Translations under genes and position numbers: made by a program
NCBI GenBank assembly: GCA_016748015.1
Contig: JAAOMT010000436.1
Coordinates: 2,275,622 to 2,339,621, forward strand
DNA length: 64,000 nucleotides
DNA from: Geosiphon pyriformis uo1
Lineage: Eukaryota > Fungi > Glomeromycota
Reading direction: 5' to 3'
In this document: positions 1-64,000 of the stretch, piece after piece
Layout: each line of letters begins with the position of its first letter
Position numbering within the stretch: position 1 is the stretch's first letter
The notes under the pieces: model-generated
What the model saw: the letters and a program-made list of their open reading frames with translations, nothing else
Databases searched by the model: none
Told to the model about the DNA's origin: nothing

Positions 1-1799
1 AAAACTAGTTACAGAACCCATCCTCATGCAACCTAATTTGGATCAATCTTTTATTTTCCACACTGATGCATCAGGCTATGGACTTGGTGCTGTTCTTTCC
101 CAAAAAGATGAAGATAACAGAGAACACGCCGTAGCATATGCCAGTAGAACTCTCACACCAGCAGAAAAGAACTACTCAGTTACTAAGCAGGAATGCTTAG
201 CAGTAGTTTGGGCTACCAGCTACTGGGACAAATATCTTAAGGGTGTGAAATTTTTGGTGGTAACAGATCACCAAGCTTTGGTTTGGCTATGCAACAAAAG
301 AAACCTGGAACATAAATGGATAACTCGCTGGATGATCTACTTGGATGAATTCGACTATGACATTCAATACCACAAAGAAGCTAATCATCAAAACGTCGAC
401 GCTCTCTCCAGACTTACCATCCAGTGATAGTAAAACCCTTTCAAACCAAACCAACTTAATTATTTGTAACTCCCCCACAAACAAACACGATAATGGACTT
501 GGACAACTACTCTGTTTTAATGAAATTTTTAGGTAAAGGACAATACCTGCTGGACTATAATCGACAGCAAAGAGAACATTTGCGCAAACAATCAAATTTC
601 TATTTGATTTGCCAGAACCAGTTATATAAAAGAAATAGAAAAGATCCTGACCGCCCCCAGAGAGTCATTAGATTTGAAGAAAGAGAAATTGTGATCAACA
701 ATATGCACACTGATCCATTAGCTGGACACTTTGGAAAAACAAAAACAATTCAGAAAACTTTAGCTCGCTATTATTGGTCTACTTTGGGAAAAGACATTGC
801 TAAATACATCAAAACCTGTGATACCTGCCAAAGAAGAGAAAAACCCAATCGCAAGGAAGATATCCATCCAATCTCTGTTGGTCAACCATTTGATAGAATT
901 GGTATAGATGTTGTTGAACCTTTAACAGTAACTCCTAATGGCAACAGATACATTATCACAGCTACCAACTATCTTACAAAGTGGGTAGAAGCAAGAGCCA
1001 CCTCAGATTAAACAGCAGTCTCAATTGCCAATTTTATTTATGAAGATATTATCTGTTACCACGGCTGCCCCAAAGAACTTTTATCTGATAGAGGAAGAGC
1101 TTTTCTCAGTACACTGGTTGAAGAATTTTGCAGAAAAATGGGAATATGTCATAAACTCTCTTCCCCTTATCACTCCAAACAAATGACCTAGTAGAACGTT
1201 TCAATAGAACACTATGTGAAACCCTAGCCAAAACCAGTGAAGAAACCAACCTATGGAACAAAGTATTGCCTTCAGCCTTGTTTGCTTACAGAACTGTGAA
1301 TCATAACATAACAAGTTATGAACCCTTTTATCTGCTCTATGGACAAATGGCAACTCTACCAATATAAATGGATATAGAAACAATACCTTTTGAAGAAATA
1401 ACAATAGGAGATTACAAAGACATTTTGCAAAGAAGACTTGGTACCATTTTTGACTCATTAGTAGAAGCATGGATAATTGCCTTTGAAAAGATAAAACAGA
1501 TCCAAGAGAAGCTCAAAAAGAAAAAGACCTATAAAACACTTTCCTTAAGTGTTGGTAACTTAGTTTTGGAATACCGTTCAGACAGAGACAATGTCTATGG
1601 TGATAAATTCTCTAGCCAGTAGAAAGAACCCTTTATAGTCAACAAAGTTTTGAACAATGGTTCTTATATCTTACAAGATCAATATGGAACAATATTCAGT
1701 GATTGCCCTGTTCATGGCACGCGACTCAAGAAATATCACAAACAACCTGATTGGTTACCTGTTGTGGTAATACTGACCCAAATGATCAGCAAAAATTAG
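1..1799 (+). pseudogene. pol remnant of A1: RNase H + integrase with premature stops
   Basis: ORFs 26-427, 493-1011 and 1368-1622 are collinear with A2/A4 pol; stops are mostly CAA>TAA and TGG>TAG type. Confidence 0.93.
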
Positions 1800-1846
1800 A
1801 TATAAATAAATGCACCATTCCCAAAACAAAGGTATCTTCAATTGAC

Positions 1847-2503
1847 ATGAACAATTATTTCCTGGATTAAAACATTCAAAATGCTTTCTATACTCTCCAT
1901 GAATACTGGATCAAGAACTATCCAAATGCTACTCTGACTATCGAAAAACAAACCACTATAATAGACAACAGTGGAACTCACACTGTTATTAGACCAAAGA
2001 AAACAACTACCAGAAGAGAAAGAATTGGTGGCAAAATGGATAAATACCTACTGGAAAGCATAACAGCAGTGATACTTTCACCTTTCAGCACAATTGGAAA
2101 AACAATACAAGAAATCTTGCCCATAGACAAAAACTTGTCATATGGAAGACAACTAGAACTCTATAGTCATCTTGGTGAAATCATAGAAGACATGAAGCTC
2201 ATGAAGAAAACAACTTCAGAGATACAAGTGGAAATTTTGGGCATTATACGATTGGATGTCCCAAGAGTTTTGACCATTACAAAAAGAGCCAGAACTCTTA
2301 TACAAAGATTTGGTCTCTTGGATACAAAGCTTATTTTGCCTCAAGTACTATATACTCTATCCACAAAAGACTTCAACAAACTAGTTAGTTTTGAGTTAGA
2401 CAAAACCCTTCACATAGACTATCCCATAAATAGTTTGATTTTGCCAGAGCTCAATCTTTTTGGAGAGGATGATGTTATGGTTGAAACACATAGTTTTTAT
2501 TAA
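1847..2503 (+). pseudogene. ORF3 of A1 (extra ORF after integrase), one premature stop
   Basis: ATG at 1847 is in frame with ORF 2036-2503; TAA at 1868 where A2/A4 have CAA; TATAAATA at 1801-1808; reads through the PPT into the LTR. Confidence 0.85.
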
Positions 2504-3150
2504 TTATCACATGTATTAGCCACTGATGTCATATAATTACCCACCCTATTTTTAGATAGTGATTGTTGACCTGATCAATGACCTGACCATTGACCTGATC
2601 ATTGACCTGATTGTTGACCTGGTCGTTGACCATTTTAGATAGCTATATAAGTGATGATTCCCTTAGCTGTAGAAAGACATGATCAAAGTAACGAAATAAA
2701 CAATATCAATTACTTCCTTTCATAATCGCTTATTCTCCTTTTCTTACCTTCAAGTATCTACTTGTTGGCATTCACATACCTTATCTTTTTCCCTTCTTGA
2801 TTTGTATTTATTAGAATTAGCCTGAGAAGCAATTGGTTTGCTCTTGTAATTCATTGAATAAAGAAATGATTGAAAAGTACAATGATACCTGTTATTGATT
2901 CTAAGAATTGCCAAGTTGAGGCATAGAATAATAGCAGTGGTGTTATCTTGTTGACAATCACAGACTATTTTTCTACCTTCAGATTTAAGAAAAGATTAGT
3001 GACTGTGATTTTTATGAGACTGATCACACACATTGAATTCTTACTTATTCAATTTGCTCCCTTATTGTAATTCCTTCTTTGTTTATTTCCATCACCATAC
3101 AATACTGTTCTCCCTTGCTATTCATTAGTTTGTTACTCCAACCCGTAACA
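2473..3150 (+). repeat. 3' LTR of A1
   Basis: TG..CA termini, preceded by PPT; six 12-bp TGATCATTGACC-type units at 2560-2631; TATATAA at about 2644. Confidence 0.95.
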
Positions 3151-3886
3151 TTACGATTGAAACCCATAGTTTTTATTAGTTATCACATGTATTAACCACT
3201 GATGTCATATAATTAGCCATTCTATTTTTAGATAGTGATTGTTGACCTGATCAATGACCTGACTGTTGACTTGATCATTAACCTGATCATTGACCTAATC
3301 AATGACCTGATTGTTGACCTGATCATTGACCTGATCATTAACCTGATCATTGATCTGGTCATTGACCACTTTAGATAGCTATATAAGCGATAATTCTCTT
3401 AGCTGTAGAAAGACATGATCAAAGTAACAAAATAAACAATATCAATTACTTCCTCTTATAATTGTTTATTCCCCTTTCCTTACCTTTAAGTATCTACTTG
3501 TTGGCATTCACATACCTTATTTTTTCTCCTTCTTGATTTGTATTTGTTAGAATTAGCCTGAGAAACAATTGGCTTGTTCTTGTAATTCATTGAATAAAGA
3601 AACAATTGAAAAGTACAACGATACCTGTTATTGATTCTAAAAATCGCCAAGTTGAGGCATAGAATAATAGCAGTAGTGTTATTTTGTTGACAATCACGGA
3701 CTATTCCTCTATCTTCAGATTTAAGAAAAGATTAGCGACTGTGATTTTTATGAAACTGATCACACACATTAAATTCCTACTTATTCAATTTGCTCCTTTA
3801 TTGTAATTTCCTCTTTGTTTATTTCCATTATCATACAATACTGTTCTTCCTTACTATCCATTAGCTTGTTACTCTAACCTGTAACA
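3151..3886 (+). repeat. Second family-A LTR directly abutting the A1 LTR (lacks the first TG)
   Basis: Near-identical to 2473-3150 with eleven 12-bp units (3236-3367); ends GTAACA and is followed by family-C gag. Confidence 0.93.
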
Positions 3887-5913
3887 CTATGAATTGGTAA
3901 TATTCTGAAGAAAATATAAGATTACTTGTAATGCTCTGATGTCATCCCATTTATTGGTTGCGATGGCTTTTTTCATGTTATTGAGTCATATTTGTATGTC
4001 ATTTTCTTTGTTGGTAAATTTCTGGAGTTTTGCAATTGGTGCATATGCTATTGGTGCTAATAGTAGTTGTTATTGTAGTTGTGGTTACTATTGAACCTGT
4101 TGCTGAAGTAATAATAATAGCTGTTATTGTTGCTGTTTAGCAATTGGTACAACTGGTAATAGATCTATTATGATTACTAGAAATAAGTTTTGGTAAACTA
4201 TAGAGATGGAGTTTGGATTGTTTGGATTTGGCTGAGTTGGAACAATTAAGGTTTGAATTTCCAGGTTTCTTGAAATCAGATTTTGATAATTAAATTTCTG
4301 ATTTCCATTTTTCTCTTCTTCCGATTTCATTATTTCTCAAAGACTACTGGTTCTGAAATCTGGTTGAAGTGGCAGTAATTGAAATTCTAATGACATTGAT
4401 GATTGTGATTTAAATTTCTCAAAATAATTGTCATAAGTTCCTAATAAATTGGCTTTTTCTTGGTTGTTTTGGATGGTTATTCTTGCTAACAGTGTTCTCA
4501 TAGTTAAGATAAATGTGTCTGCTGATGTTATGTTGATAATACTTCCTAGTATATGGTAGTATAATGAATGAATAGAAAAAACTACTTTTGGTTTTTTCTA
4601 AGTAAGTAGTTGTATTTTTTTTGATGTTTCTGTTGGTGTTTGTAGTTTTCTCTTGCCTTTTTCTATATAAGTAATAGGAAACATTTGTTGAGTGTGATTT
4701 TTAATTTCTTTGTTGATTTCAGTGATGATTGATATAAAATTGTAATTTACTAGTAAGCTGGTATATTGAATTAATTCATTATAGAAATTTTCTCTTGCTA
4801 ATTCTGTATTCACTAATTTTCCTAAGAAATATTTAATTCTTTTATTAATGTAAAAGTTGAAAACTGATTCTACTAATAATTGGTTGTTGGTTAATTTCAA
4901 GTGTTAACAGTAGTATTAAAATAAGAATTTGGTAAATCCTAAATGGTTTGTTCTTTTTCTTTCTAATTTTGCCACTTTTAAATAATTGTTATTAGTGCTG
5001 GTTTTTTGTAGGATTATACTTTACAGAGAACACCAAATGTTACAGATGATTACTTGGAGTCTCAAATCAAATAACAAACCTGTAATTTGGTGCTTAATAG
5101 CTGATCTTATTGGTAATATTTAAAGGTTTTGGTCATCTAAAGATTTTGGTGAAGTTCTTTGTATAATAAACAGAGATTCAATAGTTGTTTTTAGTTGCCT
5201 CCCAGAATTGCAATTCCATTAATTTTTTTTCAGCATGATGACCAGCAATTTTCTAGTAAGCTATCCTCAAATTTGAATGTTTACCCTTATTTTTGGGTCT
5301 TTTATTAGTATTATATTCTAATATTAGTACTCTACATATTAAATTTTTTTAATCAATTTAGTAAATAAACAACAAAAAAATAAAATAAAAATAAAAGAAA
5401 AAAAAATGAAAAAATAAACTAAGACAAGAAAAGTTAGTATCCTGTCAATAGTTGTGATCAAGAGTTATTGGTCCAGTATAGTTAAGTATTAATTACTATC
5501 AACATGAAGTGTTAATAGCAAAAGATGGATTATAATTAAAATAAGTATTTTATTAATATGAAATAAGAGGACTTGGTGAATTTAAACTAACAATTTTAAC
5601 TTTGAAATTCTTTTTAAGAATTCTGTTCTTTTTGTTTTTAATACTACTGCTATATATACATAAATTTTGTTATACAAGATTTCTTGAATTTTTCAAATCT
5701 CTAGCCAGAAATTCTGAAATTCTTGAAATTCTATAATTTTTTGAAAGGAATCCTGAAATTCTGAAATCTTGTAATTCCTTTTACTGAAATCCTGTAATTC
5801 TGGAATCCTGTGATTTTTTTGAGAAGAATCTTGGAATTTTATTTTTATTGTGTTTTTTCTAATTGGCTAATTTATATACTAATATATATAATTTCTATAT
5901 TCTATGAGTAATA
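3887..5913 (-). mobile_element. Family C element C0: decayed gag 5' part, PBS and 5' LTR
   Basis: Gag homologous to C1/C2 (ESVFNFYINKRI...PITY); PBS-like TGGTGTTCTCTGTAAAG at 5019-5035; LTR 5038-5913 homologous to 40219-41050. Confidence 0.9.
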
Positions 5914-6421
5914 TTATTAATGATTTAAAATGTTTATAATAAAAGCATCTGTCCCAAAATAAAAATACAAAACAATAATTATTTTGAAAGAAATACAAAA
6001 TGATTGATGACTATGTATAATAATTTTAGGTTTTAAATAAATTTTTTATTTTTCATAATATATAATAGTTATAAGAAAAAAAAATTGATTCTTGTTTGGC
6101 TGTCTTTTTCTAACTTTTACAACTACTTATTTTTATATATTTTTTTTGGTTTTACAAGATTGCTTTTTAATCATTTTGTTTTTGTTAGTTATTGCTTCAC
6201 TATTTCTGTTATTGTTTTATTTTTCTATATTATTACTAGTTATTCTATGTTTTAACTAATTATTTTGTACTATAATATATTATCAAGTTTTGTATTATGT
6301 TATTTTGAGTTATTATGCATTATTCTGTGTTTTTTTGCATTATTCTGTGTTATTTTATGTTATCACATTTTTGGTCATGTTTTTTCTATAACTTTAGATT
6401 GGTTTTTCTATTCAGGTAACA
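5914..6421 (-). repeat. Decayed family-B LTR remnant (interrupted by C0)
   Basis: Aligns by eye to B1 LTR 22825-23416, including the TGTTAT repeats and the terminal GGTAACA. Confidence 0.8.
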
Positions 6422-6490
6422 ACACTTAATTTAAATTACTTAGTTTAATATATTATGTAAGATAATATTTAAGTCTTACTTATAAAATAA
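6422..6490 (+). mobile_element. Degenerate 3' tail of a LINE of the same type as 41520-41590
   Basis: AATTTAAATTACTTAGTTTAATATATTAT... resembles AGTTTAGATTACTTAGTTGATGTATTAT... just before the LINE poly(A). Confidence 0.5.
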
Positions 6491-7470
6491 TATTATTATT
6501 ATTAATATTAACAATTATAAATACAACAAAAAATAAAACATAATAACTAATTATTAAGTAATATAATTAATTATAAAATTAAAAAACAAATTATTATTAT
6601 ATTATATCAAAGTTAAAAAATAATAAAATAAAAAATTTAATTACAAATAAGATAGACTATTTTATATTTATAAAATATTTAAAAATAAATTATACAAGTT
6701 AAAATTAGATAAAAAAATATTAAAAAAAGCAGCAGTTAATAACCAGTTAAAATTATATTATAACAAATCAGTAATAATAACACAAATACTCAAAATTAAA
6801 ACACAATTACTACTAATATTATCAGATCAAATTCTACAAAATCTAAAGCCAATAGTTTTAATTAAATACTATTTAAAAAATAATTAATTTTAGATTATAC
6901 TTTATAAACATAAAAACTTATGCAAAAAAATTCAAACAGTAATTAAAAACATTAACAATAATACATATTTCAAAAAACATCAATATAACTCAATAATTAT
7001 TATTTGAAAACTTACAATAATTAATTTAAATTTAGAAATCACAATCAGTAGTTTTAAAATAATATATATATATATATAAAAGTAATAAAAGTTTCAATTT
7101 AAAAAAAGAACATGATTTTAAGTTATATACTATTATTTCTAAACACAATAATAAATTTATTAACAAAATTATTGAAAAGTTAAAAATAGCATTATTAATT
7201 CCTTAAAATAAATAATTACAAAGTAATTCCTTTATTTCCAATTTTTTAATAAAATAATTAACATTAAAATAATTAATACTTTTTTGCTTAACAACATTAT
7301 TATTGAATTTCACTTATTAGCTTCCAAAAACCCAAAACTAATAACAAACTCAAAATTAATCTCTGGTTAGATTAATATCCAAATTAAACCAATGGACAAT
7401 TAATCCACTAATACTAATATCACGAACACAACTTTAGATTGGCAATTAACCAAATAAAGAAAAAAAAATT
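6491..7470. other. Extremely AT-rich relic DNA, probably ancient hypermutated TE
   Basis: Very low G, no ORFs; looks like the end-point of the decay seen in B0; family not assignable. Confidence 0.4.
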
Positions 7471-7784
7471 CGGAACTCATGAATAAAAGCAAGATCATGC
7501 CAAAAAACTCACCTCAATAGGAAATTTTTGGTTGAATATGCTGTATCCTACATGAAATAAATATCTTGCAGCATTACTGTCAATATTCTATGATTGTCTT
7601 ACTGAACTTTACTTGTTTTTAATATCCCCAAATTAAAATTAGAGACCTAAAAAATTTAGGACAATCAATTTATCTTATGAACGTATACGCATAAACTGAT
7701 TTTTATTTCAAGCCAGGGTATCGAGTCCTAGTAATATATTGTTCAATGGCCATAAGGCTTCCAGTTGCTGGTTTTAATTTCAAA

Positions 7785-9625
7785 TTACATTTGAGCTTGC
7801 TTATCGAGATCATCAGGCGCCGCATAATTTTCAACATGCATGTCATTTAAACCAAGGCTCTCATTTTCCTCCCATGTTCGTTTATAGGTTTCAATTACCA
7901 TATTGGGATCAGAATCTAAAGAGTATTGAGAAGAGGTTAGTTGGTTTTGAAATAGGTTGAGCTTTCCGACTTAAATCAGGATTAAAAACTTGAGAAAAGA
8001 AATAATCTATATTTATATTTACCAGGGGCATAAGGATTTTGTAAATATGAATTTGCTAATGGGTCATTTAGTATCAAATATACAGGAAGCATCGAGCCAG
8101 AAATAACATTATTCAAATTTTCTATGAATTTATCAAATTTTGCTCGACGTTCGTCTTGAATAGAGTCACCATGTGCAAAGGGAACTCGGGCTTTCAATTC
8201 TTCACATACTTGTCGCAATAATCCTTCTACTGTTGTAAATCTTCCACCTAAAGTCCCCGGTAATAATTCTAAATTGATCTCAGGTATGGAAAGGCCGCAT
8301 GTCTCGGATTTAAGAATATCTCGTGACATATCTTCCATATCCTCCATAAGGAGGGTTATTCGTTTTCCTTGAGGCGAGATTGGACCACCAGCCTTTACTT
8401 CATTTGATTTATATCCACAACTCTATTTGTAAAATTTATATGATTTAACTTAGGGAAACAGTTTCAATTGCATCTTTCAGAAATTAACCTACATCACAAG
8501 AAGTCGACATAATGACAACCTCTCTGAAATGAGGTATATTTATCACATGCATTCTTGTATCTGTTGGGGTATTACAATTATAGCAATTTGCTGGGAAAAT
8601 CATGACTTCGGGAATTTCTTCGTTTTCAACGTCCGTTTTATTTTCATCATCCTCTTCTTTTGGAGCATTCTGATTGTTATAACCTAAAGCGACTTCCATT
8701 TCTTGTGTTCGATTATAATGTAGAATTTTTATTTTAGGATCTGAATGTGGAGCACACAGATTCTCAATGTAGCTTTGAATTAAGTGAAGATACTTGTCAG
8801 ATTAAGGAGAATTTCAAAAATAACCAAAAAGTATATGTACCTGTTTCCAGCTGGGTCATCAATAGATACGGTAAAATTTTGAGTACCGTTGCGAAATGCC
8901 TCCAATTGCTCAAGTACTCTCTCGATCTTGTTATGGGTATCCTGATCCGTAAACTTTCGTGTGGATTGACCACTTGATAAATCTTCGATGATTCGAGCAA
9001 TCAGACCTTCAACTGTTGTCAAGGTCCCTTTTTGAGTATTTGACGATGGTAACTCAAGATCAAGTTCTGGGATTTTCACGCATGCTGTTTCAGATCTTAA
9101 AAGTTGTCGATTGAGATCTTCTTTTGTGAAAATTTCGCATGTGTAAATACATCCTTTTTCAGCGATCGATCCTGTAAATTGGACTTCGTTATTGTTAAAA
9201 CCACAGTGCTACAGTAAAATCAAAGGTTAATTGTTTTGTTTTGTTTATTGACTAATGGCAGGCCAACTTCTATAATAAACTTGCAAAGTTACCTCACAAT
9301 CAAAACTCATAATCACAATCTCTCGCCAATGTGGAATTTTTGTCAATAAAAGCCGTGTAATCCCCTGGTTTAAGAAAAAAGAGGGTTACGAATCTCTGAT
9401 TTGCTGCAAATAGACCAAGGTAAAATTGATGATTCTTACATTTTTTTCACAATTCATGCAATAACTCTCAATTTCTGTAGGTTTTCCGGTATCTCCTTGG
9501 TCGTTAGCAGCAGCACTGACAACATCACCAATGTTTTGAAAAAGTGCCTCTCTATTGTACTTTTTACTGTCAATATCAGTATCGGCTTGATCTCTACCTT
9601 CTCGAGAAAGGCATTTTTTAGACAT
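7785..9625 (-). CDS. ZPR1: Zinc finger protein ZPR1 (eEF1A chaperone), 6 exons, about 478 aa
   Basis: Exons 9440-9625, 9293-9364, 8841-9208, 8493-8772, 8023-8422 and 7785-7915, joined at GT-AG introns, give an open 1437-nt frame. Two ZPR1 repeats: [53 protein letters not shown] and NCYNC..[52 protein letters not shown]. Confidence 0.96.
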
Positions 9626-9799
9626 GTTCTTAGAATGAAATTCTATCCTAAATTAACCGCTAAATTATTTACTTTCAGGGATATGTTATGTCATACACAC
9701 CAGAATTTTCTAAACTCTAGACAAAGATTATACGTAATATTTGAAAGTTTCAACTTTTACCCTATTTTTGTGAGGAAACTTTCCAAAAGTTAATTATTT

Positions 9800-10970
9800 T
9801 TAATAAGTAAAAATTCTTAAAAGTCATATTTCAAATTGTGAACTTAAATAAAAATGAATTATAACTGTCCTAAATAAATGATTGAAAATTAACGTTATAA
9901 CTACTATAAAACTAACATTACAAAAATCTTTGTATAAACCATTTGGACATAAGATTTTTAGAATTTAAAACAATGTTTATGCTTATCCAGCAATTAAAAT
10001 ACAAAAAATGTTTAAAATTAATAACATATTAGTTTTTTCTAATATTATTAATCTTAAATTTAATTTTTTTTGGCTTTAAAATTATTTTATTATTAATAAT
10101 TAAATAATTTAAAACAATTTTATAAAATAAGTGCTCTAATATACTTTTAATTATGTAATTTTTATCAATAATAAACCTTTTTATATACTTTTTTATAATT
10201 AAGTTTATGTTTATAATTTTAGTTATCTTAAATTTATAATATTAAAAACTTGATAATTTCTTTTAATTTAAAAAAAACATTATTAATATTAGCCAAACTT
10301 ATATTATTTATTAAAACTAATATTTTAAATGCTTTAATAATATTAATAAAAAACTACATATATAAAAACCAATTAAATTTAGTAACAAAACCTAACTTTT
10401 AAGTCTTAATAATTTTAGTTATTAATAGTTTTAACTTAAAAAACTTTAATAACAGCTTATTTTTGAAGTTATTGTATTTAATAAATTAAAATAAAAAAAT
10501 TTTTATTAAGTATAAACACAAAGTGTTTTTAAAAATATTTTATATTATATTTAAATTTCCAAATTTTTTTAATATACTAAATATATCTATCATATTTAAT
10601 GTTTTAAATAAAGTTATTTTACTAAAACAAATTTATTTAGTACTATTAATATTAAAGTTTTAATAATTTTTGTTAACTTATTTGTGTATAAAGTTTAAAT
10701 AAGTATTCAAAAAACTACTTAAATTAATAAAAACCAAAATTATCTTATAATTAATATTAAAAAACTTAAATATATTATAAATATACTTATTATAAACAAA
10801 AACTTATTAACAAAAATATAATTGTAAATTAATATGTTAAAAAATTGTGTAATCTTAACTTAAATTATTTTTTAAAATTAATACTGTATTTGGTATTATT
10901 TTTATTAAAATTATTATTTAAGACTATATAAGTATTAAAATTTATAATTTTAACAATAAAAAATTATTGT
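9800..10970. other. Extremely AT-rich relic DNA upstream of ZPR1
   Basis: No ORFs, very low GC; likely old TE debris; not assignable. Confidence 0.35.
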
Positions 10971-12447
10971 TGTTATAGGTAAACTTGTTGAAATATGATA
11001 GTAATATTTAATACTTTAAATTTGGATAAAAAAGCTTAAAAGTTTCTATTATAAACACTTAAAGTAAGTTAGTAATATTAGTTTTTAAAAGTTTTTGCTA
11101 ATTTTATCTATAGAGTTTTTTGGTTATAAGACACAAAAAAATGTTTTGGCTGTTTGTAGCTTAAGTATATAAGCTATTTTTTCTGAACTAGTTAAATATA
11201 GTTACTAAAATCTGGCAGTATTTTTTTGCTCTTCTAATAAGCTAACAAAATAATATTAATATTTAATTCTAAAAAAAGTTTTTTTTTTTATTAAGCTATT
11301 ATAAAGTCTATTTTTAGACAGTCAATTTTAGAATATTGTTACTCTATAAGAGAATAAAAAAAAGATAAAATTTAAAAAAAAGATAAATTAGTATTATCAA
11401 TTACTGTAATTAAGAACAATTAGTCCAAGTTATTAAGATTTTACTACAATTATATTAAGAACATCTGGCTAAAAACTAAAATAAAAGAAGTAATTAATTT
11501 AGTTAAAACATATAGATTTAAGATTTAAATATAAGTGATTTAGTTTTGACTATTTTTTTTATTTGAAGTAATATAAATATAAAATATAAATAAGATTAAT
11601 TTACAAAAAAGATAGAAAAAAAAATAGAAAAAAAATTGTTTTTTTTTATCTGTTTTTTTTTATTTTTTAAAACTATTTGTTTTTATATATTTTCTTTAGC
11701 TCTACAAGATTGTTTTTAATCATTTTATTATTAATAACTATTACTTATTATTTCTGTTATTGTATTGTTTTTTTATGTTATTATTAATTATGTTAGGTTT
11801 TGATTGATTATTTTATACTATATTATGTTATTATATTGTTATGGATTGGAGTAACAAGCTAACAAATAGCAAGGGAGAACAGGATTGTAGGGTGATAGAA
11901 ATAATCAAAGAAGATTCAACTTCAATGAGCAAATTGAATGAGTATGGATTCAATATGCAAGATCAGTCTCATAAAATATCTTAGTCGCTATTCTTTTCAA
12001 AAGGTAACAAGGAAATCTGAAGATAGAGGGATAGTCCATACTGTCAACAATTGATCACCACTAGTATAATTCTATGCCTTACGTCGGCACTCTTAGAATT
12101 CAATATCAGGTATCAACTTGTGCTCTTCAGTCACGTTTATACAAATAGTTTTCAAATACTACAATTATTCAAACAGGAAAAGACCAACAAGTAATCTTTT
12201 ATCTTAAGATGTTCGGATACTTGAAGTTAGGGAAAGGGAAATTAGTGATAAGAGAGTGATTAAGATAAAAGTTGTTATTTTTATTTATTTGATTCTTGTT
12301 TGAGAGATGATTTTCTACAGCTAAGAGACTTATTGCTTATATAGCTATTGAAAATGGTCAATGATTAGGTCATTGATCAGGTCAATAATCACTATCTAAA
12401 AATAAAGTGGCTAATTATATGACATCAGTAGCTAATACATGTAATAA

Positions 12448-13104
12448 TTAATAAAAATTATGGGTTTCAATCATAACATTATCCTCTTCAAAGAGATTGA
12501 GCTCCAGCAAAATCAAGCTATTTATAGGGTATTCTAATTGAAAAGTTTTGTTTAACTCAAAACTAACTAGTTTGTTGAAGTCTTTTGTGGATAGAGTATA
12601 TAGTACTTGAGGCGAAATAAGCTTTGTATCCAAAAGACCAAATCTTTGTATAAGAGTTTTGGCTTTTTTTGCAATGGTCAAAACTCTTGAGACATCTAAA
12701 CGTATAATGCCCAAAATTTCCACTTGTATCTTTGAAGTTGTTTTTTTCATGAGCTTCATTTCTTCTATGATTTCACCAAAATGACCATAGAGTTCTAGTT
12801 GTCTTCCATATGACAAGTTTTTGTCTATGGGCAAGATTTTTTTAATTGTTTTTCCAATTGTCATGGAAGGTATAAGTATTGCTGCTGTTATGCTTTTCAG
12901 CAAATACTTATCTATTTTGCTACCAATTCTTTCTCTTTTGGTAGTGGTTTTCTTTGGTCTAATAACAGTATGTGTTTCACTGTTATCAGTTATGGTGATT
13001 TGTTTTCCAATGGTCAGAATAGCATTTGGATAATTTTTGATCCAGTACTCATGGAGAGTATAGAAAGTGTTTTGAATATTTTGATCTAGGAAATAATTGT
13101 TCAT
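12448..13104 (-). CDS. ORF3 of A2, intact, about 218 aa, unknown function
   Basis: Open frame from ATG 13104 (MNNYFLDQNIQN...) to a stop inside the 3' LTR; TATAAATA at 13143-13150; closely similar to the A1 copy. Confidence 0.8.
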   Translation of the reverse strand: MNNYFLDQNIQNTFYTLHEYWIKNYPNAILTIGKQITITDNSETHTVIRPKKTTTKRERIGSKIDKYLLKSITAAILIPSMTIGKTIKKILPIDKNLSYGRQLELYGHFGEIIEEMKLMKKTTSKIQVEILGIIRLDVSRVLTIAKKAKTLIQRFGLLDTKLISPQVLYTLSTKDFNKLVSFELNKTFQLEYPINSLILLELNLFEEDNVMIETHNFY

Positions 13105-13145
13105 GTTAATTGAAGATACCTCTGTTTTGGGAATGGTGCATTTAT

Positions 13146-16100
13146 TTATATCTGATTTTTGTTGATTATTTGGGTCGGTATTACCACAACAGATAACCAA
13201 TCAGGTCATTTATAATATTTTTTGAGTCGTGTGCCATAAACAGGGCGATCATTAAAGATTGTTTCATATTGATCTTGTAAGATATAAAAACCATTGTTCA
13301 AAACTTTGTTGATTATAAAGAGTCTTTTCTACCGGCTAGAGAATTTATCACCATAGACATTGTCTCTGTCTGAACGGTATTCTAAAACTAAGTTACCAAC
13401 ACTTAAGGAAAGTGTTTTATATGTTTTTTTTTTTCTTAAGCTTCTCTTGGAATTGTTTTATCTTTTCAAAAACAATTATCCATGCTTCTACTAATGAGTC
13501 AAGAATGGTACCAAGTCTTCTTTGCAAAATGTCTTTGTAATTTTTTATTGTTATTTCTTTAAAGGGTATTGTCTCAATGTTAGTTTCTATTGGTAGGGTT
13601 GCCATTTGTTTATAGAGTAGATAAAAGGATTCATAACTTGTTATGTTATGATTCACAGTTCTATAAACAAACAAAGCTGAAGGCAGTACTTTGTCCCATA
13701 AGTTTGTTTCTTCACTGGTTTTGGCTAGGGTTTCACATAGTGTTCTATTGAAATGTTCTATTAGGCCATTTGTTTAGAGGTGATAAGGAAAGGAAAGTTT
13801 GTGACGTATTTCCATTTTTCTGCAAAGTTTTTCAACAAGTGTACTGAGAAAAGCTCTTTCTCTGTTAGATAAAAGTTCTTTGAGGCAGCCATGGTGACAA
13901 ATGATATCTTCATAAATGAAATTGGCTATTGAAACTGCTGTTTGGTCTGGAGTGGCTCTTGCTTTTACCCACTTTGTAAGATAGTCAGTAGCTGTGATAA
14001 TGTATCTATTGCCATCAGGAGTTATTGTTAAAAGTCTAACAACATCTATACCAATTCTGTCAAAGAGTTGACCAACAGAGATTGAATAGATATCTTCTTT
14101 GCGATTGGGTTTTTCTCTTTTTTGGCAGATATCACAGGTTTTGATATATTTAGCAATATCTTTTCCCAAGATAGGCCAATAATAACGAGCTAAGGTTTTC
14201 TAAATTGTTTTTGTTTTTTCAAAGTGTCCAGCTAATGGATCAGTATGCATATTGTAGATCACAATTTCTTTTTCTTCAAATCTGATAATTATCTGGGAGC
14301 AGTCAGGATCTTTTCTATTTTTTTTATAAAGTTGGTTCTGGTGAATCAAATAAAAATTTGATTGTTTGCACAAATGTTCTCTTTGTTGTTGTGTGTATTT
14401 TGGTGGATATTGTCCTTTACCCAAAAATTCTATTAAGACAGTGTAGTTGTTTAAGTCCATTATCATGTTTGTCAAAAAAGAGGAATTACTAATAATTAAG
14501 TTGGTTTGGTTTGAGAGGGTTGTTCTATCACTGGATGGTAAGTCTGGAGAGAGCATCGGCGTTTTGATGATTAGCTTCTTTGCGATGTTGAATATCATAG
14601 TCAAATTCATCTAAGTGGAGTATCCAGCAAGTTATCCATTTGTGTTCTAGCCTCTTTTTGTTGCACAGCCAAACCAAAGCTTGGTGATCTGTTACCACCA
14701 AAAACTTCACACCAAGAAGATACTTACTCCAGTAACTGGTGGACCATACTACTGCTAAGCATTCTTGTTCAGTGACTGAATAGTTCTGTTTTGCTGAAGA
14801 AAGAATTCTGCTGGCATAGGCTATGGCATGTTTTTTGTCATCTTTATTTTTCTGGAAGAGAACAGCACCAAGTCCAAAGCCAGATACATCAGTGTGGAGG
14901 ATAAAGGGTCGATTTAGATTTGGTTGCTTGAGGATGGATTCTGTAACCAGTTTTTTCTTTAAAGTTTCAAAGGCTTTTTGCTGATGTGTTCCCCAATGAT
15001 AATTGACATTTTTTCTAAGTAGCTGATTGAGAGGAAAGGTGATTTTAGAGAAATTCTTGACAAATTTGCGATAATAAAAGGCCAAACCAAAAAAAGAGCA
15101 TAGTTTATGAATGTTCATTAGTTGTTTGATGTTTTGGACTTTTTCAACTTTGGCTGGGTCAAGAAAGATTCTATCTTTTGTGATAAGATGACCAAAAAAC
15201 TGGGTGGATTGTCTTCCAAAGAAAGATTTAATTGGGTTGATCTTGAGGCCAGCATTTCTGAGGAGGTCAAAAACCTTTTGCAAATGTTCCAAGTGTTCAT
15301 CCCAGGTTTTTGAGTATACTATTATGTCGTCCAAATAGACTAGAACAAAATTTTCTTTGACTGATTCAAATACTTTATCCATTAAGCATTAAAAGGTGGA
15401 AGTGGTGTTGGTGAGACCAAAAGGCATGACTGTGAATTCATAGGTGCCATACTTGGTGATGAAGGCAGTTTTTTTTCTACTTTCTGGATTCATCTCTACT
15501 TGTCAGAATCCAGCAGTTAAGTTAATGGTTGAGAAGAAAGCAGCATCTTTGAATTGGTCTAACATTACATCAATCTTGGAAAGTGGGTACATGTCTCTTT
15601 CAGTGATGGCATTTAATTGGCAGTAGTTAACACAGAAGCATAATGTTTCATCTTTCTTGAATACCACTACAACTGGGAAAGCCCATTCACTCTTGGTTTT
15701 TTGTATGAATCCAAGTTCTTTCATCCGGTTTATTTCTTTCTTGATAAACTCATCATTGTGCCAATTGGATTGATAAGGCTTTAAATGGATGGGTCAAGTT
15801 TCTCTGGTGGTAATAGTGTGTTGTATTACATGGGTACATCCAGGGGTATCACCTTTTTTGGAGATAACTGGGCTATTTCTAGCCAGCAAATTTTTAATGT
15901 CTATTTTTCTTTCTTCTGAGGAGGGTTCTTTTTGTTTTATAGTCAGTGATTAGATCTCAAGTGGTTCATTCTTAAAGAACTTCTGTATTTCTTTCAATTC
16001 TTCTCTGGGTATCAAACTGATTGGTTCCCAATCTTTGTAATAGATCAGGCATGATTTGTATTTATCACTTGGAGAATACAAGAGTTTATTGCACCAACAC

Positions 16101-17221
16101 TAGACACAAGGACGATGCCACCAAAAACTGTATTTGGCTTTCTTGCCAGGTTTTCTTTCAAAAGTTCTTTTAAGAATATCATAATAAGGCCAGCAGATTA
16201 GCTTGCCATTTACAATGATTCCTTTTTTGTCTGCTTTAACATTATCCAGTGGTTTGTTATTGCTGGTGAAGGTGGTATAGGTGAGTTTAGCAGTTTTTTC
16301 TTGCTCTTCTTGTTCTTCTTCTTCATCACTCTCTTCATCATCTGATTCATCTAATTGTTCTTCTTTTTGGTTTTGTTTAGATACTGGGGAAGTTGTTCAA
16401 TGGTGACACTTAACCACAATGGGTTTCTTACCACATCTGATGGTTAATTTACAAAGTTCATAATCAAGCAAAGCTTTTGCTTTCTTGAGCCATTTATTGT
16501 TAACAATGATGGTGTATTTCTTAGCTTCAGAAACTTCCATGTCAGTTTCAATGCTAATTCCATTGATGTGGACAGGAACAGCTTTGGCAATACCCAGTTC
16601 TTTCTTTTTGTCACCATGTATATTGGTCATTGGTTTGGTGGAAGGTTCATCAATCTTTCTACTAATTGCTTTCAAGAAGTGTTTGACAATGACACTAACA
16701 GATAATTCACTGTCCAGAATTAAGTTAATGAAGTATCCAGCCACTTGGGCTTTACAAATCAGAGGGGTGACATTGCTGTTGTCAGCAAGTCCAGCTTGGC
16801 GAAAACATTTGTTGGTTTTTGGTGTCTTTTTCTTTAGGATCAAGAATTTGTGAAGATCCTTTCTGAACTGTGGGTGGGTCATTAACTGGCCAAAGGTAAT
16901 ATGTGCTGGGGTTTCTATGAGATCTTTGACAACAGAATAGGGTCCAAATTTTTGTACAATTTCTAGGGGTTCTAACTTTGGAGAATTCTTAAAAACTTTA
17001 GCCTTTGGTGGCTCATTGTTATTAGTGGCAAAAGTTGAGGCTTTGTTGGGGTTTAGAATGAAATCAACCTTAGCTTTCTTCTTCTTTCTGGTTGGTTCTA
17101 AGATGTTGATTGCTAGTTCATCCATGTCATGGTCATCATCAGTTAAGTTAAAAGCGTAAAAGGGGTTTTCTTCTAGTTGGCTTGCACTTTCACCCTTTGG
17201 AGGTGCACCTACCAGTTTAAA
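13146..17221 (-). pseudogene. pol of A2 (protease, RT, RNase H, integrase), disrupted
   Basis: LILDS protease motif, YLDD, HTDVSG RNase H, H-H-C-C integrase; scattered transition stops. Confidence 0.93.
17180..17221 (-). promoter_or_regulatory. Putative -1 ribosomal frameshift signal (U UUA AAC plus downstream structure)
   Basis: Heptamer at 17215-17221 in gag phase just before the gag stop; pol is in the -1 frame; also present in A4 at 59795-59801. Confidence 0.75.
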
Positions 17222-18765
17222 GACTGATAAACAATGGCTTCAACTAGGGGATCCTCTCCAAAGAAATTGATGTTGGCATGATTGGGTCTTTGGTTGGGGA
17301 CATTGTTGTTGTTGTTGGGTCTGTTGTTTTGGTTGTCATTGTTTCTGGGAGCTGGAGGAGGCAGTAGAGGATTGTTACAATCTCTTGAATAATGTCTAGT
17401 TAATCCACAATGATAGCACACAGGTGGGCCACAATTTTGCTGTCTTTGATAGGGAGGTTGATGGGACTGGTTAAAACAAAGTTTATATCTAGATCTTGGT
17501 AGTTGCTAGTTATTTCTGACTGCTTGTGCCAATGGTTCTAATAACCAGGCAAAGTTAGCTGTGAGTCTATCTATTAATTGTTCATTTGGGTCTTGGGTTT
17601 GGGCAGCAAAAGAAGTAGCAGCCATTTGAGGAGCAGTGGCCATGGCAGGAGCAGGAGCAAAAACTGGAAGTGTGGATCCCAGATGCATCCTTTGGTTATC
17701 TTCAATCTTTTGGATGAGTTCAATAGCCATGTCCATTGTAGAGTTGTCTTTCAAAGCCAAGAGAGGCCAAAGAGCATAAGATAAGTCAGTTCTCAATCCT
17801 TTTGTAAAGGAATAAATCTTTTGTTCTTCTGTCCAGTTTCTTCCAGAGTCTACTCGCTTGATTAACTTTCTGATTGCTTTGACATATTCGGTCATAACTT
17901 CACCAGGATCTTGGGTTCTTCTTTCTAATTCCATGTGCCACTTGGATATCAAGATTGGAGTTTTGAACTTGTTTTCAAACTGGATTGTAAAAAAGGTGTT
18001 GTTTTCTCTGGCATTTGCTGACATCCATCTAATAATTCTTTGATGAGCATTGGCATCAGTTTCTTGTGAGAACCAGGTAGCAAGAGAGCCTTGAAGGTAG
18101 CCACCAACAATTTGAAACTTGTACTCATCATCATATTGGTTGGCTGTAGCAGCTTTCTTAAAGTCATCCAACCATTCAATTGGATCTTGGGAATCACCTC
18201 TGAATAATAGTAATGGGGTGTTATTTCTTTGCCCTAAAGCAGTCTGTATATCTTGGAGGGCAATCAGAATGTTTTGTTGTAGAGGGTCTTAAGCCATTGG
18301 TTCAGGTGTAACTGTTTGTGTGGAGTGTTCTGATTCACTTGAAAAGAGATCAAAAACAGGAGCAGTTTGATAGCTTTCTTCTTTTGTTTCAAAAAGAGTT
18401 TCTGTTGATTGATGGACAGCAATCCAAATGTGGATTTGATGATTCAGATATTCAAAATCAGGGGGCTGTTGTTCAAAGGTTGCAAAATATAAAAGCTGAT
18501 TAATACTGTTGTTTCTTCCTTCAAAGTTGTCTTCAAAATAAGTTTGCTCAAAGTAATAGATTGTATAAGCTGTGTAGGTTTTAGCTGAATGCTCATTCAA
18601 GAACCAGTTTCAAAAGTCTTGGAATTGTCTGCTGGATTGTTTTTCAATGGGAAAGCAAATCAAGCAGGAGAGCAAAGGATTGAGTTCAATAAAGTCTAAA
18701 TCATTTTTGTTGTGTGCTTTAAAGTGTTCTTCTGATTGTTGTGGCAGGTATGAATAATTACTCAT
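17209..18765 (-). pseudogene. gag of A2 with CCHC zinc knuckle
   Basis: ATG 18765 is in frame with ORFs 18289-18600, 17506-18171 and 17209-17421; CYHCGLTRHYSRDC. Confidence 0.9.
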
Positions 18766-18794
18766 ACAATAGGAAACAAAGTGGATTTTAACAA

Positions 18795-18811
18795 TCTTAC
18801 AGGGAGCACCA
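18795..18811 (-). promoter_or_regulatory. Primer-binding site of A2 (TGGTGCTCCCTGTAAG)
   Basis: Complementary to a tRNA 3' end ...CAGGGAGCA-CCA; 6 nt from the LTR; same in A3 (from 43161) and A4 (from 52277). Confidence 0.85.
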
Positions 18812-21705
18812 CTTTTATGTTACAGGTTGAAGTAACAAGCTAATGGATAGCAAGGGAGAACAGGATTGTAGGGTGATGGAAATAATCAAAGGGGATTCAA
18901 TTTCAATGAACAAATTAAATGAGTATGGATTCAATATGCGAGATCAGTTTCATAAAATATCTCAGTTACTATTCTTTTCAAAAGATAACAAAGGAATCTG
19001 AAGGTAGAGGGATAGTCCGTACTGTCAACAATTAATCACCACTGGTATAATTCTATGTCTCACGTCAGCACTCTTAGAATTCAATATCAGGTATCAACTT
19101 GTGCTCTTCAGTCATGTTTATACAAATAGTCTTCAAATACTACAATTATTCAAACAGGAAAAGGCCAACAAGTAATCTTTTATGCTAAGATGTTCAGATA
19201 CTTGAAGATAGGGAAAGGGAAATTAGTGATAAGAGAGTGATTGAGATAAAAGTTGTTATTTTTATTTATTTGATTCTTGTCTGAGAGATGATTTTCTACA
19301 GCTAAGAGACTTATTGCTTATATAGCTATTAAAAGTGGTCAATGATCAGATCAATGATCACTATCTAAAAATAGAATGGCTAATTATATGACATCAATGG
19401 CTAATACATGTGATAATTAATAAAAATTATGGGTTTCAACTGTAACAATATTTTTGTATTGTATTATCCTAAATTATTATGTATTTTTTTGTGTTATTTT
19501 GCATTATTACATTTTTTTTATATTATTATGGTTTTTCCATAACTTTGAATGGGTCTTTCTATATAAGTAATATTATTCCTCTTTTTTAGAATTCAGCTCC
19601 TACAAAATTGTATTTTTATATAATATTCAATTATTTATTAAGTATTGTTTTTTGTAGATTTTCAAATTGTGAGTTTGTTATTTGCTTTATGCTGTTAACT
19701 GTAATAGTTTTTAGTATACTATTTAGCAATACAACTGGACAGTATTTAAATATAGCATATAGTTAATACGTTGCTTTGTAGTATAATGTTAAATTGTTTT
19801 TTTTAACAAATTTTTTTACTTGTTTAAAAGCTTTTCTGTTGAATATTTATTTGTTAATATCTATGTATAATATTTGTAAGTCTAGTTTTTCACTAATTTT
19901 AAAGAATTAATACACTAGTAGAAGTCTTTTTTTTCATACTTTGGAGTTTTTTGGTGTCTATTTTTTCATGTTAGAAAGTTTTAATCTCTTAAAAAAAAGC
20001 TTATTGGATTTTTTTTAGTATTAGAAATCACATACTCTTTTTTTTCTTTTTTTCTCATATATAAAAATAAAACATTCAGTTTTTTTTGAATTTTTGTCCA
20101 TTTTTTTTTGTTCATGTCTTTGTATCATATTTTTTTTCTATTAATTGTAATTTCTATTAATGTTGTGATTTGTTGAATTGCTTCAAATAATTGTTTTAAA
20201 AGTTTTAATATTTGATTTGAAAAATCTATATTAAAAATACTATTGACTTTTTTTTGTTGTCTTAATCTTTATATATACTTAAATTTTCTTAATTAAATAA
20301 TCATATATTGATTATATTTCAACAATAATAATTGGTTTTAAATCTTATGATATATTTTCTGGTTTAATTAATAAAATTTGTATTCTTAATTAAGATATAG
20401 ATAACAATAATTCTTGATTTATATAATAAATTTTTAACTAATTTTCATGTGCTACTTTTTTTAAAATTCTGTTTTTCAATCTTAATTTGTAAGTTTTATT
20501 GTCTAAAACTTTATATATGTAAAATAGTTTATCTTACTTTAGGTGGCTCTGGTTCTTAAGTTGTGGTAGACTTTTTGCATACAAACATTGATTGGTTTAG
20601 GTCATCTTTGGTGTGGCATTCTAATTCACATTTGGTCTCCGACTTTATTAGTAGGAGTACTACTAACACTTGTACTTATTTTATGAAGGCTTTGTATTAC
20701 TGGCTTTTTATTACTGTTCATAAGCATTTGTATACCAAAAGTTATCCAAGTGTGGTATTTTTGTTTTGTGGAAATATTGAGGTTTCAGATCATGCTTTCT
20801 TCTGTTCATTTAATTCTGATGTTCATGTTCAGCTGCTGGACACTTATACAGCTGAATGGAGGGTAATTTCTGGTCTGTTTCACTTAGTATTACAGATGAT
20901 TATTTGGGGTCTCAAAGCAAATAACAAATCCATAACTTGGTGCTTGGTTGGTATTCTGGTGTTAATATCTGAAGGTTTTGTTGATCTGAAAGTTTTGTTG
21001 TGGAGTTTTTTATATAATGGACAGAGATTTAATAGTTGTTTTTAGTAGTCTTCCAGAATTGCAATTCTGTCGAATTTCTTTCTCAATGTAATGGCTGGTA
21101 ATCCTCCTGATAAGCTATCCTCAAATCTATGAGTGTTCTACCCTTGTTTCACAAGTCTTTTACCAGTCCTTATGACGTCTGTAACTTAGCACTTTAATCC
21201 TTAATCAATTTAGTAAATAACAAAAGAAAATAAAAGAAAATAAAGAAATAAACAAAAGCAATTGCAAGTTAGTATACTGTCAATAGCCATAATCAAAAGC
21301 TATTGTTTCAGTGTGATTAAGTATTACTATCAACATGAAGTGTTAATAGTGGAAAGTAGATTGAGATGGTGAATAATTATTTATTGATAGTTGTGAATAA
21401 AATGTTTGTTTAGATCAGATCTAAACTGGAAGATCTCTAACTAAAAAATTTTGTCTTTTTTACTTCTAGTACTACTGCTATATATACATAATCGAAATTC
21501 CTCAATTCCTCAATTCTTCACACCAGAAATCTTAGAATTCCTGAAATCCTGCAATTTCTTATACAAGAATCCTGAAATTTCTGGAATTCTGCAATTTTTC
21601 TTGAGAGAAATCCTGAAATTCCACATTTACTATGGCTACTTCTAATTGGCTAATTTATATGCTAATATACTCCCTATGTTCTATAAGTAATATTATTTCT
21701 TCCTT

Positions 21706-22311
21706 TTAATATTGAGCTTCATCAAGATCTCCTAAATCTCCTAACTCTAATTTACTGTTTTTGAGTATTTTTTGAACTTTTTTTTCAAAAATTACTTGAG
21801 TTATTTTGTTCTGTAATTTTTCAAATTGGGTATTAGTTATTTTTTTTATTTGGTTAACTATGATAGAGTCTATTCCTGGATAAAATAAGATTTCTGATTT
21901 GTCTTAAAATTCTGTATGTAGCTAATAGATAGCTTTTACTTGTGTAGTCAAATTGTTTTTTCCCACAAACTATTCTAGTTGTTGTAATATTGTTGTATCA
22001 AATAATCACTTTGTTTTATTCATATATAGGTTTTGAATATTCAAGTATTGTCCCAAGTAGAAATAGCAAAAGTTTCTTAGAAATTTGTGTATCCACCATT
22101 TCCAAGTTTTTTTTGGTCAACTCTTGATATGTGGTGACACTTGTTGGTTCTTTTATTGCTAATTTTATCTTCAGAACTATTTTGTCGATAGTATTTTTTT
22201 GGTATCTCAGTATCAAATGGTTTGTTGATTAATAGTAATTTCTATATTCTGTTGTTGAATTAGTTGGAAAAATTGTTGTGCTAATGAGTGGATATTGTCA
22301 GTAATTTCTAT
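21706..22311 (-). pseudogene. ORF3 of C1, decayed; separated from its TATA box by the B1 insertion
   Basis: Translation (EITDNIHSLAQQFFQLIQ...YFYLGQYL...QQLE*FVGKNNL...VNQIKKITNTQFEKLQ) aligns with B1 ORF3; TATATAAA at 32566-32573. Confidence 0.75.
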
Positions 22312-23172
22312 TTTTTTGAAGTCTTTTGTCATATTGTTATAGGTAAACTTGGTGGATATAGGAAATGGTAATGTTTTGTGCTTTTAATTATTGATGACGC
22401 GTCTTTCACATAATTCTGTTGGCTTAGTCTTGATTATCAGTCTCTGAAGGTCTATTCCTGGATGTGAATTTACCCGTCAAGTTCTTTGGTTATAAGGCAC
22501 AGAGTTTGTCTTTCGTCAATTGTAATGTTTTTTGTTAATGTAAGCTCTCTTTTCTGAGCTAACAAGCACAGTCATTAGAGTCTGGCATTGTCTTTTCACC
22601 CTTCTGGTAAGCTAACAAGATAAAGTTAATATCCAAAACTTAGGGGAAGCTTCCCTTTTTTACCAGGCTATCACGAAGTCTATTCTCAGACAGTCAATTT
22701 TACTATGTTGCCACTCCACAAAAATAAGACAGAAAAAGAAAGAAAAAGAAAAAGAAAAGAAAAGAAAAGAGAGAAAAGATAAATTAGTATTGTCAATCAC
22801 CATAATCAAGAGCGATTGGTCCAAATCATTAATAGGTTTGAGGTGGTTATGCTAAGAGCATCTGTCTTAGAATGGAGATATAAGATAAGGGTTAATTCAC
22901 GTAAATTCCACGAAGTTCGAGAACATCAATTCATGATTCTGATTTCTTTAATAATTGGTTTATTTCAGGAGATGAAAGAGAGAAGATAATAAAAGATGAA
23001 GGGGTATGGATATTTTAATTCTTGTCTAAAGGTTTGTATCTATTTGTCTGTCTTTTCTCACTTTTACAACTACTTGCTTTTATACATTCTTTTGGTTTTA
23101 CAGGATTGCTTTCAATTGTCTCACTATTGCTAACTATTGCTTTGTTGTTTCTGTTATTGCTTTGTTTTTCTA

Positions 23173-23362
23173 TGTTATCGCTAGTTATCCTATGTTATAA
23201 CACGTTATCTGACATTATTACATGTTATTCTGTGTTATCCTGCATTATAACACATTATCCTATGTTATTGCACACTATTCTGTGTTATCCTGTATTATAA
23301 CACGTTATCCTATGTTATAATGCATTATCCAATGTTATTGTGTGTTATTCTATGTTATGTCA
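23173..23362. repeat. Family-B U3 array: about 19 units with strict 10-bp period, core (T/C)GTTAT
   Basis: TGTTATCGCT AGTTATCCTA TGTTATAACA CGTTATCTGA...; second copy at about 32308-32497. Confidence 0.9.
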
Positions 23363-23430
23363 TATTTTGGTCACATTTCTTTATAACTTTGGATCAGTTT
23401 TTCTACTCGGGTAACATTATCCCTCTCTTT

Positions 23431-24165
23431 TTAAAATTGAGCTCTTGCAAAACCATATGTATCTGTTATCGTGGCTTTGTTTATGTAATGTTCAATTGTT
23501 GCCTCGAGTATTGTCTTTTGTAGGTCTTTGAACTGTTGATTGGTTATTTGTCTTATGTTATTAACCATTATGGTTTTCATAGATCCATTCAGTAGTACAT
23601 TTGGACAATGTTGAAAGGTGGCATATAGTTGGTATGCTGCTTTGTAATATAGGGTCAGGTTTTTTTTCCCTACAAATTTTTCTACTTGTTGTATTGCTTC
23701 TTTGTTGAATGTTTTCTGGCTGAAGTTTTTGTATGGTGTTTTCAAGTCAAGCTGTTTTTCAATTTTATAGAACCAATTAGCTGGAAAAAGTCTTTTTTTC
23801 CATTCCTGGGGATTGTCAAGTGTCCACTTCTCTGTTTTGGGGAGTTCAGTTTCACGAGCTAAAGCTTCTTTTATTTTTTTGAGCTTGGGGACCAAGTATC
23901 TTCTTTTGTAATCTTTTTCTTGTTCTTTGTCTCCTTCTTTTCCACCTCCCACCTGAAAACAATTTTTCCTCCAACATTGCCTTTCAGGTGGTGGGTAGGG
24001 GAAGGAATGTTTAGTTCTAATTGAACTCTTGTCCTCCCTTCTCCTGCTCTTATCTTTGTACCATATCTCTTTTTTATCAATTGTTATTTCTATTTGAGAT
24101 GTCAATTTTTGAATTGTTTCAAATAATTGTTTAGATAATTTTAAAATTTGATCTGAAAGGTTCAT
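23431..24165 (-). CDS. ORF3 of B1, intact, 244 aa, unknown function
   Basis: Open ORF between the integrase stop (24246) and the PPT; TATATATA at 24204-24211; hydrophilic and basic. Confidence 0.82.
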   Translation of the reverse strand: MNLSDQILKLSKQLFETIQKLTSQIEITIDKKEIWYKDKSRRREDKSSIRTKHSFPYPPPERQCWRKNCFQVGGGKEGDKEQEKDYKRRYLVPKLKKIKEALARETELPKTEKWTLDNPQEWKKRLFPANWFYKIEKQLDLKTPYKNFSQKTFNKEAIQQVEKFVGKKNLTLYYKAAYQLYATFQHCPNVLLNGSMKTIMVNNIRQITNQQFKDLQKTILEATIEHYINKATITDTYGFARAQF

Positions 24166-24245
24166 GTTGAAATTTCTATTGTTTCTTGCTGCTTTTTAGA
24201 TGCTATATATATTTGAATTTCCCAATTTAATTTGCTGCCCATTGT

Positions 24246-27200
24246 CTACATTTCAATGACAATGATTGGTTCCAGATCTCATGGTATATCTTCTGGTCTG
24301 ATTAATGAAATTTGTGTTCTTAGTTGAGGTACTGATAACAATGATTTTTGTTTTACATGATAAATTTTTAACCAATTTTCATGTGCTACTTTCTTTAAAA
24401 TCCTGTCTTCCAATTATAATTTGTAAGCTCTATTTCCTAATGCTTCATGTATGTGGAATAGATCATCCCACTTTGGGTCAAACTTTCCACTCCACTGTTT
24501 CTCAGCTTTTGTACGATGTAACAGTACTTGGTTTCCAATCTTGAATTCCATTGGTTGTTCTGATAGGTGTTTATCATGTCTTTCTTTTTGTCATTTTTAA
24601 GTGTGACTAATATTGTCAGCTGCTGTTTTTCGATTGTTTTCCAATGTTTTCATTAGCTGGTATGTTCTTTGGTGTAAGGTAGCTTCAAAATTCTCTTCAT
24701 TGATTGTTTTTGTTGGGTATGATGGTATTACTCGTTCAATTGGTAACGTAGCTTTTCTTCCATAAACTAGTTCAAATGGTGTGAACTGAGTCATATTTTG
24801 TTTTAATGTTCAGTATGCAAAGAGTACAGAAGGTATAAATAAGTCCCATTCTTGTCTGTTTTCATGACTTATTTTTGCTAGTGCTTCACACAGTGTTCTG
24901 TTAAATTGTTCTATCAGCCCGTTCATTTGTGAGTGGTATAATGACAATAAGAGTTTCTTTATTCCAAACTGTTGGCTTAGTTCAATCAGTGTATTATTAA
25001 TGAAGTGTGTTCCCTGATCAGATAATAATTCTTTCGGACATCCATGTCAGCAAATTAGGTCTTGATGCACAAATTTGGCTACTGTTTTGGCATCAGCCAC
25101 TTGGATTGCTCTGGCTTCTGGTCATTTTGTAAGATAGTTTATGACTACAGCAATATAGCAATTTCCTTGGGATGTAATTGAAAGGGGCCCAACCAAATCA
25201 ATCTCGATTCTATCAAATGGATTTCCAACTGGAATGGGTCAAAGTGGTTTTGTTGATCTTGCTCCTCCTTTTCGTTGGTATGCGTTATAATTGAGCACAT
25301 ATTCAAAAATGTCTTTATATATTGTTAGCCAATAGTATAAGTTTAGTGTTCTTTCGAGGGTAGCATTTTTGTTAAAGTATTCTGCAGTCAGATCTGAGTG
25401 CATGCTATATAGTATAGTTTCTCTTTCACTGTTCTTGATTAGTCATTGTAAGTTGGGGTAATTTTGGCATTCTCGTCAATATAGTTGGTTGTCTTGAATA
25501 AAATAATTTCAGGCTTGTTTTCATATGGTACTCTGTTCCTGTTGAGATAATATCTCCTTAAAACATAGTGTCAATAGATACTGATGTAGTCATTGATAAG
25601 TGAGTGTGTCCATGGGTCTGAGATTAGGTTTGTGGCATTCTTGACAAACTGTCGGCATTGGTGTTCTTGGATCCTTCCTTGTAATGGACTTCGAGTGGGA
25701 ATTGTTGCAGATAAGTACTTCATCTTGCATATTTTCTTTCTAGTTGTGGATTGTTGAGTAACCAAATAAGTCCTTTGTGGTCAGTATATAGGTCAAATGG
25801 TTGACTGAAGTAATGTTTTCAAGTCTATATGGCCCAATAAATAGCAAGACATTCCAGATCTGTTGTGCTGTAATTTTTTTCTACTGGACTAGTGCTGTGA
25901 CTAGCATAGACAACTGGGTGTTCTTTATTGTCTAGTCTTATCTGTAATAAGACTGCTTTTAGAGCATTTTTTGAGGCGTCCATAGTGACAATAAACTGTT
26001 TAGTGAAATCTGGATAAATCAGGATTGGGGATGTGATCAATCACTACTTGAGATAGTCGAATGCTTTTTGTTGATCTTTCTTCCACAAGTACAGTACGTA
26101 TTTGGACAACAATTGATGGAGTGGTTTTGCAATGTTCAAAAAACCTTTGACAAATCGACGATAATATTTTGCCAATCTTAGAAATCCTCGTAATTCTCTA
26201 AAGTTGATTGGGGCTGGAAAATCCTTGACTTTTTGTACTTTATCTGGATCGGGTTTAACTCCATTCTTGCTGATTACATGTCCTAGGAATTTTAACTCAG
26301 TTTTTCCAAAGAAGCACTTTTCAGGATTGAGTTTCAATCCAGCACTATAAAGGCATTTGAAGATTTGTTGTAGGTAGAGCAGATAGTCATCGAATGTTTT
26401 GGAGAACACATTTGTGTCATCTAGATAGACTACTACTAATTTCCAAAGAATTCCTTTGTATACTACATCCATCAGGCATTGAAATATGGCAGGAGCATTA
26501 CAAAGTCCAAAAGGCATTACATTAAACTCAAAGTTTCTATCTCAAGTGGTAAACGCTGTTTTTCCTTTGTTTTTGGGGTCCATTTCAACTTGCCAGTAAC
26601 CACTTGCTAAATTTAATAACAAGAACCATTTCTTTTTCTCTAAATTGTCCAGAATTTCCTGGATAAGGGGAGTGAGATAACTATCTCCTTGTGTAATGCT
26701 ATTTAATTTTTGATAATTTATGCAGAATTGTACTTTTCCATTTTTCTTGGTGACCAAAACTACTGGAGAAGACCAAGAGCTTAACAATTCTTTGATTAGG
26801 CTGTTATTAAGTATTTATTGCACTTCTTGCTTAATTAAGTTATTACCAGATGGGGGTACATGGTAAGCTCGTTGCTTAATCGGTCGAGCATCTCCCGTAT
26901 CAATCTGATGCTTTATAATGTTGGTGCATCTGAACTCATTTTCACTGGCAAAGACATTGGCATACGGATTCAGAAGGACTTTGAATTGCATTTGTTGCAG
27001 AATACTTAAATTTCCTAAATTCAATTTATTGATCTCTTTTGGTGTGAACAAGTAACTTTTTTTTGGCAAATTTCATACTTGTAAGGTAATGTTACAGAAT
27101 AAGAATAATTGTGTGAAATTTGGAATGGACTGGGGTTTTTCAGAATTTTGAATATCTACGAATATGAAACTGATAAGGGTCCCTTCGGGAATTTCAATGA

Positions 27201-30200
27201 CATCTTCTGTTAGGTTGTGGATGGGGATTTTGAAGTGTTTATGGGCTTTGGCTAGTAGGTATAGATTAGCAACATCAGCTAGAGAACAGATTTTAGGACT
27301 GGCTTCAAATAACAGGGCTTGATCTTGGATCTTTTAATTTATCTTGAGGATGTATTGTCAGTATAGAGGAATGGAAATAATGATGTCAGTGTTTATAAAT
27401 TCTATTTGGTCACTGTTTTCTTCCATGAAATTAACTGGTACATTTCCTCTTCCACTTGATCCAAACCCATTGATTCCTCGGACAGTGAGGCCTAACTCTT
27501 TTCGGGTTGTTACCAGGATTAATTGGGGTATTTTGACTAGGGGTAGGAAGATAGCTTGGGCAATCTTTTCTTGTGATTCTATTTTGTAGAGTCTATCCAA
27601 ATTGTCCTGTAGCATCACGATAATGTTTCCCATGTAACTGGCATCAATGATTCCTTCTTTTACATCGATTTTTTTCTTGGCTAGACTAGATCGAGAGGCA
27701 ACTTGTATTATTGTACTAACAAAAATTTCTAACACTATCTTAAGATTTATTTTTACAAAGGAATGTGGGACTATAATAATAGATGATTGTCTGGGGTATC
27801 ATAGGTCAAAACTGGCATCAGTGTCATGCACTCTTTTGGGGCAGATTTTTTCTTCGTTTTCACTGTACCATTTTAGCTCTAGTTCTTTGAATAGATCAGG
27901 ATATGCGAAATACTGTTCTGTTTCAGTATCCTCAGTTGGATCTTGAAATGACATGTTCTCAGTGATCAATACCTCTTTTTCAGGCTCAGATAGTTCAGTG
28001 ATTGGAAACAGTATTCTTGGAGGCAGATTAAACATGAGATCACATTCATCACAGTACTGGAAGTGACAGAGGATCAAACAGTGATCACACAGTTTGGTAT
28101 TCAAATCAGCCAACCTTTGCTTCTGTTTTTCATAAGTTGGAGCCAATTTCTGATATCAGTTCTGAAATGTGTCTGGGTCATCTGTGAAAAAATCATCCTC
28201 GGGGTAGTCGGGTCCATTATATTTGGGCGTCCAAGAGTTGTTTTTGATTTCTCGTATTTCTTCAGACATAGCACCTTTGGCCTTGGTGCTTGCCATTCTC
28301 CAGATTTTATGATTATCATGTAGATAACTGTCCAGTCTGTTGAGTGCTTGTTTCCAAGTATCCTTGATGAGGGTTCCCTTTTGTACCCAATCATTGATTA
28401 ATATGGTGTATTGACAAATCTTGTTGCATGTTTCTCTTCTGCCAGACATATTATTCCAAAGTTCTTTATCTGGCAGGATTTTGCCACATGTGAGGCATGG
28501 CGTCCCACTTGCCTTATCGTTTTGGTCATCCAAATCTTTTCAGTAAACAAGGTCTGCAATAGTATTTGGTGGCAGTGGGCCATTCTTCATTGTTCCCAAT
28601 ACATGCGCCTATAGTGGATAGTTTTTTTCCACAATCAACACATATTAGTTTTGGGGGTTGGTAAAATAAGTTTTTTTAGTCCGAGGTTATGTATCCTAGT
28701 GATGACAATTGGGGTTCTTCTTCAGCTCTGCCTTTTTTTTTTCTTTCCAGGTTGGTGGTGGGGGTAGTTCAGTTTGATAATCATCCACCCATGAAACCTG
28801 ATAGGTCTCGATGGTTGGTAGCATTGATGTGTCTTCAAATTCAATAAGGGGTTCCTCAGTACATTGGGTTTTAAAGTGTCTACACGTAGTTGAGACTTGA
28901 GAATGCTGTCTGTTGAATGTGAGTTGAAGTTTTTGGGTGTTCCAGTTGAGAGTAGCATTGGCTTTTGACAATCAATTGTTTTCTACTAGAGCTTGATATT
29001 AAGTAGCTTCTATGATGAGTACTTTGGTAGGGATTTGGATTCTATTAATCTTGAAGGGGAAGTTGTCAATTTCTCCTATTGGGGTTTTTGTGTTTCCATC
29101 TGCTGTAATAATCCAAGCAGTAGCAGCACAGTCTACTTGGCAACCTAGTTGATTTATGAGCTGCTTCGTGATTATGCTACCAGCTGATCTGCTATTCAGG
29201 ATTAATTTAATGTTTATTTCTCTGACTCTGGCATCAGTGTATAGGGCCATTATTGGTTTATTCTGATTAATGACTGCTCCACTAAAAAGGCTATGGGTGT
29301 TTAAATTATTGATGTCAAAAGAAAATATGGTGGCTAGGATGGTGCCTTCAGTAATAGTGGCTGGTAAGATATTGCTTTTTGTTTGCTTGGAAGGTTAGGA
29401 GATTCGTTCTATATCCTCTCCTTTCACAGGTGTAGATTTATCAAAACCTTGGTCTTCTATAAGACCGAGATAGGAAGCTTGATTTGGGTATCCAGTTGGT
29501 GTTGATTGAAATTGGGCAGGACTGCAAGAGATTGGTCGAGACAGTCCACTGTTGGTTTGCACCTAATTGTTGTTGGGATTCCTTCATCCTTGATTATAGT
29601 TTATAGCTCGAGATCTGGATGGGCTGTAAGGGGAAGTTTGATAGTGAGAGATTGTTTGTGTCATTGGTGGTAGTTGATAATAATTCTGGGGCAGTGGTTG
29701 AGTGTACAGAACTTGTTGTGCATATAGGGGTGGTTGATTCTGAAGTATAGAATATTGGGGTACCATGTTTTGCTGATATCTGGATTGCTGGTATGGGTTT
29801 CTTTGATTTTGGTTCATGATCTTTTTTTTGCAGTCATGAGCGATGTGTTCAGATTTCTGGTAGTAGTAATAGTTGTGGGGATCGGATCTCCAAGATTGTT
29901 GCTGTTGCTAACAGTTCTGTTGCTGTGGATATCTGCTGTTGTTGTTATTTTCTCTCTGTTGGGGTGGTTGGTAAGTTCCTGTAGTTCTGGCTAAGAATTC
30001 CTCAATTTTCTGAGTTAGTTTTTCACTCAATTGGGTTATTTTTGCATTGATGTCAGAGGTTCCATTAATGGCTAAATTAACAGCTTGGGTATAGTTCACT
30101 TCTTGTTCTGCAAACTCAAAATCACAAGCAAAAGTGACGGCGTCTTGTAAACTGGTCAGATGGCAGGGTCTTACAGATCTTAGAATACTACTCCACAATC

Positions 30201-31407
30201 TTTTAATGAATTGATTAAGAACTTGTACCGCAGTGTAGTAGTCCCTTTCGATAACTAATATTTGACGCAGAATTTGATTGAATCGTCCGAGATAAGTAGT
30301 TACTGCTTCATGATCTTTTTATTTAATTATGCTGAATTGATTCTGCAATTGGATTAACATATTGGGGTCACAGAAGTATTGCAGAAATGCGAGTTTAAAC
30401 TCAGTGAAGAAGGTAGGCTTCTCTGCCAGACTCTGGTATCACGAATTGGTGGTTCTGGTCAGAAAAAATGGCAGTGCCTAAATTGTGTGGTTATTGTTTC
30501 AACAGTTGGCAGTAATTGCTTTCTCAGTGTTCACGATCCAAGAATATGTGTTATCTTTTTCACCAGAGAATTTTTCCAATTTAGCAATATCCTGGTAAGT
30601 CATGATCCAGTTAATGGGTGGAGTATTACTGATTATGTTTAAAGGGATTGGTGTCTGCGTATTCGAGTGTTCTCCAGGTGCTAATGCTGGTTGCTTTTCT
30701 TTGTCACTTGAACCAATAGGTTGTAAGATAGCTGTTTCTTCTATCAGGGGAGATGCTGATTCTGCTAAGTTTTGTGCTGGTGGCTGTTCCCAAGTTGATG
30801 GGTTTCCTTCTGTTTGACCGGCCACTGGAGTAAGATTTCCAAACAGCAATCTGTATTCTCCTAGTGATTTGGTCCAACTGTGTTGATTCCAAGGGTGTGG
30901 ATTTTTAGAAGTTTGTGGTGTTTCCAACTGGGTTTCCGGGGGTGGGTTGAATACAATTCTACTTTGGGGTGTCTGATGGTATAATGGAGTTGTTGGAGAG
31001 AGAATTCTTGGTTTTTTGTTGACCGTGGACTTGGCTTGGGCAGTTATGGGGTTGTTAGATTTGTTTTCGTATTCCTCAGGGTTGGATTTTACTGGTTGTT
31101 ATACTTGAGAGAATTGTTGTGCCACGTAATATTTAATGTCTATATCAATTATGCATAGAGTTTCAGTGATTGCTCAGGTAGTCGTGGCTGTTGAGTATCC
31201 TAGTAAGCTTTAATGGATTTGTTCTCTAAGTCTTCCTGTATTAGTTGTGTGGCCTAACAAGCAGTCAATTTTTGCATTGATATAGTTACAAAAATTACTT
31301 TCTGTGTAAGTGGTTTCTGCTAGTATTCCTAGGTCTTTTCGAAAGTATTAAAATAGTGCTTTTCCATATGAGGAGTGGTCCTTTCCTATTGTTCCAATAG
31401 TTGCCAC
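24246..31407 (-). pseudogene. gag-pol of B1 (Gag, protease, Cys-rich region, dUTPase, RT, RNase H, integrase)
   Basis: Fragments carry LEKFSGE, LILNSRSAG, DASFDL..SRSSLA..GIIDASYMG..IAQAIF..GFGSSG, YLDD and MDAS motifs. Confidence 0.92.
27450..27830 (-). pseudogene. dUTPase domain in B1 pol
   Basis: Trimeric dUTPase motifs 1-5 recognisable: DASFDL, SRSSLA, GIIDASYMG, KIAQ, RGINGFGSSG. Confidence 0.9.
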
Positions 31408-32593
31408 TTTTATGTATTTTTGGGGGTGCTCTGTTTCTGTGGATTTATAACCTTACAGGAAGCACCAAATGTTACGGGTAAACTTGGTGGATATGGGAAA
31501 TGATAATGTTTGGTGCTCTCAATTATTGATAACACATCTTCCACGTAATTCTGTTGGCTTAGCTTTGATTATCAGTCTCTGAAGATCTATTTTTGGATGT
31601 GAATTTACCCATTGAGTTCTTTGGTTATAAGGCACAGAGTTTGTCTTTCGTTGATTGCAACGTTTTTTGTAAATGTGAGCTCTCTTCTCTGAGCTAATAA
31701 GCACAGTTGTTAGGGTCTGGCATTGTCTTTTTGCCCTTCTAATAAGCTAACAAGATAAAGTTAATATCCAAAACTTAGAGGAAGCTTCCCTCTTTTATCA
31801 GACTATCACAAAGTCTATTCTCAGACAGTCAATTTTACTATGTTGCTGCTCCACAAAAATAAGACAGAAAAAGAAAAAAAAAGAAAAAGAAAAAAAAAGA
31901 AAAGAGAGAAAAGATAAATTAGTATTGTCAATTGCTGTGATCAAGAGCAATTGGTCCAAATTGTTAATAGGTTCGAGATGGTTATGCTAAAAGCATCTAT
32001 CCTAGAACAGAGGTACAAGACAAGGGTTAATTCACGTAAATTTCACAAAGTTCAAGAACATCAATTCGTGATTCTGATTTCTTTAATAATTGGTTTATTT
32101 CAAGAGATGAAAGAGGGAAGATAATAAAAGATGAAAGGGTATGGATATTTTAATTCTTGTCTAAAAGTTTGTATCTATCTGTCTGTCTTTTCTCACTTTT
32201 ACAACTACTTGTTTTTATACATTCTTTTGGTTTTACAGGATTGCTTTCAATTGTTTCGCTATCGCTAGCTATTGCTTTGTTGTTTTTGTTATTGCTTTGT
32301 TTTTCTACGTTATCGCTAGTTATCCTATATTATAACACGTTATCTGACATTATTACATATTATTCTGTGTTATCCTGCATTATAACACATTATCCTATAT
32401 TATTGCATGCTATTTTGTGTTATCCTGTATTATAACACGTTATCCTATGTTATAATGTATTATTCAACATTATTGCACATTATTCTGTGTTATGTCACGT
32501 TTTGGTTACATTTCTTCATAACTTTGGATCGGTTTTTCTACTCGGATAACAATGTCTACTATGTCTTTATATACTTTTTTTTATTGTTCAATT

Positions 32594-35500
32594 TTACGTG
32601 TTTGGTTCAATGATTATGATTGGTTCCAGATTTCATGGAATCTCATCTGATTGGACTAATATTCTCTGTACTCCTAATTGTAGAATATTACTGGTAGATA
32701 GTAATACTATATGGTAATATGGTTTCAGTCAATCACTATATGCTGCTTTGACTAAGATTTTGTTGTTCTATCTTAATTTATAAGCTTCATTTCCAAGAAT
32801 TTCTTTTATGTGAAATGGTTTGTCTTATTTGGAGTCAAATTTTCTACTTTATTGTTTTTTTATTTTGGTATGATGTAAAAGTACTTTGTCTCCAATCTTG
32901 AATTTAATTGGTTTATTTGGTAGTTGGTTGTCATGTCTTTCTTTTTGTTTTTTTTGTGACTTTTGGATGTTATCAGCTGCTTTTTGTCATTTGTTTTCTA
33001 GTGTTTCCATCAAGTTATATGTTCTTTTTAGCAATATTTCCTAAAAATTGTCTTCAGTTATTGGTTCTGTTAGATAAGTGTTGACTTCTATCTCAACTGG
33101 TAATGTTGCTGTTCTATTGTATACTAATTTAAATGGTGTTACTTGTGTAGTGTTTTGCTTCATTGTCCAATAAGCAAATAATACTAATGGTATAAACAAG
33201 TCTTATTTGTCTTGGTTTTTTTAACTGATCTTGGTAATTGCTTTACACAATGTTCTGTTAAATCTTTTAACTAACCCATTTGTTTGTGGATGATATGGTA
33301 ATGATAATGGTCTTTTTATCCCAAATCTTTGACTTAATTCTGCCAATGTTCTATTCACAAAGTGAATTCTTTGATCTGATAGTAGTTCTTTTAGACATCT
33401 TTGTTGACATATCAAATTTTGATAAATGAATTCAGTAATGGATTCTGTGTCTGTTCTTTGAATGGCTTTTGTTTTTGGCCATTTAGTGAGATAGTCCATG
33501 ACTACTGCAATATATCTGTTGCCTCTATTGGTGATTGTTAATGATCTGATTAAGTCAATTCCAATGTGATCAAATGGTTGTTCTACTTTAATTGGTTTCA
33601 ATGGTTCTCTGGCTCTTGTTCTTCCTTTTTTCTGACAAACATTACAATTTTGAACATATTGGATGATGTCTGGATACATTAATGGCCAATAATATCTTTT
33701 TCTGGTTCTTTCTATGGTTGTTTCTTTATGGAAATATCCTGCTGTTGGATCTAAGTACATGTTGAATAATATTGTTTCTTTCTCTGGTTCTGTAATTACT
33801 TTAGTTGGTTGATTTGGATTTTTTCTGTTCTTCCAGTAAAGTATATTTTGATGGTTGATAAAATATTTTGATTGTTGTTTTATGTTTTTTTGTTCTTTTT
33901 AAGATAATTTTTCCTTGAACAATTGGGTATTTATATAATATTATAGTTGTTGGTATTTTTGTATATTCATCTTTTGTTATATTTTTGGGTTAAAATGTTT
34001 TTAGATTTATTTCATTGATGACAGACCATTAGCATTTCCATTTTTTTTCTCTTTTTGTAATATACTGTATAATTAAATGGTGAAAGTTCTATTTTTCATC
34101 TAACATAGTAGTTGTCTCCAAATTTCTGTTTCTGAATTGAAGTCAATCCTTTGTGATCAGTGTACACATCAAACTTTTGACTTAAGTATTCTTTCCACTT
34201 GATAACAGCCCAATAGATAGCTAAGTGTTCTAGTGCTGAAGTTCTATAGTTCTTTTCAGCTGAACTTAAGCTTCTACTGGCATAAACTACTAAATGCTCT
34301 CTTCCATCCAGTCTTCTCTGTGATAGTACTGCTTCCAATGCTTAACCTAATGCATCAGTTGTTATTATGAATGGCTTGCTATGATCTGGATAGATCAGTA
34401 TTGAGGCTTAAACAAACTTTCTTCTCAATATGTTAAAAGCTTTTTGTTGAGTTTTAGTCTATTTGTATTTGGTGTTCTTTGTTTGGAATTGGTATAATAG
34501 TTGAGTTATTTTGGAAAAGTCTTTGATAAAGTGGTGGTAATATCCAGCAAATTCCAAGAATGCTCTCAATTTTGTGAGATTATTTGGTACTGGAAAGTTC
34601 TTGACAATCTTAATCTTGTCTGAATCTGTTTTAATTCTGTCTTTGCTCATCACATGTCCCAAAATCTTGAGTTCTGTTTTTCCAAAGAAGCATTTAGTTG
34701 TATTTAGCTTTAATCCAGCTCTTCTTAGTCTTTCAAACACTTGTTGAAGATAATGTAGATGATCATCAAATGTTTTCGAAAACACATTGGTGTTATCCAA
34801 GTATACAACTACTGATTTCCATAGTAGTCTAGTATAAACAATTTCTATAAGTCATTGGAATGTTGCTGGAGCATTCATCAAGCCAAATGGCATTACTTCA
34901 AATTCAAAATTTCCTTCTCAAGTTGTGAAAGCTGTTTTCTTCTTGTCTTCTGGTTTCATGGCTACTTGCTAGTAACCACTGTCTAAGTCTAACGTTGAAA
35001 ACCATTTCTTTTCTCCAAAAGCATCGAAAAGTTCTTGGATCTTTGAAGTTGGGTAACTGTCTCTTTTTATTACTCCATTCAGTTTCTGGTAATTCACACA
35101 AAAGCAGATTTTTCCATTTTTTTTACAGACTAGTACTACTAGTGATGACCATAGACTTATTGATGGCTGAATAAACCATTGTTGAGCATCCGATTAATTT
35201 CTTGACAAATGATCTTATGGCTAGCTGATGGTACTCTATATGCTTTTTGTTTAATTGGCATTGTATCTCTAGTCTTGATTTAATGTTGGATGATGTCAGT
35301 TCTGTCAAATTTGTTTTTGTTAGCAAAAATGTTATTGAAGTTGTTAAGTAACATCGTGAGTTGCATCTGTTGAAGTGGGTCTAGATTTCTCAAATTCATC
35401 TGTTTTAATTGTTCTGGTTGGAGCAAATAACATTTTTCTTATCCATATATGGTTTGAGATATGATATTCACATATTCACACAGTTGTGAAAAGTCTGAAA

Positions 35501-38500
35501 TGGTGTCTGGAAATTGATCTTCAATTTCTGTAGTCAGATATCCAATGGTGGTTCTTTCTGGTATCTTGATAATGTCTCCCATATTGTTGTAAATAGGGAT
35601 TTTGATGTGGCTGTGGTTTTTGGCTGATATGTGTAGATTGACTAATCCGATCTTTTCTGATTCACAAAGTGTTGCTTCTGCCTCAAAAATTTGAACCTAA
35701 TCTCTTACTTTTCTCTTTATGACTATCATATACTGATTATATAGTGAAATAGAAATTGATTAACAAGTGAAGATAATTTTTCTCTTGTCAATAATTTTTT
35801 CTTCTGCCATATTAACTGGTACATCTATTCTACCTGTGAATCCAAATCCTTATATCTCTCTAGCTGTGATCCCTAATTTTTCTCTGTTTCTTACTGATAC
35901 TAATTGAGCTACTTTTACTAGAGGTAGAAATATTACTTGTGCTATCTTTTTATTTGGATCTATAATATATGCCTTTTCTGAGTCATTTTGTAGTATAGCA
36001 ATGATATTTCCTATATATCTTGTGTCAATTATTCCTCCTCTGATGTTGATTCCCTTTTTGGCTAAGCTACTCCTAAATGCTAACTGAACCATTGTTGTTG
36101 CTAGAATTTTCAGTGCTATTTTGAGATCAATACAAGTGTGCGAATGGAATTCCAATTTGATAAAATCTTTTTTCAGATATCTCAGATCAAACCCTGCATC
36201 AATATCATGTATGCATTCTGGCATAATACCTTTATTATTATTGCTGAACCATTTAAGTTTCTGTTCCTTGGTGAGATTAGAGAGTGTAATGTATGTTTTG
36301 GGGTTTGAATCAGAGTTCAAATCACTATATTTTCTATTGTCATATTGAGCAGAGCTGGAACCATTGTTTTTGTCATTGTCATTGTCAGAGTTTGAATTGG
36401 AATTGAAAGTTGATTCTGATTCTGATGCGCAGCTGCTGATTGGTTTTTTTTCTTCTGAGATTGTATAGATCATGCAGATTGGTGGATTGTAAATGAGATC
36501 ACACTCATTATAATATTGAAAGTCACAGAGAATTAAGCAATGTTAACATAATCAAGTATTCAACTGCTCTAAACACTGCTCTTATTCTTTCTTAGTAGGT
36601 GTTAATTGTTGGTAATGTTCATGGAATTCTTTCAGATCATCTTTCATGTTACCAAAGACATTGAAGGTGAGAATGTATTCAGGTTTGGGCAGTGAGAGTG
36701 GGTTATTTTTAATTTCTAATAATTTGCTGGTAGTGGTATTTTCTACTTTCACACTCACCATTTTCCAGATTTCATGTTCATTGTGAGGATATTTTTCCAA
36801 TCATCACAACACTCTTTTTCAGGCATCATTAATTGGAGTTCTTTTGCAGACCTAGTTATTTATTAGGATAATATATTGGCATGTCTTATTGCACATTCTT
36901 TCTTATCTAGAAATGTCATTTCACATTCCTTTGTTAGACAAAACAGCTCCACATGCAAGACAAGGTTTGTTATCCCATTTTCTCTGTCTTTTTGGGCATC
37001 TAAACCATTCTATGACACATGAGCGACAATAGAACTTTGTTGCTGTGGAGTATTTCTTGTTATTGTCACAACATGCACTCATTGATGACAATTTCTTGCC
37101 GCAATCTACACATACTAATTTTGGTTAGTGATAATTAGATAGTAGTGATGAAAAATAGGCATATGGGCTATAAGTAGTGGTTAGTGTTGGACTTTCTTCT
37201 TCTTCTTTCCCCTTTTTCTTATTGTTATCTTCTTTCCACTCCTAAGTTATTAGTTTGTCCTAATTGTCATTGGTTACTTAAACTTGGTTGGCATTCCAGG
37301 TAGGTTCTTCTTTTTTTCTTGTCATCCCAAGAGAGTATTAGTGGTAGCTCATTGTAATCTTTATTGGCCCAGAAGACTTGGTAGGCTTCCCAAGTAAGTT
37401 TTTTTTCTTCTTTTTCGAACTCAATAAGTGGTGCTGTTGGCATGGTGATTAGCTTAAAGTAACCACATGTGGCTGGTACACGTATGTGTTAACCATTTTG
37501 ACTAAGCTAAAGCTCTTGGGTGTTCCAATTAAGTGTTACATAAGTTTTGGACAGCCAGTTATTGCCAATAAGTGCTTGGTACTGAATGGCTTCTATGACT
37601 AATATCTTGATCAGTACAATGATGCTGTTGACTTCAATGGGTAGGGCATCTATTTCACCAATTGGAGTCTTGGTGGCTTCATCAGCAGTAATTATCCTTG
37701 CACTGGCAGCTCAATCAACTTGGTAACTTAATTGGTCTATAAGTTGTTTTGTGATGATGCTGCCAGCTGATCTACTATCTAGAATCAGTTTGATAGAATG
37801 ACCATTAATTTTGGCATCAGTGTATATTGCCATGATGGGTTTTTCCTTGAATGCAACTCCACTGAACAAAGAGGTTTCTGTCGGTTCCTCAATTTCGAAA
37901 AAAAATATAGCTGCTAAGAACTTGTTTTCTATGATGGTGGCTGGTAGTATATTGCTAATAAATAATTTTTGGTTTGTTTCCAAGTTATTAGATGGGGCAT
38001 CTTCTGGGGTAACCAGGAGACTTAAATAGTTCTGGAAACTTGGGTTTTGAGTATACCCAGTTCTTGAACTTTACTGTTGTAATTCTAATGGCTGGTTGGA
38101 TGAACTGAGAATTAGTTGGTGGACAACCATTGCTGATCTCCAGTTTTGGGTAACTCTTAATCTAGAGTTTTCTGATGTCATTTGAGCTGGGTTTGATGGC
38201 AGTGTTTGAACTGTAAGTGTCTGATAAATTATTTGTAACTGCAATAGTTGATATATTACTGGTGCTGCTGGTTGATAGAATAAAGCTTGATATACTAGTG
38301 GTTGATAGATTGATGGCTGCATTACTAGTAGATAATTCAATTGATATATTTCTGGATTAGATTGATATCTTGGAGTCTAAAACTGGCAATTGGGATTTCA
38401 ATATTGATTTTCCAATTGTTGGTTTTCTATCCTTAACCTGCAGTCAATCTTTAAAGGTCCTTGTTTACTACAGTAGTGGCAAACACACATCTTTTGTTGC

Positions 38501-40156
38501 CACTGTTGATTGGTGGAAGATGATGAATGTGACTGATTCTGGAAACGATTCACGTTTTCTTGATTATTGCATTATTGTGGAGGTTGATAAATTGCCTGAT
38601 TGTTAGCTAAGTATCCCTCTAATTTCTGATTGATTGAGTTACTGAATTGTTTCAATTTGGAATCCAATTCAGATGATCCATTCATTACTAGATTAATGGC
38701 TTGGACATAATTAGCTTTGAGTTCAGCTGCTTCAAAATCTCTGGCATTTATAATGGTGGCTTGAAGATCTGCTGGATGCATTAGACATATGTGTTGGAGG
38801 ATACTACTATGCAGACCTCTAATAAATTGATTTAGAATTTGTGGCACTGTAAAATAGTCAGCCTGAATTGCCTGAATTTGGTGCAGATTCCTATGAAAGC
38901 ATCCTAGGTAAGTGGTGACTGCTTCATTTTCCCTTTGCTTAATAGTGGTGAAGACATTTGCCAATCGATTGATGCTATTATTATTACTAAAATATTCCAA
39001 GAATACAACTTTAAATTCTTGGAATGTTTGAGGTTTTGCGACTAAGCTTTAATACCATAAGTTGGCAGTATCCTGTAAGAAATAGGAGTGCTCTTGCATC
39101 ATTCCATCCATTGGCTGTAATAGTCTTTTCAATATTGTTGAGCCATATTTGGGCGTTATCTTCTTCACCAGTAAATTTCTTAAGTTTTGCTATTGAAGCA
39201 TAGGCCATTGGATCTAAGTTTAGTTGTTGAAGTTGTTGTTGCAATTGTTGAAGCAGCTATTGTGGTTGTTGGGGTGGTTGATCAGTAACAATTACTGGAG
39301 GTAAGTGTTATTGATTATTAATGTCGGGGTTTCAATCATTCCAATTTTGCTGAGTTTGAAAATTTGGAGTTTTGACTTCTGGATTTTCTAAATTTGGATC
39401 TTGCTAAGTCTAAAAGTTTGGGATTTTAATGTTTGGGTTTTCCAGAATTGGGTTTTGGTAAGTAAATTCTTGATTTTTGGCTTCTTTTTTTTCTTCCTTT
39501 TCTGATTCTGTTATCTCCCAAGGACTCACATTTCTGAAATCTGGTTGAGGTGGCAGTAATCGGAATTCTAATAGCATTAGCAATCGTGATTTAAATCCTT
39601 CAAAATAATCACCATAGGTTCCTAGTAATTCTGTTTTCTTTTGTTTACTTTGAAATGGAAGTCATCCAAATATTGATGTTATGTATGATGTGGACACGCC
39701 TGTTGATGAGATGTTAATAGTGCTTCTAGATATATAGTAGTATAATGGGTTTGTTGGTGATTCAACTCTGGTTTTTTTCCAAGTGGGTGGTTGTATTTGT
39801 TTTGGTGTTACTGCTGGTGTTTACAATCTTCTTTTGTCTTTGTCTGTGTAGATGATAAGGAATTGTTGTTGTGTATATCTTTCAATAGTTTGATTAATTT
39901 TCCTAATAATTGATACAAAACTGTAGTTTCTTGGTAAGCTGGTATGTTGAAATAATTCTGTATAGAAGTTTTTTCTTTCAAATTTAATGTCAACTGTTTC
40001 TCCTAAGAAGTCTGTAATTTTATTGTTAACATAAAAGTTAAAGACTGATTCTGCTGGAAAATGGTTATTGTTTAATCCTAATTGTTGGCTGTACTGTTGA
40101 AACAAGGATTTGGCAAATCCTAAATGGTTTGCTTCTATGATTTCTGATTCTGCCAC
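32594..40156 (-). pseudogene. gag-pol of C1 including dUTPase (about 35835-36215)
   Basis: Gag capsid-like region, LILDSRSAG, DAGFDL..GGIIDTRYIG..KIAQ, RT, RNase H and integrase fragments in order. Confidence 0.92.
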
Positions 40157-42437
40157 TTTTAGATAATTGTTGTTGATGCTGGTTCTCTGTAAGATTATAC
40201 CTCACAAAAAGCACCAAATGTTACAGATGATTATTTGGGGTCTCAAAGCAAATAACAAATCTATAACTTGGTGCTTGGTTGGTATTCTGGTATTGATATC
40301 TGAAAGTTTTGTTGATCTGAAGGTTTTATTGTGGAGTTCTTTGTATAATGGACAAAGATTTAATAGTTGTTTTCAGTAGTCTCCCAGAATTGCAATTTCA
40401 TCAAATTTTTTTCTCAGTGTGGTGGCCAGTAATTCTTCTAATAAGCTATTTTTAAATCTATAAGTGTTTTATCTTTGTTTTATGAGTCTTTTACCAGTTT
40501 TTATGATGTCTGTAACTCAGTACTTTAATCCTTAATTAATTTAGTAAATAACAAAAAAAAATAAAAGAAAATAAAGAAATAAACAAAAACAATTACAAGT
40601 TAGTATCCTGTCAATAGCCATGATCAAAAACTATTGTTCCAATGTGGTTAAGTATTAATTACTATCAACACTTCATGTTGATAGTAGAGAGTAGATTGAG
40701 ATAGTGAATAATTATTTATTGATAGTTGTGAATAAAATGTTTGTTTAGATCAGATCTAAACTGGAAGGTCTCTAACTAAAGAATTCTGTCTTTTCTATCT
40801 TTAACACTACTGCTATATATACATAATTAAGATTTCTTAATTCCTCAATTCTTTACACCAGGAATCCTGGAATTTCTCTTAAGAGGAATCCTGGGATTCT
40901 GGAATTCTGCAATTCCTTGTACAAAAATCCTGAAATTCCTGGAATCTTGCAATTTCTCTTGAAAGAAATTCTAGAATTTTACATTTACTACAGCTACTTC
41001 TGATTGGCTAATTTATATGCTAATATACTCCCTATGTTTTATGAGTAATATTGGTCTTGTGTGTATTACAATGTTTGAGTTCTTGTTCTTCTAATGTTGT
41101 CATGTGTATGGCTTTAAGCAAGGGTTTCATCTTCAATAATTGGTATTGAGAGTTTTTTTTATTTTTAAAGATTTTAAAATTGCAAGTTAGATGGTTGTGA
41201 ACTTTGTATGCAGATTTGGCCTTGCATTCAGAGAGGAAGTTTGGTTGGCTTATGTTAAATACCAGGCATTTATGGAAAAGAACAAACTAATTCTGCATGA
41301 TGGGTCTGTTCTAGTCTTGGTGTTTGGGCTTTCTTTAGTGTTTTCTGCTGGTATAGTTAAATTGTTGAATATTGCTGATGCTTTTAGTGTTAGTTTTGGT
41401 TTTTGTAATTATTGTTGGTTTTTTTCAGGTTTAGATAGTGTGGTTTCAGTTTGTATAGACACATAGTATTGTCTTAATTAGCCTGAATGACTAGTTATGT
41501 GTGGAAAATACATAATTTATGCCTAGTTTAGATTACTTAGTTGATGTATTATATTAGGTAGTGTTTGGACTTTACTCATTAAATGATGGAAAAAAAAAAC
41601 TTCAAGTCAAACTTTTTATTTCACTGTTTTTTAGCTTTTATACAATATAATAGTACTTAATCTTCAATTTTAAATTTAATTAATTAATCAAATAGGCAAT
41701 TATTATGTCTTTTTTTGTTGTTCTTAAGCATTACTAATATTGTTAGCTATTGTTTTATGATTGTTTTCTAATGTTTCCATAAGCTGGTATTTTTTTGATA
41801 TAAAATTGCTTTAAAATTCTTTTCAGTCATTGTTTTTGTTAGAAAAAAAAGTATTTTTTGTTTAATAAATAAAGTGGCTTTTTTTATATAGATTAGTTTA
41901 AATAGTATAAACTGAATAGTATTTTGCTTTAATGTTTGATATGTAAATAATACAAAAGATATAATAAGTCCTATTTTTGTGTATTTTTATAACTTATTTT
42001 TGCTAATGCTTTACATAATGTTCAGTTAAATTTTTTTACCATTCTGTTTGTTTGTGAATAGTAAAATAAAAATAAGAGTTATTTTATTTTAAATTATTGG
42101 CTTAATTAAGTTAATATACTATTAATAAAATAAGTTTCTTGGTCAGATAACAATTTTTTTAGACATTTATGTTGGCAAATCAGATTTTAATGCACAAATT
42201 TGGCTACAGTTTTAACATTAGCTACTTAAATTATTCTGGTTTCAAGCTATTTGGTAAAATAATCTATAGTTATAGTAATATAACAATTTTTTTTGAATGT
42301 AATTAAGAGAAGATCAACCAAATTGATCCTAATTCTATCAAATAAATTTTTAATTAGAATGAGTTAAAGTGGTTTTATTGTTCTGGCTTTTTCTTTCTAT
42401 TGGTATAAGTCACAGTTGAAAATATATTCAAAGATAT

Positions 42438-44931
42438 TGTTATGGTTGAAACTTATACTTCTTATTAAATATCACATGTATTAGCCACTGATGTCATATA
42501 AATTAGCCACTCTATTTTTAAAAAGTAATCATTGATCTAATCAATGACCTAACCAATGACCTGATTATTGACTTGATCATTGACCTAATTATTGATCTGA
42601 TCATTGACCTAGTTGTTGACCTAATTATTAACCACTTTTGATAGGTATATAAGCAATGAATTTTTTAGCTGTAGAAAAACATGTAAGAATCAAAAAAATA
42701 AAATAACAACTTCATCTCAATTCTTCTCTTATCACTAATTTCTTTTTCTCTACTTTCAAGTATCTGAACATCTTAAAGATAAAAGATTACTTGTTGGTTA
42801 TTCCCTACTTTTTCCTGAAATGTGTAATTGCAGTATTTAAAGACTATTGAATAAAACATAACTGAAGAATATATCTGATATCTGATATTGAATTCTAAGA
42901 GTGCCAATGTGTGACATAGAATTATACCAGATGTGATCATTTATTGACAGTACAGAATATCCTTCTACCTTTAGATTCTTTGGTTATCTTTAGAAAAATA
43001 CAATGACTGAGATATTTTATAAGATTGATCTTACATATTGAATCTATACTTATTTAATTTGCTCTTTGAAGTTGAGTTCTCTTTGATTCCTTTCATCACT
43101 CTACAATCCTGTTTTCTCTTGCTATCCATTAGCTTGTTACTCCAATCTGTAACATAAAAGTGGTGCTTCCTGTGAAGTTGTCAAATTCCACTTTGTTTTC
43201 TATTGTATGAATGATTATTCATACCTGCTGTTACTAGACAAAATTAGAGATATTATTTAGCATAAAATTATCTTTATAATTCCTATCATTAATTAGCATA
43301 TATTATTGTTCAAATTACTACTTATTACATTAGCAAAATATCCGAAATTATTATTTAATCAATAACCCAATTTGTACATAACATAAATATAACCTAATTG
43401 CAATGATCAATCATGCAATACCCCGAACTATGTAACATTCAAAAAGTTTGCCGAAATTTGTAGAAATTTGCCAAGATAATTGATAGTTTACCGAAATATC
43501 TAATAGTTTGCAGAAATAACTTGTAGTTCGCCAAAATGTATCTTTAGTTCAGCAAAATTGTAAAAAAAAGCAAAGTTCAAGTTCATAAAATAGTGTTACA
43601 ACAAGTTGTATAAAAGAAGAACTTCTCTCTTCAAGAAAATGTATCTTACCTCAGATTTAACAATTAGAATCATCTTTTATACACAAAAACAAAATAAATA
43701 TCAAATAATTTGAAAAATCAAATCCTTAATTATTTCCCTTTTAAAATTACCTAATTCCTATTAAACAGTTTTGAAATTGATTAGCTACCAATTTCAATAA
43801 ACTGTTAGTGACTTCAGACCTGGATAGAAAACGTTCTTTTGACAGAATTCTATTTCTTTTACATTTTTATTTTTATTTTTTTTCTTTTATTTTCTTATCA
43901 TAATCATTAGGGTAGCCTACAGACAAGATTCCTGTAGAAGAGTTGATTTTTACAGCAAAATAACTACACATTTTAGTGAACTTCCAGATGAGCAATTCCT
44001 GGGAAAGAGTTGATGTTTACTACAATGTAACTACACAAAGCAACTGGCATGGAATTGGCCATTCCACTTATAAGTCCAGCAGTTCAAATTATAAGAGATA
44101 ATTTGAAGATAAATTCAGTTATTGGAGGTTTAAACACTTTCCATAATCGTGAATTAACAGCATTACAACCAACATACAAGAGCTAAGAAGAGACCAAAAA
44201 CCTCCAGTAATACTGCCACAACAATCAGAAAAACACTTTGAAGCATACAACAAAAACAGACTTTATTGAACTTAATCCTTTGCCCTCCTGTTTGATTTGC
44301 TTTCCCATTGAAGAACAATTCAGCAGACAATTCCAAGACTTTTGAAACTGGTTCCTAAACAAGCATTCAGCTGAAACCTACACAGCTTATACAACTTATT
44401 ACTTTGATCAAGCTTATTTTGAAGACAACTTTAAAGAAAGAAACAATAGTATCAATTAGCTCTTATATTCTACAACCTTTGAACAACAGTCCTCTGATTT
44501 TAAATATCTGAATCATCAAATATACATTTTGGATTGCTGTCTATCAATTAACTGAAACTCTCTTTGAAATAGAAGAAGAAAGCTATCAAACTGCTTCTGT
44601 TTTTGACATTTTATTAAGTGAACTAGACTTATCCACACAAACAGTTATCTCTGAACCAATGGCTAATAACCCCATACAACAAAACATTCTAATTGCCCTC
44701 CAAGGCATACAAATTGCTTTAGGGCAAAGAAACAATACCCAACTACTATTATTTAGAGACAATGCACAAGATCCAATCAAATGGTTAGATGACTTTAAAA
44801 GAGCAGTCACAGCCAACCAATATGATAATAAATACAAGTTCCAAATTGTTGGTGGCTATCATTAAGGCTCTCCTGCTACTTGGTTTTCACAAAAAACCAA
44901 TGTCAATGCTCAACAAAAAATCATTAAATGG
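42438..44931 (+). mobile_element. Family-A element A3: 5' LTR (42438-43154), PBS and gag start; interrupted by a D solo LTR and by C2
   Basis: LTR with nine 12-bp units, TAAAAG+TGGTGCTTCCTGTG, gag (NILIALQGIQ..QDPIKWLDDF); left flank ATAT inside B0 integrase. Confidence 0.92.
43229..44212 (+). mobile_element. Solo LTR of family D, TSD CTGC
   Basis: Reverse complement of the D1 LTRs; CTGC at 43225-43228 and 44213-44216; no PBS or PPT alongside. Confidence 0.93.
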
Positions 44932-47900
44932 TGTTACTCATAAAAAGAAAACAGATATAGAAAATAGCAGACCAATGAGAGAATAGTATTTAGCACATGA
45001 GCACATTGCTTAACAATGTGGAGCAATGTCAGAAAACACAGCACATTGCTTAGCAATGTGGAGTGATGTTAGAAAATTAGAGCACATTGCTCAAGAAATC
45101 ATAGCACATTGCTAGGAAATATGAATGATCTCATAGAACATCAATTATGTATATATAGCAGTAGTGTTAGAAATAGAAAAAAAAGAAATCTTTTAGTTAG
45201 AAATCTCCCATTCATAAATATTGAATAAATAAATTATTTACCATCCAAATCTACTCTTTACTATCAACACTCCATGTTGATAGCAATTGATACTTAACCA
45301 CACTAGAACAATAGCTCTTGATTATGGCTATTGATAAATACTAACTTGCATATTGTCTTGGCTCATTTTTTTATACCATTTCTTTTATTTTCTTGTCTTA
45401 ATTGTTGTTATTACTAACTCTATTGAGGATTAACATGCGGAATACTGACGTCAGAATATAGCACTAGTAAAAGACCCAGAAATAAGGGTAGAACACTTGA
45501 TTGAGGTTAGCTTATCAGAAGAAATACTGGCCATCACGCTAAGAAAAAAATTGATGAAACTGCAGTTTCAGGAAGTTACAGATAAAACTATTACTACTAA
45601 ATTTCTGTCCATTATACAAAGGACTCAACCAAAAACCTTCAGATAAACACACCTTCAGATTTCTATTATTGACAACAGCCTTGAACACCAAGTTACGGAT
45701 TGCTATTTACTTTAACAACCAAATAATCACCTGTAATATTTGATGCTTCTTGTAAAGTATAATCCTACAGAGAACTAGTACCAACAAATAAATCAACAGT
45801 AGTAGAATCAGAAAGTATAGGAGCAAACCATTTAGGATTCATGAAATTCTTATTTTAACACTACTGTTAATACTTGGAATTGAACCACAATCAGATATCA
45901 GCAGAATCAGTCTTCAATTTCTACATCAACAAAAAAATTGCCTATTTGTTAGGAACACCAGTAAACACTAAATCAACAAGAAAAACTTTTTACCATGAAT
46001 TAATCCAAAACACCAGCTTATCAACAAATTATAACTTTGCATCCATTATCACTAAGATTAATAAGAAAATTGAACATCACATACAACAAAGATACCCAAT
46101 TACTTATGCAAGTAAAGACAAAGGAAAATTACAAACACTGGCAGTAACACCTCAACAGATCCAACCACCCACTTAGAAGAAACACAGAATTGAATTACCT
46201 ACAAATCCATCATATTATTATACTCCTGGAAGTGCCATCAATATTGCATTAGCAGGCATGTCTACATCAAATGCGATATCAACATTTGAACAATTTCCAT
46301 TCCAAAGTAAACAAAAGAAAGAAGATTTACTAGGACCATATGGTGCATACTTTAAGGGATTCAAATCGAAATCACCAATGCCATCAAGAGTTTGATCACC
46401 ACCATCTCAACCAGATTTCAGAATTACTGATCCATAGAAACCAACCAAATCGGAAAAAGAACAAGAAAAAGAAGAGGAAAAAAAATCTGAAGATCAAGAA
46501 TTTACTTATCAGAATCCAATTACTGAAAACCTAGATATTGGAACCCTGAATTTTCAGACTCAGCAAAATCAAAATCTAGAAAATCCAGAAATCAAAACTC
46601 CACCAAATCAGAATGACCAAAATCCTAACTTAATTAATCAATACAATTTACCTCCAAATATTATCATTGATCAGTCACTAATTGAACTGATTATTGAACC
46701 GATTCAACAACAGTAAATACCCTTTCAACAGCCACCACTACAGCAACTTATCCAGCAACTGGTTCAGCAACTGCAACAACCACTTCAACCACCAATACAA
46801 CAACAGCAACTGATCGCACCAATGGCTTTTGCACCAATCACAAAACTTGAAAAGTTCACTAGTGAAGAAAACAATGCCCAGGCATGGATTAATGATGTCG
46901 CCAAAGCCATTACTACAAACAATTGAGATGATGCAAGAACAATGCAAGTCATTCTATATTTCCTAAAAGATACTGCTAACTCATGGTATTATAGCTTGGC
47001 CCAGAAACCCCAAAATTTTAATGCATTTAAAACAGAATTCCTAAAATATTTTAGTAATAATAATAGCATCAACCACTTGGCAAGTACTTTCATCACCCTA
47101 AAGCAAGGGAACACAGAAGCAGTCACCACTTACTTAGAATGCTTCCACAGAAATCTGCACCAAATCCAAGCTATCCAAGCTGATTACTTTACAGTGCCAC
47201 AAATTTTAAATCAGTTCATCAGATGTTTACACAGCAGCATACTCCAACAAGTACATCTGATATATTCAGTAGACCTTCCTACCACAGTCACTTATGCTAG
47301 AGATTTTGAAGCTGCTAAGTTAGAAGCCAACCATGTCCAAGCTGTAAATTTAGTAATGAATGGATCATCTGACTTGGATTCTAAACTGAAACAATTTAGT
47401 GATTCCATTAATCAGAAATTGAAGAGATACTTAGTTGACAATCACCCAATTTATTAGCCTTCTCAACAACATAATAATCAGGGAAACATGAATTGTTTCC
47501 AAAATCAGTCATGTTCATCATTATCAACAAATCAGCCATGATAACAAGAAACGTGAATTTGCCACAACTGTGGTAAATAAAGTCACTTTAGAGCCAATTG
47601 CCATGCTTATAGTAATCCATGATCAGAAAATCAATATCGGAATCCTGATTGCCGGTTCCCAACTCCAAATCATTACTTGAATCAAAATCAATATCAATCT
47701 ACTTACCTGCCAATGACACCACTGCCAATCTATCAAACACTAGTATATTAATCTTAAATATATCAACTGCAGCCACTCATGATATATCAACTGCAGCCAC
47801 AAATAGTTTATTAACCACAACAATCAATTCAAACACTGTCACAAAATTCAGCTATGATAACATCTGGAAATCCCAGATTCAGAGTAAACCAAAACTGGAG

Positions 47901-50900
47901 ATCAGTAATAGTGGTTCACCAATTAATTTCCAGTTCAACAAATCAATCATCAGGATCACGCCAGTGGAGTTTAAGAACTGAGTATAACCAAAACCCAAGT
48001 TCCCAAAACTACTTAAGTCTTCTAGTTATCTCAGAAAATGCTGCATCCAGCAAACAGGAAACCAACCAGAAGCCACTTACTCGCAACATTCCACCAGCCG
48101 CCAGCACTGAAGATGAATCACTTGCTGCCATATTCCCATTTGAACTTGAGGAAATTATGTCAGTTCTATTGTTCAATGAAGCTGCTCTGAACACCAAACC
48201 AATAACTACAATGTATACTAATGCTAAAGTCAATGGTTAGTATATCAAACTAATCCTGGATAGTAAATCAGCTGGTAGCATTATCACTAAACAACTCATG
48301 GATCAATTAAGTCACTGAGTTGACAGAGCTGTCAGCACAAGAATCATCACAGCCGATGGAGCAACCAAAACAGTCAACATACACATGTACCAGCCATGTG
48401 TGGCCACTTCAAGATTATCAATACACCAACACCACTCATTGAGTTTAAGAAAGAAGAAAAAAAACCTACTTGGGAAGCCTATCAAGTCTCATGAACTGAC
48501 AACGACCACAACAAACTACCACCAATACTCTCCTGGGATGACAATGATAATGAAAAAAGAAAACAAAGAGAAGAACTTACCTGGGAAACTGATGACCTGA
48601 ACTGGACTGACAATGACAAGAGCAAACCAACACCAAGCTGAGAATGGGAAGAGAACAGTAAAAGAAAAGGAAAAGCAAAGGAAGAAGAATTACTATCAAT
48701 TAACAATTATACTCCTCATAAATATATACTATCACAACCTGCTAACTATTGTCGACCAAAGCTTATATGTGTCAATTGTGACAAGAAATTGTCATCAATG
48801 GGCACATGCTGTAGTGACAATAAGGAATACTCAATAGTAACCAAATTCTACTGCCAAATGTGTATTCTAGAACGTTTTGAATGACCAAAATGATTGGAAA
48901 AATGGGATAATACCCCATGTTTAGCTTGTAGAGAGACTCTTCTGGACAAAGGAATGTGGAACAACATTCTTGAGCATAGAGGAATGTGTGATAAAACCTG
49001 CCAGTATATGATCCTAATTAACAACTGGGTATACAAGGAAACACCAATTGATGATGCCTGAAAATGAGCATTGTGATGATTGGAAAGATATCCACACAAT
49101 GAGCATAAATTCTGGAGAATAGCAAGTACAAAAGCAGAAGATGCAACAATTAGTGGACTACTGGAAATAAAAAACAACTCTTTGTCACTACCTGAACTAA
49201 AGTACATCCAAATATTTAATGTCTTTGGCGACATTGAAGACGATTCCAAGAAATTCCATGAGCACTACCAGAGATTAGCACCAACAAGAGAGAAGCAGGA
49301 GCAGTGGCTAGCACAGCTAAACACTTGACTATGTGACCACTGTTTGATTCCATGTGATTTTTAATATTGTAATGAGTGTGATCTTATCTACAATCTACCA
49401 TCACAAATGATTTATACAATCCCAGAAGAAATTGAACCAATCAGCAGCTGCATATCAGAATTAGAATCAATTTTCAATCCCAATTCAAACCCCAACAACG
49501 ACGATAATAAAAATAATGGTTCCAGCTCTGTTCAAAATAGTAATAACAATAACAACAATTTCAACTTAGATTCAAACTCTAATTCAAACTACAAACAATA
49601 TATTGCACTCCTTGATCTCACCAAGGAGCAGAAACTAAAATGGTTCAGTGACAATAATAAAAGTATCATGCCAGAATGTGCACATGATACTAATGCAGAG
49701 TTTGATCTGAAATATTCTGGAAAAAATGCCATCAAATTGGAACCACATTTACACACTTATATTGATCTAAAAATAGCACTGAAAATTTCAGCTACCACAA
49801 TAGTTTAACTAGCATCTAAGAGTAGTTTAGCAAAAAAAAAATTAACATCAGAAGAGGAATAATTGATACAGGATATGTGAAAAATATCATTGCTATGCTA
49901 CAAAACGATTCAGAAAAGACCTATATAATAGAGCCAAATGAAAAAATAGTGCAGGCAATATTCCTGTTTCTGGTCAAAATAGCTCAGTTAGTATCAATAG
50001 AAAATAGGGAAGAATTAAGAATAACAGCAAGAAGGATACAAAAATTTGGATCAATGGGTAGAGTAGATATACTAGTTAATATAGTGGAAAAAGAGATTAT
50101 TGACAAGGGAAATATTATCTCCACCAGTCAACCAATTTCTATTCCACTATATAACCAGTATATGGTAGTCATAAAAAGGAAAATAAAGAATCAGAACCAG
50201 ATTTTTGAAGCAGAAGCAGCATGTTGTGAATCAGAAGAAATTGGACTTATCAATTTCCACATACCAGCCAAGAACTATAGCTGCATCAAAATTCCCATTT
50301 ACAACAATACTGAAAAAGTTATAGAGATACCAGAAAGAACCATCATAGGACATTTAACTACTGAAATAGAAGACCAATCCCCAAACCCCATTCCAAACTT
50401 TCCACAGCTTTGTGGATATGTTGACATTACATTACAAATGATATATGGACGAAATGAATGTTATTTGCTCCAATCAGAACAATTGGAACAAATGAACATG
50501 GGGAATTTAGACTCACTCCAATACATGCAGCTGAAGATGTTGCTTAACAAATTCAATGACATCTTCACCAGTGAGAATAAATTCAGTAGAACTGACATTA
50601 TTCAATACCAAATCAAAACTGAAGATGCTATGCCAATAAAACAACAAGCATACAGAGTACCATCCGCCAGCCATGAGATTATTTGTCAAAAAATCAACCA
50701 GATGCTTAACAATGAGTTAATTCAGCCATCAATGAACCCATGGTCATCACCAGTAGTACTTGTCCAGAAAAAGAATAAGAAAATCTGCTTTTGCGTGGAC
50801 TACAGGAAGCTTAATAGAGTCATGCGTGGAGACAGCTATCCAACTCCACGGATTCAGGAATTATTTAATGCTTTTGGGAGAAACAAATGGTTCTCAACAT

Positions 50901-51568
50901 TGGATTTAGATAGTGATTATTGGCAAGTAGCCATGGATTCAGTGAACAAAGAAAAGACCACATTCACAACACAAGAGAAAAATTTTGAATTCGAAGTGAT
51001 GTCATTCAGCTTAACAAATGTGCCAGCCATATTCCAATGGCTAATGAAAATAGTATATACCAGCTTTTTGTGGAAATTAGTAGTCATTTATTTAGATGAC
51101 ACCAATGTGTTCTCCAAAACATTCAATGATCATTTGCATTATCTACAACAAGTGTTCAAAAGGCTATGACAAACAGAGCTAAAGTTAAATGCCAATAAGT
51201 GCTTCTTTGGCAAGACAGAATTAAACTTTTTAGGGCACATAGTAAGCAAAGACAGCATCAAAACAGATCCAGAAAAGATAGAGATAGTCAAAAACTTTTC
51301 AGTACCAACCAATATACAGGGTTAAAGTCATTCTTAGGATTTGCAAGCTATTATCAATGCTTCATCAAAAATTTTTCCAAGATAGCCCAACCACTCAATC
51401 ATTTCCAAACCAAGAATGTGAAATACAAATGGACAGAAACACAACAAAAAGCTTTTAATATTCTAAGAAGAAAGCTTATACAAGCTCCAGTACTGATCTA
51501 TTCAGATCACAATAAACCATTCATTATTACTACTGATGCATCAGGCCAAGCATTGAAAGCAGTACTAT
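44932..51568 (+). mobile_element. Family-C element C2 (5' LTR 44932-45738, gag, PR, Cys-rich, dUTPase, RT, start of RNase H); interrupted by A4
   Basis: R-U5 and PBS match C0/C1; ORFs 45874-51615 homologous to C1; YLDD at about 51088. Confidence 0.93.
49680..50060 (+). pseudogene. dUTPase domain in C2 pol
   Basis: AHDTNAEFDL..SKSSLA..IIDTGYV..KIVQAIF..FGSMG. Confidence 0.85.
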
Positions 51569-52986
51569 TGTTATGGTTGAGACCTATACTTCTTATTAAT
51601 TATCACATGTATTAGTCACTGATGTCATATGATTAGTTATACTATTTTTAGAAAGTGATCATTGACCTAATCAATGACCTGACTATTGACTTGACCATTG
51701 ACATGATTATTAATTTGATCATTGACCTGATCATTGTTCACTTTTGACAGCTATATAAGCAATGAATCTCTTAACTATAGAAAAGCATGTAATAACAAGC
51801 ATCTGAATAATCAAGAATAAATAAAATAACAACTTTCATCTCAATTCTTCTCTTATCGCTAATTTCTTTTTCCCTACCTTCAAGTATCTGAACATCTTAA
51901 AGATAAAAGATTACTTGTTGGTTTTTTTCTGATGTATATAATTGTAGCATTTGAAGATTATTTGAATAAACATGACTGAAAAGCACAAGTTGATATCTGA
52001 TATTGAATTTTAAGAGTGCTAATGTGAGACATAGAATTATACCAGTAGTAATTAATTGTTGACAGTACAGACTATTTTTTTACTTTCAGATTCCCCAATT
52101 ACCTTTGAAAAGAATAGTGACTGAGATATTTTATGAGACTGATCTCGCACATTGAATCCATACTCATTCAATTTGCTCTTTAAAGTTGAATTTCCCTTTT
52201 GATTATTTCTATTATCCTACAATCCTGTTCTCTCTTGCTATCTGTTAGCTTGTTACTCCAACCTGTAACATAAAAGTGGTGCTCCCTGTAAGGTTGTCAA
52301 AATTCACTTATTTCCTCATTGTATGGGTAATTATTCATACTTGCCATAGCAATCAGAAGAACACTTTGTAGCACACAACAGAAACAATCTAGAGTTTATT
52401 AAATTCAATCCTCTGCCCTCCTGCTTGATCTGTTTCCCTGTTCAAGAACAATCCAGTAGACAATTCCAAGACTTTTGGAACTGGTTCCTGAATGAGCATT
52501 CAGCTAAAACCTACACAGTTTATACCATTTATTACTTTGATCAAGCTTATTTTGAAGACAATTTTAAAGAAAAAAATACCAGCATTAATCAGCTCTTATA
52601 CTCCACAACCTTTGAACAACAGTCCCCTGATTTCGAATATCTGAATCACCAAATCCATATTTGGATTGCTGCTCACTAACTAGTTGAAAACTCCTTTGAA
52701 ACAGAAGAAAAAAGTTACCAAACTGCCCCTATTTTTGATATTTTCTCAAGTGAATTAGAGCACTCCACACAAACAGTAATTCCTGAACCAATGGCCCAAA
52801 ATCCAATGCAAGCAAACATTCTGGCTGCCCTCCAAGGTATACAAACTGCTTTGGGCAAAAAAACAACACTCCACTACCATTATTCAGAGGCGATGTACAA
52901 GATCCAATTGAATGGTTGGATGACTTTGAAAGAGCAGCCACTGCAAACCAGTATAATGATGAATACAAGTTTCAAATTGTTGGTGG

Positions 52987-55900
52987 TGTTACCAGAGGTT
53001 TTTGGTCTCTTTTTTTAAATGTTGTTGATGCTTGTTTGCTGTGAATTCATGTTTTCTGGATGTGGTTGAACCTCCAATAACTGAATTTATCTTCAAATTA
53101 TCTCCTATAATTTGAATTGCTGGGCTTATAAGTGGAATGGCCAATTCCGTGCCAGTTACTTTATGTAGTTACGTTGTAGTAAATGTCAACTCTTTTCCAG
53201 GAATTGCTCATTTGGAAGCTCACTAAAATGTATAGTTATTTTGCTATGAAAGTCAACTCTTCTACAGGAATTTCTTCTGTAGGCTACCCTAATGATTATA
53301 GTAAGAAAATAAAAAGAAAATAAAAAAAATATAAAAGAAATAGAATTCTGTCAAGAGAGACGTTTTCAATCCAGGCCTGGAGTCACTAACAGTTTATTGA
53401 AATTGGTAGCTAATTAATTTCAAAACGTTAGTTGGGTTTTGAAGATTTTCCAAGTGTAATAATTAAAGAATTTGGTTTTTCAATTTATTTGATATTTATT
53501 TCTTTTTGTGTGTATAGGAATGGTTCTAAGTGATAAATCTAAAGTAAGATACATTTTCTTGAAGAGAGAAGCTCTTCTTTTATACAACTTGTCATAACAC
53601 TATTCTATGAACTTGAACTTTGCTATTTTTTACAATTTCATTGAACTAAAGATATATTTTGGCAAACTACAAGTTATTTCTGCAAACTATTAGATATTTC
53701 GGTGAACTATCAATTATTTTGGTGAATTTCTACTAATTTCAGTGAACTTTTAAATGTTACATAGTTTGGGATATTGCATGATTGATCATCACAATTAGAT
53801 TACATTTGTGTTGTGTTCAATTTGGGTTATTAATTAAATGATAATTTTGGACATTTTTGCTAATGTAATAAGTGATAATTTGAAATGATAATATATACTA
53901 ATTAATGATAGGAATTATAAGATAATTTCATGCTAAATAATATCTCTAATTTCATTTGGTAACATAACCTTCTCCTCAAAACTGAGCTCCGTTGAAGTCC
54001 AAGTACTGTTTGTCATTTCCAGATAATAATTCAAAATTATTGAAAAAATTTCGTCTGAAAATTGTTGAAATTTCAGTTCTGTGTATTAAGAGCTATATTA
54101 ACTGGAACTGTGAATCATCCAGTTGAACCAAAACCTTGGGTTTTTCTATCGCTTTTTCCTAATTGTTCTCTTTGATTGACTAGTTGCAAACCCGAAATGT
54201 TGATTAAGAGTAGGTAAATAGTTTGGGCAATTTTTTCAGCATGTTCAATCTTGAATAGTTTGTTAGTTTCATTTTGAAACATCACTGTAATGTCTCCAGT
54301 ATATTTGGCATTGATTATTCCTCCTCTGACATTGATTTCTTTGCTTGCCAGAGAGGACCGGGAGGTGATTTGAACTATTGCTCCTGGTAGGATTTCGAGT
54401 GCAATTTTGAGGTTGATTTTTGTGAAAGATTTGGGTTTGAGAACAAAAGTATCCTTGCCTGGATATCTTAGGTCATATCCAGCATCAATTTTGTGTGCTT
54501 TTTTAGGTTTTATTCCTTGTCCGTTGTTGTTGAAGTATTTAAGTTGTAAGGCAGGCTGATTTTTGATAAGGTAGATAAGTGTTGTTTCAATTTCTTCCAT
54601 TGCTTCAGGTTCTCTAAATTCAATTTCATTCTCATCATTTTCGCTAGGCAAGGGGATACTAAAAGCGTAGCATTCAAGACACTACTGTTCATTGCAAGGC
54701 ATAATGCATTCTTTACATAGCCTAATGTTCATTTGCTCTAATCGTTGAATTTGAGCTTTTTGGGTTGGGTAGGTGTGACTTGCAATTTGGTGGTAGACTT
54801 CTACTTCATCTTCGTAATTGAATCCAGCTAATTCCATGGTGTATTCAATGTATTCTGCTTCCTTCATTTGACAAACATCTTTTTTGGTAGCTCCATTAAT
54901 TAATGCCATTGCTAGATTGAAAATTATCTCAGCATCATAGAAGTAGTAATAAAGTTTGTTGAGAGCACTGTTGTATGCTGCATTAAAGAGTGTTCCTCTT
55001 TTTACTTTTTCCGAAATTGATAAAGCATATTGACAGGTCTGATCACAGACTCTTCCTCTCATGGCTACATCAATCCAATTGCATTCTTCCAGTAGCATAT
55101 CTCCACAAGTCAAACAAGAGATGTTGTCCCATTTTCTGCTCCTTTTTATTAGATGGCCCCATCGTTCTCTGTGGCAAGTCTTGCAGTAATAACAAGTATG
55201 ATTTTCATATTCTTCTTCAGGTAAAATACAGACTCCTATTGATGATAGTTTCTTGTGGCAGTCCTTACATTTAAGGGGAATATAGGGGCATTGTTTCCTT
55301 GGTTTGGGTTTTGAGTAAGGGATATTCCATCCAGAGGTTTCGGGTTCAGAGTGTGGGGTAAAATGTTCTTGTTCTTTCATCGGCCCAGTTGAACATTGAT
55401 CCAAGAGCCATGAATGTTTCAATGAGGGGTTTTTCCTCTTCCAGTTCGAATTCAAAAGCTGGGGCTTTTTCAAAGCGTTTGTTGAATATACCACAAGTGG
55501 TAGGTATTCAGGTGTGTTGTCCTTGGTAGGAAATTGTTAACTCTTGTGTTTCCCAATTCAGATTAGCATTGGCTTTTTGAAGCCAATCATTTCTGATGAA
55601 AGCTTGGTACTGGGGTGCGTTCATTACAAGAACTTTGACTGGAATGGTAATTCCATCAAGAGTGAATGGAAAATTGTCAATTTCTCTTACTGGGGTCTTT
55701 TTCATGCCATCGGCAGTGACAATTACTGTTTGAGCTGGTCGGTCAACATTTCTCTTCAATTGTTGCATTAACTGGTAGGTGATAATGCTTCCGGCGGATT
55801 CACTGTCTAGGATCAAGTGAATTGTTTTTCCTTTGATTTCTGCTTCAGTGTACATAGCCGTGATTGCTTTTTGTTTATTGGCGGCTGCATTGTTAAACAG

Positions 55901-58900
55901 GAATGGTGACTCATTTGCTTCAAACTCAAAAGGGAATATATCTGAAAGGTTAGCATTTTCAGTGATTCTGGCTGGTGGGATTGTGATGAGAGTATAGGAA
56001 GGATTTTGTTGTTGTGCTGCAGCTCTACCTTCTGAGAGTACAGTATAGTGAAAATCCTGTTCTTCTGGCATTGTTAAATAACTGGATTGAGTGTGGTAGT
56101 GGTTGGGTCTTGGTTGAGTGGAATTTCGGAGAACCAATTGGTTGTTCGAACTGATTCTATTGTTGTTTACTTGGTATCGGTTTTGTGATGTGAATTGATT
56201 TTGTGTAATCAGTCTTTGAGTAGGTACTTGATAATATTGTGTGGGTGGTTGTTGGTATTGCTGTTGGATTGACTGTGAGGCGGGCTGATAATAGTTATTT
56301 TGGTATTGGAGTCTTGGTCAATAGTAAGCTGGTGATGGTAGTTGATAATAAGATTGCTGTGGTGGAGGGTAACGTTGATTACTTCTATTTTGTTGGTCTC
56401 ATTGTAGCTTTCTGCAATCTCTTTTCCAGTGGCCAGAGATTCCACAGTAATGGCAATTCTGCGGCTGGTTATTGGAAAGTGGTGCAAAGTTATTTTGATT
56501 TCATCTTTGGGGTGGTTAATATCTTTGGGGTTGCTGTTATTGTTGATTGGTGAAATAGTTTTTAATCTTCTTTGTGAGTTGGTCAATTTTTTTCTCAGCT
56601 GCTAAGCTGGTTTCTTCAATTGCCAAATTTACAAGTTTTGTGCAATTGGCCTTTTCCATGACCATTTTGTATCTTTTCGCATGCTGTATGGCAGAGTTTA
56701 AATCTTCTGGCACATGTGAGCGAACCTTTTTAATTAGTTTATCTTTTAGACCAGTAATAAATTGATCCAAGATTTGAGCATCAGAATAATAATCATTTGT
56801 TTCGAGTTGGTGAATTTGTCTAAGAAGTTTGTTGAATTTCCTAATATAAGTCATAACAGATTCGGAGGGTTCTTGTTTGATATTTTGAAAACGGTTGTGA
56901 AGAATGATGGAGATATTATTGTCAGTGAACTGTTCAAGGAAGGCTGCTTTGAAAGCGTTCCAATCATTGAATGGGGCGGCCAAGTTTTCAAACCATTCTC
57001 CTGCTGTTCCTTTAAAAAAGTAGGGAATTGTTCTTAACATTCTGGCAGTATTCCATCCATTTGCATCTCCAGCTTTAGTAACTTGGTCAAGCCATTCTTG
57101 GGGACTGGTCTCAATGTCTTCTCCATTAAATTCAGGGATTTTTGCAATGTATGTTGTCATTTCATCTTCTTCGTTCTCACTGTCTATTGATTCTTCCTCA
57201 GATATTTCAGGTTTGTTTTCTTCGTTCGCTGCTGTCTCAGAGTGTCCACTTTGATTTTCAGCTAGAAAGTCAAGGAGATTGGAACTAGTTTGAAGGGGTT
57301 CTTGTTGTCTAATGGGACTTCTGAGTGATGTAAAATCTTCTGGGCTTGCAAATCAATTCAAGGGTGAATTAGGTGTTTGTGCTTGTGCAAATAAAGCTGG
57401 AAAAGGTGTGATAGTAAGTGGAAGTTTTGAACTGGTTCCTTGTTCAGGTGTTTGTAAATGGTTGGCAGTTGTTTTTGGTAGTGTTGGAGTATTTGGGGTG
57501 GTTCTTGAGTATTGCTTCAATTTGTTTTTGCCTTTGTTGCTTGTTTCTGTTTCCGATTTAAAATCAATAGTGTATTGAGACTGCACTGGATATGTTTTTT
57601 TACAGTATCTGATAATGTTAAAATTAAGTTCATGGAAGTAAGTGGCAAGTGTTTTACTGTTAAGGTCTTCAGTTCCCAACTGTGAATAGTGTGCTAAATT
57701 ATTGTAAAGGTTGCTTCTAACTTCTGAGATATTGTAATTTCCAAAAAGATAATTGTTGATGCGATTTTCAATGTATTGGTATACTGATTTCTTAACAACT
57801 TCAATTCCGTCTGGAATGTTGAATCTTTGCTTGCAGTGAGTGTAAATTGACTGGTAATACTTTAGAGTTGTTGTGTCTGGTGTGGTTGCCACTTTGAAGT
57901 TGTTTTTGCTGTGTTGTTTTCGTGGGAGAGCACCAAATGTTACCGGAGGTTTTTGGTCTCTTTTCTTAAATGTTGTTGATGCTTGTTTGCTGTGAATTCA
58001 CGTTTTCTAGATGTGGTTGAACCTCTAATAACTGAATTTATCTTCAAATTATCTCCTATAATTTGAATTGCTGGGCTTATAAATGGAATGGCCAATTCCG
58101 TGCCAGTTACTTTATGTAGTTACATTGTAGTAAATGTCAACTCTTTCCCAGGAATTGCTCATCTGGAAGCTCACTAAAATGTATAGTTACTTTGCTGTAA
58201 AAGTCAACTCTTCTACAGGAATCTCGTCTGTAGGCTACCCTAATGATTATAGTAAGAAAATAAAAAGAAAATAAAAAAAATGTAAAAGAAATAGAATTCT
58301 GTCAAGGAAGACGTTTTCAATCCAGGCCTGAAGTCACTAACAGTTTATTGAAATTAGTAGCTAATTAATTTCAAAACGTTAGTTGGGTTTTGAAGATTTT
58401 CCAAGTGTAATAATTAAAGAATTTGGTTTTTCAATTTATTTGATATTTATTTTTTTTTGTGTGTATAGGAATGGTTCTAAGTGATAAATCTAAAGTAAGA
58501 TACATTTTCTTGAAAAGAGAAGCTCTTCTTTTATACAATTTGTCATAACACTATTCTATAAACTTAAACTTTGCTATTTTCTACAATTTTACTGAACTAA
58601 AGATACATTTCGGCAAATTACAAGTTATTTCTGCAAACTATTAGATATTTCAGTGAACTATCAATTATTTCGGTGAATTTCTACCAATTTTGGTGAACTT
58701 TTGAATGTTATATAGTTTGGGATATTGCATGATTGATCATCGCAATTAGGTTACATTTGTGTTGTGTTCAATTTGGATTATTAATTAAATGATAATTTCG
58801 GACATTTTTGTTAATGTAATAAGTGATAATTTGAAATGATAATATATACTAATTAATGATATGAATATAAAATAATTTCATGCTAAATAATATCTCTAAT

Positions 58901-58914
58901 TTCGTCTTGTAACA
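52987..58914 (-). mobile_element. Family-D element D1 (5.9 kb), lacks RT, RNase H and integrase; TSD GTGG
   Basis: 3' LTR 52987-53964, 5' LTR 57938-58914, PBS TGGTGCTCTCCC, PPT GAGGAGAAGG; GTGG at 52983-52986 and 58915-58918. Confidence 0.96.
54060..57892 (-). pseudogene. D1 polyprotein: Gag (CCHC knuckle), aspartic protease, Cys-rich region, dUTPase
   Basis: IAKIPEFNGED, CHYCGISGHWKRDC (56414-56455), LILDSESAG, multiple CxxC, DAGYDL..SRSSLA..GGIINAKYTG..QGFGSTG; one frame apart from transition stops and one small frameshift near 55375. Confidence 0.92.
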
Positions 58915-59794
58915 GTGGCTACCTCCAAGACTCTCCTGCTACCTGGTTCTTACAGGAAACTGATGCTAATGCTCATCAAAGAATCATTAAATGGATGTCA
59001 GCAAATGCCAGAGAAAACAACACCTCTTTCACAACCCGGTTTGAAAACAAGTTCAAAATCCCAATCTTGATATCCAAGTGGTACATGGAATTAGAATGAA
59101 GAACTCAAGGCCCTGGTGAAATTGTAACTGAATATGCTAAAGCAATCAGAAAGTTAATCAAGCATGTAGACTCTAAAAAAAATTGGACAGAAGAACAAAA
59201 GATTCATTCCTTTACAAAAGAATTGAGAACCAATTTATCTTATGCTCTTTGGCCTCTCTTGGCCCTGAAAAACAACCCTACAATAGACATGGCCATTGAA
59301 CTTGCCCAAAGAATTGAAGACAACCAAAGAATACATTTGGGATCTACACTTTTAGTTTTTGCTTCTGTTCCTGTCATGGCTCCTGCTTCTCAAATGGCTG
59401 CTGCTTCTTTTGCTGCCCAAACTCAAGATCCAAATAAACAATTAATTGATAGACTCACAGCCAATCTTGCCTGGTTATTAGAACTTTTGGCACAAGCAGT
59501 TAAAGATAACCAACAACCACAAAAACCCAGATATGAACCATGTTTTAATCAGCTCCAACAACCTCCTTATCAAAGACAGCAAAATCATGGTTCTCTTGTA
59601 TGTTATAGATGTAGATTATTTAGACATTTCTCAAAAGATTGCAACAATTCTCTTTTACCTCCTCCAGTCTTCAGAAATAATGACAATCAAAAAAATAGAC
59701 CCATCAACAATAATGCTTCCAATCAAAGACCCAACCATGCCAATATCAATTTCTTTGGAGAGGATCCTCTAGTTAAAGCCACTGTTTATCAGCT

Positions 59795-62700
59795 TTTAAA
59801 CTAGTAGGCACATCTCCAAAGGGTAAAAGTGCAAGCCAACCAAAAGAAAACCCCTTTTTTGCTTTTAACTTAACTGATAATGACCATGACATGGATGAAT
59901 TAACAATCAACACTTCTGAATCAACCAGAAAAAAGAAGAAAGCCAAGGTTGATTTCGTTTTAGATCCCAACAAAGCCTCAACTTCCACTGCTGATAACAA
60001 TGAGCCACCAAAAGCCAAAGTTTTTAAGAACCCTCCAAAGTTAGAACCCCCAGAAATTGTACAAAAATCTGAATCCTATTCTGTTGTCAAAGATCTCATG
60101 GAAACCCCAGCACACATTACTTTTGGCCAGTTAATGACCCATCTACAGTTCAGAAAAGATCTCCACAAATCTCTAATCCCCAAGAAGAAAACACCAAAAA
60201 CCAATAAACACTCTTGCCAAGCTGGATATGCTGACAACAGCAATGTCACTCCTCTAATTTGCAAAGCACAAGTGGCTGGTTATTCCATTGACTTGATTCT
60301 AGACAGTGGATTATCTGTTAGTGTAATTGCCAAACACTTGCTTAAAACAATTGGCAGAAAAATTGATGAGCCTTTCACCCAACCAATGACTAATGTACAT
60401 GGTGACAAGAAGAAAAGTCTGGGCATTGCCAAAGCTATTCCTGTTTGCATCAATAGCATCAGTATTAAAACTGACATGGAAGTTTCTGAAGCTAAAGAAT
60501 ACACCATTATTGTTGGCAATGAGTGGCTCAAGAAAGCAAAAGTCTTACTCAACTATGAACTTTGTAAGCTAACCATAAGATGTGGTGAAAAACCCATTGT
60601 GGTTAAATGTTGCCATTGGACAACTCCTCCAGCAACCAAACAAAATCAAAAAGATGAGCAATCAGAGGAATCAGATGATGAAGAAAGTAATGAAGAAAAT
60701 GAACAAGAAGAACAAGAAGAAACTGCTAAACTTGCCTACACCACCTTCACCAGCAATGACAAGTTACTAAACAATGTTAAAGCTAATAGAGAGGGAATTA
60801 TTGTAAATGGCAAGCTAATCTGCTGGTCCTACTATGATATTCTAAGAAAAACCTTTGACCAAAAACCTGGCAAGAAAGCCAAGTACTGTTATTGGTGGCA
60901 TAGTTCTTGTGTCCAGTGCTGGTGCAACCAACCCTTATATTCTCCAAATGATAAATACAAATCATGTCTGATCTATTACAAAGATTGGAAACCAATCAGT
61001 TTGATACTTAGAGAAGAATTGAAAGAAGTCCAAAAGTCCTTTGAAAATAAACCACCTGAGATCCAATCACTAGTTGTAGAACAAAGAGAACTCTCTCCAG
61101 AAGAAAGAAAAATAGACATTGAAAATCTGCTGGCTAAAAACAGCCCAGTTATCTCAAAAAAAGGTGATACTCCTAGATGAACTCATGTGATACAACACAT
61201 CATCATCACCAGAAAAACTTGCCCCATCCATCTAAAGCCATATTAATCCAATTGCCACAATGATGAGTTCATCAAGAAAGAAATAAAATGAATGAAAGAT
61301 CTTAGATTCATACAAAAAACCAAGAGTGAATGGGCTTTCCCAGTTGTAGTGGTATCTAAGAAAGGTGGAACTCTGTGCTTCTGTGTCAATTATTGCCAAT
61401 TAAATGCCATTACTGAAAGAAACATGTACCCACTTCCCAAAATTGATGCAATGCTAGATCAATTCAAGAGTGCTGCTTTCTTCTCAATCATTGATCTAAC
61501 TGCTGGATTTTGGCAAGTAGAGATGAATCCAGAAAGTCGGAAGAAAACTGCCTTTATAACCAAGTATGGCACCTATAAATTCACAGTCATGCCTTTTGGT
61601 CTCACCAATGCCCCTCCCACCTTTTAATGCTTAATGAATAAAGTATTCAAATCAGTGAAAGAAAACTTTGTTCTGGTCTATCTGGACAATATAATGGTGT
61701 ACTCAAAAACCTGAGATGAACATCTTGAACATTTGCAAAAGGTTTTTGATCCTCTCAGAAATGCAGGTCTCAAAATCAACCCAATTAAATCTTTCTTTAG
61801 AAGACAATCCACCCAATTTCTTGGCCATCTTATTACAAAAAATGGAATCTTTCCTGATCCAGCCAAAGTAAAAAAAGTTCAGAACATAAGACAACCAATA
61901 AATGTTTATGAGTTACGTTTTTTCTTTGGTTTGGTCTTTTATTATCACAAATTTGTTAAGGATTTCTCCAAAATTGCCTCTCCACTCAATCAGCTACTCA
62001 AGAAAAATGTCAACTACCATTGGAACACACATCAGTAGAAAGCATTTGAAACTCTTAAAGAAAAATTGGTTACAGAACCTATTCTCAAGCAATCTGATCT
62101 GGATCAACCTTTCATCCTTCACACTGATACATCTGGCTATGGACTTGGTGCTGTTTTCTCACAAAAAGATGAAAATGGCAGAGAATATGCAATAGCCTAT
62201 GCCAGTAGAACCTTTACACCAGCAGAAAGAACTATTCAGTTACTGAGCAGGAATACTTAGCAGTAGTTTGGGCTATCAGCTACTGGGATAAGTATCTCCT
62301 TGGTGTAAAGTTTTTGATAGTAACAGATCACCAAGCTTTGGTTTGGCTGTGCAACAAGAAAAGGCTAGAACATAAACAGATAGCCCACTGGATACTTCAC
62401 TTGGACGAATTCGACTATAACATTCAACATTGCAAAGGAGCACATCATCAAAATGCCAACACTCTCTCTAGACTTACCATCCAGTGACAGTACAACTACC
62501 TCAAACCAAACCAACCTAATTATTAGTAATTCTCTTACAACCAAACACGATAATGGGCTTGGACAACTATTATGCCTTAATAGAATTTTTGGGTAAAAGA
62601 CAATATTCACCAGAATACAATCGACAACAAAGAAAACATTTGCGCAAACAATCAAATTTTTATTTGATCTACCAGAACCAACTATACAAAAGAAACAGAA

Positions 62701-63866
62701 AAGATCCTGACTGCTCCCAGAGAGTCATAAGATTTGAAAAAAAAGAAATTGTGATCTATAACATGCACACTGATCTATTAGCTGAACACTTTGGAAAAAC
62801 AAAAGCAATTCAGAAAACTCTAGCTCACTATTATTGGTCTATCTTGGAAAAAAACATTGCTGAGTACATTAAAACCTGTAACACCTGCCAAAGAAGAGAA
62901 AAACCCAATAGAAAAGAAGATATCCATCCAATCTCTGTTGGCCAACCATTTGACAGGATTGATATAAATGTTGTTGGACCCTTAACAATAACCCTTGATG
63001 ACAACAGATACATTATTACAGCTACCGACTATCTTACAAAGTGGGTAGAAGCAAGAGCCACTTCAGACCAAACAGCAGTTTTAATAGCCAATTTTATTTA
63101 TGAAGATATTATCTGCCATCATGGCTGCCCCAAAGAACTTTTATCTAATAGAGGAAAAGTTTTTCTCAGTATACTGGTTGAAAAACTTTGTAGAAAAATG
63201 GAAATATGTCACAAACTTTCCTCCCCTTATCACTCTTAAACAAATGGCCTAGTAGAACATTTCAATAGAACACTGTGTGAAACCCTAGCCAAAACAAGTG
63301 AAAAAACAAACTTATAGGACAAAGTACTGCCTTCAGCTTTGTTTGCTTATAGAACTGTGAATTATGACATAACAAGTTATGAACCTTTTTATTTGCTCTA
63401 TGAATGAATGGCAACACTACCAATAGAAACTGATATTAAAACAATACCTTTTGAAGAGATCACAATAAGAAATTACAAAAACATTTTGCAAAGGAGACTT
63501 GGTACCATTCTTGACTCACTTGTAGAAGCACGAATAATTGCTTTTGAAAAGATAAAACAGTTCCAAGAAAAGCTTAAAAAGAAAAAAACTTATAAAACAC
63601 TTTCTTTAAGTATTGGTGACTTGATATTAGAATACCATTCAGACAAAGACAATGTCTATGGTAATAAATTCTCTAGCTGGTGAAAAAGACCCTTTATAGT
63701 CAACAAAGTTTTGAACAATGATTCTTATATTCTTCAAGATCAATCTGAAACAATCTTTAATAATTGACCTGTTTACAGCATGTGACTTAAGAAATATCAC
63801 AAATGACCTGATTGGTTGCCTGTTGTGGTAATACCGACTCAAATGATTAACAAAAATCAAGTATAA
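59795..63866 (+). pseudogene. pol of A4 (protease, RT, RNase H, integrase)
   Basis: LILDSG, MPFGLTNAP, HTDTSG, H-H-C-C integrase; the stop codon lies within the TATAAATA at 63862-63869. Confidence 0.93.
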
Positions 63867-64000
63867 ATAAATACATCATTTCCAAAACAGAGGTATCTTC
63901 AATCGACATAAACAATTATTTTCTGGATCAAAACATTCAAAATGCCTTCTATACTCTCCATAAGTATTGGATTAAAAACTATCCAAATGCTACTTTGACC

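What the first reader, a model, noticed from the sequence alone, without database searches (positions are those of the whole stretch)
12448..13150. Conserved non-env ORF3 with its own TATA box across the gypsy families: candidate element-encoded trans-acting factor
Seen: families A (1847-2503, 12448-13104), B (23431-24165) and C (21706-22311) each carry a 200-245 aa ORF between integrase and PPT, and D1 keeps a C-terminal stub (TELKFQQFSDEIF..., about 53965-54083). In A, B and C a TATA box lies 33-40 nt before the start, at or just after the integrase stop: TATAAATA at 1801, 13143 and 63862; TATATATA at 24204; TATATAAA at 32566; also kept in decayed B0 near 20270. The proteins are basic, with no signal peptide or TM segment, so not env. 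B and C align clearly; A aligns weakly (aromatic-x-L/I-G motif, K/R-A-xx-hydrophobic, I-x-x-N/Q...F-xx-L). Inference: a separately transcribed accessory gene. Because each family also has its own U3 repeat array and the TEs show strong methylation-type decay, ORF3 could be a sequence-specific activator or anti-silencing factor, analogous to VANC proteins of Arabidopsis VANDAL transposons, which target short repeated motifs.
Basis: partly seen in the sequence, partly recalled or inferred. Interest (0 to 1): 0.88.

Follow-up and report, generated by a model that had tools for sequence, protein, structure and literature searches.

The report
Fungal retrotransposon gene with own promoter
Several jumping-gene families in the fungus Geosiphon carry a real extra protein gene of no known family behind their integrase, preceded by promoter-like signals, and its product likely binds DNA through a predicted helix-turn-helix and would regulate the element's own expression, much as a foamy virus regulator does; neither the transcript nor the binding has been tested.

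Summary
The window is a nest of decayed Ty3/gypsy LTR retrotransposons of Geosiphon pyriformis. A third ORF after integrase is real. It is intact in A (218 aa) and B (244 aa), broken by 12 stops in this C copy but intact elsewhere (209 aa), and a stub in D. B, C and D are homologous; a link to A could not be shown. A has distant relatives (26-32% identity) in unnamed environmental assemblies. A TATA box lies 41-48 nt before the start in every family with that region, and a CCAAT box 50-58 nt before the TATA in A, B and C, so a separate promoter is likely; no RNA data were available. There is no membrane segment and no Pfam, PHROG or PDB family, so it is neither env nor VANC. A low-confidence model gives a helix-turn-helix bundle with only weak matches to DNA-binding domains. 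Best reading: an element-encoded DNA-binding regulator arranged like foamy-virus Tas (0.4). 'Basic' is not a conserved trait, and family-specific U3 recognition is unsupported. New variant of a known kind.

The parts
12448..13104 (-). ORF3 of family A, copy A2, intact, 218 aa; reads through the PPT and ends inside U3 of the 3' LTR
13143..13150 (-). Internal TATA box (TATAAATA) of A2, overlapping the pol stop codon at 13146-13148; 46 nt from its first base to the ATG
13197..13203 (-). CCAAT box (reverse orientation) 53 nt before the A2 TATA, inside the integrase tail; overlaps a match to the core of family A's U3 repeat
12479..12490 (-). Polypurine tract of A2, inside ORF3
11837..12478 (-). 3' LTR of A2, with 12-bp U3 repeats at 12356-12391 and its own TATA box
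18818..19447 (-). 5' LTR of A2 (element 11837-19447, 4-bp target duplication)
1847..2503 (+). ORF3 of copy A1, stop at codon 8; TATA at 1801-1808, CCAAT 53 nt before it
63862..64000 (+). TATA and 5' end of ORF3 of copy A3 (start codon decayed to ATA), cut by the window end
23431..24165 (-). ORF3 of family B, intact, 244 aa, ends at the PPT
24204..24269 (-). Internal promoter-like signals of B: CCAAT box 24263-24269, pol stop near 24247, TATA box 24204-24211
22335..23416 (-). 3' LTR of B with 10/50-bp U3 repeats (23184-23358); B spans 22335-32551 and sits inside C
21706..22311 (-). ORF3 of family C, this copy with 12 stops; intact elsewhere in the genome (P0174, 209 aa)
32566..32654 (-). Internal promoter-like signals of C: two CCAAT boxes and TATA box 32566-32573, separated from ORF3 by the B insertion
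19613..20277 (-). Decayed, frameshifted B-like ORF3 (B0) with TATA at 20270-20277; no CCAAT match left
53969..54082 (-). C-terminal stub of family D ORF3 in an internally deleted element

Best explanation
These Geosiphon gypsy elements carry a third protein gene after integrase that is likely transcribed from its own internal CCAAT-plus-TATA promoter and is predicted to encode a small helix-turn-helix protein that would bind the element's DNA and switch on or keep on its LTR promoter. Shown: the ORF, its conservation as protein across B, C and D and between A and environmental relatives, the promoter-like signals, and the lack of env features. Inferred: a short transcript starting 10-20 nt before the ATG and ending at the 3' LTR poly(A) site. 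Predicted with low confidence: the helix-turn-helix. Untested: DNA binding, the target (U3 repeats upstream of the LTR TATA are the obvious candidate), and whether the effect is plain activation or relief from CpG-methylation silencing. The separate promoter would let the protein be made while the 5' LTR is silent, the logic of foamy-virus Tas.
For: Gene: 22 full-length A proteins among those stored; an intact C protein standing for 6 sequences; D scores 39 bits on a B/C profile, 0 of 1000 shuffles; 4 distant A relatives among 27 hits in 1.84 billion representatives plus P0173. Replacement-to-silent transition ratio 0.61 in ORF3-A against 0.48-0.58 in pol domains and 1.5-1.8 in the two wrong frames. 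Promoter: TATA-to-start 46, 46, 41 and 48 nt in A, B, C, B0 against about 1% background; 5 of the 8 TATA boxes (of 97) with an upstream CCAAT box are ORF3 boxes, background 6.9%; no variant at 4% or more within B's TATA among 790 laid contigs, so it is not a decay product of this copy. Fold: helices 96-113, 119-130, 134-150 at pLDDT 60-68 in the model of relative P0164; many of the weak matches are DNA-binding or helix-turn-helix domains: CHD1 C-terminal bundle Z 5.1 (rmsd 2.9, 69 aligned), DnaA domain IV Z 4.0, Spo0J and sigma region 4 Z 3.9; ParB clusters in rows 2 and 4 of the Atlas structure search, TM 0.38-0.39. ORF3 diverges faster than pol (B vs C: 27-32% against 55-60%), as do the family-specific U3 arrays.
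Against: Whole-model pLDDT is 49 and 40 for the window protein; every fold match is below the tools' own bars, the best by Z (5.7) is a photosystem subunit, Foldseek found nothing at E <= 0.001 and the second Atlas query did not repeat the ParB rows. The selection signal for ORF3 alone is not significant (p = 0.05; p = 0.12 when limited to mutable sites). The CCAAT boxes lie in integrase codons, the distance windows were chosen after looking, and the boxes come from only two independent lineages (A; B/C). Own-family U3 words are absent from B's internal promoter, C could not be tested, and A's words also match B and C. The environmental relatives are not basic. A versus B/C/D homology is not demonstrable.
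Confidence: 0.4

Rival explanations
1. ORF3 is a separately made accessory protein acting after transcription: it binds element RNA (export or protection from small-RNA silencing, like Rev or the CERV protein of the nematode element Cer1).
For: A small helical, membrane-free protein made apart from Gag-Pol fits; AM fungi have large Argonaute sets and TE-derived small RNAs (passages of 10.1101/2021.03.30.436303); CERV is a precedent in an LTR retrotransposon (PMC10309623, search listing only).
Against: No arginine-rich stretch is conserved across families (alignments); the predicted fold leans to helix-turn-helix domains.
Confidence: 0.2
2. ORF3 is a chromatin tether or integration cofactor that guides the pre-integration complex, standing in for the chromodomain these integrases lack.
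For: The integrase of C ends in an SH3-type domain with no chromodomain match; the best nuclear fold match is the C-terminal helical bundle of CHD1 (Z 5.1); the top Atlas structure row is an ascomycete SET-domain protein, aligned outside any named family (TM 0.49); elements nest densely in one another.
Against: A tether would more simply be fused to integrase, whereas ORF3 is in another frame behind a stop and a promoter; all matches are weak.
Confidence: 0.15
3. ORF3 is a self-limiting repressor or a factor that blocks competing families.
For: A DNA-binding fold says nothing about the sign of regulation; fast divergence between co-resident families also fits competition.
Against: These families reached very high copy number (13,068 contigs laid on 1.3 kb of A; LTRs are 41.2% of this genome, passage of PMC11952901).
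Confidence: 0.1
4. The ORFs are unrelated or functionless passengers: A and B/C/D captured different genes, the TATA boxes are chance products of AT-rich decayed DNA, and ORF3 is made, if at all, by splicing or re-initiation from the genomic RNA.
For: A versus B/C/D similarity is at chance level in five tests; A's TATA contains the pol stop codon; the selection test for ORF3 alone is borderline.
Against: Protein-level conservation at 21-32% identity across B/C/D and across A and its relatives; the same 46-nt spacing and a CCAAT box in both groups; collinear motifs in the joint alignment.
Confidence: 0.15

Closest known systems
Foamy-virus internal promoter and Tas (Bel-1) transactivator (PMC7390438, passages read)
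   Same: A TATA-containing promoter at the end of the last large gene drives a small gene before the 3' LTR; Tas binds DNA in both promoters and turns on an otherwise silent LTR.
   Different: A vertebrate retrovirus with env; the promoter lies in env, here in the integrase tail. No sequence or fold link to Tas was found, and the activity of ORF3 is untested.
Additional ORFs (aORFs) of Ty3/gypsy elements: maize Grande gene23, Retand, Athila (PMC7264820, passages); 'add. ORF' of fungal gypsy elements (PMC2864245, figure legend); rotifer ORF3s (PMC5408684, abstract); Botrytis brtn (10.1101/2021.04.13.439636, one passage)
   Same: An extra non-env ORF between pol and the 3' LTR; gene23 has its own promoter and a nuclear product; dUTPase-bearing elements with varied ORF3 occur in rotifers and fungi.
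   Different: gene23 and Retand aORFs are antisense, this one is sense; rotifer ORF3s are env, GDSL or DEDDy enzymes; this protein matches no described family. I did not compare it with the fungal 'add. ORF' or brtn sequences.
VANC anti-silencing proteins of VANDAL DNA transposons (PMC5735166, abstract; PMC13547354, passages)
   Same: Element-encoded accessory protein, fast-evolving family-specific tandem repeats, methylated host context.
   Different: VANC is on Mu-like DNA transposons of eudicots and is structurally related to MAIN; ORF3 is on a fungal retrotransposon, shows no such match, and has no demonstrated effect on methylation.
ParB/Spo0J-type helix-turn-helix domains
   Same: Predicted helical bundle with a helix-turn-helix; weak structural matches.
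   Different: No sequence match; scores under the tools' bars; E. coli YhcG (DUF1016) scores at chance against both profiles.

Membership tests
Ty3/gypsy LTR retrotransposon (host element) | LTRs with TG...CA ends, PBS, PPT, target duplication | tested here: met
   paired LTRs 85-95% alike, TGG-starting PBS, 4-bp duplications
Ty3/gypsy LTR retrotransposon (host element) | Domain order gag, protease, RT, RNase H, integrase | tested here: met
   B and C also carry dUTPase between protease and RT, A shows none
Chromovirus | Chromodomain at the integrase C-terminus | tested here: inconclusive
   the in-frame tail of C gives SH3_Tf2-1 and no chromodomain, but the copy is decayed and the A and B tails were read in the wrong frame there
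Envelope (env) ORF3 | Signal peptide and transmembrane anchor | tested here: not met
   highest 19-residue hydropathy 0.27-1.32; 0-3 cysteines; no dedicated signal-peptide program was run
Envelope (env) ORF3 | Match to a fusion glycoprotein family | tested here: inconclusive
   no such match in Pfam, PHROGs, PDB sequences or viral structures; absence does not exclude
VANC anti-silencing factor | Encoded by a Mu-like (VANDAL) DNA transposon | tested here: not met
   encoded by LTR retrotransposons
VANC anti-silencing factor | MAIN-like domain | tested here: inconclusive
   no Pfam hit and no such fold row, on a low-confidence model
VANC anti-silencing factor | Binds cognate repeat motifs and causes loss of methylation | not testable with these tools
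   needs binding assays and methylomes
Foamy-virus-like internal promoter/transactivator (works like) | Internal TATA promoter ahead of the accessory gene | tested here: inconclusive
   TATA and CCAAT signals well above background; no transcript evidence
Foamy-virus-like internal promoter/transactivator (works like) | Target sites in both internal promoter and U3 | tested here: inconclusive
   A's promoter window beats 46 of 46 other windows for 8-mers but is matched by 3 of 46 for 9-mers; none in B; C not testable; Tas sites themselves share little sequence
ParB-type / DUF1016-N / DUF3102 helix-turn-helix | Profile or confident structural match | tested here: inconclusive
   weak; negative by sequence; DUF3102 (recalled lead) could not be compared as a profile

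The most novel reading that the evidence does not exclude
A lineage of fungal Ty3/gypsy retrotransposons has independently evolved the complex-retrovirus design: an internal promoter in the integrase tail drives an element-encoded helix-turn-helix factor that recognises its own family's U3 repeats and reactivates methylated copies, with protein and repeat array co-evolving family by family. It would be a sequence-specific transactivator or anti-silencer encoded by an LTR retrotransposon, none of which turned up in my searches.
Probability: 0.25. Interest if true: 0.88.

Novelty: new variant of a known kind. Interest (0 to 1): 0.58.

Why it matters
LTR elements make up 41.2% of the Geosiphon genome (PMC11952901) although their CpGs are heavily depleted. 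How retrotransposons escape methylation silencing in mycorrhizal-lineage fungi is open, and this gene gives a concrete, testable candidate with several natural family-specific versions in one genome. If it is a DNA-binding activator it would show that self-encoded transcriptional control, known from complex retroviruses and some DNA transposons, also arose in plain retrotransposons, and it would name a protein family now hidden in well over a hundred 'hypothetical protein' models of this genome.

Tried and rejected
No whole genome is held for the window, so no genome-wide DNA copies and no proper dN/dS. Sequencing-run search: no RNA holder listed; this is no evidence either way. A versus B/C/D homology: pairwise, profile-profile, profile-sequence with shuffles and 15 global pairs all at or near chance, best z 2.1. 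Pfam and PHROGs: no hit reached a curated cut-off for any ORF3. PDB sequence searches: 0, 2 and 1 weak hits. Foldseek on PDB and viral models: nothing at E <= 0.001. First model (47 close copies) pLDDT 40, not searched. Locus scans found no relative in viral contigs, metagenome contigs (70, 81) or prokaryotic genomes (101), so the context of the environmental relatives is unseen; phage records gave 2 chance-level rows and none (97, 98). YhcG/DUF1016 and DUF3102 were recalled leads: YhcG scored at chance, DUF3102 could not be tested. The Atlas did not hold the Geosiphon proteins, so the B/C/D group has no model. No complex prediction was run, since no binding partner is claimed. 'Basic, therefore nucleic-acid binding' was rejected because the relatives have pI about 6 and G-to-A decay adds lysines. 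The TATA/AATAAA stretch as an internal poly(A) signal was rejected by reasoning: it would cut the genomic RNA.

Full report
Setting. All named homologues of the two intact ORFs are Geosiphon pyriformis hypothetical proteins (34 of 35 hits for B, the other being the window's own; 115 of the 120 listed of 129 hits for A, five rows without a name). The window is a stack of nested Ty3/gypsy elements around a host ZPR1 gene. They have paired LTRs, a TGG-starting PBS, 4-bp target duplications and the order gag, protease, RT, RNase H, integrase, with dUTPase in B, C and D but not A. CpG is strongly depleted in the elements (observed/expected 0.13 and 0.32) against 0.78 in the host-gene region, which fits methylation-driven decay; TE CpG methylation is documented in the relative Rhizophagus (passages of 10.1101/2021.03.30.436303), not in Geosiphon in anything I read.

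The ORF. A2 (218 aa) and B (244 aa) are open. A1 has a stop at codon 8, this C copy has 12 stops, B0 is frameshifted and D keeps 38 codons. Other genomic copies supply intact versions: 22 full-length A proteins among those stored, a 209-aa C protein standing for 6 sequences and a D-type ORF inside the fused model P0012. Many of these gene models splice around stops, so they are not all real proteins. B, C and D are homologous (21-32% identity). A profile of 47 A copies found 27 hits among 1.84 billion representatives, 4 of them distant proteins from unnamed environmental assemblies, and one search added a fifth; they are 26-32% identical to A. The two complete ones end like A, which reads through the PPT into the LTR, so they are probably ORF3s of related elements, but I could not see their DNA. 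A joint alignment is collinear (N-terminal helix and hairpin, aromatic-x-x-I/L-G, A-x-x-L, final helix), yet no test put A above chance against B/C/D. Since A's integrase is only 35-47% identical to those of B and C, against 55% between B and C, common ancestry could be beyond detection; it stays unproven.

Selection. Between A1 and A2 the replacement-to-silent transition ratio is 0.61 in frame, 1.77 and 1.52 in the other frames, and 0.48-0.58 in three pol domains. For ORF3 alone this is borderline (p = 0.05; p = 0.12 on mutable non-CpG sites); B against B0 is 0.68 for the C-terminal half and 1.30 for the frameshifted N-terminal half. The deep protein conservation is the stronger evidence.

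Promoter. The TATA box starts 46 nt before the ATG in both A and B, which share no detectable DNA similarity there, 48 nt in B0 and 41 nt in C once the nested B element is skipped. Background is 20 of 2104 ATGs, ORF3 starts included. A CCAAT box lies 53 (A, reversed), 58 (B) and 50 and 81 nt (C) before the TATA; of 97 TATA-type boxes in the window 8 have one, and 5 of those 8 are ORF3 boxes (background 6.9% of positions; B0 has none). Among 790 contigs laid on B's promoter no variant at 4% or more falls in the TATA box, so it is not an artefact of decay in this copy, though A/T sites vary little anyway. Caveats: two independent lineages only, windows chosen after inspection, CCAAT boxes inside integrase codons, no transcript data.

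Protein. No membrane segment and no family match. The Geosiphon copies are basic but the two complete relatives are not. The model of relative P0164 on 18 sequences has mean pLDDT 49, with 60-68 over residues 81-140, where three helices form a helix-turn-helix-like bundle. Matches among 48,161 chains are weak: a photosystem subunit Z 5.7, CHD1 C-terminal bundle 5.1, Raf1 4.8, DnaA domain IV 4.0, sigma region 4 3.9, Spo0J 3.9. The Atlas model of P0170 gave an ascomycete SET-domain protein (TM 0.49) and two ParB clusters (0.38-0.39), all under its bar; P0164 did not repeat them. These results concern the A group; B/C/D were not modelled.

Targets. Each family has its own U3 repeat array directly upstream of the LTR TATA. 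A's repeat core also occurs once at the internal promoter, on the CCAAT box (3 of 20 matches in the window are this one orthologous site, 15 are in LTR arrays, 2 elsewhere). The window test gives weak support in A, none in B, and A's words also hit B and C, so they may simply be host CCAAT-like sites.

Mechanism and comparison. I commit to an internally promoted DNA-binding regulator of the element's own LTR (0.4), with RNA-level factor, chromatin tether, repressor and passenger as rivals. It is arranged like foamy-virus internal promoter plus Tas (passages of PMC7390438) and belongs to the known class of gypsy additional ORFs (passages of PMC7264820; legend in PMC2864245; abstract of PMC5408684). 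It is not a VANC member (abstract of PMC5735166; passages of PMC13547354). Ten literature searches showed no description of this ORF or of an LTR-retrotransposon-encoded transactivator; only two library papers name both Geosiphon and gypsy, the Geosiphon genome paper (recalled) did not appear in those searches, and no supplements were read, so repeat libraries or supplementary figures may already draw it. Earlier AI notes of this scan report similar helical ORFs behind integrase in other fungal genomes; I did not test whether they are the same family.

Verdict. Real, conserved, undescribed accessory gene with likely internal promoter; function inferred, not shown. New variant of a known kind; interest 0.58.

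Noticed in passing
window 22331-22334 and 32552-32555; 52983-52986 and 58915-58918; 11833-11836 and 19448-19451: Target-site duplications are 4 bp (ACAT/ATAT, CCAC, ATAT), each compatible with a decayed central CG.
   Followed up: partly
window 52987-58914 (-): Element D1 has LTRs 95% alike, gag, protease and dUTPase, then jumps to the last 38 codons of ORF3: an internally deleted, non-autonomous form.
   Followed up: partly
window 54682-55380 (-): A 232-aa cysteine-rich ORF with several CxxC pairs between protease and dUTPase in D; no Pfam match above cut-off.
   Followed up: no
window 27451-27882, 35832-36287, 49608-50059, 54118-54597: dUTPase between protease and RT in B, C, a C-like element and D, but absent from family A.
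   Followed up: partly
window 2474-3886 (+): Two family-A LTRs lie head to tail; the second has a longer U3 array (10.5 against 5.5 units), and array length varies among the six A-type LTRs.
   Followed up: no
window about 6620-7100 (+): A very AT-rich relic of a further B-like integrase tail and ORF3 start.
   Followed up: partly
window about 7980-9200 (-): Host ZPR1 zinc-finger gene, in exons, wedged among the elements.
   Followed up: no
window 2447-2474, 12478-12504, 23416-23442, 53965-53989: A shared DNA motif (GAGCTC then a T run) precedes the PPT in A, B and D although ORF3 crosses it in different frames, suggesting a cis element.
   Followed up: no

Follow-up and report, generated by a model that had tools for sequence, protein, structure and literature searches.

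The 64,000-nt stretch of the Geosiphon pyriformis genome analyzed here, referred to as the window, is a cluster of nested LTR retrotransposons, in which matches to the families of capsid, protease, dUTPase, reverse transcriptase, RNase H and integrase follow one another in Ty3/Gypsy order. LTR sequence is reported to make up 41.2% of the G. pyriformis genome (PMC11952901). By the LTRs, capsid and protease of D1 and the domain order of C1, these elements are Ty3/Gypsy LTR retrotransposons (Metaviridae). A dUTPase stands behind the protease in families D, C and B (54115-54681, 35850-36542 and 27358-27798), the order in element B1 being protease (a weak match), dUTPase and reverse transcriptase. 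A host ZPR1 zinc-finger gene lies between the retrotransposons at 7982-9208 on the minus strand. The features of D1 and the corresponding positions in the other copies are as follows.

52987-58914, minus strand: element D1
57938-58914, minus strand: 5' LTR of D1 (TG...CA), 95% identical to 52987-53964
52987-53964, minus strand: 3' LTR of D1, partner of the 5' LTR
58077-58083, minus strand: putative TATA-like box of D1, ~145 nt before the LTR end
57924-57935, minus strand: primer-binding site of D1, TGGTGCTCTCCC, 2 nt behind the LTR
57893-57923, minus strand: A/C-rich leader of D1 without ATG; leader length and phase vary between families
57890-57892, minus strand: GTG of D1, putative start of an N-extended Gag, with A at -3 and G at +4
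57569-57892, minus strand: predicted helical domain of D1, about 105 residues, common to families B, C, D and E
57161-57568, minus strand: low-complexity, AUG-poor linker of D1, gag frame open except for one TGA at an Arg column
57158-57160, minus strand: conserved in-frame ATG of D1 before the capsid, putative start of a short Gag
56645-57028, minus strand: capsid domain of D1 (Retrotrans_gag, E 1.9e-15; Ty3_capsid, E 6.5e-9; both above cut-off)
55619-55846, minus strand: aspartic protease of D1, in the capsid's frame (Asp_protease_2, above cut-off)
54118-54507, within 54115-54681, minus strand: dUTPase of D1 (domain match)
31405-31407, minus strand: GTG of B1
30601-30603, minus strand: capsid-proximal ATG of B1
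40154-40156, minus strand: GTG of C1
39206-39208, minus strand: capsid-proximal ATG of C1
38572-39048, 35850-36542, 34459-34851 and 33221-33898, minus strand: gag, dUTPase, reverse transcriptase and integrase of C1
4973-4975, minus strand: GTG of C0
4049-4051, minus strand: ATA of C0 at the capsid-proximal Met position, decayed
45799-45801, plus strand: GTA of C2 at the homologous site, decayed
46822-46824, plus strand: capsid-proximal ATG of C2

D1 is flanked on both sides by the 4-bp target-site repeat GTGG, and its primer-binding site starts with TGG, as is expected of Ty3/Gypsy elements. The LTRs of families B and C contain similar TATA-like boxes, 127-161 nt before the LTR end. D1 runs through gag, protease and dUTPase and then ends, without reverse transcriptase or integrase; it is probably a non-autonomous insertion in an element of family A.

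The first-pass annotation had proposed that gag begins at a conserved GTG, and the AAA-GTG-GCA that it read in D1, C1, C0 and B1 is present at all four sites. Each of the five sites, that of C2 included, lies in the capsid frame. C2 reads ACA-GTA-GTA, as had been noted, but the description of this sequence as decayed is right for GTA-GTA only; the ACA before it is the state of a C subfamily, whose leader ends NKST-V in several gene models. Likewise, the statement that no ATG lies between the LTR end and the GTG holds in D1, B1, C1 and C0 and fails in C2, the leader ATG of which is the product of a change inside its primer-binding site. The 8-mer AAAGTGGC occurs six times in the window against 2.1 expected, a number reached in 2 of 100 shuffles, and this count is by itself weak evidence. 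The strength of the site comes instead from its position and its surroundings: four of the six occurrences lie 45-62 nt behind an LTR end and in the capsid frame, and the site is a short stretch in which 8-10 bases agree between families with largely unlike flanks. Across the five copies, the distance from the LTR end to the site is 45, 62, 62, 62 and 60 nt. The GTG at the head of the gag frame is a real feature of these elements.

Is GTG also the ancestral state? The residues at the site were pooled from motif matches among 415 protein gene models; these counts, like those below, come from the gene models of one genome and from one pile-up, and all copies are decayed. Val occupies the site in 124 of 136 D-type, 109 of 134 C-type and 26 of 29 B-type matches, and in 7 of 7 from a fourth family, E, outside the window. 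Family E (P0410, P0413, P0414, P0415 and P0416) emerged from a profile search; it is about 30% identical to C, begins K-V-A-T, and shares the K-V-A start, the domain behind it and a basic motif. Among 120 D models the site holds Val in 106, Met in 4, Leu in 4, Ile in 1 and Ala in 1, with 4 models starting one codon later; the next codon gives Ala in 75, Val in 32 and Thr in 7, as a GCG in decay would. A pile-up of DNA from family D (2890 contigs, run X1) agrees with this picture of the next codon: variant depth reaches 43% and 21% at 57887-57888 and 6% at 57890, these figures being drawn from the rows listed and applying to family D only.

We considered whether GTG might have arisen from ATG or GCG by the decay of dead copies. 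CpG decay is strong in these elements, and 21 of the 134 matches of C type and 5 of the 136 of D type have Met at the site. These Met counts are biased by the gene predictor, which favors ATG and invents introns; 14 of the 21 C-type cases begin the model, so that their preceding context is unseen. C>T prevails among the mutations of both strands and is strongest at CpG, where 45 of 97 transitions between sister LTRs lie in B and 11 of 44 in D. ATG as the ancestor would require ATG>GTG, a change that opposes the C>T/G>A bias, and Met is both a minor state and linked to CpG. Where the preceding residue is seen in C, Met stands behind Asn (AAC|GTG, which contains a CpG) in 5 of 12 cases and behind Lys in 2 of 95 (Fisher p=1.4e-4), so that ATG is the derived state. 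The direction of the bias given in the first-pass annotation, from GTG to ATG and not the reverse, agrees with this, but the route from GCG to GTG under C>T had been overlooked. GCG as the ancestor was rejected on the Ala counts: Ala stands at the site in 1 of the 120 D models, which joins there from unrelated sequence, and is dominant at the next, GCG-type codon. With Val dominant in four families, we regard an origin of GTG by decay as barely credible.

The mutational process itself deserves a remark. Transversions account for 3 of 47 differences in the LTR pair 57938-58914/52987-53964 and for 2 of 99 in the pair 31470-32551/22335-23416, and the transitions often lie outside CpG (in CpA, CpT and CpC). 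Since the differences between paired LTRs are almost only transitions, many of them outside CpG, a strong cytosine-deamination process acting in all contexts is suggested.

The start context, called optimal in the first-pass annotation, is indeed kept. Val is preceded by K, T or N, which puts an A at -3, in 109 of 109 matches of family C, 119 of 124 of D and 26 of 26 of B; positions -2 and -1 vary (AAA, AAC, ACA) while A at -3 stays, and the residue after Val is mostly Ala, giving G at +4. Non-AUG starts are described as needing a strong context (PMC3542737), a reporter screen is said to show about a fivefold rise in initiation at GUG with G at +4 (PMC5778536), and N-terminal extensions from near-cognate codons are reported to be made in Neurospora (PMC5487733). 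We looked for a stimulating hairpin behind the GUG and found none in any of the five copies (z -1.27 to +0.38).

An AUG farther upstream, either in the LTR or spliced to an ACAG in the leader, could in principle supply the start and reduce the GTG to an internal Val codon. An ACAG-like word does precede the GTG in B1, C1, C2 and D1, many gene models seem to enter the gag frame at this word, and the D1 frame is open for 35 codons upstream. Nevertheless, the word lies 16, 23 or 29, 30 and 28 nt before the GTG, that is, in all three phases, and the leader contains no pyrimidine tract. The C subfamilies differ in leader phase as well: the leaders of C models are read in three phases (79, 10 and 4 of 115, with 22 unclassed), these classes being subject to the same predictor bias as the Met counts. 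A leader whose phase is not conserved argues against an upstream or spliced AUG. Moreover, no conserved ATG lies behind the TATA-like box; each LTR ATG found there is confined to a single copy, and in most cases the sister LTR has ACG or C-GTG at the same place. An upstream origin of the frame is in our judgment quite improbable.

The stretch between the GTG and the capsid is also shaped like a protein-coding sequence. Over the five extensions, the gag frame contains 26 stops, compared with 90 and 96 in the other frames, and for 25 of the 26 the aligned residue in relatives is Gln, Arg or Trp. In the C copies, the first 105 codons show a third-position excess (25/24/47, 27/25/37 and 24/21/34), a signal that is weak in the linker. 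Judged by these sequence signals, the extension is under coding constraint, clearly so for the first 105 codons and weakly for the linker. A profile built from three families finds the held-out family with a median of 35-62 bits, against 9.3 for the best shuffle, and the matches have a median start at profile position 1-5. N-terminal identity between families is 19-30%; D is the most weakly linked of them, with an hhalign probability of 15-66% in pairwise profile comparisons. The best of five AlphaFold2 models of the domain is helical (pLDDT 82, pTM 0.78; the other four have pLDDT 54-60).

Searches with the domain of about 105 residues gave no clear match, whether to a retroviral matrix, to another Gag N-terminal domain or to anything else, in Pfam (lowest E 0.012, reached by 1 of 9 members) or in three fold libraries, including Foldseek with the domain models (nothing at E<=0.001), and the best fold comparison by VIA had Z 6.8 and rmsd 3.9 over 106 aligned residues; this does not show that the fold is new. 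Among the matches listed, no relative came from outside G. pyriformis (best 120 of 366, 120 of 125 and 77 of 77; 10 looked up), and no relative from another species had Met at the site (best 150 of 203; 10 looked up). A metagenome scan yielded 287 pattern matches and no relative, and the ESM Atlas gave no usable match. Behind the domain, 49 of 120 models of family C, 10 of 26 of B, 2 of 6 of E and 0 of 129 of D carry a basic motif, KKxRxxSP; we take its KKxR to resemble a nuclear localisation signal. No ER signal or membrane segment was detected in the least decayed copies, D1, B1, C1 and C2, in which the highest 19-residue hydropathy is 0.6-1.04, and the value of 2.05 in C0 arises only in its decayed, Gln/Pro-rich end. 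Two gene models join the extension to host-type domains, P0201 to PF02170 and PF02171, presumably of the Argonaute family, and P0128 to PF00025 and PF00071, presumably of the small-GTPase family; both are likely annotation chimeras, and possibly cases of exonisation.

It might be argued that only the capsid AUG is used and that the whole stretch is an untranslated leader, in which AAAGUGGC serves as an RNA element for primer annealing, packaging or dimerisation. The motif is near the primer-binding site, family A has a AAAAGTGG that overlaps its own primer-binding site, and the depletion of AUGs described below would suit a leader that is scanned. An untranslated leader would not, however, be expected to hold an open frame of 244-341 codons with a third-position excess and 19-30% protein identity between families; the motif tolerates AAA, AAC and ACA, keeping just the A at -3, and no shared fold was found. 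We therefore consider this explanation very unlikely.

The first-pass annotation had set three results against its own proposal: ATG at the site in young intact copies, a spliced upstream ATG, and protein conservation beginning only at a downstream ATG. None of these was found. Met is a minor state among the gene models, the leader phase gives no sign of a spliced start, and homology begins at Val or within a few residues of it. The GTG is thus likely to be a conserved non-AUG start of the gag frame.

A second putative start, absent from the first-pass annotation, is also conserved. The first conserved in-frame ATG lies directly before the capsid, 244 (D1), 268 (B1), 316 (C1) and 341 (C2) codons from the GTG site, and 72 of 79 models of D, 54 of 56 of B and 50 of 63 of C have Met at that position; the family C capsid AUG has C at -3. 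The interval between the two starts is poor in ATG. Over the five copies, it contains 26 ATGs in 4416 nt, compared with 51.2 expected, and none of 500 shuffles gave so low a number, whereas the region downstream of the capsid-proximal ATG contains 194 in 9600 nt. Relative to downstream, ATG is the most interval-depleted of the 64 triplets (observed/expected 0.51 versus 0.93); the control triplet CAT also falls short of its shuffles (74 versus 106), but is equally low on both sides (0.69 and 0.69). The depletion covers all three frames and stops at the conserved Met, whose reach CUG and GUG do not share, neither being found depleted there. C0 taken alone lacks the ATG depletion, in a count made with the boundary 49 nt too far. 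Most of the leftover ATGs in the interval are at positions where relatives show CpG decay, and NAY|G junctions with CpG-type hypermutation account for 13 of 16 in the interval versus 13 of 38 downstream (p=0.002). Since the leftover ATGs of interval and LTR are mostly of the decay type or private to one copy, the active ancestors likely had few or no AUGs from cap to capsid.

How are the two starts related? The simplest proposal, that the GUG is the sole start, the polyprotein is made at a low level and the capsid Met is an internal residue or a protease site, accommodates all the evidence for the GUG itself, and as gag and protease share one frame, a single start could serve both. Yet it does not predict a depletion of AUGs that extends over three frames and ends at a conserved Met, and most ribosomes are described as passing a non-AUG codon and starting at the next AUG (PMC3542737), here the capsid Met. 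We regard a sole start at the GUG as rather unlikely. For the same reasons, namely the conserved capsid AUG and the interval cleared of AUGs, limitation of polyprotein output, the purpose suggested in the first-pass annotation, is probably not the main point. The conserved AUG and the cleared interval together point to leaky scanning and two Gag isoforms, a minor long Gag started at the GUG and a major capsid-first Gag started at the AUG, a reading to which we assign a probability of roughly two in three on sequence grounds. What leaky scanning calls for is present: a near-cognate codon in strong context, an in-frame AUG and an AUG-poor interval between them. Non-AUG starts are indeed described as inefficient and, in most cases, as one step of a leaky-scanning scheme that leads to an AUG farther on (PMC3542737).

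Under leaky scanning, ribosomes would be loaded within the LTR, past the TATA-like box, and scan onward; a small share would start at the GUG and the rest would pass on, with selection keeping the interval of 0.7-1 kb free of AUGs so that they reach the capsid AUG. The long form may then co-assemble into the particle as a minority subunit, and we speculate that its extra domain is displayed on the particle surface. The N-terminus of Gag in the Schizosaccharomyces pombe element Tf1 is reported to govern nuclear import (PMC7175516), and the N-terminus of the Ty3 capsid is described as running outward (PMC6525542); because of these two precedents, extended subunits, present as a minority, could have a role in nuclear entry. 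In families B, C and E, the long form might aid nuclear entry or targeting through the KKxRxxSP motif.

Several known systems resemble this arrangement in part. Extended forms of Gag are made from a CUG in murine leukemia virus (MLV) and from a weak AUG in feline leukemia virus (FeLV) (PMC3542737). The glyco-Gag of MLV is like the putative long Gag of families B-E in that leaky scanning past a non-AUG codon, which is in frame with the Gag AUG and upstream of it, would yield an N-extended isoform, but the families here use GUG rather than CUG and are fungal Ty3/Gypsy elements. Their extension comprises 244-341 residues with a predicted helical domain, and with no hydrophobic or membrane segment in the least decayed copies; unlike MLV glyco-Gag, it would therefore not be an ER-targeted glycoprotein. 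The retrotransposon-derived human gene PEG10 is reported to be translated from both a CUG and an AUG (PMC2800197), and so shares the upstream in-frame near-cognate codon; according to that source it is a domesticated host gene gaining 34 residues from its CUG, whereas here multi-copy mobile families would gain a whole domain. In rice tungro bacilliform virus (ORFs I-III), about 895 nt are described as free of other AUGs (PMC3542737), and a non-AUG first start followed by an AUG-free stretch lets ribosomes reach the capsid-bearing frame, as proposed here; that virus is described as using AUU, shunting and separate ORFs, in contrast to one frame with two nested starts. Tf1/Tf2 and Ty3 share the Ty3/Gypsy capsid, and gag and protease occupy a single frame as in Tf1. 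The excerpted texts of PMC7175516 and PMC6525542 describe no non-AUG start or long pre-capsid domain for them, and the families here differ from both in carrying the dUTPase between protease and reverse transcriptase.

Family A appears to have a weak AUG like that of FeLV. Its gag ATG is found at the following positions.

18763-18765, minus strand: family A gag ATG
52323-52325, plus strand: family A gag ATG
43207-43209, plus strand: family A gag ATG

All three copies have U at -3, a weak context; a second ATG lies 468 nt on, with 1-2 ATGs between. The N-terminal region of family A shows no detectable kinship with the B/C/D domain (probability 0.55%). At its primer-binding site, family A also has a GTG in AAAA-GTG-G that opens a short out-of-frame ORF, and this ORF ends on the gag ATG (ATGA) in two of the three copies.

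Extensions of Gag from non-AUG codons have already been described for gammaretroviruses and PEG10; among the matches listed in a literature search by title and abstract, there is no report of a GUG-started Gag in an LTR retrotransposon. We propose tentatively, the case being nearly balanced, that in a fungal Ty3/Gypsy radiation the choice of start codon is all that fixes the proportions of two Gag isoforms: at least four GUG families, with 19-30% N-terminal identity, may add an undescribed helical domain and a nuclear-import motif to a minority of capsid subunits, and a sister family may do so with a weak AUG. If this is true, a strategy like that of glyco-Gag evolved in a retrotransposon that has no envelope, and transposition would be tied to the host's stringency of start-codon selection. 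The domain, overlooked by AUG-based annotation, would belong to the replication kit of these elements, and hundreds of G. pyriformis gene models that are joined to the gag frame from unrelated upstream sequence would be accounted for. Hidden Gag isoforms may thus be sought by a rule: a near-cognate codon separated from the capsid AUG by a stretch that contains no AUG.
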